DNA of 64,000 nucleotides, taken from positions 55,306,001 through 55,370,000 of the forward strand of contig CM059432.1 in assembly GCA_030390025.1 (NCBI GenBank), read 5' to 3'. The stretch comes from Squalus acanthias. Its lineage: Eukaryota. The position numbers and the translations under genes are program-made. Below the pieces are notes generated by a model. It saw only the letters and a program-made list of their open reading frames with translations, was not told where the DNA came from and made no database searches. Each line of letters starts with the position of its first letter. Within the stretch, counting starts at the first letter, position 1. This document shows positions 1 through 64,000 of this stretch, one piece after another.

Positions 1-1158
1 CCTACTTGATTTAACACAGACTGGAGACTGAACCTGGGACATTTCACCTGCTGACTGGATAAAGTCACTGAGCCACTGGGAAGTCAGTAATGATTATTTT
101 GTGCTTAAACTGAGGAGTTTCAGCATCAGTACCCCATGAAGAACATTAACAATCTTTACTTTCTTTTTGGTATTTCTGTTGAGATTTTTGAAGTGGAATG
201 GGCTCTGGCTGTTTAACCCTAGAAATAAGTTTTTGTAAGAATATATGGGTTACCTGACTGGACCAGACAAATTGCCATTTGTTAGCTAATTAAATACACC
301 ACTTTCCACTTTTCTATTAGTCAAAGGTAAAGGAATATTAAGAATATGGTGATATCCCTAATTATGTGTTCATATCTCTTGCCACTCCCTATTCCATTCT
401 GCAATCTGCGTGCAATACTTTTCAAAGTCACCAATGGTATTCTGTGTAATTTCAATCACCTTTTTCTATCTCCAGAGCATTATCCACTGCCCCACGCCAT
501 CTCCTCTCTCCTCTTTATCAAGTAATATTTGGTTTTTGCTGTCCCATCTTGGCCTCATCTGTCGTCAACAATATTGACCATTCCATTCATTTCCATTTTC
601 CACCTCCAGGGCACCGCTCCTACCTGTCCCAAAGTACTCACAAGATTACAAGATAATTATGGATGAAAATGCTATTCCATTCACCTTGGTTCATCCATCC
701 TAAAAGGCCTTAAAGTTCCCTATTGCAGCATCCAATTGTTTCTTAAATAATTCCAAGTTTTTCACCTCCATTATTCTATCTAGGAATCCATTTCATGTGT
801 TAATCACACTCTCTGTGAAGAACTTCCTGATGTCTATCCTAAACTTGTCTCTCTCAATTTAGTTGAAATAGTTTTCCACATTTAGCTTTTTTCATACCCT
901 TGACTATCTTATATTCCTTGAAGGAGATCACTTTTCAGATGCCTTCTTTCATGGCTGAAAAACCCAAGTCTCTCCTATTGTGCCTGTAGCTCTTTGCTAG
1001 AACAATCCATGACTCCTAGGTCTCACTGTATCTCGTCCAATTGGTTTTTCTTCCCTCCCAACAAAATGATCCAGTGGTGTGACTGTCTGTCCAACATCAA
1101 GTGCTGGATGAGCTGAAATTTCCTACAGCTCAACAAAGACAAGATTGAAACAATCTCA

Positions 1159-3352
1159 ATAGCAAAATACTGCGGATGCTGGAAATCCGAAATAACAACA
1201 GAAAACGCTGGAAAAACTCAGCAGGTCAGGCAGCATCCGTGGAGAGAGAAACAGAGTTAACGTTTCAGGTCGAAGACCTTCCGTCAGAACTGGAAAAAAG
1301 CAGGAAATGAAATAGATTTTAAAGCAAGTTTAGGGCTGGGAAAAGGGGGAGGGGAGGAAAGAACAAAAGAGGTCAGTGATAGGATGGAAAGCAGAAGAGA
1401 TTAAGAGACATTGAGAGACATTAAGAGATATTCAAGGCAAGAGGAGGTGGTAATGGGACATGTTAAGGAACAAAGGATGGCTCTAGATGAAGTGTGAATT
1501 GCGCTGGCAGAATGAAGGACAGCTGCCATGTGGGAGGGAAGAAAAAAAGGCCAAACAAAAAAGTGTGGATAAAAAAAAATATATAAAATAAAAAATATAT
1601 ATATGTGATACGGGCCGGGGTTATGATCTGAAATTGTTGCACTCTATGTTGAGTCCAGAGGGCTGTAGAGTGCTTAATCGAAAGATGAGGTGCTGTTCCT
1701 CGAGCTTACGTTGAGCTTCCGTGGAACAATGCAAGAGGCCGAGGACGGTGAGATCTGAGTGGGAATGGAGCGGTGAATTAAAGTGACAGGCCACTAGGAG
1801 CTCGGGGTCACCCTTACGGACTGAACGGAGGTATTCCGCAAAGCGGTCTCCCAATCTGCATTTGGTCTCCCCAATGTAGAGGAGACCACATCGTGAGCAG
1901 TGAATACAGTATACTAAATTGCAGGAAGTACAAGTAAATCGCTGTTTCACCTGGAAGGGGTGTTTGGGGCCCAGGACAGTGGGAAGGGGGGAGGTATAAG
2001 GGTATGTGTTGCATCTCCTGCGCTTGCACGGGAAGGTGCTGGGCAAAGCGGAAGGGGTGCTGGGGGTGGTAGAGGAGTGGACTAGGGTGTCGCGGAGGGA
2101 GCGGTCCCTGCGGAATGCTGAAAGGGGAGGTGAGGGGAAGATGCGTTTGGTGGTGGGATCACGCTGGAAGTGGCGGAAATGGCGGAGGATGATCCGTTGA
2201 ATGTGGAGGCTGGTGGGGTGAAAGGTGAGGACAAGGGGAACTCTATCGTGGTTCCGGGAGGGAGGGGCAGGGGTGAGAGCAGAAGTGCGGGAGATAGAAC
2301 GGACACGGTCGAGGGCCGTGTCAACCACATTCGAGGGGAATCCTCGGTTGAGGAAAAAGGAAGACATGTCGGAAGCACTGGTATGAAAGGTGGCATCATC
2401 AGAGCAAATGCGGCGGAGACGGAGAAACTGGGAGAATGGAATAGAGTCCTTACAGGAGGCGGGGTGGGAGGAAGTGTAGTCCAGGTAGCTGTGGGAGTCA
2501 GTGGGCTTGTAGTGAATGTTTGTCAATAACCTATCCCCAGAGATGGAGACGGAGAAGTCGAGGAAGGGAAGGGAAGAGTCAAGAGATGGACCATGTGAAG
2601 GTGAGGGAAGGGTGGAAATTGGAAGCATAGTGAATGAAATTTTCTAGTTCAGGGCGAGAGCAGGAGACGGCACCAATACAGTCATCAATGTACCGGAAAA
2701 AGAGGTGAGGGAGGGGACCCGAGTAGGACTGGAACAAAGAGTGTTCCACATATCCCACGAAAAGGCAGGCATAGCTAGGACCCATGCGGGTACCCATAGC
2801 AATACCTTTGATTTGGAGGAAATGAGTGGAGTCAAAGGAGAAGTTGTTCAATATGAGAACAAGTTCAGCCAGGCGGAGGAGGGTGGTGGTGGATGGGGAC
2901 TGGTTGGGCCTCTGTTCAAGGAAGAAGTGGAGCGCCCTCAGGCCATCCTGGTGGGGGATGGAGGTGTAGAGGGATTTACGTCCATAGTGAAAAGGAGGCG
3001 GTTGGGGCCGGGAAACTGGAAACTGTCAAAGTGGCGGAGGGCGTCGGAAGAGTCGCAGATGTGGGTGGGAAGAGACTGGACAAGGGGAGATAAAATAGTG
3101 TCGAGATAGGAAGAGATAAGTTCCGTAGGGCAAGAACAGGCTGAAACGATGGGTCTACCAGGGCAGTCCTGTTTGTGGATCTTGGGAAGGAGGTAGAAGC
3201 GGGCTGTGCGGGGTTGGGGAACTATGAGGTTGGTGGCCGTGGGGGGGAAGATCTCCAGAGGAGATGAGGTCAGTGACAGTCTTGGAAACGCTGGCTTGAT
3301 GTTCGGTAGTGGGGTCATGGTCCAGGTAGAGGTAGGAGGAGGTGTCGGAGAG
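1159..3352 (-). mobile_element. Penelope-like retroelement, 5'-truncated (RT + GIY-YIG), frameshifted
   Basis: ORFs 2938-3318 (FYLLPKIHK..PGRPIVS), 2579-2851 (GIAMG, RYIDD) and 1621-2628 (VYCIHC..LYIGET, CCHH-type GIY-YIG). 14-bp TSD TTGAAACAATCTCA at 1145-1158 and 3353-3366. Sits inside an older L2 fragment. Confidence 0.93.
1255..1291 (-). ncRNA. Minimal type I hammerhead-like motif in the PLE 3' region
   Basis: Minus strand reads AGUU-CUGACGG-AAGGUC UUC GACCU-GAAA-CG-UU-AACU; position 9 of the core is G rather than A. Confidence 0.65.
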
Positions 3353-3772
3353 TTGAAACAATCTCACTTGGCTCTTGATAGCACCTACGTGCCTCTGGTT
3401 CTGACTCCATCAACTTCCCTGGCTGCCCCCATAGGCTCAACATGGTGGTGTGTATGTAACCTCAGATTTGTTTAACCCTGAGCTGAACTTTAAACCTCAC
3501 ACCCAGTCAGTCACTATCCAGACTACATAGACACATCAAGTGAGTCTTCATTACACTACAATCCTTGACCTCTGACCTGCAGAGCCCATTCCAGCTTCCT
3601 GTCATGATGTCATGAATAGGGAGAAGAAAAAGATGATTGTGCCAGAATTTGAGTTGAACTGAAGGTCGCCAGCATCTCATGTTACAGCCTTTGCTGCAAG
3701 GTGCTGGCAGCCGGCCCTACATTTAAAAAAAATTAGAACATTCTTACAGTAATCACTAATGTAATATACAAC

Positions 3773-3901
3773 ATGAATGAATTGATCAGAGAACTCTCAG
3801 TATATTTAGATATCAATCTATTTGCTACCGGGACAAGTTTGTTTCTTGTTTTAGGATGCAGTGCTGCCTACCTCTGTATTTATTTGAGCTTAATATCGAG
3901 G
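3773..3901 (+). CDS. abhd3: ABHD3 coding exon 1 (N-terminal hydrophobic anchor)
   Basis: Manual translation MNELIRELSVYLDINLFATGTSLFLVLGCSAAYLCIYLSLISR resembles the ABHD3 N-terminus (RELSLYL...SLILGFSVAYAFYYLSSIAK). Phase-0 donor GTAAG at 3902. Not in the ORF track. Confidence 0.85.
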
Positions 3902-4839
3902 GTAAGAAGGTTTATCACCTGTTATTTAATAGTTGTTATGTAATATTTACATAATTATGTACTTTATTTCTTGATAAATTGTGTTCTTTTAAACAACTGT
4001 ACAATAAGTATTTAATATATAACAACTGTCTATAAGAACTGTTAAAAAAGCAAATATAATTGTGAATTTTCATCACTTGGTCTTAGAAAGCATTCACTTA
4101 GATTATTTTAATTAGGATGTGATCTGGTATGAATATTATTTTAAATTTTCAACATATTCTTAATTAATGTTTTCTGTGTTGTTTAGTAATTAAATGTATA
4201 TCTTTCATAATTAGTGAATTCACGGTTTGGTTTTGTATTAATTCTAATAAGACCCTGTAAGGTAGCTCACAGTGGCTGTGTGTAAAAGCATCACCTTTAC
4301 CGAACCATGGAGAACTAAAAGCCCCAGCTTCAATGAAATGCAATCTCAGCATATGAGCTGTTCAATGCCTAATTCACTCTTAATAAATTGAAGTTATTGC
4401 AACTGCATTTTACTGTGTTAAATGAAACATAACTTTGTCTGAAAAGTTGATGATTATGATGCCATAATAGGATGGTAGTTGTGATAAATTATGAGGTTAT
4501 AATGAACTGTGGGCATATGACATAGTTTTTATCATGTGACTGAGTGATGGGCAGCAGGCAAATATCACATGTGGTACACATATAACATGCAGTCTGCAGT
4601 GAGGCAAGTGATTATCAAAATCAACTCAAACCTGAGATGTGTCACTTGGAACACTATCCTGACTCCATTATCTTTTTCAAACTTGTCTTCACAAAAACAA
4701 AAATAGTAAATCTTTTATTGTTTGTGTAGCACTCAAATCATGTGACAGCAAAATTGCACTTTAGTCAGCGTAATATTTACCTATTTGTTAGGCAATGTTA
4801 TAGCTTGTACATATTTCCCTGTGTTACATCAATGACTGA

Positions 4840-5536
4840 GGGGGTGATTTTGACAATAGGGGCGCGTTGGAGGCAGGACTGCTGCTTGTCAGGTTTTAGT
4901 CCCGCCTCCATCAACTTGTAGCCAACCCACGCTATTTTCCCTTGATTGACCTGGTTAAGCCCGCCCAGCGGGCTTAGCAGGCCAATTAAGGGGAAGCCGG
5001 TTACAGAGAACGTCAGCGTATGACGTTTCATCTGTCAAAAAATTTTGACAGATGTATTGTCATCGTTTGACAGCTTTGAGAAGCTGTCAAACACTGACAT
5101 TCTCTGTTGTTTGATGAGTTCTTGTACTCAAGGCTCACCAAACCTATTTTGTGAGCAGAAAGCAGATGGCTGTTGCATCGGAGAATGCAGCAGCAATCTG
5201 TCATCTTTGCCATTGAGATGCCGGAGCCTCCGCATCCCCAACAATTGAAGCCTGCAGGAAGAAACAAAGGGAAGGAAACTTTTTCTATCACTTTTCACTC
5301 ACCTCACATACTTACCTCTCCACACTTGCACCCATCACTCACCTCCACAGCACACTTTTGGACCCCTCTCACCCCTGCAGACCCACTGCTCGCCTCGCTG
5401 ACCCTGACGGGGTTTCCCCGACATTGGGAAGCCCGACGGGACCCGGCGCAGGTTGGGTACATGCCCCCAGATTCTGCCATTTTCCTGGCAGTCCCGCCTC
5501 CAAACCCACCTCCCCAGGGCTGGCAAAATTGCCCCC
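4840..5536. mobile_element. MITE family A (Harbinger-like TIRs)
   Basis: Ends GGGGGTGATTTTGAC / GGCAAAATTGCCCCC; inverted homolog at 21323-22174. Confidence 0.75.
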
Positions 5537-5756
5537 TATACTTCAAAAGTACTTCAGTGGCTGTGAAGCACATTGGGACGTATTGAGGTTGTGGTAGGCG
5601 CTTTATAAATGTAAGTTCCTTCTTTCTCTTGTATATATTATTGGGGATAGTTTTCCTTTACCAACTACGCGCGCTGCTTTCCAATCTTTCCCACGGCTTC
5701 AAAGTTGTTTATTTTTGATTTGATCAGTAATTAATTAAGTTAAAAGGTAGGAGTCC

Positions 5757-7500
5757 TCTGCCACTTCCCTTCCTTCCCCTAGCCCACTGGGTCAAACTTC
5801 CCCTAAGGTTTCCCCTGCCCTAGCCCTGAACTCTCCTGTTTCTCTCCTATCTCCCCTCATGACCTCTCTGCAATCATCTTGTCCATGAAAGCCTTTTCCT
5901 GCTCCCTCAACCCTATTCCTACTAAACTGCTGACCACCCAACTTCCTTTTCTGGCTCCCAGTTAGCTGATATTGTTAATGTTTCTCTCTCCTCAGGTACT
6001 GTCCCCCTCTCCTTCAAATCTGCCTTCATCACCCATCTCCTCAAAAAAACAACCCTTGTCCCCTCCATCCTTGCAAACTACCGCCTCATCTCCAACCTCC
6101 CTTTCCTCTCCAAAGTCCTTGAACGTGTTGTCATCTCCCAAATCTGTGCCCATCTTTTCCGGAACTCTATGTTTGAATCCCTCCAATCAGGTTTCCGTCC
6201 CTGCCACAGTACCGAAACGGGTCATATCAAAGTCACAAATGACATCCTATGTGACTGTGACAAAGGTAAACTTTCCCTGCTCGTCCTTCTCAACCTGTCT
6301 GCAGCCTTTGACATGGATGACTACTCCATCCTCCTCCAACGCCTCTCCACCGTCGTCCAGCTGGGTGGAACTGCACTCACCTAGTTCCATTCTTACCTAT
6401 CTAATCGTAGCCAGAGAATCACCTGCAATAGCTATTCTTCCTGCTCCCACATCAGTACCTCTGGAGATCCCCAAGGATCTATCCTTGGCCCCCTCCTATT
6501 TCTCATCTACATGCTGCCCCTTGGCGACATCATCCGAAAACACAGCGTCAGTTTCCACATGTACGCTGATGACACCCAGCTCTACCTCACGACCACATCT
6601 CTCGACTCCTCTACTGTCTCTAAATTGTCACATTGCTTGTCCGACATCCAGTACTGGATGAGCAGAAATTTTCTCCAATTAATTATTGGGAAGACCGAAG
6701 CCATTATCTTCGGTCCCCGACACATCTCCGTTCCCTAGCCACCGACTCCATCCCTCTCCCTAGCATCTGTCTGAGGCTGAACCAGACTGTTTGCAACCTT
6801 GGTGTCATATTTGACCCTGAAATGAGCTTCCGACCACATATCTGTGCCTATTTCCACCTCCGTAATATCGCCCATCTCCACCCCTGCCTCAGCTCATTTG
6901 CTGCTGAAACCCTCATCCATGTCTTTGTTACCTCTAGACTTGACTATTCCAATGCACTGCTGGGTGGCCTCCCACATTCTACCCTATGTAAACTTGAGGT
7001 CCTCCAAAACTCAGCTCATGTCCTAACTCGCACCAAGTCCTGTTCACCCATCACCTCTGTGCTCGCTGACCTACACTGGCTCCCGGTTAAGTAACGCCTC
7101 AATTTTAATATTCTCATCCTTGTTTTCAAATCCCTCCATGGCCTTGCCCCCCCCCATATCTGTAATCCCCCCCCCCCCCCCCCCAATATATCTGCACTCC
7201 TCTAATTCTGGCCTCTTGAGCATCCTGATTTTAATCACTCAACCATTGGTGGCCGTGCCTTTAGTTGCCTAGGCCCTAAGCTCTGGAATTCCCTCCCTAA
7301 ACCACTCCGCCTCTCTACCTCTCTTTCTTCCTTTAAGACGCACCTTAAAACCTACCTCTTTGACCAAGCTTTTGGTCACCTGCCCCAATTTCTCCTTATG
7401 TGGCTCGGTGTCACATTTTGTTTTATAACACTCCTGTGAAGCGCCTTGGACATTTTACTTAATTAAAGGTGCTATATAAATACTAGTTGTTGTTGTTGTT
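5757..7500 (+). mobile_element. L2 LINE, 5'-truncated
   Basis: RT fragments (FESLQSGFRPCHSTET, LSAAFD, HMYADDTQLY, SRLDYSNALL, LHWLPV); 3' tail ...GCTATATAAATACTAGTTGTTGTTGTT. Confidence 0.92.
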
Positions 7501-7675
7501 GCAGAATATATCCATTTAGAGGTCAAATGCCCAAACCTTTATGTTTTTTTAATGCTCTGCGGAATGGAACTCGTCCCATCCAGTATCAGCATCAAGAACT
7601 ATGCAGATGAAAGCTCATTAGAGCACCTGCTGTTGCACTAGTGTGACATTTTCCCCACATCAGTCATCCTGTGCC

Positions 7676-9455
7676 TAGAGTCATAGAGTTATACAGCACA
7701 GAAAGAGGCCCTTCAGCCCATCGTGTCCGCGCCGGCCATCAAGCCTTATCTATTCTAATCCCATTTTCCAGCATTTGGTCCGTAGCCTTGTATGCTATGG
7801 CGTTTCAAGTGCTCATCTAAATGCTTCTTGAATGTTGTGAGGGTTCCTGCCTCTACCACCCTTTCAGGCAGTGAGTTCCAGATTCCAACCACCCTCTGGG
7901 TGAAAAAGTTTTTCCTCAAATCCCCTCTAAACCTCCTGCCCCTTACCTTGAAACTATGCCCCCTGGTTATTTTCCCCTCTACTAAGGAGAAAAGTTCCTT
8001 TCTATCTACCCTATCTATGCCCCTCATAATTTTGTACACCTCAATCAGGTCCCCCCTCAGCCTTCTCTTCTCTAAGGAAAACAACCCCAGCCTGTTCAGT
8101 CTCTCTTCATAGCTGAAGCGCTCCAGCCCAGGTAACATCCTGGTGAATCTCCTCTGCACCCTCTCCAATGCAATCACATCCTTCCGATAGTGTGGCGACC
8201 AGAACTGCACACAGTATTCCAGCTGTGGCCTAACTAGCGTTTTGTACAGCTCCATCATAACCTCCCTGCTCTTATATTCTATGCCTTGGCTAATGAAGGC
8301 AAGTATCCCATATGCCTTTTTAACCACCTTATCTACCTGTCCTGCTGCCTTCAGGGATCTATGTACATGCACACCAAAGTCCCTCTGATCCTCTGTCCTT
8401 CCTAGGATCCTACCATTCATTGTGTATTCCCTTGCCTTGTTGGTCCTCCCAAAATGCATCACCTCACACTTTTCAGGGTTAAATTCCATTTGCCACTGTT
8501 CTACCCATCTGACCAACCCGTTTATATTGTCCTGTAGCCTGAGGCTTCCGTCCTCGCTATTTACCACTCCACCAATTTTTGTGTCATCTGCAAACTTACT
8601 GATCATACCTCCTACATTCATATCTAAATCATTAATGTACACTACAAACAGCAAAGGACCCAGCACCGATCCCTGCAGTACACCACTGGACACAGGCTTC
8701 CAGTCACAAAAACAACCTTCGACCATCACCCTCTGCCTCCTGCCACTAAGCCAATTTTGGATCCAATGTGCCAAATTGCCCTGGATCCCATGGGCTCTTA
8801 CCTTCTTGACCAGTCTCCCATGCAGGACTTTGTCAAAAGCCTTACTGAAGTCCATGTAGACTACATCAACTGCACTATCCTCATCCACACACCTAGTCAC
8901 CCCCTCGAAAAATTCAATCAAATTGGTTAGACATGATCTCCCCCTGACAAAGCTATGCTGACTATCCTTGATTAACCCTTGCCTCTCCAACTGGAGACTA
9001 ATTCTGTCCCTCAGAATTTTTTCCAGTAATTTCCCTACCACTGATGTTAGGCTCACTGGCCTGTAATTCCCTGGTTTATCCCTACTACCCTTCTTGAATA
9101 ATGGTACTACGTTAGCTGTCCTCCAGTCCTCTGGCACCTCCCCTGTGGTCATGATGCGGAGATGCCGGTGTTGGACTGGGGTGGACAAAATTGAGAGGTC
9201 GCACAACACCAGGTTATAGTCCAACAGTTTTATTTGAAATCACAAGCTTTCGGAGCTTACTACTCCTTTGTCGGGTGAAGTCTTCACCCGACGAAGGAGT
9301 AGTAAGCTCCGAAAGCTTGTGATTTCAAATAAAACTGTTGGACTATAACCTGGTGTTGTGCGACCTCTCAATTTTGACCTCCCCTGTGGCCAGAGAGGAT
9401 CTGAAAATGTGTGTCAGAGCCCCTGCAATCTCCTCCCTTGCCTCACACAGCAGGC
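7676..9455 (-). mobile_element. CR1 LINE, 5'-truncated, with an open RT frame
   Basis: ORF 7755-~9150 (NYRPVSLTS, DFSKAFD, QGSVLGP, FADDTK). Interrupted at 9152-9376 by a PLE palindrome, after which CR1 sequence resumes. Confidence 0.95.
9152..9376. mobile_element. Short PLE-derived fold-back insertion with paired hammerhead-like motifs
   Basis: 95-bp inverted arms 9186-9280 and 9282-9376 (1 mismatch), 1-nt spacer, ~34-nt unpaired tail; TSD ACCTCCCCTGTGG(T/C)CA at 9136-9151 and 9377-9392. Confidence 0.9.
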
Positions 9456-10569
9456 TGAGTTAAATTGCCAATTAGTGCCAAATTAGGGACAATCGTGCTG
9501 ACAAAGAACTGGACTGAGATTGGCCAAACCCATTTTGTGTCGGATATTAAACAGAAAATGATGGAAACACTTACTTTTCAGGTTTAGAACTGACAAATGG
9601 TCCACACTTGAAATGTTAACTTGTCTTATCTCTCCACAGGGGCTGACTAACCTGCCGAGTGTCTCTGTTATTGTTTCAATATAGAGAGCAGTGCGTATCA
9701 GTGAATGGGAATCATATACATGTGAGAGAGAGAGAGAGAGAGATAAGCTAATTTGATTTGAAACCACAGCATTGACAAATTATCTACTCAAGTACTCATT
9801 CAATTGTTCTTCCATATTTCCTCCCCACCACATTATGCTTCTATATAAACCGAAATCTTTATATATTTCAACCCAGCACATAAGTGCTGTAGTCTATGTT
9901 GAATTAAGTAACAGTAAAAGTGAATCTATCATAGTAGAGTACATTGAAATATTTTCCCAGTAACTTTCAGATTACACAGAGGAATGTTAATAAAGTAGTA
10001 ACTGAGTCATAAACTATGGGACTGCAACCAAAATGGTCAATAAACACATCTGAATCACAAAATAAGAGCATACAGTCCTGAAATCACACCAAGATATATA
10101 TCCATTATAATTATGTATCATGTATGAAGCCCCATGGGGTGGGTTTATTCCATTTAACCCCCTTTTTGCTATGCCAGAAGCTGGCAGTCATTGCAACATG
10201 CGTAGTAGGCCTATGATGATATACACATTATATCAGAATCATTGATCTTTTCATTACTATAAGTTTACCAAATTGTAATCAATAGTTGGTTACTGGGACA
10301 TAGCACAGTCATCATCATGTTGTATTACGTTAATCCAAGGTCTTTCTAAATTTTCCCACCTATAGCCTCTAAACTTTCTCTTTTTCCACGGCACTCTTGT
10401 CTCTCTCTATTTTATTGGTATTGCTATGATCATCATACATGTCAACGTTTGACTCAGCATTATCCATGTTCACAAATAGAGCAGGTTCTTTCATCCTTGG
10501 TGCTGCTCTGTGGTTGCTCCCTCATGTTGTTGCTGCTGTAAGTCATTGAAAGCTGCTGTACACTATAAT

Positions 10570-11602
10570 GATGTGGAGATGCCGGCGTTGGACTGGGGTG
10601 TACAAAAATGAGAAGTCGCACAACACCAGGTTATAGTCCAACAGATTTATTTAATTTTACAAGCTTTCGGAGCGGTTCGCTCCTTCCTCAGGTAGGGTAG
10701 CAGTGAGAGAATCTCCCAGAATTCACAATATAAACACAGAGAAAATCTATTCAAATCTTTCCCTACATCAAAGACACACTAAGAGCACAGCCAAGACAAT
10801 GAGATGTGTCCCAGGGGGTCCAACGTGTCAAAACACCTGCTGGCTGCATATCCTGTCAATTTGTGTTGGTTCTTGTGTTAGTCTTTTTAAAAAAAAAAAA
10901 ACACCTGGAAAGACCGGCCGTGATGTCAAGTCACGTTCTGTATCGTGACATGAACCCGATATCGCGATTGAGGCCATCCTCATGAGTGCGGAACTTGGCT
11001 ATCAGTTTCTGCTCTATGATTTTGCGCTGTCGTGTATCCCGAAGGCCGCCTTGGAGAACGCTTACCCGCAGATCCGAGGCTGAATGCCCCTGGCTGCTTC
11101 ACTTCAGCAGCCAGGGGCATTCAGCCTCGGATCTGCGGGTAAGCGTTCTCCAAGGCGGCCTTCGGGATACACGACAGCGCAAAATCATAGAGCAGAAACT
11201 GATAGCCAAGTTCCGCACTCATGAGGATGGCCTCAATCGCGATATCGGGTTCATGTCACGATACAGAACGTGACTTGACATCACGGCCGGTCTTTCCAGG
11301 TGTTTTTTTTTAAAAAGACTAACACAAGAACCAACACAAATTGACAGGATATGCAGCCAGCAGGTGTTTTGACACGTTGGACCCCCTGGGACACATCTCA
11401 TTGTCTTGGCTGTGCTCTTAGTGTGTCTTTGATGTAGGGAAAGATTTGAATAGATTTTCTCTGTATTTATATTGTGAATTCTGGGAGATTCTCTCACTGC
11501 TACCCTACCTGAGGAAGTAGCGAACCGCTCCGAAAGCTTGTAAAATTAAATAAATCTGTTGGACTATAACCTGGTGTTGTGCGACTTCTCATTTTTGTAC
11601 AC
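10570..11602. mobile_element. 1-kb PLE-derived palindrome (GIY-YIG C-terminus + 3' region, inverted)
   Basis: Arms 10598-11098 and 11106-11602, 7-nt spacer. The + strand 11100-11273 encodes HFSSQGHSASDLRVSVLQGGL..RKIIEQKLIAKFRTHEDGLNRD, typical of a PLE endonuclease end. TSD TGTACACTATAAT at 10557-10569 and 11596-11608. Confidence 0.92.
10658..10694 (-). ncRNA. Minimal type I hammerhead ribozyme motif
   Basis: UAC-CUGAGGA-A-GGAGCG AAC CGCUCC-GAAA-GC-UU-GUA: conserved core, 6-bp stem II, palindromic AAGCUU stem III. The mirror copy on + at 11506-11542 has one stem II mismatch. Confidence 0.75.
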
Positions 11603-12667
11603 TATAATAGCAGTGGTTGCACCAGGAAGGAATGCAGTGGACTTAATTAACCAGAACATATGATTTTAATGTTAAAAAAAATCTGAATGTTCCTGGAGAA
11701 CATGCTTATTTCCCTCTCGAAATGTACCACTAGTTAAGGAGAAGGTGGAGCTGGTGGAGGAATGGGGGAGAGGGGATGATGGTGGCAATAGTGGTGTGAC
11801 ATTTGGAAGGAGTACAGTGCAGCCCTGACTAGACTGAACTTATGGTCAAAGAGACTTGGTTTGATTCCCCTATTTGCTATTGGGCAGTTAAAAAGAGAAA
11901 ATGAAAATTAATTAAAACTTCTTTCTCCCAGTAACCTATTACTTACTGCTACTGGGAGAAAGAACAAAAAAAATGAGTAAATGTCCCCTCTTGTTTTCAT
12001 ATCATAGACTTTTAGTCAGGGCCATTTATGAGTTGTCAACATTTTTGGTGCTGGTTTTTGGAGCTGTGGGTTAGCTTTCATTTGTTTTCTAGGTTGGTGT
12101 GTATGAATGAGAACTTTCTTCTCTTGTTCCTTCTAATCCTCCAGATTTACTTGTACAGCATATTCTTCCTCCTCCCTCCATCCTCATTATTTTGAATTCA
12201 AGACTCAGCACACCATCTCCTACATTAACCCATTCTTTCTCAGAACTTAAAATTAAGCAACTCCTGAGCTCCCTTGGTCTTTACTTTTTCCTACAACTAC
12301 AGGCTTTTAATACCAGTCACTGTGTCTAATCTTTTGTCCCAATAAACTGTTGATGGTGCCTTACACCTTGAACCTTAGCCCTTCACCAAAGTTTCCAATT
12401 TTAAATAAATCCAATGGTACCATTCATAATTCTGAAACTACATCTTAATTTTGAGAAACTACATTGCTGTCCTGTTCTCATGTGAAGCATTCTAGAGTGT
12501 AAAGTAAAAGGTTTATATGATAATATATAAGGAAGAGATTCAACCAGTGGCATCAATGTGACTATAAATTGAAGGTAATTTTAAGAATTGAAACCCTTTG
12601 AACACCAGCATTGTTCTTTAAGTCATGCAGTGGTAACTAGGATGTAGGTGCACTAAATGAGAAACAC

Positions 12668-13843
12668 TGGGGTCAATTTTGACCCCGAGCAGGTCTTGGG
12701 GAGTTGGGGGAGCAGGGCGAATGCAAAACACACTCGCTGGCCTAAGTTTCAGGCCTGGGGTATTTTAACTCTAGGCCCTCATTTAAGTGCAGGTGGGAAG
12801 AGGGCACAGAAAGGCTGCTGGCAGGAGAAGATCGGGCAGCCTTGGCCGCCCACCAGCTTGCAGGTAAGTGGCAGGGAGTGGGTTTTGGGAGGGTCTCGCA
12901 GGAGGGAAGGGAGTGAGTCCAGGGTAGGAGAGGCTGCCTCTCTTGAGTACTGCGTACAGTTTTAGTCTCCTTATTTAAGGAAGGATATACTTGCATTGGA
13001 GGCAGTTCAGAGATGATTCACTTGGTTGATTCCTGAGATGAGGGGGTTGACTTATGAAGAAAGGTTGAGCAGGTTGGGCCTATACTCATTGGAATTTAGA
13101 AGAATGAGAAGTGATCTTATTGAAACATATAAGATACTGAGGGGGCTCGACAAGGTAGATGCAGAGAGGATGTTTCCCCTTGTGGGGAAATCTAGAACTC
13201 GGGGGCATAGTTTCAGAATAAAGGGTCGGCCTTTTAGAACTGAGATGAGGAGGAATTTCTTCTCTCAGAGGGTCGTAAATCTGTGGAATTCTCTGCCGCA
13301 GAGAGCTGTGGAGGCTGGGTCATTAAATACATTTAAGGTGGAGATAGACAGATTTTTGCAAGATAAGGGAGTGAAGGGTTATGGGGAGCGGCAGGGAAGT
13401 GGCTTTGAGCCCAAGATCAGCCATGATCTTATTGAATGGCGGAGCAGGCTCGAGGGGCCAAGTGGCCTATTCCTGCTCCTATTTCTTATGTTCTTATGTT
13501 TTTCCTTGTGGGGCCCGGAGCAGGAGTCCTGATCATCCTGGCCCCACAATGAATATTTTCACTTTCCGGAAGGGTCTCTTCATCCTTCCCACCAGCTTAC
13601 GATCTGCTTCACGCCAGGTGGAGAAACCGGGGTGGCTTCCCCGCTCAGGCCCCAGTTAAAATGGCATTGGGGTCCTATTGATGTCAAAGGACTCTGATTA
13701 ACATTTATTAATGATGCTCCCTCCCGAGTCCAGTAGCCGCCTCATCAGTTGTGTTAAACTAGGAACGAAGCAGGAAATGGAGCTGCTCCATCTTAGCTGT
13801 TTGCTGCCTCCATTCCCACCCAGCAGGGAGAGTTAAAATTTCC
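12668..13843. mobile_element. MITE interrupted by a CR1 fragment
   Basis: Ends GGGGTCAATTTTGAC / GTTAAAATTTCCC with a non-coding interior. Confidence 0.55.
12943..13498 (+). mobile_element. CR1 LINE 3' fragment
   Basis: ORF 13026 (YEERLSRLGLYSLEFRRMR..FFSQRVVNLWNSLP); tail TTCTTATGTTCTTATG. Confidence 0.92.
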
Positions 13844-14078
13844 CAATGTCTCAAAGTTGAGAAAAAATTAGCTTTGCTGATCCTGTCACTACAGAGAAAT
13901 AAAAGATTAGCTCATGGTAGAATTGAACAGTTAAAAGGATGAGTATTTATATCACTATTTTTGAACCAATTTTCAGATCCTAATATTGTATTTGTTGTAA
14001 AGCTAGACCTTGCAATTATATTGTGTAACAAAATTCATTACAAGTGAAGTGATTTTACAAGACTCCATTGATGACGCT

Positions 14079-14268
14079 GCGCCCCGCTGTCCGGGTGACC
14101 CGGCGCCCCGCTGTCCGGGTGACCTGGCGCCCCGCTGTCCGGGTGACCCGGCGCCCCGCTGTCCGGGTGACCCGGCGCCCCGCTGTCCGGGTGACCTGGC
14201 GCCCCGCTGTCCGGGTGACCCGGCGCCCCGCTGTCCGGGTGACCCGGCGCCCCGCTGTCCGGGTGACC
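14079..14268. repeat. GC-rich 24-bp minisatellite, ~8 copies
   Basis: Unit GCGCCCCGCTGTCCGGGTGACC(C/T)G in direct tandem with no spacers. Confidence 0.97.
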
Positions 14269-15049
14269 ATGTCCAAATATCAGGCACAGAAGCCTATGCG
14301 CCTGATGTGCTGACAGAAATTGTACTTTTTTTTTGAGGCCACACTGGTGATCAGAACAACCCTCATTATTTTGTAAATTATGTTAATGAATTTTACAGTT
14401 TTCTAACTGGGTCCTCTCCCATATCATAGCTCGCTCATGTGAAATTAGAGTATGATCTGGTCTGTAAAAATTGGATGCTTAAAGCTGATTTTGGAGTTTT
14501 CACTGTTGGTTGCAAAGTTTCATTTTTTTTTAAACTTAATAATTCTATCTGCATTTTACTTTGTGCAATAATTACTTTTGCTGTATGTGCCAGATTTTTT
14601 GCACTCTAAGACTTATTTTCCATGTTCTGATTGCAGCTGCAATTTTACTTGCAGCAAAGTTCTCACCATGGAAATTCTTTTAGGGATTGCCATACCACTG
14701 CACAATTTGGATGAGCAAGATGAGGGCAAGAAAATCAGCTGTAACTAAACCTGAGGTATTATGTGCATACCTTCCTTACCCAGAAGACACCGAGATAGAC
14801 CTACCTATGCATTACAAAGGAGACCTGTCGTTGGCACCTCTGCTTCACAAGTGAGGCTGTCATAGAGTTAAACCGTCCCCTTGAGGCTGACCTGCAGACA
14901 ACTTCTATCACAGAGAAAGTTCTTCATACATCTGTGAAGGCCATCACTGTATTAAATGTTTATGCCTCCAGACTCTTTCACGCCACCATTGGCTACATAT
15001 ACTATATAAATCAGACAGCTGTTCACTGATGCATCAAGCAAGTGAAAAA

Positions 15050-15317
15050 GTCTGGTTTGCATCCCCCTCATTTCATCCACCACCCACAGAGCCTTCAGCT
15101 GCCTCAGCCCAATTTTCTGGAACACCCTCCCTAAACCTTTCCACCTCTCCTCTTCTCTCTTCACTTACGCAAAATCCATCTTTTCAACCAGGCAGCCAGT
15201 CAGCCCTTCTAATGTCTCCCTCCATGGCTCAATGTCCATTCCCTGTCTATCTCCATTGTGAAGCACCATAGGACGTTCTTTATGTTGAAGGCGTTATATA
15301 AATTTCAGTTGTTGTTG
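15050..15317 (+). mobile_element. Degenerate L2 3' end
   Basis: Similar to 7250-7500; ends TGTGAAGCAC..TATATAAATTTCAGTTGTTGTTG. Confidence 0.7.
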
Positions 15318-16464
15318 CCAGAACTTGGTGGGAGGATGGGGAGTGCCAGCTTGAATGGAGGAAATGGAGAAGAGAACCAGCTTGAACTGGGTTGGAGGGG
15401 AAGTAGCATGTTAGGTTGAATTGAGGTGGGAGATGGAGAAGAGTGCCAGTGTGAACTGAAGGGGTTGGGGGAAGGGTTGGATGTGGGAGAATGATGGTTG
15501 AGGTAGCTTTTCGTCGAGTGATGGTCTAGTTGGTCTGTTGAAAATCCAAATTACAGTTGGCTTTCCTTTTTGTTTTTGATTAATAATATACAAATTGAAA
15601 AGCGTAAGTGCTTAAAATTCCTACTTTTACCAACCTACCATTATCCCCATTTTCATGATTTCCTTCAGCACTTGTTATCATTTCAACCTTGTCCATAGCT
15701 GTACCGATGTCGAGCTCAATTTCCTGATGATTTACCTGAGATTCTAATGCAAGCCCAGCCATTTCACTGACCTATGATAATTCACTGAATCTCATACTTT
15801 CCACTCACTCTCAATAATCCCCGCACCTCTATCTGCCCTTGTAAGTTTCTGTGCCTTTCTCTCTAAAGCCATAACCTTCCCTTAAGCTTTTTGATCAATG
15901 GGCAATTTTTGCATCACTTCACCCATCTATTATACTTGCTTTTCTCACTGGTCAACATCCCACAGCAAACACACCTCATCGCAGCAATCTTAGTTATGCA
16001 TCTCACAACTGCTTCACTTTTAATTTAAATTCTCTCATTTTCCCTACCCCACATCCTCACAGGCCCTGCACAAGACACCAGTGATGGAGGGAGCTTATTT
16101 ATACTCATCAGCAGGCCCACACAATGTAGTCCAGCAGTTTTTTGGAGTCAGGCTTGCAGAATTGGCCCTTAAAGCTTCAGCAATGGAATACATCTGTCTG
16201 AATGTTTTTTAATTTTTCAATTTAAGACTCAGCAGTCATAAAGTGATGACTGTTGTATACAGCAACACGGGCAAATGTTAATAAAATAGAAGCAGAACAT
16301 TCTGGAAACTCAGTTCTGATGAACCTGGGACTGTAATCTAGTCTTTCTTTTATTTCTTGTTTTTATTGTAGATTTCTAGTAGTCACCAGTTTTTTTTTCT
16401 TTTAACTCCAGTTAATGTCATGAATTTGCTGTCACACTGTAACTGTGAGCTTGATTTATTGCAG

Positions 16465-16628
16465 AAGCCGCAGCTTATCACAGGGACAGCAACACTATCT
16501 CAGTTTCTACAGAGGTATTGTCCTGTGGTAACAGAGACTTATTATCCGACCTTTTGGTGCTGGGAAGCAAGAGTCCAGACACTGCTCAGGCCATTCATCA
16601 CAACCAAACCTTGGGTGGTATACAGAAA
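16465..16628 (+). CDS. abhd3: ABHD3 coding exon 2
   Basis: Acceptor TTGCAG, then KPQLITGTATLSQFLQRYCPVVTETYYPTFWCWEARVQTLLRPFITTKPWVVYR; donor GTACG; 164 nt. Confidence 0.95.
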
Positions 16629-18531
16629 GTACGCTCCACTGTTTTTCTGTTTATTGTACCATTAGCATTGTCCTGTATTGATGCATAGTCAGAAATTAAC
16701 CGTATTCTTTCAAATAGGAAAATACTTTAAATCATTCTCTGCATTCAGTTACATATAATTCAGATTTCAATGTGCATTCGAGTCACTGACATTTTAGAAA
16801 TTTCCATTCCAACCAAACTTTTTAAATTCAGAACTCTGATTCAACCACTAAACTTTTCTGCCTTTTCATGCTCAGCACATGAAACACAATGGTTGGAATT
16901 TTCCTTACCTTGACAGGTCCGGTGCGGCCGGTGTCCGTGGCGGGTCGCAACCCCACTGCTGGCTCCATCCCGCTGTACAAAATGAACTTAACTTAATGGG
17001 GCCTATTAAGCCCGCTAAACGCGTTACCCAGCCCAATGAGATGGAGCAGGTCTGGTGACGTCATTCATGGCGTGTTTTAAGCCGGGGATCCTTAAAGGGA
17101 CCATTGGCCACATTAAATTTTAAGTTTAATCTAACATGTGGTGTTGAATCTTTGCTGTATAATCATATAATAAAAGTTATAGATGAGTGACAAAGAAATA
17201 TTTAAATAAAATTAAGTAATATGTCTCCATCTACAAATACAATCAAGAACATAATTAACAAAGTACATTAATTGGGAAGTTATTGGTGCTTTAGTCACAA
17301 ATCTATAGACTTTTGTATCAGTAACTGGTACAAATAAAAGATGTGTGTGTATAGGTAATATATAAAATTAAGCAGATTTTAAATGTAATTGTAAAGGGGT
17401 GGATTTACAATCTTATGCAAGTTCAGCGGAAGAGCTGCAGACTCCCTGACAAACAGTGTAAGTGGTGCTTATAATGTGTTTCTGGGATTTCTGCAGCTCT
17501 TCTGTTGAAGTTAACAATGGACAAGTGAGAGAACCTCTGCAGAAATTCACCCTAAAGTCTCAGACTGAAAAATTAAATTAGTTATATTCAGGGACTGGAA
17601 GCAAATTGAACCAGTGGAATGAGTGATGAGAATGAAATTGTTACAGTTGATGACTTGATTTAAAGTGTATCTGGACAATCACAGTGTACTGTGAGAACAA
17701 CCTGACCAGAAACAACACAAAAAATTATTTAAATGGTATATGTCATTTTTTTATAGTGCAGATCAATTCATTGCAATTCACTGGAAAGCAACAGCCGAGA
17801 ATGGCCAGTGAAAAATTAACATTTACCAGTAGTTTTTCCAAGTAGAACAGAATCTCCATCAATCTGTTAGCTGATGTAATCAACATGTTTTTATTTTGGT
17901 TTGTTTTCCATGCTGTCAAGTAATCAGCTGGAGCAATGACCATGGAACTCACTCCTCAGGTTGACAGACATGGTTCCTGAGCTGTGTAAATCCCGTGGCC
18001 ATGCAGGGAAATTTAAAAAGTAGGGGGGAAAAGGTCTTTAAGTGCCTGTAAATTACCTCAATGATTTCAATTGGGTCCCCCGCCGCTGCAGGGCGGCTCG
18101 GCTCCACGCTGACAGATGCGCCTGTGGGAATGGCACATGGGAGCGAGTTGACAGCGGGTTCCTGACCCGGTCAAAAAAAACCCAACTTTCCCACCCAACC
18201 CACCACCGATCGCACCCGCTACCACCATGGAAAATTCAGCCCAATGACATGGTTTATATTTTTAGATGGTAATTGACTCAAATTCTAGAACTACAGTGTT
18301 TTTTAAATTTTCTTTTGGAATGAATTGTTGAACAAATTATTAAATGGGTGGTGGGTAGAAATGATTTGTAAAATTAGCTTTTTTTTTTACCTGTAGTTTC
18401 AGGAAATCTAAGCCTAATCCTAGTTCAAAAGCATTGAATTTGTTTATGGACTAGTTGTTGCATTCAACTGCATCATTTGCCCAAAAGAGTAATAATAATA
18501 AATTATGCTTGTATAGTATCCAGCAAATAAT

Positions 18532-19260
18532 GGGCCGTATTTTCCGCGTGCGGAGGCCTCCAATCTGGAAAAAATCTACACATTTACCTGAGGGCTCCCG
18601 AGATGCATATAGTTCCGATGCTGGGCCTCTCCAACAACAAGTGCACAGGGCCTACGTATCCCAGGGGTGCATGCGGGCCATGGGAAGCCAATCAAAGAAG
18701 GGAATTTCCCTTCATACACTTGACAGATAGACCTGTCAAATATATGAATGGAGATCACCCCAAAAACACATTAAAACATTAAATAATTTTTTTTTTAAAA
18801 TCACATTTTTAAATTAGTTAAAATTACAATAAATTAAATATTTTAAACAAAAATTCAATTTTTTGAATAAAATTAAAGTTTTTTACGGGGCTAAAAATAA
18901 ACGTACCTTTTTTTAAAAAAAAAAGTATTTTTAAATGATAAATGAGTGAAAAGAAAACATTCTTTTTTTTAACTTTTTTTCCAACTCTTATCCTGGTAAA
19001 AGCAGGCCTTATGCCTGCTTTTACCAGGCATAAGAATTCTAAGGGTTTTCTACGGGCGGAGGGTCTCCAGAAAGCGGAACTATCCGCCCACAGAGGCCCT
19101 TCTCCAGGGCAGGCGCCCGGTCTGTCAAGAGCATTCTTGACAGATCGGAAATGCCGGTTTTCAGCGCATGCGCTGTGCATGCCTGAAACCGGCGTTTCCG
19201 ATGTCCCTACGGGTGTGTACACAGCGCATACACACCCATAAGGATTGGAATATCCGGCCC
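18532..19260. mobile_element. MITE family B
   Basis: TIR GGGCCGTATTTTCC / GGAATATCCGGCCC, AT-rich centre; near-identical inverted copy at 50248-50991. Confidence 0.85.
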
Positions 19261-19375
19261 AGTGATTGTATAAATTAATGATATAAACAACAAAAGAAAA
19301 AATGAGATTGCTGTTGTATAAAACGGTGTACAGAATTGGTATATTTTCATTTTGTTTATTGTCTCTGCATTACAG

Positions 19376-19558
19376 TGAGCTCATTATGACAGCAGATGGT
19401 GGACATATTTCCTTGGACTGGAATGATAATGATGACAATGCACTATATCCTGTTTCTGCTACAAGACCTACTATCCTCATCTTACCCGGACTTACAGGAA
19501 CAAGCAAGGAATCCTACATACTGCACATGGTTAAAGAGAGTGAAATACTTGGCTACAG
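19376..19558 (+). CDS. abhd3: ABHD3 coding exon 3
   Basis: Acceptor TTACAG, then (N)ELIMTADGGHISLDW...RPTILILPGLTGTSKESYILHMVKESEILGY(R); 183 nt; ends at a GC donor (AG|GCAAGA). Confidence 0.93.
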
Positions 19559-21106
19559 GCAAGAGTTATTTTTATGGATTCAAAAAAAAATAATTTTGTC
19601 CACGTTCCACACATCATTTTCCAGGCAGCGGGGAGGGCAGGCAACTATCTCCCAGGTCTCTGCCAATCTCTCTCAAGACAAAAGATGTTAGCACTGGGAA
19701 ATGGAACAAGTTCCCATTTTGGGCATTCCAAAGTCAGGTTCAGCACGGTTAAATGCAGAGTACAGCTCCCTTTACTCTCTCTCAGCAATATGTTATGGCA
19801 CCAACCTCGAAAGAATACCCCCTATAGCACGAATGTGATACTTGCTAGATCAGCCAAGTAGATTAATCAAAATGATATAGGTGCAGACGTTAGAGATAAA
19901 TCAACTTTTAATAATATTGACAGAAAGTACAAGCAAGTCTATACATCTATGTACTTACAAGTAGGATATCCATTAGGGTCTAAGACTACTCCAATCCATG
20001 TTAGATCTCAGCACTGAATATCAAATAACTACTGAAAACAGTTCATATTTATACACCTCAAAGACAGTGCATAAGAAACGTCAGATGACTAGCTCTGAGA
20101 TTATTGTCTTGTGATCTTTATGGGTCATATGCTACTACATCAGTAGATGGCAATGTTGCACCGCACACACTCCATTCTCACTGGAATGTGGAAGACGTTT
20201 CATTTCTTAAAAGATAAGACAATTTTGCACGGTTATAAGCATTACACTCTTTCCAGGAGAATGGCAACTTAAATGTTGCAGGTAATTTTGACTTTGTGTG
20301 ATAGTGTAAAATGGTTGATAGCGAATCAGCAACCTTTTACAACTCTCCTGATTTTTGTTTCAATTGACATCATGGATTATATCTTGTGCAATTTCACGGA
20401 TTTAGACTTGAACAAAATGAACTCTGGGTATTATTACCTACATTATTTGCACAGCTAGTTTAGTCAGTTTGTTCAGTAAAATTCCACTCCTGCATATCAC
20501 TCACTCTGTAGAATGCACATGACATGATGAAATTTAATAACACCTTCAGCAAATGCCTGAAGTGAGTATCAGTAACAGCAACACACTGATTTTTCCCCCA
20601 TATATCCACCTTGACCTCATAAAAGCAGAAACACATTTAAAAGTTAAAATTTATAGATATTTTGACTGGCACGGAGATTATTACAAATATATCTTATGAG
20701 GCTGATTCACAGCTTTGTTGCACAGTCTCACCTGTGACGGTGTGTGTCGCATCCTCTATTTCTACACCTGCTGCAAAGGTGTTTTTAGTCAGATGTTGTT
20801 ACTCTTGCAGGAAAAACATCTCACTGACATTTTTGCTGCATCTGAGACAGTTCTTTTTTCTCAAGGGCATAAAACAGATAAATAAAATTAACAAACAGCA
20901 GCACCAGGAGAGGCGCATGCTGCCTCCAGTAATTATACACAATCTCCTGCCTCATTACCAGCTTAAAGCAAAACCACCATCAAAACAGCTGTCCTAATTA
21001 GCTTTATCCAATGAGCAGCTGCACCATAAAACCTGGAAGGTCCCAGATTCCATTCCCAAGCTGTTGAGTTTCATGATCTCAGCTGGAACCAGTGATAGGG
21101 GTGCTA

Positions 21107-21221
21107 CACAAACGCAGAATACGGTAGAGATGCTGGAAATCTGAAATAAAAACAGAAAATGCTGGAAATACTCAGCAGGTCAGGCAGCATCTGTGGAGAG
21201 AGAAACAGAGTTAACGTTTCA
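21107..21221 (-). mobile_element. PLE 3'-terminal mini-insertion inside a SINE-like repeat
   Basis: Matches 1160-1267; 12-bp TSD ATAGGGGTGCTA at 21095-21106 and 21222-21233. Confidence 0.85.
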
Positions 21222-21322
21222 ATAGGGGTGCTAAAGTTGGCCTCAGTGCCCACAGGTTAGGGAGGCTACTAACAGCCAGGGTTGCTGCTTCTGAACGCTA
21301 TTGAGTTACCTGTGCTGGTAAT

Positions 21323-22174
21323 GGGCTGGATTTTGCCAGCCCTGGGGAGGCGGGTCTGCCGGAAAAATGGCAGAATCTGGGGGCGGGTGCCCAACCCGCC
21401 TCCAACCCGCCTCCGTGCCATCTTCCCAGGAGGCGGGAAGCTGTCCCGCGCCAGGTCCCGTCTCCTTGGAGGCAGGAAGGGATTACAGCCAGTTAACTGT
21501 AGTTAACAGGCAGATAAGAGGATTATCCCCATTTTGTCCACACAAGTGCGGGCTTCCCGAAGGCTCCGAAACCTGCCAGGGTCACCGAGGCGAGTAGTGG
21601 GTCTGCGTGGGTCGAAGGGGTGCAAAAGTGTGCTGTGGAGGTGTCGGAGGGGTGCAAAAGTGTGCTGTGGAGGTGAATGATGGGTGAAAGTGTGGAGAGG
21701 TGAGTATCTGAGGTAAGTGGAAAGTGTTAGAAAAAGTTTACTTACCTTTGTTTCTTCCTGCAGGCTTCAGTCGGTGGGTATGTGGAGAGTCTCGCACCTC
21801 CGCGGTAGAGATGACAGATGGCCGTTGCATTCTCCAATGCAACAACCATTTAATTTCTGCAAAAGAAAGAGTTTGATGAGGTCTTTAATTCAAGAACTCA
21901 TCAAACTACAGAGAATGTCAGTGTTTGACAGCTTCACAGATCTGTCAAACAATGACAATTCATCTGTCAAAAATTTTTGACAGTTGAAACGTCATACGTT
22001 GATGTTCTCTGTAACCGGCTTTCCCTAATTGGCCTGCTAAACCCGCTGGGCGGGCTTAACAAGGTCAATCAAGGGAAAATAGCATGGGTTGGCCAGAAGT
22101 TGTTGGAGGCGGGACTGAAACTCAACAAGTGGGAGTCCCGCCTCCAAAAGCTCCCCATTGGCAAAATCCAGCCC
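21323..22174. mobile_element. MITE family A
   Basis: TIR GGGCTGGATTTTGCCA / TGGCAAAATCCAGCCC; 3-bp TSD AAT. Confidence 0.88.
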
Positions 22175-22695
22175 AATGTGTCCGGCCAGATGCCTAAAAT
22201 AGGCTAGGCTCCTTTAATATGTAAATTAGGGGCCTAATAGCTGTTCAAGGACCACTGTTCAAAATTAGTCAGCGATGAGCAACGCAGGCCTCGGGCCCAC
22301 CCGACTCAGTGTTCTTCAGCAGTCCCAACACCTGCCAGTGAAAAGTAAGTAATCTAAAAAAAATATTATCTTATTGTGGAAAACTGGTGCAAATGGCTTC
22401 TGCTCTGAAAAGGTGAGGAAATAAACCCCTCTTTGTTCGAAATGCTTGTAAGAATGTTTTCCATCGGTGTCCTGTGCCTATGCGAGAATCCTGAGCCTTG
22501 AGTCATGCAGGTTCCCAGACCAATTTTTTTTAATGATTCACAGCATGACTGGCCATTCGCAGAGCTGTTTGTGAACCCTACCCACTCCTATACTCTCGAT
22601 AGAAAATCACTGCAGATGAAAACCTTTATTAGAAGCAGTGGAGATCATTTGACCTTTTTTTTGAATGTAGCATCAGAAACAAGGTCAAACATTGC

Positions 22696-22813
22696 GCAGA
22701 ACTTTCAACTTCACCGGAGGTGTAAATGGGTGGTAGCGGATCGGCCTCCCGTTATACACCCCACCCAATTTTCCTTTCCATTGAAGCCCCCGCCAAAGTT
22801 GAAAGTTCTGCCC
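22696..22813. mobile_element. Short MITE
   Basis: TIR GCAGAACTTTCAACTT / AAGTTGAAAGTTCTGC, with ATT close to both ends. Confidence 0.7.
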
Positions 22814-23163
22814 ATTAGCTTTTCAACTTTTTTCTGAGGTAATTGAAAGCAAAAATGGTGTTTACAATCTACTAGCTGAGCTCCCACCAATGAAGTCAGC
22901 AAGTACAAACTATTTAGTTTCCAGGAGCCCATCAAAAAACACTTAATTTACTGTCTCTGGGAAGATCTCTTAGAAATCTCATTCCAAATACTTTCACAGA
23001 ACATCCACGCCCTTTGACACTTCCACATCCCCCGCAGCCCTTCCTTGCATCAATGTAACTGCTGACTCTACATAAGCAATGCCCTGGGAGATGTTCTAGT
23101 ATTTTTAGAAGTTGAAATCAAATATTGGTGGAACACTCTCAAATGTTTTTGGATTTCTTTTAG

Positions 23164-23209
23164 GTGTGTTGTTTTCAACAACAGAGGAGTTTCTGGAGAG
23201 AGACTGTTG
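23164..23209 (+). CDS. abhd3: ABHD3 coding exon 4
   Basis: Acceptor TTTAG, then (R)CVVFNNRGVSGERLL; donor GTAAG; 46 nt. Confidence 0.95.
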
Positions 23210-23589
23210 GTAAGATTTTTTTTATCCCTAAATACTGTGGAACTGTTTATATCTGCACAACTAACGTTTATTGGGGGATACTGAAATTAGGGATAATGTT
23301 CCTGCTTCATGGAGCCTCGTCTGGCAGGAGTGCACGTTGGAAATTCAAGCACAAACGGTGCAAAATCATCCATCGCTTGTGCTAAAATTGTGGGGAAATA
23401 GTTCTTTACACTCTCCCCCTTCCCCACACACACAGTACACATGTTGTCCTTCAGTAAGACCAACAATAATTTTTATATTGCAAATATAAAGAGTTCTGCA
23501 GTAACAGTGCATTTTATGCCAAAGAGTACAAACAGAGAAATTGGAGGAAAAGACCAGCTGATCCATCAAGCCTGTTCCACATTCATAAT

Positions 23590-24377
23590 GGGCCTGAATT
23601 TGCGATCGGAGGCTTCCCGTGGGCGGATGCCTCCGATCATCAAAACATCTACTCATCTACCTGGTGGTCCGGGAGATACAGAGGATTGCGATCCTGGGCC
23701 TCTCCTGATAGAAATGCATAGAGGCCCACGTATCCCAGGGGCGCATGCGGTTCGCAAGCACCCGTGGGATCATGTGGGCTGGCCCAACCAATGAAAGAAG
23801 GGAATCCCCATTCATACTTATGGGAGTTCCGTACATACAGAACTGTCATAAGTAGGAATGGGGATGACTTATAAAATACACGAACACATGAAATAAAAAA
23901 AACATTACATATATAATTAAAATGGCATTTAAACAAAAATTTAATTTTTTGAAAAAATAATTTATATGATTTAACCGGGCTAAATATAAACTATCTTATT
24001 GGACAGGGTTTTTAATGTATATGTGAGTGATAAAATTTTATTTTTCTATTTTTTAAAACTCTTATGCTGGTAAAAGCAGGCCTTACGTCTATTTTTACCA
24101 GGCGTAAGAATTCCACAGCCTTTCAGCAGGCAGAAGTTGGGCAAATAGCGCAACTCTCCACCCGCAGAGGCCCATCTCCCGGGGATGTGGAGGATCTGTC
24201 TGAATATGGATTGTACCTGGCACTCCAGACCGACCTACCTTCCACCTGTCCGGCCCTCCTCCTCTGAATCGGTATAGATTCTTGACAGATCGCAAGTTCC
24301 GGGTTTCAGCGCATGTCTAAACCTGGAACTTGCGCGCGCGCCTCGTACGCACCCGTAGGGGTCGCAAAGTACGGCCC
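23590..24377. mobile_element. MITE family B
   Basis: TIR GGGCCTGAATTTGCGA / TCGCAAAGTACGGCCC; similar to 52536-53162 and 18532-19260. Confidence 0.82.
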
Positions 24378-26812
24378 ATTGTCTTGAGCATCCTGACCAG
24401 ACATCTCCTACCCCCAGCAGCCATGTAATCTCCTGGGATTAAAAAAGAACAGGAAAAAAACCAAAGGGAAAAAAAGATGGTTCAGGGATGTATCACTTGA
24501 AAAGGTCAGACGGTGACATAAATTGCAGAACTGATGTGTGAGTAATTTATAATCAACCAAACCGTGAGAATATGTTACCGATTTTAAAAAAATCCTCCCA
24601 AACGTTCTTTCTTAAAATATATATGTGCATATAACTATTTCAGAACTTTACACTCATTCTTTTCTCTAACTACCTAACCACGATGGCTACTGAGTTTTTC
24701 TTTGCAGCTCCATGTTACAAGAGAACAAGTGAGTGCATTTCGCAATATTATGAAATCCAAACATGGTTGAAATAGGGATGAGCTGAGTTTTTTAGATCAA
24801 AAAGCAAGACACTTGGCTTTGCACAGTGTACGTACTGTAGAATATACTCTCTGTATTGTTTGTAACTACCACTTGGAACCTTGAAAATAAATTATTAGCG
24901 TTTAAAAGTTTAATGATCCTTAACTTTGATAATAAAAAGAGCTAAAATAGATCAACAGTTTTTAAAATGCAAGTGGAGTGCTGAGTTAGGAAATGGTGTG
25001 AACTACACCTAGGTTCAGTCCCTGATCTGTGCTGAGATCACCTTAGCACAGAACCGGGACACAGAGGGCTTACACATGGAAAGTCAACAGTTGGGGGAGG
25101 TAGCCAGTACCCATTGATCCCATTCTAGCCTTAGTCAACATTCCAACAGGATTAGATGAAGAGGCGTGGGAGGAGGCTTGTGTGGAGCATAAACACTGCC
25201 ATAGTTCCTCTGCTGTACACTCGATATAATTCTATGTAATACATAGGAAGATGAAAAGAGAAAATTAGAATTTTGTTTCCATTTAGAACTGGTACTGTTC
25301 TGCAAAACTACCCCTTACAGTACACCATAATTCTCAGTTGTGATTTTTTATTATGAATGCCATTAGAATTCATTGCTACTGGAATGCCTTTAATTAAATT
25401 ATAAGCTATGCCCCCCTGCCTGTGTCAATCATCACAAAATGCTGCAGTGATTTTCTATTACACTGTATTCTTTATCCAACTTAAACCTTGTAAAGTGCTT
25501 TTGTCTTGAGCTACTAAATCTGTTTTGGGGCAGTACTCTTTTTGTAAATTAAAATTGTTTTATTTTCTGAAAACTAATAGTTTATTCAGCGTCTACAAAG
25601 CATAATTTTGAGACACTAAAACCCTTTTAACTCCAGGAGGGGATCGGGGGGGGCAGTGCGAGCAACAAGCTCCCGTGACGCTGCCAGTGTGAGGCCCGGG
25701 CGATTTTAATTTCTGGGCCTCATTTTAATATGATTGACGGGATGCCCACTCAATCACGTTGCCTCGGGAAACAGGCAGCCAGCCCATTTTCTCTGCACAA
25801 TCTCTTGTGTGTGCTTCCCGAGGCCTATTTAAAGTGATAAAGCAGCTCTTAAAATGAGGTTTCATTCCCTGCTTTCACATTTCACTGTTATACTGCTGCA
25901 AGGAAGGGACTCTCTAAAATGACTGCCCTTAGGTTTTCAGCTACTTCTGGGCAAGGAAGCTCCCCAGCATCTACAAAAGCATCCCCAGAGCCACTATCCA
26001 GCTGGGCTGGACAGAGGTGGCTGAGAGAGTCAATGCCAGTAGCATCACCCCGAGGACCTGGCTACAATGTCCTGGGGTGCTCCTCCTGGCCCCACATTCA
26101 GGTAAGTATTTTTTAACAAATTTACCTTTTTGGTGGCAGCCTGCAGTCATCCCTTTAAGGACTTCCTGTAGGCCATATGTAGACCTGATTTTCTTAAATG
26201 CACTGGCTGCCCCAGGGCAAACTAATATCGCAGAGGGGGCCTCAAACAGGCATACTAGGCCCCTTATTTGTATATGCAAAGATCCTCTCACTTGTTTCAG
26301 GCACGGGCCCATGACACCTATTTTTTTTGCCTACACCATTGTTGCAGGCGGCGCTCTTCAGGCTTGTAATGATAGTGCACTTCCTGCCCACTAAATTGGA
26401 GGTTTAGCCGTTCGTTCAGCACCCGTAAAATGTGTGCAGCGCCACTGAATTTCTAGGCCATTGGGCTTAGAATTCAAACCTGAAAACCCCTAATTACAGC
26501 ACTAAGCATAATGCCCAATACGCCACGGTAATATCAAAACCACAAAATGTAAAACGTTATTTCAGTAAGAGACAAATGTAACGTGGAAAGTGGTCCTGAT
26601 TTGGGAGGACAATCCCAATAATTAATTTTAAAATCGTAATCTTTCTCACTAGAGGATTTTTTTTAAATGCCTGTTTGTCTTCCCAGTTTAGAATTGTACT
26701 GAGAATTCTGAATCTGCTAAATCTGAGGTTTTACAAATTAAAAATTAACATTTGTTTCTGCAATGGAGTCACCCACATTACTTACAGTGTCACTTTGTAT
26801 AACTGGTTCTAG

Positions 26813-26925
26813 ACTCCCAGAACATATTGTGCAGCCAACACAGAAGATTTGGAAACAGTCATTTCACATGTGCAGAAAACAGTTACAGAAGCTCCACTGA
26901 TGGCAGCTGGAGTCTCTATGGGCGG
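26813..26925 (+). CDS. abhd3: ABHD3 coding exon 5 (catalytic Ser)
   Basis: Acceptor TTCTAG, then TPRTYCAANTEDLETVISHVQKTVTEAPLMAAGVSMG(G), containing the GxSxG nucleophile motif; donor GTGAG; 113 nt. Confidence 0.95.
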
Positions 26926-27121
26926 GTGAGTCCCCCATCATCAATATGAGAACACAAGACGTAGACAAGTGCATCATAATGTGTGGTGAAATTCAAAGCT
27001 TATAAAATTAAAGCAGATGATCTAAGGAATTGCAGATGGATTTTAATGTAGATAAAAATGGTCATGCATATTGGAATAGGAAACAGCAAAGGTAGAGAAG
27101 GAAACCATTTAAAAAAAAAAG

Positions 27122-27450
27122 GAACAACTTGCATTTATATGGCATCTTATCATGTCACTTGAGGCATCATAAAGTGCTTCATGTGATGAATTACTTTGAA
27201 GAGCAGTCACTTTTGTTATGTAAGCGAAACACAGCAGCCATTTTGCGCACAGCAAGGTCCCACAAAAGGCAATGAGATGAATGAGGGAAGAGTATTGGCC
27301 AGAACAACGGGAGAACGACAGCCGCTTTTCTTCAAATAATGCCATGGGTCTTTAACATCCTTGAATAAATAGGCAGGATCTTAGTTTAACTTCTCATGCA
27401 AAGGATAGCACCTCTGACAATGCAGCACTCTTGCAGTACAGCGCTGAAGT
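27122..27450 (-). mobile_element. DeuSINE-like SINE (SacSINE1/AmnSINE1-type Deu domain, L2-like tail)
   Basis: CAACTTGCATTTATAT tail plus Deu-like core (CTTCAAATAATGCCATGGG...GTTTAACTTCTCAT...GCACCTCTGACAATGCAGCACTC). Recognised from memory, not by search. Confidence 0.6.
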
Positions 27451-28196
27451 GGTCTCACATTTAACAATTCTCTTTTTACTGATATATTTGTAGAATACTT
27501 AACTGTTCTTTGTCATTTTTAAGATTCTCTTCTCATACTTCCTCTTTGTTGCTTTATCCTTCTCTTAACCTCTTTCCTTATTTTCTTGTATCTCTCTTAT
27601 TTTTATCATTTTTATTACACTTATAGGCACCATATGCCCTCCTCTTCTATTTTAACTTTTCTTACCTCTTTATTCACCTTGAAACGAAGTAGTCTTTTTT
27701 ATTAAGCAGTATGGTATATATTAATTCCACACTTTTGCAATCTCCTTTTTAAAAACATCGTATTCTTGGATGCTGCCATCGGAAAGGTAAGTTGTGTGTG
27801 CCAATTTCTCTTTCCACTTCTCATCTTTCTAAAATCTGCTCTATGTGGTGTACTTGGTTTTTGTACCATCTCTTTTCCTTTCTATTAGGACATTAAACAA
27901 CATAATTTATGATTACTACTCCTGAGGTGCTCACTCACATTTAACTCATCTACCTGATTTAAATTTTTGAAATCCTAGATTTCACATTGTTCAAGTCCAG
28001 CAAGGGAAGAAATCTTATGTGAGGTTATTATAGGCTGGAGCAGGAGCCAATCAATGGCTAGGCGCTGACTGAAGTTATCAGAGACCATTGATCTCATTTA
28101 TCAGCAATAAGTGAAACCCTGTCATTGCCATAAAATTATTCAGACCTGCTGTGATTTGTTGTCAATTGTTGAATTGTCATTTCAGCTTGCTTTTGA

Positions 28197-30486
28197 TGCT
28201 AGAGATTGGATTGTGGTGCGGTAGTTTTGCAGATATAAAATGAGTGCTGTACCTGTGAGATTCGTGTGGCTCTGTGCAGCCTGGATGCTAGTGCGAGTTT
28301 AGGCCTTATTGCCTGTTCTGGTCTCCAGCCAGTCTGGGAGCACTAGACACCTGTGAGTGGTTCGACCCACTCGCCCTTACGGTTCTGACACTGGACTTAG
28401 ATGCGAGAGCAGTAATGGAGATAAAATTCAGGTAGACCCGGTTGAATGGTACGAAATGGAAAATCTTTATTGCATATTATTTAAGATTACGAAATACATG
28501 TCATAAGCACAGATTAATGACAGTACAATCTTACACGCAGTTATGTAGCTAATTTCAGGGAAACGAGGAACGAACGACACATCGTAAATGGGGGCACACA
28601 TTACAATTATCCTTAAAACTTAAACCCTCCCCTATCAATATCTGCCCTAAGCTAGATTTGTAGGATCGAGACTCATGCTCACCACTCGTGATAACTCGGA
28701 GAATTCCGAAAACTCTGATCGGATGTTTTTCACCGCAGCACCCACGTGTCGATCAGGGGGTCTCTGTACCCCACTTGTTTACTCGTTTCTGCTCCGGCTA
28801 GCAGGCTGGACCGTCTGCTGTCATGAAGATCTGTGTTGTCCTCGGAGTTCCGACACTACTCAAAAAAGAGTCTTCCTGTGCCCTCGCACTGATGCGATAA
28901 AATTCGAAGAATAGTCTTCCTGGCTGTTCTGTAAAACTCGAAGAAGTCTTCCTGGCAAGGAAAGTGTCTATTCGACCTACAGGCGCGGTCGGAGCTTACT
29001 GACCGTGGCGATACGTATGGTCTTCTTCTCTTCTCATCTCATCTCATCTCATCTCATCTCGGACCTTCGGTTCCAACACCGTTTACCGACTTCTCGGGAT
29101 GGTGCGCCCGCTTCAAGGCTTCAGAGCCCAGTTCCACACAGATCTTCGCGGCACGCCACGAGGTAGATCCGAGCGGATCGTAAAGTTCAACAGTCTTTAT
29201 AAGCTACAAGAGGCAGAGACACGAGGCAGGCGGCAAGGAGTCGAAAGGATAAGAGCAACAGGAGCAGCCACGAGGATAAGAGTCAACCGAATAAGAGGAT
29301 AAGAGAAAGATGGACGGTTGGAGCTTGCAGTTATAGTGCAAAATCTTCCTTTTCCCGCCCAACCTTAATGTCTTTTCTTTTGTTAGGGTTTGGCGCTCAA
29401 ATGTCTTGTATAAGGTGATCTCCATTTTTAATGGGTTTCGGGGATACTCGTAACTGTCTGAGTACCTGTTAATACTTTTCCCATTGTTTAATCGGTCGGT
29501 GTTCTCCCTGGAGGGGTTTTTGGGGCTTCCAAATGTTTTCTGTAACCACCCGCTAACGGCTCTCTCATCGTAGAGTCGTTGGGATTTTACATATTAATGT
29601 CTTTGGATGGGTTCTTGATTACTTGGTACAATAGCCCTTATTCGCACCTGGGAGACAGATTTCAGTATTTACGTGTATACTGCAAACCCATGATGTCTCG
29701 TGTATTATCTTAAATGTGCTGAGTCTTGATCGATCTTGCACAAATGTTTATTGGAACGCCATCTTGTCTGCCTGTCAAAGTCTAGAATGTTCTGCCACGA
29801 GGCGTGGCGGCCATTTTACAAGCTGCTTGTGTCCACTTTGAAAACCTGACAGCATTCTGCTGAAATAAAAGCTGTTTTAACGGAACTATGTGTTTTTCTC
29901 CTTATTTATAAAATCGCGATATATTGCGAATTCTACAGTGCCTAAGGGTCCAATATGCTGGGCAGTGTACACATGCTCATTCTGCACCACCCGTCATATT
30001 GGTAAAGGCTCCTGTATAGGTGGCCAGGGTGCGTGCCTGAAAAAGGTTTTAGGCCCTTTGCATATGCAAATAGAGGGCCTAACCCGTATCTGAGACACTC
30101 CCATGTGCCATGCATGCTGTGGTCAGTATTCTAAGGCGTGGCAGTGAAATCAGCTGTCCTTAAAGGGACCGCTGGATGCTGCCATCAGAAAGGTAAGTTT
30201 TCATTTATTTACTTACCTTATGGTAGTAAGGTAAGTACTGACTCCACTTTAAATTTGCGGGCCACTGCTCCATCCTTACCAATAGCTTCAACCCTCTCTC
30301 CACCCCCGTACTCTCCTTATGATCTTGGTGCCTCTGGGCCATGACTGGTGCCTGCAGCTCGCCGGTAATAAACAAATGAGGCTGGCAGACCAATTTCCTG
30401 TGATCCTGCCACTGGCCTCTTGAGGTGTACAGTGTGCACCACACCGGGATCACGCCCCAATTTGGACATGATCCACTTTCTAGGCC
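28197..30486. mobile_element. MITE hosting the solo LTR
   Basis: Ends GCTAGAGATTGGAT / ATCCACTTTCTAGGCC; right part resembles the reverse complement of 26090-26460. Confidence 0.55.
28248..29937 (-). mobile_element. Solo LTR, 1690 bp
   Basis: TGTA...TACA termini; 4-bp TSD GTGC at 28244-28247 and 29938-29941; minus-strand TATAAA near 29196-29201 and AATAAA at 28466-28471; no long ORF. Confidence 0.72.
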
Positions 30487-31049
30487 TCTGTTTTTTTCTA
30501 CACTGTATCTGATAACATAAACTACGAATATATATTAGGAAAAAAGCGACAAGTGAAAGTTGTGAAAGGTAATCGTATAGATTAAAGAGATCTCCGAATT
30601 CAGTGATATCATAAGCACAATTGCACCACCGGGTCACATGACTCCAATTCTGATCAATATCAGTTGTGGTTTTTTTTATGGTTGTTAATTAATCAGTGAA
30701 AGTCTTATATATGTGATAATTTTGCAAGACTCCAGTGCTGGTGCGGAGCCTCAATAGATGCGCGTGTGGGTCAGAGTTAGGACTCTAACATTGTAGCCCT
30801 AATTCTCCAGCCCACACTCACTGCTACTGAAGCTTCACACCAGCAGGGAACATAAGACATAGGAGTAGGTCATTTGGCCCCTCGAGCCTGCTCCGCCATT
30901 CAATAAGATCATGGCTGAATAAATGTGAGTGTGGGTCTGAGATGGAGCTTTAACGCAATAGCCCCAATTCTCCAATTTACTTATTTGTGCCATATAAATC
31001 AGATACCACCACAGTTGATTCCCTAGCAACACTGAACTAGACCCATTCA

Positions 31050-31257
31050 CTGGAATTCTCTCCCTAAACCTCTCCACCTCTCTCTGTCCTCCTTTACGAC
31101 ACTCCTTAAAACCTACCTCTTTGACCAAGCTTTTGGTCACCTGTCCTAATATCTCCTTGTGTGGCTCAGTGTCAAATTTTATCTGTTAACGCTCCTGTGA
31201 AGCAGCTTGGGGTGTTTTACTATGTTAAAGATGTGATATAAATGCAAGTTGTTGTTG
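31050..31257 (+). mobile_element. L2 3' end
   Basis: High similarity to 7282-7500; (GTT)n tail. Confidence 0.88.
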
Positions 31258-32133
31258 AAATATCATTTAACATGGGCATCCTTTGGAAATGGCGACTATT
31301 GGGAAATGGCATGCAGGATGTCCCTCTCGGATGAATACTAAATTAAAACTCCCACGTGATTGATGGGGAGCTTCCGATACCACTGGTTCTATCCCAGAAC
31401 CTCAGACACAGCACAAAGCCGGCAGAATTCCAGCAGAATAGAACTTTCCACTTTTGGCCCCCTGATTGATGCCAGAGAACGGGCAGCTTTAAAGTGTAAT
31501 GAAGAAATAAAGTTGGCATCTTCCCATTTACTTTCCAGTTTAAATGTAGCCTACAATAAAAATCCATCTGCAAATATATGCAACTGGGACACAAATGAGT
31601 CTGTTCCTGGCTCAGTCATTTCTGGTATAGCAAGTGGTGTTGCATGTGTATCTAATTGTAAGCAACAATTTTTAGTGTGTTATTGTCTCTTGGAAGTGTC
31701 AGTAGGTCTCCGTGCCCCCCCCCCCTCATACATACACCATCCCCTTCTTGGGAGGTGGTTTAAACACAGATGTGCAATCTGTTCCCAGGCTTCTATTAAC
31801 ACCACTCTGAAATAGCTACTAAGATATTTACAGAGTCAGCTGGTGTTGCCTCATCCTCTGATTTTCCCTCGATCAGGGAAAGTGACTCATGAAACGCTTT
31901 CAGATGAGTTTGAGAACTCATCGTGTGAAGTATTTTGGTGAAGAATCTGACTCCTACCAATTCACGGCATAGCACACCAGTACACTTGCAACTGAGGTCA
32001 CCTTAAACACTTAGTTTTTCGGTTCTAACCTAATTCAAATAGGAATCCAATGTATTACTTAAAGCTTAGGTAACACAATAATGAATTGTTAAGCCAACTT
32101 AATAAGCACATCTTCATTTCGTGCCTGATACAG

Positions 32134-32307
32134 AATGCTCCTGTTGAATTACCTGGGTAAGACTGGCCAGCAGACCCCACTGAAAGCAGCAGTAGTCTTC
32201 TCCATTGGCTGGGATGTATTTGAGTGCACGGCTTCCCTTGAAAAACCACTTAACTGGATATTGTTTAATTACTACTTAACCAATTGTCTACAAGCTTCCA
32301 TCTGCAG
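32134..32307 (+). CDS. abhd3: ABHD3 coding exon 6
   Basis: Acceptor ATACAG, then MLLLNYLGKTGQQTPLKAAVVFSIGWDVFECTASLEKPLNWILFNYYLTNCLQASIC(R); donor GTTGGT; 174 nt. Confidence 0.95.
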
Positions 32308-32667
32308 GTTGGTATCTGAGGAGCAGGGAGGGCTTGGTATCACAGTGACTGATAACAGTGGCATTTCCTATAATCAGTATTGGAATGGGTTTGCTTTTCT
32401 TGCTATCATTATGCAGTCAAATATTAAAATTAAAGTTCGAATAATACCAGGGAGGACTGTTAGAATTAATTACAAGTCCGATGTTACGGGTGATCATTGT
32501 GGCTGCGTTACACAGGGGTTCTGTTCAAGAGGTACTGTTCTCCAGTCTAAAAGTAGAACAGCCATTTTCATGTTTTAATTCACCAATGAAACCAAGAGAG
32601 CCTATGATATGATGATATGGCATCCTTTCTGCTGGACAGTAGTTTATTAACACCTTAGAGGCCAAAT

Positions 32668-32841
32668 GGTAGAAATTACTGTTTGCAATATGAAAGCTTA
32701 ATGTATCTGTGCCAAATCCTGCTCTCCCCTATTTTAATGAAGGCATTAACCAGTTAATGTCTCTGTTAAAATATCGGAGAGGAGAACTTGTCACAATCGT
32801 TAGGCTTTTACACAATAACATTGCCAACAGTAATTTCTACC
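32668..32841. mobile_element. Fold-back MITE
   Basis: TIR GGTAGAAATTACTGTT / AACAGTAATTTCTACC with imperfect internal dyad symmetry centred near 32752. Confidence 0.7.
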
Positions 32842-34127
32842 TCATCTTTTAGTGATGCAAGGCTGAATTTTAGATACAGATTTGCTCTGATGATCTTTCA
32901 GATGAGTTCAGTTGCCATTTCGCTGTGACCTCCTTTGATACAGAGGTTATGCAACACATTACTTTCATTTACACTATTAAATTAATTTCTCCTTAGAAGT
33001 CCTTAATCCTCAGGGAGGGATTAGTGATGATAGCAGATTTTTGGCTGCATCAAATATTTAATTAGACACATTTAAAGAGTTTTCATGGAAAATAAACTTG
33101 CATCATCTAAACAGTTTGAAACTGTTTCTTAAACCAGCCTGAATAATTGAGTTAACCTTAGAACCTTCCACATAATTTCTTCTACATTTCATTTCTAATA
33201 AACTAATGAAATGATATTCAGACTTTAATGCAAAGAGTGCTCATATCTTCAGTGCATTGGATGGAATGTTTACTGAGACTATCTCACCTAAAGGAGTATG
33301 TTTGTGTGTGTGTGCTAGGCCGATGTAGCAGAGCCTGGTCGCCAATCGTCTTGGAACCCCTTGCCATTGGACCAAGACCTTGCTCTGTCAAGCCTGTGTG
33401 GTAGCTGATGTGCAATGGCCACCCCACGTTAAAAGAATTCATGCACAGGCATCTTCCACCCTTTAAAATGAAGTTTGGGACCTGGAAAGGAACAACTGAC
33501 TTTCAATTGAAAGCCCCTAATTGAAATAAGTAAATCTCCCCTTGGTATCAGCATAGAGGAAGCTGCAGAGAGTCCCACTTTTTTGGGAGAGAGTGCCTGC
33601 GTTTAATTTGTTTTTTACCTGTATCTGTACGTGTAGGTCAGTGTGGGGTCCACAGCATCAATTTTTAATCAGCATAGAGGTGGTTAATTGCCTATGTGCT
33701 TCTAACAAATGAATGTTATCATTTAATTATGCTTAAATGACTTGATTGCACACAAATCATTTTATAATCTTTAAGCCCTAGACAATTTTCAACTTTTTTT
33801 TCTTGTTTACCCCTTCTCTCCTTAAAAGTGATGGCTTAGAAATTGGATATGGTCTGAAAATGGGCAGTGTCATGAGCCAGCGATATTTGGCTGTCCCGTT
33901 CAAAGTGGTGCAGGCAGCACGCAAAATTCATGCTGCCTGCTCATTTACATGATTGGAGTGCTGGTCCCAGCGCTAAACACGCTACTGATCGGCTTAGTGC
34001 TCTCAACAGGTGGGCTAATATCGGGTGCACTCTAATGGCCAGCAATGTTTGGCCTAGTCTCTCTCCACTACTTAAAGGGGAGGTGCTTTGATGCAGCAGC
34101 ACTTCATTGTCATTGGAGTTTGAAGAG

Positions 34128-36301
34128 ATGGCTCAGCAACAAGAGCAGCAACACAGAGAACGAGCCAGAAGATTCTCCGATACGGCTCTCGAGGCATTGG
34201 TCGTGGCAGGGTGGCAGGAATCCATCAAAGCCCACTTGCAGAAGGCTCTGGCAAGAGATAGCTGCATAAGTCACGGCCAACAGTGTTGTGCCGCGGACCT
34301 GGATCCAATGCCGAAAGAAGTTTAATGACCTCACATGGCAGGTCAAGGTGAGTGAAGGCTTCAGCAAATGTCATATCCCACCATCTGCACCACAAGCCTC
34401 ACACACTGCTCAATGCAATGCATCCCCATCGCTCACCTTCCAACAATCTCTACCTATCACCATTCATACCACACAATCATAGCTTCACTTCTCCCTCACA
34501 AGCTTACCACTCCTGCAACACTCACACCCACATCTCACACCTTGCACACACTGACAGCTATTCAACTATGGCAGGCACATCACCCAACACATTACACTAC
34601 ACTCACTGACACACTTCCCTTTCTCTTGAAGGCCAAGGTGGCTCACAAGAGCCAGGAGCAGCAGCAGATGGGAGGTGGTTAAGCCGCTTCAGAGACCTTG
34701 AGCCAACTGGAGGAGATGGTGCTCGATATCATTGGCGGGGAAGTCACCGAGGCCGTGGCAACGGGCCAAGTTGAAGCTCTTGGGGACGATAACGGTATGC
34801 TTATTCCTAATCCTGCTTCTCACATCCCATTTCCCCCTCATCCCACAACCTCTTCTCACTTACAAGCTGCTAATGGTTTATGCATGGATATCTTGCTTTC
34901 CCCCCCTCCCCACACCACAACCTGACTCTTGTGCCTTTCTGATTTCAGATAACCAAGAACTGCCCGAAGTCATGGAGGAGAGTGGTGATGAAGAAGACAT
35001 ACCATCACTGCATCTGACACTTGCTGACACCAGCTCAGAAAATGGCACTGCGCGGAATTTAGAGGGGGATAGATAGAGTGGATGTTCAGAGACTATTTCC
35101 TCGGGTAGAGGCAGCTGTTACAAGGGGGCATAACTATCAGGTGCATGGGGGGAGATATAGAAGGGATGTCCGAGGTAGATTCTTTACTCAGAGAGTGGTT
35201 GGTGTGTGGAATGGACTGCCTGCTGTGATAGTGGAGTCGGACACTTTAGGAACTTTCAAGCGGTTATTGGATAAGCACATGGAGCACACCAGAGTGATAG
35301 GGAGTGTGATAGCTTGATCTTGGTCTCGGACAATGCTCGGCACAACATCGAGGGCCGAAGGGCCTGTACTGTGCTGTACTGTTCTATGTTCTATGGTAGT
35401 ATAGAGGCGGGATCTGCACATGGGGAGGCACCGGACACGAGTGGCCTGCGACAAGTCCAGGGGGAAAGGGTAGCTCGGGGTCCAGCTCCCCAGAGGGTGA
35501 GTTCATGCACGAGTTCTGCTGCACATAACTCAGACGATGACCTCGATAGGGTGGCCTTCAGAAGAATGATGATGGGCATGCACAGCAAAACCCTAGGTGC
35601 AATAGCAAGCCTGCCAGAGAGCCTCTTGTTAGTGTCAAGGAGCATGGAGGAGTCCGGCTCCAACTTTGGACGGGGTTTTGCACAGAGCTTGGAACCCATG
35701 ATTTCCAGGATGGAAATGATGGACAACTCCAGGAGAGACCTTGTCGACCCAGCCACGATGCTGCGTCTGAAGGGTGATGTCGTGGCTTCCATTGCAGCAC
35801 AGGTGGAAGCAACCCAACATCTCACTGCTGCAGTGGAAGCTCAGACTGCTGCCACCGTCACTGGGTTTACGAGTCTCGAAAGGGGCTTTCAGAGTGTCGC
35901 AACAGGCCAGCAATCTGTCTTCCAACAGATTGCTAGGAATGCTGAGGCACCGCCCCGGGGAGTGGCAGTGGCTCCGTGGAGCAAGAACCTGCTGTCCTCC
36001 CTCAGGACGACAGCATTCCTATTCCCACCACTGCCACCCTGCCATTGCCCTTGCCGCTACCTATCAGCCAGCCAGCCCAGACTGCTGCCACCCATGCCGA
36101 GGTGGTGCAGTCTACAGCCAGGCCTTCTAGGTCCACAGCTGGTCGAGGTTGTCCTGCAAGGCCATCTGTAGTCTTCCCCACGGAAACTCAGCAGACTTCC
36201 AGCAGTCATGCTGCAGCCACTGGGGGAGCACTGCGTAGGAACACTAGAGTAGGAAAGGACACACGAACGACAGGCACTAAGGGACTGCACAAGGCTGATT
36301 A
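34128..36301 (+). pseudogene. Harbinger Myb/SANT-like DNA-binding protein, 3 exons (34128-34347, 34632-34794, 34949-36301)
   Basis: RERARRFSDTALEAL..PRTWIQCRKKFNDL; GT-AG junctions match the copy at 61.4-63.2 kb; frameshifts, stops and a CR1 insertion. Confidence 0.8.
35068..35397 (+). mobile_element. CR1 3' fragment inside the Harbinger Myb gene
   Basis: TRGH..FFTQRVVGVWNGLP; tail CTGTTCTATGTTCTATG. Confidence 0.88.
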
Positions 36302-36474
36302 ATTCATATTGTAATGTTAATTGAATACTAATAAATTTATTAATTATGTTTGGAATGTTTGTTTTATGGTGGCTCTCATTTCAGCTTTGTGCCCAGGAGG
36401 ACGCTGTGAAGATCCGTGACAGAGGGATGGCATGATGGGGATGTGGTGAGCAACGGGGATCTGGGGTTTCATTT

Positions 36475-37568
36475 ATGCAAATCGGAATCTGATGAGCATT
36501 CACGGACAGCCCGTGTGGAAGGGGGATTTGCTTCTTGCCTCCCCTTATCCTCATCCTCGTCCTGAGGTGGTCCCGTAATCCCTGCTGGCAAGGGCAGCAC
36601 CCTGATGATGGCATACAGCAGACCACCACGAGATGGGACACCCGCTCCGGCGAGTACTGGAAGGCTCTTCCCAAGCGGTCAAGGCAGCGGAACCATTGCT
36701 TCAGCAGCCCGATGGTCTGCTGAATGATGTTCCTGGTGGCAGCATGGCTCTCATTATATCAGTGCTGGGTAGGAGTGGTGAGGTTGCAGAGGGGAGTCAT
36801 GAGCCAGGTGGAGAGCGGATAGCCCTTTTCTGCGAGCATCCACCCTCTGGTTTGACATGGTGGCTGGAAGATTGCTGGCACAGCGGACTGGTGAAGGATG
36901 AAGGCATCATGACTGCTGCCAGGATAGCGGGCATTGACCATCAGGATGCACTGGGCATGGATGCACAATAACTGCACATTAAGTGAGTGGTAGTCTTTGC
37001 AGTTACGGAAGATCTCAGGATTGGTATACAGCGCCTGCAAAGCCACAGTCAATGGCGCCTTACACCATGGGGAAGCCCGCTATCCAGGCAAAGTCATATG
37101 AATGCTCGTCCTGCTTCTCTCTGTTCAGAAGGAGTCCCTTCTCGTGGTGTAGAGAGCCTCTGTGACCTCCCAGATGCAGCGATGGATGGCGAACTGGGAG
37201 ATGTTAGTTATGTCTCCTGCTGCAGACTGAAAGGATCCGCTGGTGAAGAAATTGAGGACTATGGTGATCTTGAGGGCCACTGTGAGAGCTGTGTCGCTCT
37301 GCTCTGAGGCTGCAGGTCTGCTTGCAGGAGGTGGCAGAGTTCTGTGACCACCTCCTTGGTGAAGCGTAGCCTCCTAATACACTGCTCCTCGCTTAAGTGG
37401 ATATAAGAGAAGTGCTCTCGGAAGACCTTAGGTGGTTAAGGCCTCCTGTTGAGAGCCCTCCTCCTCCTCCTCCTCCCTCTGCGCGCATCTTCTCCTCTTC
37501 TTCGCTGCCTCTGCTCCCTCTCCCAAAGATACACGAGCGTGAGGAGGACTGCCAGTAGAGGCCCCATG
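36475..37568 (-). pseudogene. Harbinger (HARBI1-like DDE) transposase
   Basis: Fragments YHSLNVQLLC, ARYPGSSHDAFIL, GWMLAEKGYPL..WLMTP, LKQWFRCLD, QYSPERV across several frames. Confidence 0.9.
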
Positions 37569-38460
37569 ACTGTAAGCAAGTGTTGTGAGCAGAAGCCTTT
37601 AAATAAGAATGAAGGCGTTCTCCATTTGCAACAACACTCCCGTCACCTTAGGAACTTGAAACAAGTTTAGAAAGCTGCAAGAGTTGCAGAAAGTTACACA
37701 GAGCCAGTCAAAATGAAAAAGCATGTCAGCTGCAAGTTGTTGCTGATGATCTCTTTAAATAACACTGCTAGAGGCTCCTTCCTGCTTGTGAACGCTTGGT
37801 CAGCTGGTCATAATTAACACAGGCCGGTATGTTGAACGGCGAATGCAAAAATGGCAGAGAGCAGTTGAAGAATGTGGTGAAATATCCCTTTACTCTAATT
37901 GACTCACTGACGTCACGATCTGCATAATCTACATATCCCCAGTGAGCGCGGACATCGGCAGCACTGCCTACCAGCCGAAAATGGCAGCCTCTGCAAGACC
38001 CGGCGGAACTCAGGCGGCCGCCTTTTTTTTCACCAAAACGGGACTTAACGGACAACACTAACACCTCCAATTTCTAGGCAATGGTTCTATGGGTGCTGAC
38101 CAGCCTCTGGTACTTTGCCCAAGTGCCCATTCTTCATATGTGAGCCTAGATGGTGAGTGCCAATGAGCTACTTGGCTGAAGGGGCATTACAGCCAAATCC
38201 TGTCCTCACCGGACATCTAAGCACATGCATTCTAGCAGAAATCACTGGATAGTGCTCACGAGCAGGAACCCTGGCTGATCACTTTTCCTCACCTTAGGCC
38301 AGAGAAGTTAAGGCCAATCATACTGCTTTCTCCCTCCCCCCCCTCCCCCACCCACCCCGACATACAATTTTTAACTAGTAAGCTTTTACTTCATTTTTTT
38401 TTATGTATACTTTGGCATTTTGTGTTTCAGAACATTCTATCATTTCTTTTTGCATTATAG

Positions 38461-38509
38461 GCACAGGCAAGTCTTGGACAAATTATTTGACATTGATTAC
38501 GTTCTGAAG
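38461..38509 (+). CDS. abhd3: ABHD3 coding exon 7
   Basis: Acceptor TTATAG, then HRQVLDKLFDIDYVLK; donor GTAAAT; 49 nt. Confidence 0.92.
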
Positions 38510-38624
38510 GTAAATAATTCCTTCATTACTATCTGTACATTTTGGAAAATAATGCATCATAAGTCTGTATACAGTAAATGCATTTTGTTTTCATTTGATG
38601 TTTGCTTTATTTATTTCAATATAG

Positions 38625-38790
38625 GCAAAAACTATCCGAGAATTTGATGAACGGTTTACATCAGTGATGTTTGGTTACAACACAAATGCTGATTACTACA
38701 GAGATGCCAGTCCTTACCACAAACTAAAGTCCATTGAAGTTCCTGTCTTGTGCTTAAATGCTTTAGATGATGTCTTTTCACCAGGTTATG
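38625..38790 (+). CDS. abhd3: ABHD3 coding exon 8 (catalytic Asp)
   Basis: Acceptor ATAG, then [55 protein letters not shown]; donor GTAAG; 166 nt. Confidence 0.95.
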
Positions 38791-39259
38791 GTAAGTTTAC
38801 ATTTTATACTTTGTGACTGATGAACCTTTAATTCTACAGTATCAGGCTGATAGCTAGGAGAGCACTGTTCAAATTCCACTCTTGACTTATTTTCACACTC
38901 AGGTTATCCTTGGTCAAGAATGTCCAAACCTAGCTGAGCTGCATGCTGTGGAGCCTTGAGAGCCACATGGCTTTGCAGGATGTGAGATCAAAATGAATCA
39001 CCAGAAAATCCCTTTATGTGATACTTTACACCGGGAGCCTCACCTTGCAAAATTTGCTCTGTAAAATTTAAATTGATCTTGCATTTATCTCATGTTGTTG
39101 ATGCAAACAGATCTTGTAACATAAAACAAAATAGGAAAATATTCTACAGGCACATAAATAAAAAATGGAAAGTCGGGATGGGAATAGGGCTACTAAGGGA
39201 TGGACGGGATAAAAATCGCAGGCAGCGATAGCAAAATCGCAGAAATATAAAAAATTATT

Positions 39260-39920
39260 TTGCTTCAATATTTACCAGGGAGACGGATCAGGTGGACATG
39301 ACATTAGAAATGATATAACCGCATTTAAAATAAAAAGAGAAATATTGAATAAACTAATCAAATTCAAAGAGGATATCGAACCTTGGTTAAACACACTTGA
39401 AGTACAGTGTACAGTTCTGGTTGTCATATTATACAAAGGATATAGAGTCACTCGAGGGGGTGCAAAAAAGATTTACAAGGATGATACCAGAACTGTAAGG
39501 TTCTATCTATCAGGAAAGGATGAACAAGGCTGAGGGGTGACCTAATAGAGGTCTTTTAAAATTATGAAAGGTTTTGATAGAGTAGACACTGAGAGAATGT
39601 TTCCACTTGTGGGGAAGAGCAAAACTAGAGGCCATCAATATAAGATAGTCACCAAGAAATCAAATAGGGAATTCAGAAGAAACTTCTCTACCCAGAGAGT
39701 GGTGAGAATGTGGAACTCACTACCACAGGGAGTAGTTGAGGGGAATACTATAGATGCATTTAAGGGGAAGCTAGATGGGCATATGAGGGAGAAGGGAATA
39801 GCGGGTTATGCTGATAGAGTTAGATGAGGAAAGATGGGAGGAGGCTCGAGTGGAGCATAAATGCGAGCATGGACTGGTTGGGACAAATGGCCTGTTTCTG
39901 TGTTGTATATTCTATGTAAT
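39260..39920 (+). mobile_element. CR1 fragment with internal deletions
   Basis: ORF 39564 (TRGHQYK..TQRVVRMWNSLP); tail TGTATATTCTATGTAA. Confidence 0.85.
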
Positions 39921-40242
39921 TGTTGTTCTGGTTTAGAACTTGTCCGCCAATGAGGCAATAGTGCTAAAAAGAGCCATCTCCAGGCCCAAAATATCCTAAC
40001 AGGACAAACCAGCAAGTAAGATGGAGTAGCCTGGGCTTTGTGGCCGCATGTGGGCCACAGACTGTAGTTGGGACATTCATATTCTAGTTGTTTCTGGAGA
40101 AGAGAGAGGAAAGTGGAAAGTGATAAGGGAGAGAAAGGGGTCTCAAACAAAATGTGTTCCAGGCAAGTCGACCATACAATATAATTAACAATGCCAATGG
40201 AGATGTTTATCGAGTAAATCATCTTGGGCAAGGAAAGCTAGC

Positions 40243-40804
40243 ATAGCTCATCCATGCCTTTGTTACCTCTAGACTTGACTATTCCAACGCACTCCTGCTG
40301 GCCTCCCATCTTCCACCCTCTATATGCTTAAGCTTATACAAAACTCTGCTGTCCTTATCCTAACTCGCAGCAAGTCCCGTTCACCCATCACCCCTGTGCT
40401 CGCTGACCTACATTGGCTCCCGGTTCAGTAATGCCTCAATTTTAAAATTCTCATCCTTGTTATCAAATCCCTTCATGACCTCGCCCCTCCCCATCTCTGT
40501 AAGCTCCTCCAGCCCTACAACCCTCCAAAATATCTGCGCTCCTCTAATTCTGGCCTCTTGAACATCCCCGATTATAATCGCTCCACCGTTGGTGGCCATG
40601 CCTTCAGTTGCTGAGGCCCTAAACTCTGGAATTCCCTCACTAATCCTCTCTTTCCTCCTTTAAGGCTCTCTTTAAAACCTACTTCTTATCTGCCCTAATA
40701 TCTCCTTATGTGGCTTGGTGTCAAATTGTGTTTGATAACGCTCCTGTGAAGCACCTTGGGACATTTTACTATGTTAAAGGCGCTAAAATGCAAGTTGTTG
40801 TTGT
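40243..40804 (+). mobile_element. L2 3' fragment
   Basis: High similarity to 6912-7500. Confidence 0.92.
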
Positions 40805-40934
40805 ATGACATTGTTAGAACTCTTGATTCATTTCAAATTTCCAAATATTACGTGACTGATCTCCTGTACAATAAATGGGATTATATATTTTATCTTCCAT
40901 GAAATCTGATCTGCTCATTGGACAAATTCACTGT

Positions 40935-41300
40935 CTGGTGTGGCACTGAGCTATAGACCGGGAAGTTCCCAGATTTTATCACCGGTCACCACTGAGTTAG
41001 CTGGTTTCTGCTGGGCTGTGATGGATGTATTATAGTTGGCCACAGCGCCCCGGGCTAAGGAGGAGATATATAAAAAAAAAAACAACCTAGGTTGTTGCTC
41101 CTGATCACTATTTATTTAGTGACTTCTATTGAAACGTGAGCTGGTGTGAACATCTGTGATGCCCCAGCAGTCAAGTAGCCTGCCGACAGTCATTGCTTTA
41201 GCTCACATATGAGGTATAGCTACTTGAGTGAGGCACTGGAAATAAGCTGACACCTATGGAACTGTACATGAGTCACCCACCTTCAGGAAAAGAAGGGGAG
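40935..41300 (+). mobile_element. SINE-like interspersed repeat
   Basis: Related pieces at ~21025-21310 (+) and ~38095-38330 (-); tRNA-like head; family not identified. Confidence 0.5.
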
Positions 41301-42704
41301 AAAGTTGGAACAAAAATTAATAAACTAAAAGAAGGTCTTGGCATCGCACATTCATAGTGCAAGCAATGTACTGTATAATAACTGTGGTAGATAAAGTTTA
41401 AAACAAGATTGATAAATAGTAATGGTTAATATCAGCTGGTCAGTTTTAAAATGATTTAGTGATTTCTATTTCACAGCAATACATAAGATGCTGTAAAAGT
41501 CCAGGGTCAGAGAGTGAGAAGTGCTATCGAGGAGGTAGTCTCACATCACTTGGATTTCACACCACATGGAGTAATCACACGTGCGCAGAACTCTCCTGGG
41601 CAGGAAAATTTCAACCAGATATTGTGAACAAAGTGCTACTTGGCCAGAATCCATACTGCAGCTACCGGGCTCAGACCAGTAGCTGCAGTATTAGTTTGCC
41701 AAATAAGATTTATTTTGGTTAAAGTCACTGATGCACAATCAGTGGGCAATGGACAACACTCAATTTACGTCCCTCAGCGCTGGGTTGTCACCCCCAAAAA
41801 TGAATGCCAGTAGATCAGTGCAGTTGCAACTTGCTGGAGGTGGTAGCAAACTAGAAGTGCTGCTTGTGGCCATCTTGGACTGCTCTAACTTAATTTATCT
41901 GTTTTCCGTGGAAGTTCTTGGTGTTAAGAATTGCTGAACTTGGACTTTCCTGACTACAGGAATATTGCTGGGGGCACCATCTTTGCTAAACCCATCTCTA
42001 CAGTCTGGCAGCTATTGCCCCACCCCCAACACTGCCCTTTCCATTCGGTATCACTCTCTATCTGTATTTTGAGCAGCTGGATGATGAGCATGTATAGGAA
42101 GCCCAGAGGGATACCAGATTAGTAACGTGCCATAGGCATAAGCTAGTACCAACCTGCAGAAATCCACTGCACAGCATCTGCAGACCAAGGTGATTCTATC
42201 TAAGCTTGTCCAGACACCAATGCATTAGAAGGCACTAGTTGTCCCCCAAAAAATGGCAGAATTGGGAAATGGGCAATTATTTTTTTACTGCAATTCCCAA
42301 GGTCTTGCGTGCCTATTCTGCTGTGGCAATGCACTGCATCAATTTACCTATCCCCCACCTTAAGCAGCATCCCATGTCGCCAAAATGGTGCCAGCCCCTG
42401 TAAAATATTTAAATGCCCTGACCCCAGGAGTTGGGCTGGGATCAGAGGTACAAACAATTAACAGAAGTCCTGCTGCAGTGGGCTTCTGCAGGCAGAGTGA
42501 GACCACAGGAAATTCATCCCTGAAGCCTACAGCGGGTCCTTCTCAGGACGTAGGCAGGAGAGGAAGGCCACCACAGTTCCAGCAGGCTCGTACAGTTAGT
42601 CAGCAGTAGGCCACCTCACACACTGTGCCCACTCAGATAACACTTAGGAGGAGCACCAGATTAGGCATAGGTAGAAGATCACACAGTAACAGCAGGGGAA
42701 ACCA

Positions 42705-44493
42705 GGCTGTGATTTCGCCATCGGAGGTGGGATCGCGGCGGGAGAGGTCGTTGACGGGTCCCGGTCCCGCTCCCATCTCCAGCAGCTCTGTGAAAAGGAT
42801 TTTCCCCTGATTGGGCTTGTTAAGCCCGCCCAACGAGTTTCCCAGCCAATTTTTTAAAAAAAAAGCGGGTCTGATGACGTCATTTGATGACTTGTCATCA
42901 GCCGGTTTCCTTAATGGGACCATGGCCACATTCATTTTGACAGTTGTTCTGTCAGTGTTCTACAGCATTGAGCTGCTACAAACACTGACAATGACTGCAC
43001 AAAGGTGCATGGCTACACCCAGGCTCTCACATGACTCCCTCCATATGCTTATGGAGAGAGTCACAGCACACAGGGAGATTCTCTTCCCTTCCAATGAGCG
43101 GAAGATTCCTCCCCAGGACACCAACCTGGTGCACATTGCACAGGAGGACACAAGCAGGGATGTCGTCAGGAGGACCTGGCTGCAGTGGTGCAAACCTTTC
43201 AATGGTCTCAGTAGATCACAAAACGTTACTGCAAAGCCACACCCAACCTCATCCTGCTGTGCCACTCATCACATCCCCATCACTCTGCCTCCCCTACAGT
43301 ACTCCTGCACATCTTTACTCACACCAACTTACCTTGCACCTCCACCCATCCCTCTCTATCTACATTATCACTTCCCCATCTCAGGAGCCACCCCTCACAT
43401 TCACCCTCATCCTAGTGCAATCATACCAACTAACAACACACGGGTAGGCACTTGGGTGTTTTATGCAATGTTCATGTGAAGTTTCTGTTAATGTGTTGTC
43501 AAACATTAAAATCTATATTTTCAACACTTTACCTTATTGGACAGATCTGTGCTCACTTTTGGAAGTGTCTTAGTGAGTTCCAGTGACTGTTGAGACATAA
43601 CTTCCCCACCCCCCCCGCCCCCCAATTGTGATGAGTGTGAAAGGAATGGCTTGGGCATTGTAGGGATGCTTTATGGTGCTGGTGTGGGGTGGTGCCAACC
43701 TGGCGCATCATGTGGCAGCCAGGGTGTACAGCGTTAAGTGAAGTAAATCTGGTCATGGTGAGGCCATCACTGGCCTCCCGGGCAGCAATGTGGTCGGCTG
43801 CTGATGGCCTGTGTCCTGTGCAGCATCAGGTGATTGCGGAGAAGGTTGGTGTTGTTGGTGGTGTTGTTGGTGATGTTGTTGGTGTGCCTGGTGATGTTGG
43901 TGTTGGGGCTGATCGTGGAGGGATTCAGAGGACCAAGGTGAGAGTTTTTCCAAGGGCACCGATGTTGCTGGAATAGATGGCAGCTGAAGTTGAGATGACA
44001 GAAGTCAATGGTGAGAGAGCTTGCTCCAAGGAGGTGACAGTGGATAGAGAGTTTACTCCAAACATTTCCAAACTACATACAGCTCAAAAGTGTCTTCCAA
44101 GTCCTGAAGGCTCAAGCTTCTGACATTGGAAAGTGACCAGCTGTGAAATGGTAGCTTTCATACCACTTTTGCAGCTGTCACCTATTCACAGCAATGGGGA
44201 GACATAGAGAACCCAACCTACTTACCTGACGTGATTTCTGAACGACATGAAACTCGTTAAAAAAGTGGTAAAATAGAAATAGGCCGGCAAAATAGTAGTT
44301 AACAAGCATTTAACTATTTTAAATGCCTCCTCGCCGCTTGGTGTCGGGCCTATTCTGAAATCGCAGACCTGACACTTTGGAAAACAACACGGAGGCGGGT
44401 TCAGAGCGGGTTCCCAACCCGCTGTCAATCATTTCGATTTTGACAGCGGACTCGTCTCCAACCCGTACTCTGAGCACCGGCAAAATTCAGTCC
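42705..44493 (+). mobile_element. Non-autonomous Harbinger derivative with Myb remnant
   Basis: TIR GGCTGTGATTTCGCC / GGCAAAATTCAGTCC; PRLSHDSL..RRTWLQWCKPFNGL; inverted homologs at 45.5-47.3 and 53.9-55.6 kb. Confidence 0.82.
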
Positions 44494-45540
44494 ACAGTGT
44501 TGATGATAAGCTCTGAAATCTGATATCACTAGTGAGGGCAGGAAATAAATGTTTCTAAATAGGGTAAGTTCATGATTGCGCTTACTCTGTTTTGGAAACC
44601 GTTTGGAGGTGGGTGGGATGATATGTAATCTGTGGGAGCTGTGTGTTGATAGGAATGCAGAGGATTTTGGGCATGGTGGATTCTCAGGAATAGGCGGGGG
44701 TGGTGGGTGGGGGGGTGGTGAGGGTTCTGTTGAAAGGAACATTAACGCAGTAGGGAGAGCTGGTTCTCAGGAGACGGTGTCCAGATTCAGATGGTGGTGA
44801 ATGACTCTTCTCTGGCTGCTGGCAGAGGGTTTTTCTTGGTAGCCTCTTCTTGTTTCTGTTGGTCACTTTCATCCCCTTTGCCTTCTGTTGCCTTCCTCTT
44901 TGTGTCCTCCATGACGCATCCTCTTTTCGATGCAAACTTATGCAGCAGACCATTACTTTCCTTGGCACTCCTGCTGGACCGTGCTGCAAAGCCCACCAAA
45001 CTTACTGAAGCCCCCAAAACTTGACTTCAACATTCCAATCGTGTGCTGTAATATAATCTTGTGACAGAATGGGCCCCATTTTATTGTAGCTGTGCTGGTG
45101 TCCCAGGGAACACCGGTGTCAACAGCCAAGGCTACAGGTGGGAGCCTTTATCACCCAGATTGAGACTGGACACTTGCCCTTTGTCTTAATAAAGTGGTAG
45201 CATTGTGGAATTCTTTAATGGATGCCGTATCATCTTCATATTAAAAATTCCACATTGTAAAAAAATTGTTATATTCGGAGGTAACAGCAGGGCCCCTCTA
45301 ACAGTAATCAATCCCTCATTGGACCTGGTACTGTTAGGGCTTTCATTGGCCCAGAAAGGGACCTATGCCTGTTCTCAGCAGATGTAAGTCCCTGTTGGAC
45401 CTATCAGGGGCACATCTGGCAGGATTCCCAGGACAGCTCCAAACTGCTACTGTGAAGTAATTTCTACCCTATCATTTTTTTTCTCTGATTTCCAATTGTT
45501 TTGTCTTTTACGTTTTTTTAAACATGTAAAGAGAATTGCA

Positions 45541-47263
45541 GGCCGGAATTTTGTTGGGGGGGGGGGGGGGGGTCAGCAGGCGTGATGGGTAGCAAGTCGG
45601 GACCCCGCTGTGAACCCGCTGCCACGCACCTTTCCCAATGTCGGGTCTGTCAGTGCTGAACAGACCCGACACGCAGCGGCCGGGGACCCAATTCAGGTAA
45701 TTAGTGGCTTACTTAGAGCCACTTAAAAATGATTTTCAGCTTACCTTTGGCATTTGACAGCTCACCCATTGGGTCCACACTGGTCGTGGACCATGTCTGT
45801 CAAGCTGAGGCGATAGTTCAGTGGCCATTGAATCAGCTGTTGAGTTGACAGCTTCAAATGTAAAGTAAAAGCTCCCACCTTACAGAGATATCTTCCCTCA
45901 GCCACAAACTCTTCCTCACTGCATTTCCACAACAGATTCACCATGCTGCAAGTCATTACACAAGGCTCCATCCAGTCTGACCTCATTACATCTCTTACCA
46001 TTGACAGATCGCTTCTGTCATCTCTACTTCACCTGCCATCTATTCCATCAGCATGGGTGCCCTTTATACTCTCTCACCTTGGTCCTCAGAATCCCATCAC
46101 GATCAGCCCCAACACCAGCAGCACCAACAACAGCACCACCAACCTTCTCTGCAATCAACTGATGCTACACAGGACAGAGGGCATCCGCACCCGACCACAT
46201 TGCAGCCCGGGAGGCATGGGATGGCCTCACCATAGCCACATTTACTTCACTTAATGCTGTACACCCTGGCTGCCATATGATGCGCCAGGTTGGCACCACC
46301 CCACACCAACACAAACACCATAAAGCATCCCTACCATGCCCAAGCCATTCCTTTCACACATGACCATTGCGGGGGGTAGCGTTATGTATCACCATTCACT
46401 GCAACTCACTAAGCCACTTCCAAGGGTGTACACAAATCTGTCCAAGAATCCAAAGTATTGAAAATAAAGGTTTCAATGTCTGACACCACATTAACAGAAA
46501 CTTTACATGAACATTGCATAAAACACCCAAGTGCCTACCCTTGTGTGTTGTTAGTTGGTATGATTACACTAGGATGAGGGTGAGTGTGAGGGGTGGCTAG
46601 TGAGATGGGAAAGTGATAATGTAGATAGAGAGGGATGGGTGGAGGTCCAAGGTAAGTTGGTGTGAGTAAGGGTGTGCAGGAGTAGGGTAGGGAAGGCAGA
46701 GTGATGGGGATGTGATGAGTGACACAGCAGGATGAGGTTGAGTGTGGCTTTGTACTAACATTTCGTGATCTACTGAGATCATTGAAACATTTGTGGCACT
46801 GCACCCAGGTCCTCCTGACCACATCCCTGCTTGTGCCCTCCTCTGCAATGTGCAACCAGGCTGTGTTGATCTCCTCGGGAGTGCTCTCCCACCCATGGGA
46901 AGGGAAGAGGACCTCCCTGCATAAGCATATGGAGGGAGTCATGGGAGAGCCTGGTGTAGCCCTGTGCCTTTGTGCAGTCATTGTCAGTGTTTGCAGCACC
47001 TCAATGCTGTAGAACACTGATAGCACAAATATCAAAATAAATTTGGACATGGTCCCTTTAAAGAAACCGGCTGAAGACGCGCCATCAAATGAAGTCACCA
47101 GACCCGCTTCCTCTAATTGGCTGGGAAATGTGCTGGGCGGGCTTAACAAGCCCCATCAGCAGAAAGTCATTTCACAGAGCGGGATCGGGAGCCAGCAGCG
47201 GGGTCGGGACCTACCATTGACATCGCCCGCCACGGACCCGCCGAAGTTAGTAAAATCCTGGCC
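45541..47263 (-). mobile_element. Non-autonomous Harbinger derivative with Myb remnant
   Basis: TIR GGCCGGAATTTT / AAAATCCTGGCC; TSD GCA; AWLHIA..RRTWVQCHKCFNDL. Confidence 0.85.
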
Positions 47264-48674
47264 GCAGTCTGAGAGCTTTAGAGTATACATTTGAATGCAA
47301 AAAGCTAATAAGTGGAACAGAATGACAATATAAACATTTGTCTAATTGTTTAGTATGGTTTCAGTAATAAAAAGAAAAAATCAGTTGAGAGTGCAATACA
47401 TTGGCTTTGTATGTACTTATGGTATCACGCAGAGCATAATCATGCAATACACTTTTTATTCAACTGTGTAACATAATTTTTTTAGTGATTTTCACCAATT
47501 TTTTTTCTTTCTTTCAGATTTTTATCTGCTTTTGAAAAGTCTGTATTAATTACCTGCCATTTTTTCCAGCACTAAAATTGAAAATGCAGAGCTCTAGATG
47601 TGATAGAGTGCAGCAGGATGTAACAGCCTTACAATTCTTGCTGATGTAAAGCAAAAATTAAGTTGTTTGCCTTGGCTTTATAACAAATGGAATAGCTATG
47701 TTAAATTGGATTGTGGTTCTCTGAAGGTCTATTGTCCTTGAAAAGTGCTTTGCATTGATTTTTTTTTGGTCCAGTTGTTGAATGATGGAATAGGCTAATG
47801 TATTTCTTGTGCTTTTCAAATAGCTGCTCTCAGATATTAATGTTCAAAAGGTCAGTGGATGTTCCCTTATAATTTATGTATTTTAAACTTGGACATAAAT
47901 CAACATTATATGAGATAAAAGAAATAGAAGAAATCGAGAGGCCATTTTCCATTATTGGTCAGCTGGAGACAGCTGAAACCTTGCACTGAGGGCTTTGCTC
48001 CCATTGGGGTCTGAGCCTGCCTAATCTTCCAGGGTCAGGTCTCATTATCCATGCATAATGAACTCCTATGTGTAATAGGCCAGTGATCGGGAGCTTACTG
48101 TTTTATGAACAGGATATCCAGTGCTGATGCAGGGATTGAAAGATCTGCAGTAGCAGTTTAAAGCGGACCATGTTTTTGTGATCAGCATATTCAAGACATA
48201 TTAAAATATCACTAGAATGCTGCAGAGACATGGATGTGCCTCAAGATTTGAAGATGCAGCAGCAGAAGTACTGTTAGAAGTATGGTGGAGGAGTGTTGCC
48301 TGGTTTGACTTTCCAGGGCACTTCCAACACAGGAGAGCAGTACGGTGCTTGGGAATCAGGTGCTCCAGGTTAATGATGTTTCCAACATCCAAAGGATCTG
48401 GCTGCAAATTCATAACAAGTTTAGAGACCTCACCAAATCGGCCAAGGTAAAACTACTCACCATTACCATATACCAAGCAGATGGACATTGTATGCATGTC
48501 ACAAATTATTTCCTTCCACTCAGACTATCTTGCAGCCCTTTGAATGCTTACAATGCACACCCATTCTGAAGCTGCAATTTATACCTATACCTAACTCTTG
48601 CCACACCAATATTCTTCATCCAAAGAATCTTTCTAATAAAATATAATTGCATGAATGTATGTACATGTAATGAC

Positions 48675-48711
48675 AGTTCTGACGAAAGGTCATTGACCTG
48701 AAACGTTAACT
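48675..48711 (+). ncRNA. Minimal type I hammerhead ribozyme motif
   Basis: AGUU-CUGACGA-A-AGGUC AUU GACCU-GAAA-CG-UU-AACU: intact core, 4-bp stem I, 5-bp stem II, palindromic AACGUU stem III. Confidence 0.78.
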
Positions 48712-48811
48712 CTGTTTCTCTCTCTCTCCACAGATGCTGCCTGACCTGCTGAGTATTTCCAGCATTTTCAGTGTTTATTTCAGATTTCCAGCATCCACAG
48801 TATTTTGCTTT
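48678..48811 (+). mobile_element. PLE 3'-terminal mini-insertion carrying a hammerhead motif
   Basis: Reverse complement of ~1161-1290; TSD TGTAAT(G/C)ACAGT at 48666-48677 and 48812-48823. Confidence 0.85.
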
Positions 48812-50097
48812 TGTAATCACAGTAATGATGGTCTGCAGAATGACCACTTGGGTGTCACTGTACTCCTGACTGTTTCAGCCTCTCAACTCCTTTTCTCAGC
48901 TTGCAAGCAAGGGGGTGCTTACAGAAGGGAGCAGACACACATGGGTGCAGGCTCCCATAGCATTAAGCCCTGAGTTCCTTCAAAGAGGACGTCCCAAGAA
49001 TCATTGGCAGGGAATGGGGGCGGGGGGAGTGGGAGGTTAAAATCTGAAGTCTCCATGAAGTTGACTGATCTACTAAATGTTTCCAATATTTTCTGGTTTT
49101 GTTCTAGTACTAGCCTTCTCGTATTCTTTTCTCTCTCTTACTCACTCGCACACTGACTGCTCCAAATATATTAAAACACAATACCATGTCATACAGTATA
49201 TTCTCATGCAAGAAAAGTTTGAAGATTTCATGCAGCCAGAAACCTAACATACGTTCTTACTCTCTTTTTTAGGTGCCCTACAAAAAGCATTCACAGCTCC
49301 TAGTGGCTTCCAAGAAGCCAGCTCCTCAGTACCCCTATCTCACTCACTCCACCTATCACAAGCATCAGCACCGGTACATCCATCCCACAGGATTGAGGTA
49401 GTCAGTTTGAGATGGGCACACCAGATGATACACAGAATAAGAGTGAGCAGCAGCAGGTAGCAAAGACAGTGGAGGAAGAGGAATCTATTTACTGAAGGGT
49501 CAGCTCATGTTCTTCCTCAGTTGCAAAGCCCTAGGATTTTGACATCACGGCAACTGCAATTAAAAATATATCTGAGCAACAACATTTCTACCATCTTTAA
49601 AGGATGTGCCAAACACTCTGCAAGATCTAATAGTGAGTGTGAAAGAGTCCACAATGGCACATCTGTGAGGTCATGCAGGAAGCTTTCTGTTCACCTCAGG
49701 ACTATGGACCACTTTGAAACTGCAGGACTATCTGCAGTGCAGCTCCCAGTGAGAGAGGTCCTAAGGTCAGCCACAATATCTTTTGTAAATACTCTGATTG
49801 CTGCTTTGCTCCAAAAAGCTATCTTATATGGTTTCAACATGCAAAGAACTATTATGCAGGCATCAACTACCTTCCAGGGGTCGTCTTCCACACAGATCAG
49901 CTGACATATTGAAGGAGTACCCAGCACTGGGGAATCTCTGAAGTAGAAACAGATGAGACTGTTCCGCTAAAGAAGACACTATATCAGCCCACCCTAGGTC
50001 AAATAACAGAAGAGGTGGTAGAAAGCAGATAGCACCAGGCAGCCACTGTAGTAGCAAACATGGCATAGCCAGTGGCAGGGCCACCCCATGGCTCACC

Positions 50098-51282
50098 AGA
50101 GAGATTTGAGTACATTGGGCCTATACTCTCTGGGGTTTAGAAGAATGAGCGGTGATCTCATTGAAACATGTAAGATTCTGAGGGGGATTGACAGGGTAGA
50201 TGCTAAGAGATTGTTTTCCCCTGGCTGGAGAGTCTTTAGGGGACATAGGCCCGTATTTTCCGATGCCTACGGGTGTGTACGGGCTGTGTACACACCCGTA
50301 AGGACATCGGAAATGCCAGTTTCAGGCATGCACAGCACATGCGCTGAAAACCGGCATTTCCGATCTGTCAAGAATGCTCTTGACAGATCGGACGCCTGCC
50401 CTGGAGAAGGGCCTCTGCGGGTGGAGTGTTCCGCTTTTTGCAGAATCTCCGCCCGCAGAAAACCCTTAGAAATCTTACGCCTGGTAAAAGCAGGCGTAAG
50501 GCCTGCTTTTACCAGCATAAGAGTTGAAAAAAGTTTTTAAAAAAATTTCCACTCATTTATAATTAAAAAATACTTTAAAAAAAGGTAAGTTTATTTTTAG
50601 CCCCGTAAAAAACTTTAATTATTTTTTTCAAAAAATTAAATTTTTGTTTAAAATATTTAATTTATTGTAATTTTAACTCATTTTAAAAACGTGATTTAAA
50701 AAAAAAAATTATTTAATGTTTTACTGTGTTTTTGGGGTGATCTCCATTCATATATTTGACAGGTCTGTCTGTCAAAAGTATGAAGGGAGATTCCCTTCTC
50801 CTATTGGCTGGCCTGGCCCACGTGATCACAGGGATGCTTGCGAACTGCCTGCGCCCCTGGGATACGTGGGCCCTGTGCATTTCGACTTTGGAGAGTCCCA
50901 GGAGCGGAAGTGTCCGGACCTCGGGATTTTCGCAGATTTTTTTCCGATAGGAGGCATCTGCACACAGGAAGCTTATCGGAAATTACGGGCCATAGTCTCA
51001 GGACAAGGGGTCAGCCATTTAAGACTAAGATGAGGAGGAATTTCTTCACTCAGAGCATTGTGAATCTTTTGAATTCTCTACCCAAAGGGCTGTGAATGCT
51101 GAATCGCTGAGTATATTCAAGGCTGAGATAGATAGGTTTTTGGACTCTAGGGGAATCAAGGGATATGGGGATCGGCCAGGAAAGTGGAGTTGGGGTCGAA
51201 GATCAGCTATGATCTTTTTGAATGGCGGAGCAGGCTCGAGGGGCCGTATGGCCTACTCCTGTTCCTAATTCTTATGTTCTTA
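50098..51282 (+). mobile_element. CR1 3' fragment split by a MITE
   Basis: LGLYSLGFRRMSGDLIET ... GHSLR..FFTQSIVNLLNSLP; tail TTCTTATGTTCTTA. Confidence 0.88.
50248..50991. mobile_element. MITE family B
   Basis: TIR GGCCCGTATTTTCCGAT / ATCGGAAATTACGGGCC; TSD ATA inside the CR1 host. Confidence 0.9.
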
Positions 51283-52535
51283 CCACACGGAGAATACATC
51301 ATTCTCTATATAAACGGTTTGGAATAAATAGATTACTGTGGTAAAATTGTCTAACTATCAGTATTATTATCATCATCAGGAAAAACAGTTTTCATATTTA
51401 TACCTTTATTTTACCTCTTACTACTGCAGAAGAATTGAACAGTACCAAATTTGTTAGCCATCGTATAGCAACAATAAAATTGGAACAAGACTATTCAGCC
51501 TAGCAAACTAATTTCTTCAGCAAACCACTCACAGTTTGGCCTATCATAGACTCCATCCAATATATCTCATTTCCTGAGAGACGAAGGCCCCGATATTTAC
51601 TTGGGGCCGTGAAGAGAGCGGGGGTAGAATTTCTGGATGGGAATTCTGGACGTACGGGTTTCCCGAACATCTTGCTGAAGTTAACAGCAGGACGTCTTTT
51701 AAATTTTTTCAGCAGGTTTCCCGCTCGACAGCCAGCCTGATTGACAAGCTGGCTTCCTGTCAGGCCAGGCCGGGGAGCGGAGAGGAGGGAGGGAGGGAGA
51801 GATCATGGTGGGAAGGTGGAGATCGAGGTCAGACTTTTCAGATGCAGGTCGGGGGAGGAGATCGTGGCAGTCGGAGGAGATCGTAGATGTTGGGGATAGA
51901 TCGTGGAGGTCAGGAAAGATCGTGGAGGTCCGGGAGGAGTTCAGGGGTGCGGGAGTCAGCGATCAGGGGGTGTTGGGAGATCGTAGGGGGGGTAGTCGGA
52001 TATCGAGGGGGGTGGGGTGGTTGGCCGCTTGCAGGGTCTGTAAAGAGGTAAGCTTGTTGGGCTTGGAGGAAACACGCCTGCTCCTCCTGCCCACAAGCAC
52101 TTACCTCATGGATCCAGCCCTACCCACCTCCTTTTACCTGCCAGGTTTCCTGAGCCCCAGGCAACCCACCTTCCATGGGTTAAAAATTAAAATCCTACTA
52201 AAATGGAGGCACGCAGCCTCCTTAAAAGCTTTAACTGACCGACCTGTCTCCTGAGAGTGGATTGGTCACTCGCCCCCCCCCCCCCAATCTGTCTCAGTTA
52301 AAACCGCAAGTGGGCGGGTTGGGGTAAGGTTTGAGATTTTAAAGAGTTTTACTTCCCATCTGCCCCCAGCCCATCCTTCCTTGGGGATTAAAATTTCCTT
52401 CTAAATTTCTAATAAAATAAATCTCTGTAAAATTTCTCCCACACCCCTGAAGTAATTAGGCAAAAACCTCCAGGATATCAGTCAAACATTCTAGCTAAAT
52501 TATTCAACCCCAATCAGCTGCATTCCACACTTATT

Positions 52536-53162
52536 GGGCCTGAATTTGCGGTCTGAGGCTTCCCGCGGGCAGATGCCTCCGCACCTCAATAAAACTACGC
52601 ACCTACCTGATGGTCCTGGATCCGTGGAGACTCACGCTCCTGGGCCTCTACACGTAGACCTGCTTAAAGGCTCACGTATCCCATGGGTGCATGCGGTTCG
52701 CAAGCGCCCCTGGGATCACGTGGGCCGGCCCAACCAATCAAAGGTGATTCCCATTATGTTTATGGGAATCCATTTACGTACGGAATCCCCATAAGCTGAA
52801 TAGGAATCACCCAAAAAATACATTTTTACAGCACTGAAATAAAAAAAATTACCTGCTTAAAATTAATTAAAATACAATTTAATTAAACATTTAAAACAAA
52901 AATTTTATTTTTTGAAAAATAAATGTAAACATTTTTCAAGGGGCCAAAAATAACAAACTTATTTTACAGGTTTTTGAATGTTAAAATGATTATTTTAAAT
53001 TTATTTTCACCCTTACGCTGGTAAAAGAAGGCCTTATGCGTAAGAGTTTCATGGGCATTCGCAAGTTCCGGGTTTTCACGTATGCGCAGCGCATGCATTA
53101 ACCCAGACTTGCAGGGCACTTACGGCTGCATACGCCGTCATAGGCCCTGGAAAATCCGGGCC
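52536..53162. mobile_element. MITE family B
   Basis: TIR GGGCCTGAATTT / AAAATCCGGGCC; TSD ATT. Confidence 0.82.
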
Positions 53163-53930
53163 ATTGTATTATTCATGGACAAAACTTTTTTTTAAAGTAT
53201 ATCTTTGTTTGGCTCCCACTCTCTGTTTCTTTCTGTTCCCTCCCTGTCTTTCTATTTGACTCCTGCTCTTATTCTTTTCAGTACTGGTGGTGGTGTCCTG
53301 CACAATGAGACGATGGGCCTAGGCCTTCAACTTGGTATCTCAATAATTATTCTTATCTAACCAAATCTGGGTGGGATGCAGATTCTAGTTTGTAGATGTA
53401 GATGTCTGCAGAGTTCTCTGCTATTAGGTAGCCAGAATTACATTTCAGGACATCCAGTCAACATTTTGTATTCTGTGCAAAGGGGGCATTGAGTAATCTT
53501 GTTTCAAAAGCAAAGACCAGTAAAGTCATTAGCTGAACATAGCTATTGTTCTAATTGTGGGGGGAGAAATAGAGTAAAACATCTTAGCAAAGGTAAAGGC
53601 TGTTACTAGATAAATGTAAGCATGTTGTACTAAAAGCTATCGGCAGAACAGCCACATAAGTAATTTTTATGCTTTGACAAAGCTCTTTGGCGAGAACCCG
53701 AATATATATTAATTGGATTCGGGAATAGGAAGTACAATATCAAAATTTGCGGACGAGACCAAATTGGGGGGTACGGTTCATACTGAGAAAGACTACGACA
53801 AAATACAAGAAGACGTTAACAAACTTCCACAATGGGTGTCTAAATAGCAAATAAATTTCAATACAGATTAAATCCGAGGTGGTGCATTTTGTTGGAGGAA
53901 TAAGGAGGCCACCTATTCCTTGGAAAGTAA

Positions 53931-55626
53931 GGGCTGAATTTTGCCGGCGCTCAGTGTGGGTTTGGAGGCAGATCCGCTGTCAAAATCGAAATGATTGACA
54001 GCGGGTTGGGAACCCGCTCCGAACCCACCTCCATGTAAGTTTCCAAAGTGTCGGGTCTGCGATTTCAGAACAGACCCAACACCAAGCAACGGGGAGGCAT
54101 TTAAGATCATTAAATGCTTGTTAAACGCTTGTTAACCACTATTTTGCCAGCCTATTTCTATTTTACCACTTTTTTTACGAGGTTCCCTTCGCTCGGGGAT
54201 CATGTCAGGTAATTAGGTCGGGTTCTCTATGTCTCCCCATTGCTGTGATTAGGTGACAGCTGCAAAAGTGGTATGAAAGCTACCATTTCACAGCTGGTCA
54301 CTTTCCAATGTCAGAAGCTTGAGCTTTCAGAACTTGGAAGACACTTTTGAGCTGTATGCAGTTTGGTAGTGTTTGGAGTAAACTCTCTAACCACTGTCAC
54401 CTCCTTGGAGCAAGCTTTCTCACCATTGACAGATCGCTTCTGTCATCTCAATTTCAGCTGCCGTCTATTCCAGCAACATCGGTGCCCTTGAAAAAATCTC
54501 ACCGTGGTCCTCTGAATCCCTCCACGATCAGCCCCAACACCAACATCACCAGGCACACCATCATCACCAATAACACCAACCTTCTCCGCAATCACCTGAT
54601 GCTGCACATGACACAGGGCATCAGCACCTGACAATATTGCTGCTTGGGAGGCCAGCGATGGCATCACCATGGCCAGATTTACTTCACTTGACACTGCCAC
54701 ATGATGCGCCAGGTTGACACCACCCCACACCAGCACCATAAAGCATCCCTACAATGTCCAAGCCATTCCTTTCACACTCATCACAATTGGGGGAGGGGGG
54801 GGAGTTATGTCTCAACATTCACTGGAGCTCACGAAGACACTTCTAAAGTTGAGCACAGATCTGTCCAATAAGGTAAAGTGTTGAAAATATAGATTTCAAT
54901 GTTTGACAACGCATTAACAGAAACTTCACATGAACATTGGCTAAACCACTCAAGTGCCTACCCTTGTGTGTTGTTAGTTGGTATGCTTGCAGTAGGATGA
55001 GGGTGAGTGTGAGGGGTGGCTAGTGAGATGGGGAAGTGATAATGTAGATAGAGGGGGATGGGTGGAGGTGCAAGGTAAGTGATGTGAATAAAGATGCGCA
55101 GGAGTATGGTAGGGAAGGCAGAGTGATGTGATGAGTGGCACAGCAGGATGAGGTTGAGTGTGGCTTGGCAGTAATGTTTTGTGACCTGCTCAGATCATTG
55201 AAAGGCTTGCGCCACTGCAGCCTGGTCCTCCTGACGACATCCCTGCTTTTGCCCTCCTGTGCAATATGCAACCAGGCTGCGATGGTGTCCTGGGGAGGTC
55301 TCTTCTGCCCATGGGAAGGGAAGAGAACCTCCCTGCATTCTGTGACTCCCTCCGTAAGCATATGGAGGGAGTCATGCGAGAGCCTGGGTGCAGCCGTCCA
55401 CCTTTGTGCAGTGCTTGTCAGTGTTTGCAGCACCTCAATGCTGCAGAACTCTGACAGAACAACTGTCAAAATGAATGTGCTTCCTTTTAATTGGCCAGGA
55501 ACCCCGCAGGGCGGGCTTAACAAGCCCAATCTACGTAAAATCACTTGGAGAGAGCGGGCTGGAGTCGGGAGCGGGACCAGGACCAGGACCCGCCACGATC
55601 CCGCCTCCGCTGGCAAAATCGCGGCC
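53931..55626 (-). mobile_element. Non-autonomous Harbinger derivative with Myb remnant
   Basis: TIR GGGCTGAATTTTGCC / GGCAAAATCGCGGCC; TSD TAA; host CR1 continues across the site. Confidence 0.9.
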
Positions 55627-55794
55627 TAAGTGTCTAAGTGGGGTAGAGGAGCAAAGGGATCTAGGGGTACAGATCCACAAATCATTAAAAGTAGCAACAC
55701 AGGTTAACAAAGCCATAACAAATGCTAACAAAGAACTGGGGTTCATTTCTAGAGGAATGGAATGCAAAATAAGATAAGTTATGTTAAACTTTTA

Positions 55795-56972
55795 TCTTCT
55801 TCTTAGGCAGTCCCTCAGAACCGAGGATGACTTGCTTCCACATTAAAAATGAGTTCTCAGGTGACTGATGAGTCCAATGCAGGACCTACAGTCTCTGTCA
55901 CAGGTGGGGCAGACGGTGGTTGAAGGGGCGGGTGGGTGGGGTGCTTGGGTTGACGTGTGCTCCTTGCGCTTGGCTTCCACTTGCTCCCAGCAAAGAGACT
56001 TGAGGTGTTCGGCACCTTCCCGGATGCTTCTCCTCCACTTTGTGTGGTCTTGGGCCAGGGATTCCCAGGTGTCGGTGCGGTTGTTGCACATTTTCAAGGA
56101 GGCTTTGAGGGTGTCCTTGAAGCGTTTCCTCTGCCCACCTGGGGCTCTCTTGCCGTGTCGGAGCTCTGAGTAAAGCGCTTGTTTTGGGAGTCTCGTATCG
56201 GGCATGCAGACGATGTGACCCGTCCATCAGAGCTGATCGAGCGTGGTCAAAGCGTCGATGCTGGGGATGTTGGCCTGAGCGTGAACACTGACGTTGGTGC
56301 GCCTATCCTGCCAATGGATTTGCAGGATCTTGCAGAGGCAGCGTTGGTGGTTCCTCGCCAGTGCTTTTGAGGTGCCTGCTGTACTGAGGTCCATGTCTCT
56401 GAGGCATACAGGAGGGCGGGTATCACTACTGCTCTGTAGACCATGAGCTTAGTGCCGGGTTTCAGGACCTGGTCTTCAAACACTCTCTTCCTCAGGCGAC
56501 TGAAGGCTGCACTGGCACACTGAAGGCAGTGTTGGACTTCGTCATCGACGTCTGCCCTTGTTGACAGTAGGCTCCTGAGGTATGGAAAGTGGTCCACGTT
56601 GTCCAAGGCCTCGTCGTGGATTTTGATAATCGGGGGGCAGTACTGTGTGGCGGGGCAGGGGCAGGTTCGTAGAGGACCTTTGTCTTATGGATGTTTAGTG
56701 TAAGGCCCATGCTCTCATATGCTTCGGTGAAGGTGTTGACAATGGTTTGGAGTTCGACCTCCGAGTGTGCGCAGACGCAAGCGTCGTCTGCATACTGTAA
56801 TTCGACGACAGAGGATGGAAAGACCTTGGATCTGGACTGGAGGCGACGGAGGTTGAATAGTTTCCCATTTGATCTGTAAATTAGCTCCACTCCAGCGGGG
56901 AGCTTACTGAGGGTGAGATGGAGCATTGCAGCAAGGAAGATCGAGAAGAGCGTTGGTGTGATGACACAGCCT
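55795..56972 (-). mobile_element. RTE-clade LINE 3' part
   Basis: ELQYADDA, GLTLNIHKTKVL, MPDTRLPKQALYSEL, C-terminal CPTC..LISHLRTH; (GAA)n tail; approximate TSD AACTT(T/A)TAT. Confidence 0.9.
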
Positions 56973-58204
56973 TGAGAACTTATATAGAACCTTGGTTAGA
57001 CCATACTTGGAGTACAGTTCTGTGCAGTAAATACTGTGTAGCTTTACTATTTGCCACATAGCTGCAACTACACTTGTAGTTTGACGGAGCTGTCTTGACC
57101 ACTGCTGTGGTTCCAAAGACCAAAATTATCCCTCATAATAAAATGGGCAATTCTCTCAGAGCATGCCATGGTATATGGAGCAGGGATGATGAGAAAAACA
57201 GTAGACTACTAGCCAAATATTTAGAAACATTCACCCTTAAATTAAGTTCTCCTCAAATTAATTTTGCAAAACAACATGACTTAACAAATTATTATTGTTT
57301 TGCACTCTCAGCAGCAAATATCAGAAAATCAGGTGGGTCAAAGCACACACCTGGAAAGAAGCCTGACTGATTTGTTCCAACCCACTTGATTTTCTGATAT
57401 TTGCTGCGCCAGGCAATCCAGCGTGCTTGAGTGCAGTCCCAGGAAAATTTCCTCAATAATGTTACAAAAATAATTTGCGTCAGTAAAGAATATTTTGAAA
57501 ATCGACCCAACCTTTAACCCCTCCATTGGCTTAAATATTAAAGCAACAGCAAACATTTTTTGTTTTTCTAAAAGTATTGATGGGGCAGAGATTGATCTCT
57601 GTTGCGATATTTTTTCTCTCCCGGAAATGTGCCGGATGCCAAATTGAAAGCCGGCACCTTCCAATTATTCCGGGCACCCATCTGAAACAGGGATTCAGCC
57701 CCTTGAATGTGATAATTAGGGTCATAACACCTGTTTTAGGACCCCGCTCCCAAATTTGCCATAAACTGGTGGGGAGCATGCATTGTGCATACTTGACTCA
57801 GTCTTTCAGGGTCTACACCACCTCCAGCGGCCGCCGGTGAAAAGGTAAGTAAAGGTTTTTTATACTTGCGTTTATGTGGAACCAGGCGGAGCAGGAGTAC
57901 TCCTCCTAGCTCCACAACAACACTGCGGGCCTCTGCTAGCCTGGACTCACTCTCCTCCTGTTTGCCTCTCCCACCAGGACTTACCTGCAGGCCGGTTTTG
58001 CGTCAGAGGCCTGGGCCTGACCGATGAGCTGCATCGGTATGCCCAATTGGCTTCTGCAGTTCATGGCGATGAGGCCTGAGGCCCAATGTGCAGCAAGCTT
58101 CAGACCAACATCTTCGGGCATGCGTTCCAGACGCACCATTCACTTTGTGACAATTTCCAACACTACACCAATTTATTCACTGATGACTTGGAGCAATTAG
58201 GATC

Positions 58205-58400
58205 TGAAATTACACAGTAAAATAATAACATGCAAATGCTTAATACATTCATCTGGAATTCCATTGCTCCATTATTTTGGTGGCGGTGTTAACCCATTTA
58301 TTTTAAATAGGTTAACACCTCAGCTAAAATAGCAGGGAGGGGAATTACAGAAAAATGCATTAAACATCCAAATAATCATTATCTTATGGCAGAATTTCAG
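58205..58400. repeat. Imperfect fold-back element (old MITE)
   Basis: Dyad centred near 58300 (GGTGTTAACC...GGTTAACACC) with TGAAATT / AATTTCA outer ends. Confidence 0.55.
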
Positions 58401-58688
58401 AGTTTGTTTAGCATGTTATATGGTATTGAAAGGAGAGTAGCAAATGTAATCTTAATCACTTATTTAATTTGTAAGCTAAAATATTAATCTTAAAATTACT
58501 TTTACTTATGATAGATTACATTGCAGTGCGTGAAAATGGTCTTGTATGTGGAAATTATTTGTTCTGAACTTAAAGCTGACCCTTGAGCATTGTTCTTCAG
58601 TGAGCTTTACTGTTAATAATTTTCTCATTTGTTGAATGGCTGGCAATAACTTTATACATTACTGTACTGACATTTGTATTTCTTTCAG

Positions 58689-58867
58689 CCATACCTATGC
58701 AGTCTGCCAAACAGAACCCAAATGTTGCACTGCTACTAACTACACATGGTGGTCACATCGGCTTCTTGGAAGGGATATTTCCTCGCTGGACCACTTATAT
58801 GGACAGAGTCTTCAAACAATTTATACAAGCTGTCTTTGAGCATAGGGATGAGCTGAAAGACACATAA
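58689..58867 (+). CDS. abhd3: ABHD3 coding exon 9 (catalytic His, stop)
   Basis: Acceptor TTTCAG, then (A)IPMQSAKQNPNVALLLTTHGGHIGFLEGIFPRWTTYMDRVFKQFIQAVFEHRDELKDT*. All nine exons join in frame (1203 nt). Confidence 0.95.
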
Positions 58868-59993
58868 CTCTTCAAATATGTTTATTCCCATTGTTTCATA
58901 TCTTAAATTTACTGACCAAACTATTGAAAATCTCAACACTGGTATTTGAGCACATTGTAAAATACATTATTACTTGTATCATCATGTATTTAAAATGCCA
59001 GACTGTCTGTTACTTGAACTTGTCCAGAATTTAACAAAAGGGTGAATGACAGAGCCGAAACTATTATACTCAGACTAAATCTCAATTTATACTTGGGTCT
59101 CTTTCTTTCGTGTGAGTTGATTATTTTGTGTTAATTTTAAATATTCAGGTTTTAATTTTATATTATCACTTTCTAATTACTGCTTCATCTTTTATCATAA
59201 TTGTTCATTTTGCATACCCAGTTGGCACCGAACCTCTATAATTACCACATTATCAACGGTACACTGAAATCCTCAGGGCTATTATTTAATATATGGGCTA
59301 GTAGTTTTAATTTAATCTTTTTCTCAACATATTTGCAATTCATAATATGATTGTATTGTTCAGAAGAAAATGCATTTGCACACAATTTAACACTTGCCCA
59401 AATAACTTATTTTGTAGCAGTTTGCATCTTGTATTGATGTTGACTCAGTCATTGCAATTATCCACAGTTTGGTTACTATAAAGCAAATGTAATAATATAA
59501 CATAAGAATAACTATCATAAATGCAATATTTAATAAGGAAGAAGCACAGATACTGCTAGGACAAAAATTCTTGCCTCAAAAGGAATGCAACTAAGCACAG
59601 ATAATGCTGATGCATTTTCTTTTAAGTTTGGGCATGATGAATTTCTTTTCAAACCATTAAACTACCTTGACTGTGCCAAGGGCCTATTCCTTAAATGCTT
59701 GAAAACCAATAGAAATCAATATCATACTTAAATCAACAGCAGCTAACTCTGAATTGAACTGTACTTGAGCGATATCACAGTGAATGCAATATATTTGACC
59801 CTGGGCTATAGTATTTACACAGTCGGTGCTACTGAGTTGGCCATGAGTTACTCTACATGCTTAGTTGTCCTGTCAGAGCATCCAGTACTTACTGGGATCT
59901 TCCAGCCCTTAGAGTATAATGTTTATATTAGAATTGATTTATCACAAGTCCAACCTCTCACGGATTGTATGTGGCAACATGGGTTACAAATGT

Positions 59994-59999
59994 AATAAA
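59994..59999 (+). promoter_or_regulatory. Candidate abhd3 polyadenylation signal
   Basis: AATAAA about 1.1 kb after the stop, in an AT-rich, repeat-poor stretch; a second AATAAA lies near 60069. Confidence 0.45.
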
Positions 60000-61372
60000 C
60001 TTTTTTTCTGAGAAAACTCTTAAACAATGAGAATATGTTTAAAGATATTTACTATATATTTATGAAAAAATAAAATTTTCTAAACCAAGCATTGTTTGTT
60101 TATTTAGTACAAATAACATGAATTTTAAAGTTACATTATGGCACCATATACTATTTCATATTTTAAATAATGGATTGGTCCAATACCTACAACTTGCAGC
60201 CAAGGTATGCAAACTGAAATGTGACCTATTTTGTAAGTGGATTTTTTTTATTATTGGCAATGTGTGTTTGAAATTATTATTACATGATGTGCAGCTTGAA
60301 TCCTGCCCAAGTCAAAATCACAGCAACGTCTGCCCAGCAAAGGGTCCCTCAGAAACAACTTTCCATATGACCTGATCTCTGCTGGCAGTAAAAGTGGAAG
60401 AAACTGAGCAATGGGGTGGTGATGGCACTTGAGCTTGTCAACTGATTCTCGTGGCAAAATCTCCCTAATGCCAGTGTCTGAAAATTTATTGAACCTATTA
60501 TTACGGACCAAAAGAAAAAGAATCTATCAACCAGTGTCAGCACCAATGCAGGCCCTTCGCATATCCAATACTCATATCCAATATTATCTTCTGGCCAGAA
60601 AGTCAGTGGTCTGACTGCTCAATTGGGCATTTCACACTACTAGATAAAATGATGGAGGAACCAATAATTTCCAGCCAAATTGTACCTCAGGTTGTCTGAT
60701 CGCACAGGGATTGATAAAAATCACAGAACAATTTGTGGGCCATGCCACTGTACCAGTCATGCTGAAGGATGTTGTGATAGTCAACAACTCACACAGGGAA
60801 AATGGTGAAACATTGATACATATAGAGAGAACTAGCAATATATTGGAACAGTAATATAATATCTTTAAGCAATAATCTGCAATAAACCACTAGAGTGCTG
60901 TCCAATAGAAATGTATCAGAACTGCCAACAATATGAATATTGTAAATGTTCGTGGATTGAATTGGGGATGGGAGATTTCCCCATGTGGCAATAATCAGTT
61001 GAATATAAGGTATTGTCTAGAAATTTATTATAGCCCAGGAATCGACAGTATAATTAAAAAAGTTGGCGAATTAGCGCCAGGCGCTAATGCTTTAGACTGC
61101 ATGCAAAATTCATGCTCACTGTTCAAAGAAATGATTGGCACGCTTATTCAAATCTTTAAGCCCAAGCTAATTGGCGTTACACTCAAAGGGTGGACCAATA
61201 TCAGGTGCAGTCTAATCGCAAGTCATCATTACCACAGGCTTTTTTCAGTACTTAAAGGGGAGGTTCATTGATGCTGCAGAACCTCATTCTCAGCATTGCT
61301 GGCTGTGCAGCTGCCTTAGCAAGCAACAGCAGGTCAAGGAGAAGGAGCCGGAGGACTGAAGCAGCTGTACTC

Positions 61373-63249
61373 ATGGGAGATCCACACCCCAGGGAGAGAG
61401 CCCGCAGATTCAGCGATCAAGCATTGGAGACATTGATGTTCGCTGTGGAGAGACAGAGGGCGGTGCTCTACCTGGCAAGTGGCAGGAGACCCTCGCCACA
61501 AGTTTTCTGCACCATGTGGAGGGAGGTAGCGCAGCACATCTGGGGCAGCACTGTGGTCCCCAGGACCCACACACAGTGCAGGAAGAAATTTTATGACCTC
61601 ACTCGGGTGGTCAGGGTGAGTGAATGCTTCAACAAATGCTACATACCACCATCTGAACCACAGTCTTCACACACTGCCCAAAGCACCACACCCCCAGCAC
61701 TCACCCACCAACAATCTCTACCTACCAACACTCACACTCACAACTCACACCTTGCACACAATGACAGCTATTCAACTATGGCAGTCACATCACCCAAACA
61801 CGTTGCTCCACACTCACTCACACACTTTCCCCTCTCTTGCAGGCCAAGGTGGCTCACAACAGGCGGGAGCAGGAGCGCACAGGCAGGGGACAAGCCAACA
61901 CCCAACCACTGTCTGTGCTGGAAAATAGAGTGCTGCAGATTATTGGGCGCCAGGTGGTGGGCGCCATGGTCACCGGCGACATTGACCCCCTTGGGGACAA
62001 CAACGGTGTGTTCATCCCTACTCCTTCTTCTCACATCCCACTTCCCCCTCACCCCACAAGCATTTTGACCTTTCCAGTTAATCATGCTGTATGCATGCAT
62101 TTCTCCCTTCCTGCCCCCTCCCCTCACCTTAACCCGACTTTTGTGCCTTTATGCTTTCAGATAATCAGCAAGCACCTGAGCAGCCTGTCCCTGAGGGCAC
62201 GGTAGAGAGCGAGGCGGGAGAAGAGGAGGAGGAAGAACACACTGCGTCACTGCATGTCTCACCCACAGACGCCAGCTCAGATACTGGCACTACGCATTCT
62301 TTAGAGGCTAGTATAGTAGCGAGATCTGCACAGGGTGAGGCACTGGGGATGAGTGAGATGCAGCAAGGCCACGGGGAAAGGGTAGCTCGAGGGCCAGCTC
62401 CCCAGAGGGCAAGTTCGCGCGCAAGTTCTGCTGCACAGGACTCAGATGAGGACCTCGATGGGGAGGCGTTTAGAAGAAGGGTGATGGGCATGCACACGGA
62501 GATGATAGGTGCAATGGCAACGGTGCCCGAGAGCCTCTCAACAATGATAAGGAGTGTGGAGGAGTCCGCCTCCAGCATTGCACACCATGGAGCCCATCAT
62601 TTCCCATCTGCAAAGGATGGTAGACTCCCAGAGAGACCGTGGCGACCCAGGCCTGATGCCGCGTGTGATGGGTGATCTGGCAGTTTCCACTGCAGCACAG
62701 GCGGAAGCGACCCAACATTTTAGTGCTGTAATGCATTCTATGCTTGCTGGCATCCAATCTCAGACTGCTCTCATGCAGTCTCAGCTTGATGCCACGCAAG
62801 CTCTGACTGCTGCCATCATGGCTGGGTCTACCACCGTCGACAGTGGCTTTCACGATGTCACAGCAGGTCAACAGATTGCTCGGTATGTTGAGGTGCTGCC
62901 CCGGGAAAGTGGCAGTGGGTCAATGGACAATGAACCTGCTGTCCTCTCTCAGGCTGACAGCATTCCTGATCCCACCGCTGCCACTCCGCCATTGCCCTTG
63001 TCGCTGCCTGTCATCCAGCCAGCCCAGACTGCTGCCGCCCATGCTGAGGTGGTGCAGTTTACAGCCGGGCCTTCCAGGCCCGGAGCTGGTTGAGGGCGTC
63101 CTGCAAGGCCGTCTGCAGTCTCCCGCACAGACACTCAGCAGCCTTCCACCAGCCGTGCTGCAGCCACTGGGCCAATACTTCATAGGAGCACTAGAGTAGG
63201 CAAAGGAACAGTAACGACAGGCACTAAGGGATTGCACAAGGGTGAATAG
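61373..63249 (+). pseudogene. Harbinger Myb/SANT-like gene, 3 exons (61373-61615, 61843-62005, 62161-63249), in an element (~61016-63480) lacking most of the transposase
   Basis: RERARRFSDQALETL..WREVA..PRTHTQCRKKFYDL; intact GT-AG sites; acidic tract; frameshift near 62580 and TGA at 63091; TIR-like TCTAGAAATT at 61016. Confidence 0.82.
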
Positions 63250-64000
63250 TTAATATTTTTGTTGTAAATATGTGTTTCGATTCTTCGTGGTGTGTCTCAT
63301 TTCAGCCTTGTGCTGTGATATGGCCTGCAACAGGGATGGAATGATGGAGATGTGGTGAGCAACGGGGATCTGGGGTTTAATTCATTGGAACCGCAGTCTG
63401 ATGAGGCGGTCACGGATCACCCTTCTGGAAGGCCCATTGAGTGGCTGCCTCCTCCCTCGCTCCTGTTCCTCACACGTAGCAAAAAGATTTGTCTCCAACG
63501 GCAGTACAGTACTTGCAATCGAAGTTCTGATTTCAATATAGATGCCAAGTTAAAGATACATTTCTGGCTCCACACTTTACCAATACCAATTCCTAACATT
63601 AATGAATTAATTTGGCAATTTCATCCTTACAACAGAAATATGCTTGAAGTGAAATGTTTCCATTCACAGAAGCTGCTATTCGTTGTTTTGGAGAGATTAT
63701 ATCACCAGGTGATGCAGAGCTGCTTCCATGCTGGCTAAAACTACCTGGAAAACTTGTTGTGTGTGCTTAAAGTTCATTTATTTTTCAAGTTGGAAAGTTC
63801 AGATTGCCCATTAACTCATAGAAAATGCTTCTGTTTAATTTAGCCTTGGGTAAAAATAACTTTTAATGAATTTTCATGACTAATTAAGGGCTTATGTATT
63901 AATTTTTGTGGTTCACCTTTGTATGTTAGCCAATTGTGGCAGAATTCATGTTGTGACCAATGCCAATCGAACATTGAAGCAGTTCCCATATTTTTGCTGC

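What the first reader, a model, noticed from the sequence alone, without database searches (positions are those of the whole stretch)
9136..9392. 225-bp minimal version of the same architecture: tail + hammerhead hairpin, no coding sequence
Seen: the same tail (TGATG(C/T)GGAGATGCCGG(T/C)GTTGGACTGGGGTG) and terminal sequence as the 1-kb palindrome 1.2 kb away, but a diverged subfamily. It has 95-bp arms, a 1-nt spacer, and a 16-bp TSD (1 mismatch) inside a CR1 ORF. The fold-back point lies only 3 nt upstream of hammerhead stem I. Two independent insertions with the same geometry point to a mechanism rather than an accident. Inference: either a regular product of PLE integration or a non-autonomous hairpin retroelement. 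The cores are variant (CCGACGA on +, CCGACAA on -).
Basis: partly seen in the sequence, partly recalled or inferred. Interest (0 to 1): 0.7.

Follow-up and report, generated by a model that had tools for sequence, protein, structure and literature searches.

The report
Tiny palindromic Penelope retroelement insertion
This is a real but ordinary stump of a very abundant Penelope-like jumping gene, laid down as two back-to-back copies of its ribozyme-bearing end with the one-sided "tail" already described for such elements, and no sign was found that this short form is a family of its own.

Summary
In detail: 95-nt head-to-head arms (1 mismatch), a 1-nt spacer, a one-sided tail and a minimal hammerhead in each arm, inserted in a CR1 ORF. 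One correction: the duplication is probably 13 nt and perfect, with a 37-nt tail, not 16 nt with a mismatch. Inverted truncated copy, 30-40-nt tail, TSD and opposite-strand hammerheads are described Penelope-like element (PLE) features. Public contigs argue against a discrete 225-bp family. Depth 25 nt left of this centre is at most about 8 single-copy equivalents in one run and 0 in three. Sibling copies read on unfolded with the canonical CTGACGA core. Six other head-to-head junctions lie at scattered positions. Those tables were cut and no genome was held, so a preferred stop zone near the hammerhead is not excluded. Likely mechanism (inferred): both nicked target strands prime reverse transcription on one RNA at two sites, and the two cDNAs are joined head-to-head. 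In 2 of 2 palindromes the target resembles the RNA at the tail-less start site. The scan reported similar short palindromes before, in this genome and another shark genome (unchecked notes).

The parts
9136..9148 (.).
9149..9185 (-). PLE 'tail' (34 nt from 9152; probably 37 nt from 9149), on this side only; ends at or just past an ATG on the minus strand
   Evidence: boundary from translations of two other copies, P0012 and P0096
9186..9280 (-). Left arm: antisense-oriented copy of the last 95 nt of the pLTR
9240..9278 (-). Minimal type-I hammerhead motif, core CCGACAA (U4C and G8A), predicted inactive
   Evidence: descriptor scan; activity untested
9281..9281 (-). 1-nt spacer; on the minus strand it is the native A that precedes CTTCAC in sibling copies, so the left arm is 1 nt longer at its 5' end
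   Evidence: loose-end consensus before 9306 in X1 and X2
9282..9376 (+). Right arm: sense copy of the same 95 nt, no tail
9284..9322 (+). Minimal type-I hammerhead motif: stem I 9284-9287 with 9319-9322, core CCGACGA (U4C), extra A before a 5-bp stem II, palindromic AAGCTT in place of stem III, predicted cut after 9318
   Evidence: features as in PMC4209133; Rfam gave no match at gathering score
9377..9389 (.). Right target-site duplication; its first 11 nt match the element's own continuation (start of the tail) at 8 positions
7755..9135 (-). Host CR1-type LINE, RT ORF downstream of the insertion
9377..9457 (-). Host LINE upstream of the insertion, 5'-truncated at about 9457
   Evidence: loose ends behind 9457 in all 4 runs
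10557..11608 (.). Neighbouring 1-kb insertion of the same family: 13-nt duplications 10557-10569 and 11596-11608, tail to about 10602, arms meeting at spacer 11099-11105
11100..11273 (+). C-terminal end of the PLE ORF (GIY-YIG region) in the right arm of the 1-kb insertion; 6 of the 7 spacer bases are native His-Phe codons

Best explanation
A one-off, severely 5'-truncated insertion product of an abundant endonuclease-positive Penelope-like retrotransposon of a shark-type genome, built during integration, not copied from a 225-bp master. Inferred steps: (1) the GIY-YIG endonuclease nicks both target strands about 13 nt apart; (2) each 3' end anneals by a few bases to one uncleaved pLTR RNA and primes reverse transcription, one at the inner start site (tail-less arm) and one 34-37 nt further out (arm with tail); (3) both cDNAs stop almost together just upstream of hammerhead stem I (RNA end or stall); (4) the two cDNA ends are joined head-to-head and filled in. 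Shown: anatomy, duplication, family identity, scattered junctions. Inferred: steps 1-4. The confidence given is for 'ordinary PLE integration product'; for two-strand priming rather than snap-back it is about 0.55.
For: Family: the sister palindrome shares 105 nt at 90% and encodes the last 55 aa of an ORF 94% identical to a shark RT protein whose relatives carry GIY-YIG. Architecture in print: inverted pLTR, 31-bp tail and 8-10-bp TSD (PMC3846280); inverted 5'-truncated copy and 30-40-bp tail at one end (PMC8557442); hammerhead pairs on opposite strands 100-700 bp apart (PMC4209133). In vitro, a Poseidon PLE cuts and extends both target strands, starts at two RNA sites that bound the tail, and uses uncleaved RNA (PMC11167929); depth at 9256 is 67.2 in X2 (single copy 7.94) and 0 in X1, X7, X9, against 367,204 (X2) and 119,895 (X1) at 9304. 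Loose ends before 9306 (20 contigs in X1, 31 in X2) continue as native sequence with core CTGACGA, not as a mirror. X9 record 25 follows 9282-9356 and runs on 12 letters unlike the mirror. Seven of 12 shown junction rows (6 distinct junctions) are head-to-head, with one arm 14, 27, 36, 38, 42 or 52 nt and the other 47-96 nt. Of 11 shown joints that land in the big element's left end, 5 are at the tail tip (10568-9) and 5 at the inner site (10601-10611). Target resembles the RNA at the inner site in 2 of 2 palindromes: 8 of 11 (1.1% of window positions match as well in any of 7 registers) and 7 of 7 (0.065%). In the 1-kb copy neither arm is a subset of the other: the tail is on one, 6 extra native bases on the other.
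Against: tables are cut (12 of 51 junction rows, 15 of 62 joints, 24 of 904 loose ends shown), depth is not copy number, and X1 was read to about 55%. The depth bound covers only copies at least 90% like this one, not same-centre copies of the commoner stem-II variant. One other junction also has an arm starting 1 nt before stem I, at about 15 copy equivalents in both X1 and X2. A solo copy of a second PLE family also starts at stem I (48674). So truncation may not be random. The in vitro paper reports priming without homology to the cut DNA, unlike the microhomologies here (n = 2, noticed after the fact). Later deletion at the centre of a longer snap-back palindrome could also give the 6 extra bases.
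Confidence: 0.85

Rival explanations
1. Same PLE origin, but the mirror half arises by snap-back: one cDNA starting at the tail tip folds on itself and is copied back until it anneals to the other target end at the inner site (self-priming, as proposed in PMC3846280).
For: Both arms share the rare U4C base and are almost symmetric; in this element the right arm is a subset of the left arm plus tail; microhomology at the tail-less end fits annealing of a copy-back strand; PMC3846280 argues for self-priming.
Against: A 1-nt loop with no native complementarity at the turn is hard to prime; in the 1-kb copy the tail-less arm has 6 native bases that the tailed arm lacks; several other junctions are strongly asymmetric; both strands are extended in vitro.
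Confidence: 0.3
2. A discrete non-autonomous hairpin retroelement: a transcript of the palindrome ends in a sense arm plus single-stranded tail, is primed at the tail by the PLE protein and copied whole, so the centre is inherited.
For: Mechanistically possible from the anatomy (inference); X2 has depth 67.2 at 9256, including a variant contig of depth 23.3, more than one copy would give; other junctions have 5-16 copy equivalents, one of them in two samples.
Against: Upper bound of about 8 copy equivalents in X2, none in three other runs; siblings are unfolded; six other junction positions; both hammerhead cores depart from the sibling consensus; the target matches the element's continuation at the tail-less end, as direct priming predicts.
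Confidence: 0.1
3. A MITE or other DNA-transposon derivative with long terminal inverted repeats.
For: Short, non-coding, almost fully palindromic, flanked by a duplication.
Against: One end carries a 34-37-nt tail outside the inverted repeat; the duplication is 13 nt; the arms are the hammerhead-bearing end of an RT/GIY-YIG element.
Confidence: 0.01
4. A sequencing or assembly artefact (fold-back chimeric read).
For: Perfect palindromes are a known long-read artefact (own knowledge); no contig shown bridges this insertion's junctions.
Against: Target-site duplication, one-sided tail, an arm mismatch, a clean empty site with an open frame and unique flanks that are not mirrored.
Confidence: 0.02

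Closest known systems
Endonuclease-positive Penelope-like elements with inverted pLTR and tail (Adineta vaga Pen2a and Pen2, Arkhipova et al. 2013, PMC3846280: passages and Discussion read; general scheme in Craig et al. 2021, PMC8557442: passages read)
   Same: Head-to-head inverted, 5'-truncated pLTR copy; 30-40-nt tail at one end only; TSD; palindrome at the inverted junction.
   Different: Here nothing but the two pLTR ends is left (no ORF between), the arms are almost equal, and the TSD is 13 nt (8-10 nt in the rotifer examples).
PAc, Poseidon-type PLE of Anolis carolinensis (Frangieh et al. 2024, PMC11167929: main text parts 1-2 of 4 read; supplementary PDFs gave figure labels only)
   Same: Two 3' termini bounding a tail; hammerhead upstream of them; hammerhead kept intact in the inserted copy, as expected if uncleaved RNA is the template.
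   Different: PAc primes without homology to the cut DNA and prefers AT-rich sites; here both targets resemble the RNA at the inner start site and this target is C-rich. The PAc ORF starts at stem II; here the likely start ATG lies at the tail tip (inferred, not shown).
[quoted passage not shown]
   Same: 4-bp stem I, extra nucleotide before stem II, palindromic residue in place of stem III, pairs on opposite strands.
   Different: Cores carry U4C (both arms) and G8A (left arm). U4C is reported to lower activity considerably in vitro (PMC3088659, passage read). Stem II is 5 bp.
Non-LTR retrozymes (bioRxiv 10.64898/2026.07.22.740005: part 1 of 5 and passages read)
   Same: Short, non-coding, hammerhead-bearing, PLE-derived.
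   Different: Retrozymes are head-to-tail tandem units with at least two same-strand hammerheads; this is a single head-to-head pair.

Membership tests
Endonuclease-positive Penelope-like elements | Autonomous partner with one ORF: RT plus C-terminal GIY-YIG | tested here: met
   Indirect. The 225-bp insert has no ORF. The sister palindrome (90% over 105 nt) encodes 55 aa, 94% identical to P0001 (RVT_1 hit); P0004 (85%) has a GIY-YIG hit.
Endonuclease-positive Penelope-like elements | pLTR with a minimal type-I hammerhead motif | tested here: met
   Own descriptor: 4 hits in the window, 0 in each of 20 shuffles; local fold shows stems I and II. Rfam: 0 matches at gathering score.
Endonuclease-positive Penelope-like elements | Inverted 5'-truncated copy joined head-to-head | tested here: met
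Endonuclease-positive Penelope-like elements | 30-40-nt tail at one end | tested here: met
   34-37 nt, left side only
Endonuclease-positive Penelope-like elements | Target-site duplication | tested here: met
   13 nt perfect, or 16 nt with 1 mismatch; empty site seen in paralogues
Penelope/Poseidon clade (as against Neptune and others) | RT phylogeny | not tested
   No tree was built; no named reference PLE proteins were fetched.
Hammerhead ribozymes | Self-cleavage (as a dimer or protein-assisted) | not testable with these tools
   Bench assay needed; cores deviate from consensus.
Non-LTR retrozymes | Head-to-tail tandem units, each with a same-strand hammerhead | tested here: not met
   No tandem array in 7000-13000; hammerheads are on opposite strands.
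Non-LTR retrozymes | Circular RNA intermediate | not testable with these tools
   Only contigs were available.
   Depth at 9256: 67.2 in X2 (8.5 single-copy equivalents, an upper bound), 0 in X1, X7, X9; 1 copy in the window.
   6 distinct junctions shown are scattered, 1 of them has an arm starting at stem I; 39 of 51 rows not shown; no genome.
MITE / DNA transposon | Terminal inverted repeats flush with both duplications | tested here: not met
   One end has the tail outside the inverted repeat.

The most novel reading that the evidence does not exclude
Fold-back products of this PLE pile up at a preferred stop just upstream of hammerhead stem I and, once made, some are transcribed and re-inserted whole, primed at their single-stranded tail: a low-copy class of non-autonomous hairpin retroelements. 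Junctions at 5-16 copy equivalents, the recurrence of arm starts at stem I and the microhomology at both ends would then be an in vivo footprint of how PLEs prime on both target strands.
Probability: 0.12. Interest if true: 0.6.

Novelty: new member of a known kind. Interest (0 to 1): 0.25.

Why it matters
As a single locus it matters little: it is one stump among a very large number of copies of a known kind of element. Its value is as a clean record of PLE integration, whose inverted and tailed products are still unexplained (PMC8557442 says so). Very abundant, young shark families would let one count arm lengths and junction microhomologies genome-wide and so decide between two-strand priming and snap-back. 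The target-RNA microhomology seen in 2 of 2 palindromes differs from the homology-free priming reported in vitro and is cheap to test. If whole hairpins were shown to re-transpose, that would be a new variant of non-autonomous PLE.

Tried and rejected
No assembly is held for this window, so the genome-wide plot of fold-back positions could not be made. Rfam at gathering score: 0 matches. A 22-nt family motif found nothing in metagenome, viral or prokaryote collections. A protein search with a translation across the centre found no candidate (30-97 aa only). No RNA holder was listed; X9 is only guessed to be RNA, so nothing is said about expression. Idea that target sites are DNA hairpins: rejected; the small empty site folds at -8.1 kcal/mol, matched by 9% of 2,000 random 56-mers. 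The big empty site was off by one base; corrected it gives -4.8, not re-scored against background. Joints landing at 11106 (2 rows of table 5) were set aside as an edge effect of the reference. Five of the 12 shown rows of table 5c were dropped as not head-to-head (3 stay on one arm, 1 A-run gap, 1 flank-to-tail). Full-length relatives (best 120 of 2,677 listed; 22 N-termini printed) did not show the tail fused to the ORF start, so 'tail ends at the start codon' stays an inference. Look-ups of earlier notes by sequence, by relatives and by one word set found nothing. Paper searches for a description of this minimal form in sharks or of twin priming in PLEs listed none by title or abstract start; the library lacks most subscription papers, including the older Penelope papers by Evgen'ev and Arkhipova (recalled, not seen), and Repbase/Dfam could not be searched.

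Full report
Observation. The feature is as described. Left arm 9186-9280, spacer T9281 and right arm 9282-9376 form a 95-bp inverted repeat with one mismatch. A tail (9152-9185) lies outside the left arm only. Direct repeats at 9136-9151 and 9377-9392 agree at 15 of 16 positions. The host is an RT ORF on the minus strand, of CR1 type by my recall of its C-terminus. Its frame is open once the insert and one repeat are removed, and contigs of paralogous LINE copies read across the empty site in three runs. A scan of the window finds only two palindromes with arms above 16 nt: this one and the 1-kb one.

Boundary correction. 9136-9148 equals 9377-9389 exactly. Three fetched proteins happen to contain a translation reaching the tail tip. 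Two of them (P0012, P0096) have residues that fit the bases at 9148-9151 as element sequence; the third (P0018) leaves the element a few bases earlier. The duplication is therefore more likely 13 nt, with a 37-nt tail, and the 'mismatch' copied from the RNA. The other three short PLE insertions with a visible duplication in the window have 13, 12 and 12 nt. This rests on two translations and is not proven.

Identity. The tail and terminal part match the 1-kb palindrome at 90% over 105 nt. That neighbour encodes the last 55 residues of an ORF; 19 of 32 candidates passed the search, all named ones from sharks, the best 94% identical. P0001 has an RT hit and P0004 a GIY-YIG hit. Both arms of the small element hold a minimal type-I hammerhead motif (own descriptor: 4 hits in the window, 0 in 20 shuffles; Rfam none). 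The cores are CCGACGA and CCGACAA. Sibling contigs have the canonical CTGACGA, so U4C is a derived change that both arms share and G8A is confined to the left arm. U4C lowers activity in vitro (PMC3088659, passage). The predicted cut is after 9318; the insert extends 36 nt upstream of it, so the template was not cleaved RNA.

What is known. Arkhipova et al. 2013 (PMC3846280; passages and Discussion) describe an inverted pLTR, a 31-bp tail on one of the inverted pLTRs, 8-10-bp TSDs and palindromes at head-to-head junctions, and propose self-priming. Craig et al. 2021 (PMC8557442; passages) give this as the typical PLE layout and call its origin undefined. Cervera and de la Pena 2014 (PMC4209133; parts 1-2) report minimal hammerheads in pLTRs, with pairs on opposite strands 100-700 bp apart. 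Frangieh et al. 2024 (PMC11167929; parts 1-2; supplements gave only labels, and their images may bear on priming homology) show that a Poseidon PLE cuts and extends both target strands, starts at two RNA sites that bound the tail and needs no hammerhead cleavage. Non-LTR retrozymes are tandem, not inverted (bioRxiv 10.64898/2026.07.22.740005; part 1 and passages; its supplements are closed).

Test of the discrete-family idea. No genome was held, so I laid contigs of 4 of 24 listed runs on 9240-11135 at 90% likeness. Single-copy flank depth was 14.3 (X1) and 7.94 (X2). Summed depth over the shared end was 2.6-3.3 million; this is not a copy number but shows a very abundant family. At 9304 it was 119,895 (X1) and 367,204 (X2). 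At 9256, on the left arm 25 nt from the centre, it was 67.2 in X2 and 0 in X1, X7 and X9. Any close copy with this centre must cover that base, so there are at most about 8 copy equivalents in X2. Contigs that leave the reference before 9306 (20 in X1, 31 in X2) continue as native upstream sequence, not as a mirror. That consensus also shows that the spacer is the next native base of the left arm. Seven of the 12 junction rows shown (of 51) are head-to-head, six distinct, with arm pairs of 14/71-72, 27/71-80, 36/75-96, 38/71-73, 42/47-49 and 52/55-71 nt. Fold-backs thus occur at many places, symmetric and asymmetric.

Results against this reading. The bound applies only to copies at least 90% like this one, X1 was read in part, and the tables are cut. 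The 36-nt junction has its other arm starting 1 nt before stem I and stands at about 15 copy equivalents in both X1 and X2; three others stand at 5-10. A solo copy of a second PLE family at 48674 also begins at stem I, while a third copy of that family begins inside the motif. A preferred stop zone at the hammerhead and low-level re-copying of junctions are therefore open. No contig shown bridges this insertion's own junctions, so its presence in other animals is not shown.

Mechanism. The layout TSD - tail and arm (antisense) - arm (sense) - TSD is what results if both nicked target strands prime on the RNA, one at the tail tip and one at the inner site, and the two cDNAs are joined at their ends. 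Of 11 shown joints that land in the big element's left end, 5 fall at the tail tip (where the reference element also ends) and 5 at 10601-10611, two termini as in vitro. In both palindromes the duplication begins with sequence like the element's own continuation at the inner site: 8 of 11 and 7 of 7 bases, matched by 1.1% and 0.065% of window positions when 7 registers are allowed. This was noticed after the fact, n is 2, and it differs from the homology-free priming reported in vitro. In the 1-kb copy, 6 of 7 spacer bases are the native His-Phe codons of the tail-less arm, so neither arm can be a plain copy of the other, unless the centre was trimmed later. In the small copy the right arm is a subset of the left, which fits either model, though a 1-nt turn is hard to prime. 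I put two-strand priming at about 0.55 and snap-back at about 0.3. All of these steps are inferred.

Earlier notes. The scan's notes (unchecked) hold a similar verdict for five 200-215-bp palindromes in another shark genome (e1-7858806), which also gave me the identifier of the 2013 paper and the wording that the mirror half is built anew at each insertion. Notes on this genome report fold-back and truncated hammerhead copies (e1-7790103, e1-7789890). They are leads, not support; my reading before seeing them was already 75% for an ordinary PLE product.

Verdict. Interest 0.25. The most novel reading left open, re-transposing hairpins from a preferred stop at stem I, has about 0.12 probability.

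Noticed in passing
window 10557-11608: The 1-kb palindrome is probably recent or polymorphic: long contigs in X1, X2 and X7 (another species) stop aligning at 10569, the last base of its duplication, and run on for 1,143, 1,143 and 749 letters that do not lie on the laid stretch, as an empty allele would (the letters were not shown).
   Followed up: partly
window 1157-3228 (minus strand): A longer, decayed copy of a second PLE family: RT and GIY-YIG-region similarity (28-45% to P0022 and P0001) at 1648-3228 and a 3' end with a hammerhead-like motif at about 1157-1292.
   Followed up: partly
window 48666-48823: Solo 140-nt 3' end of the second PLE family with an intact minimal hammerhead (core CTGACGA); it starts at stem I, and its 12-nt duplication (1 mismatch) overlaps the first 4 bases of the element.
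   Followed up: partly
window 21095-21233 (minus strand): Third copy of the second PLE family, truncated inside the hammerhead, with a perfect 12-nt duplication.
   Followed up: partly
junction 10638 to 9302 (other loci): One asymmetric head-to-head junction stands at about 15 single-copy equivalents in two samples; one arm begins 1 nt before stem I. Either a hot spot, a duplicated locus or a re-transposed junction.
   Followed up: no
junction 10654 to 9322 (other loci): The 16 letters between are themselves palindromic around one base, which suggests another symmetric mini-palindrome with arms of about 60 nt, centred near the predicted hammerhead cut, at about 10 copy equivalents in X2.
   Followed up: no
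window 18992-19028, 50359-50392, 50481-50515: Short perfect hairpins (15-16-bp stems, 4-5-nt loops), two of them with the same stem, inside a dispersed repeat.
   Followed up: no
window 42863-55479: Several long inverted matches of 85-96% between copies of a dispersed repeat at about 43-44 kb, 46-47 kb and 54-55 kb.
   Followed up: no
proteins P0002, P0013, P0015, P0018, P0019: Annotated shark gene isoforms (XRCC5, PPP1R12A-like, FAM210B, septin 5a, FAM204A) contain the translated end of this PLE, that is exonised copies or annotation errors.
   Followed up: no
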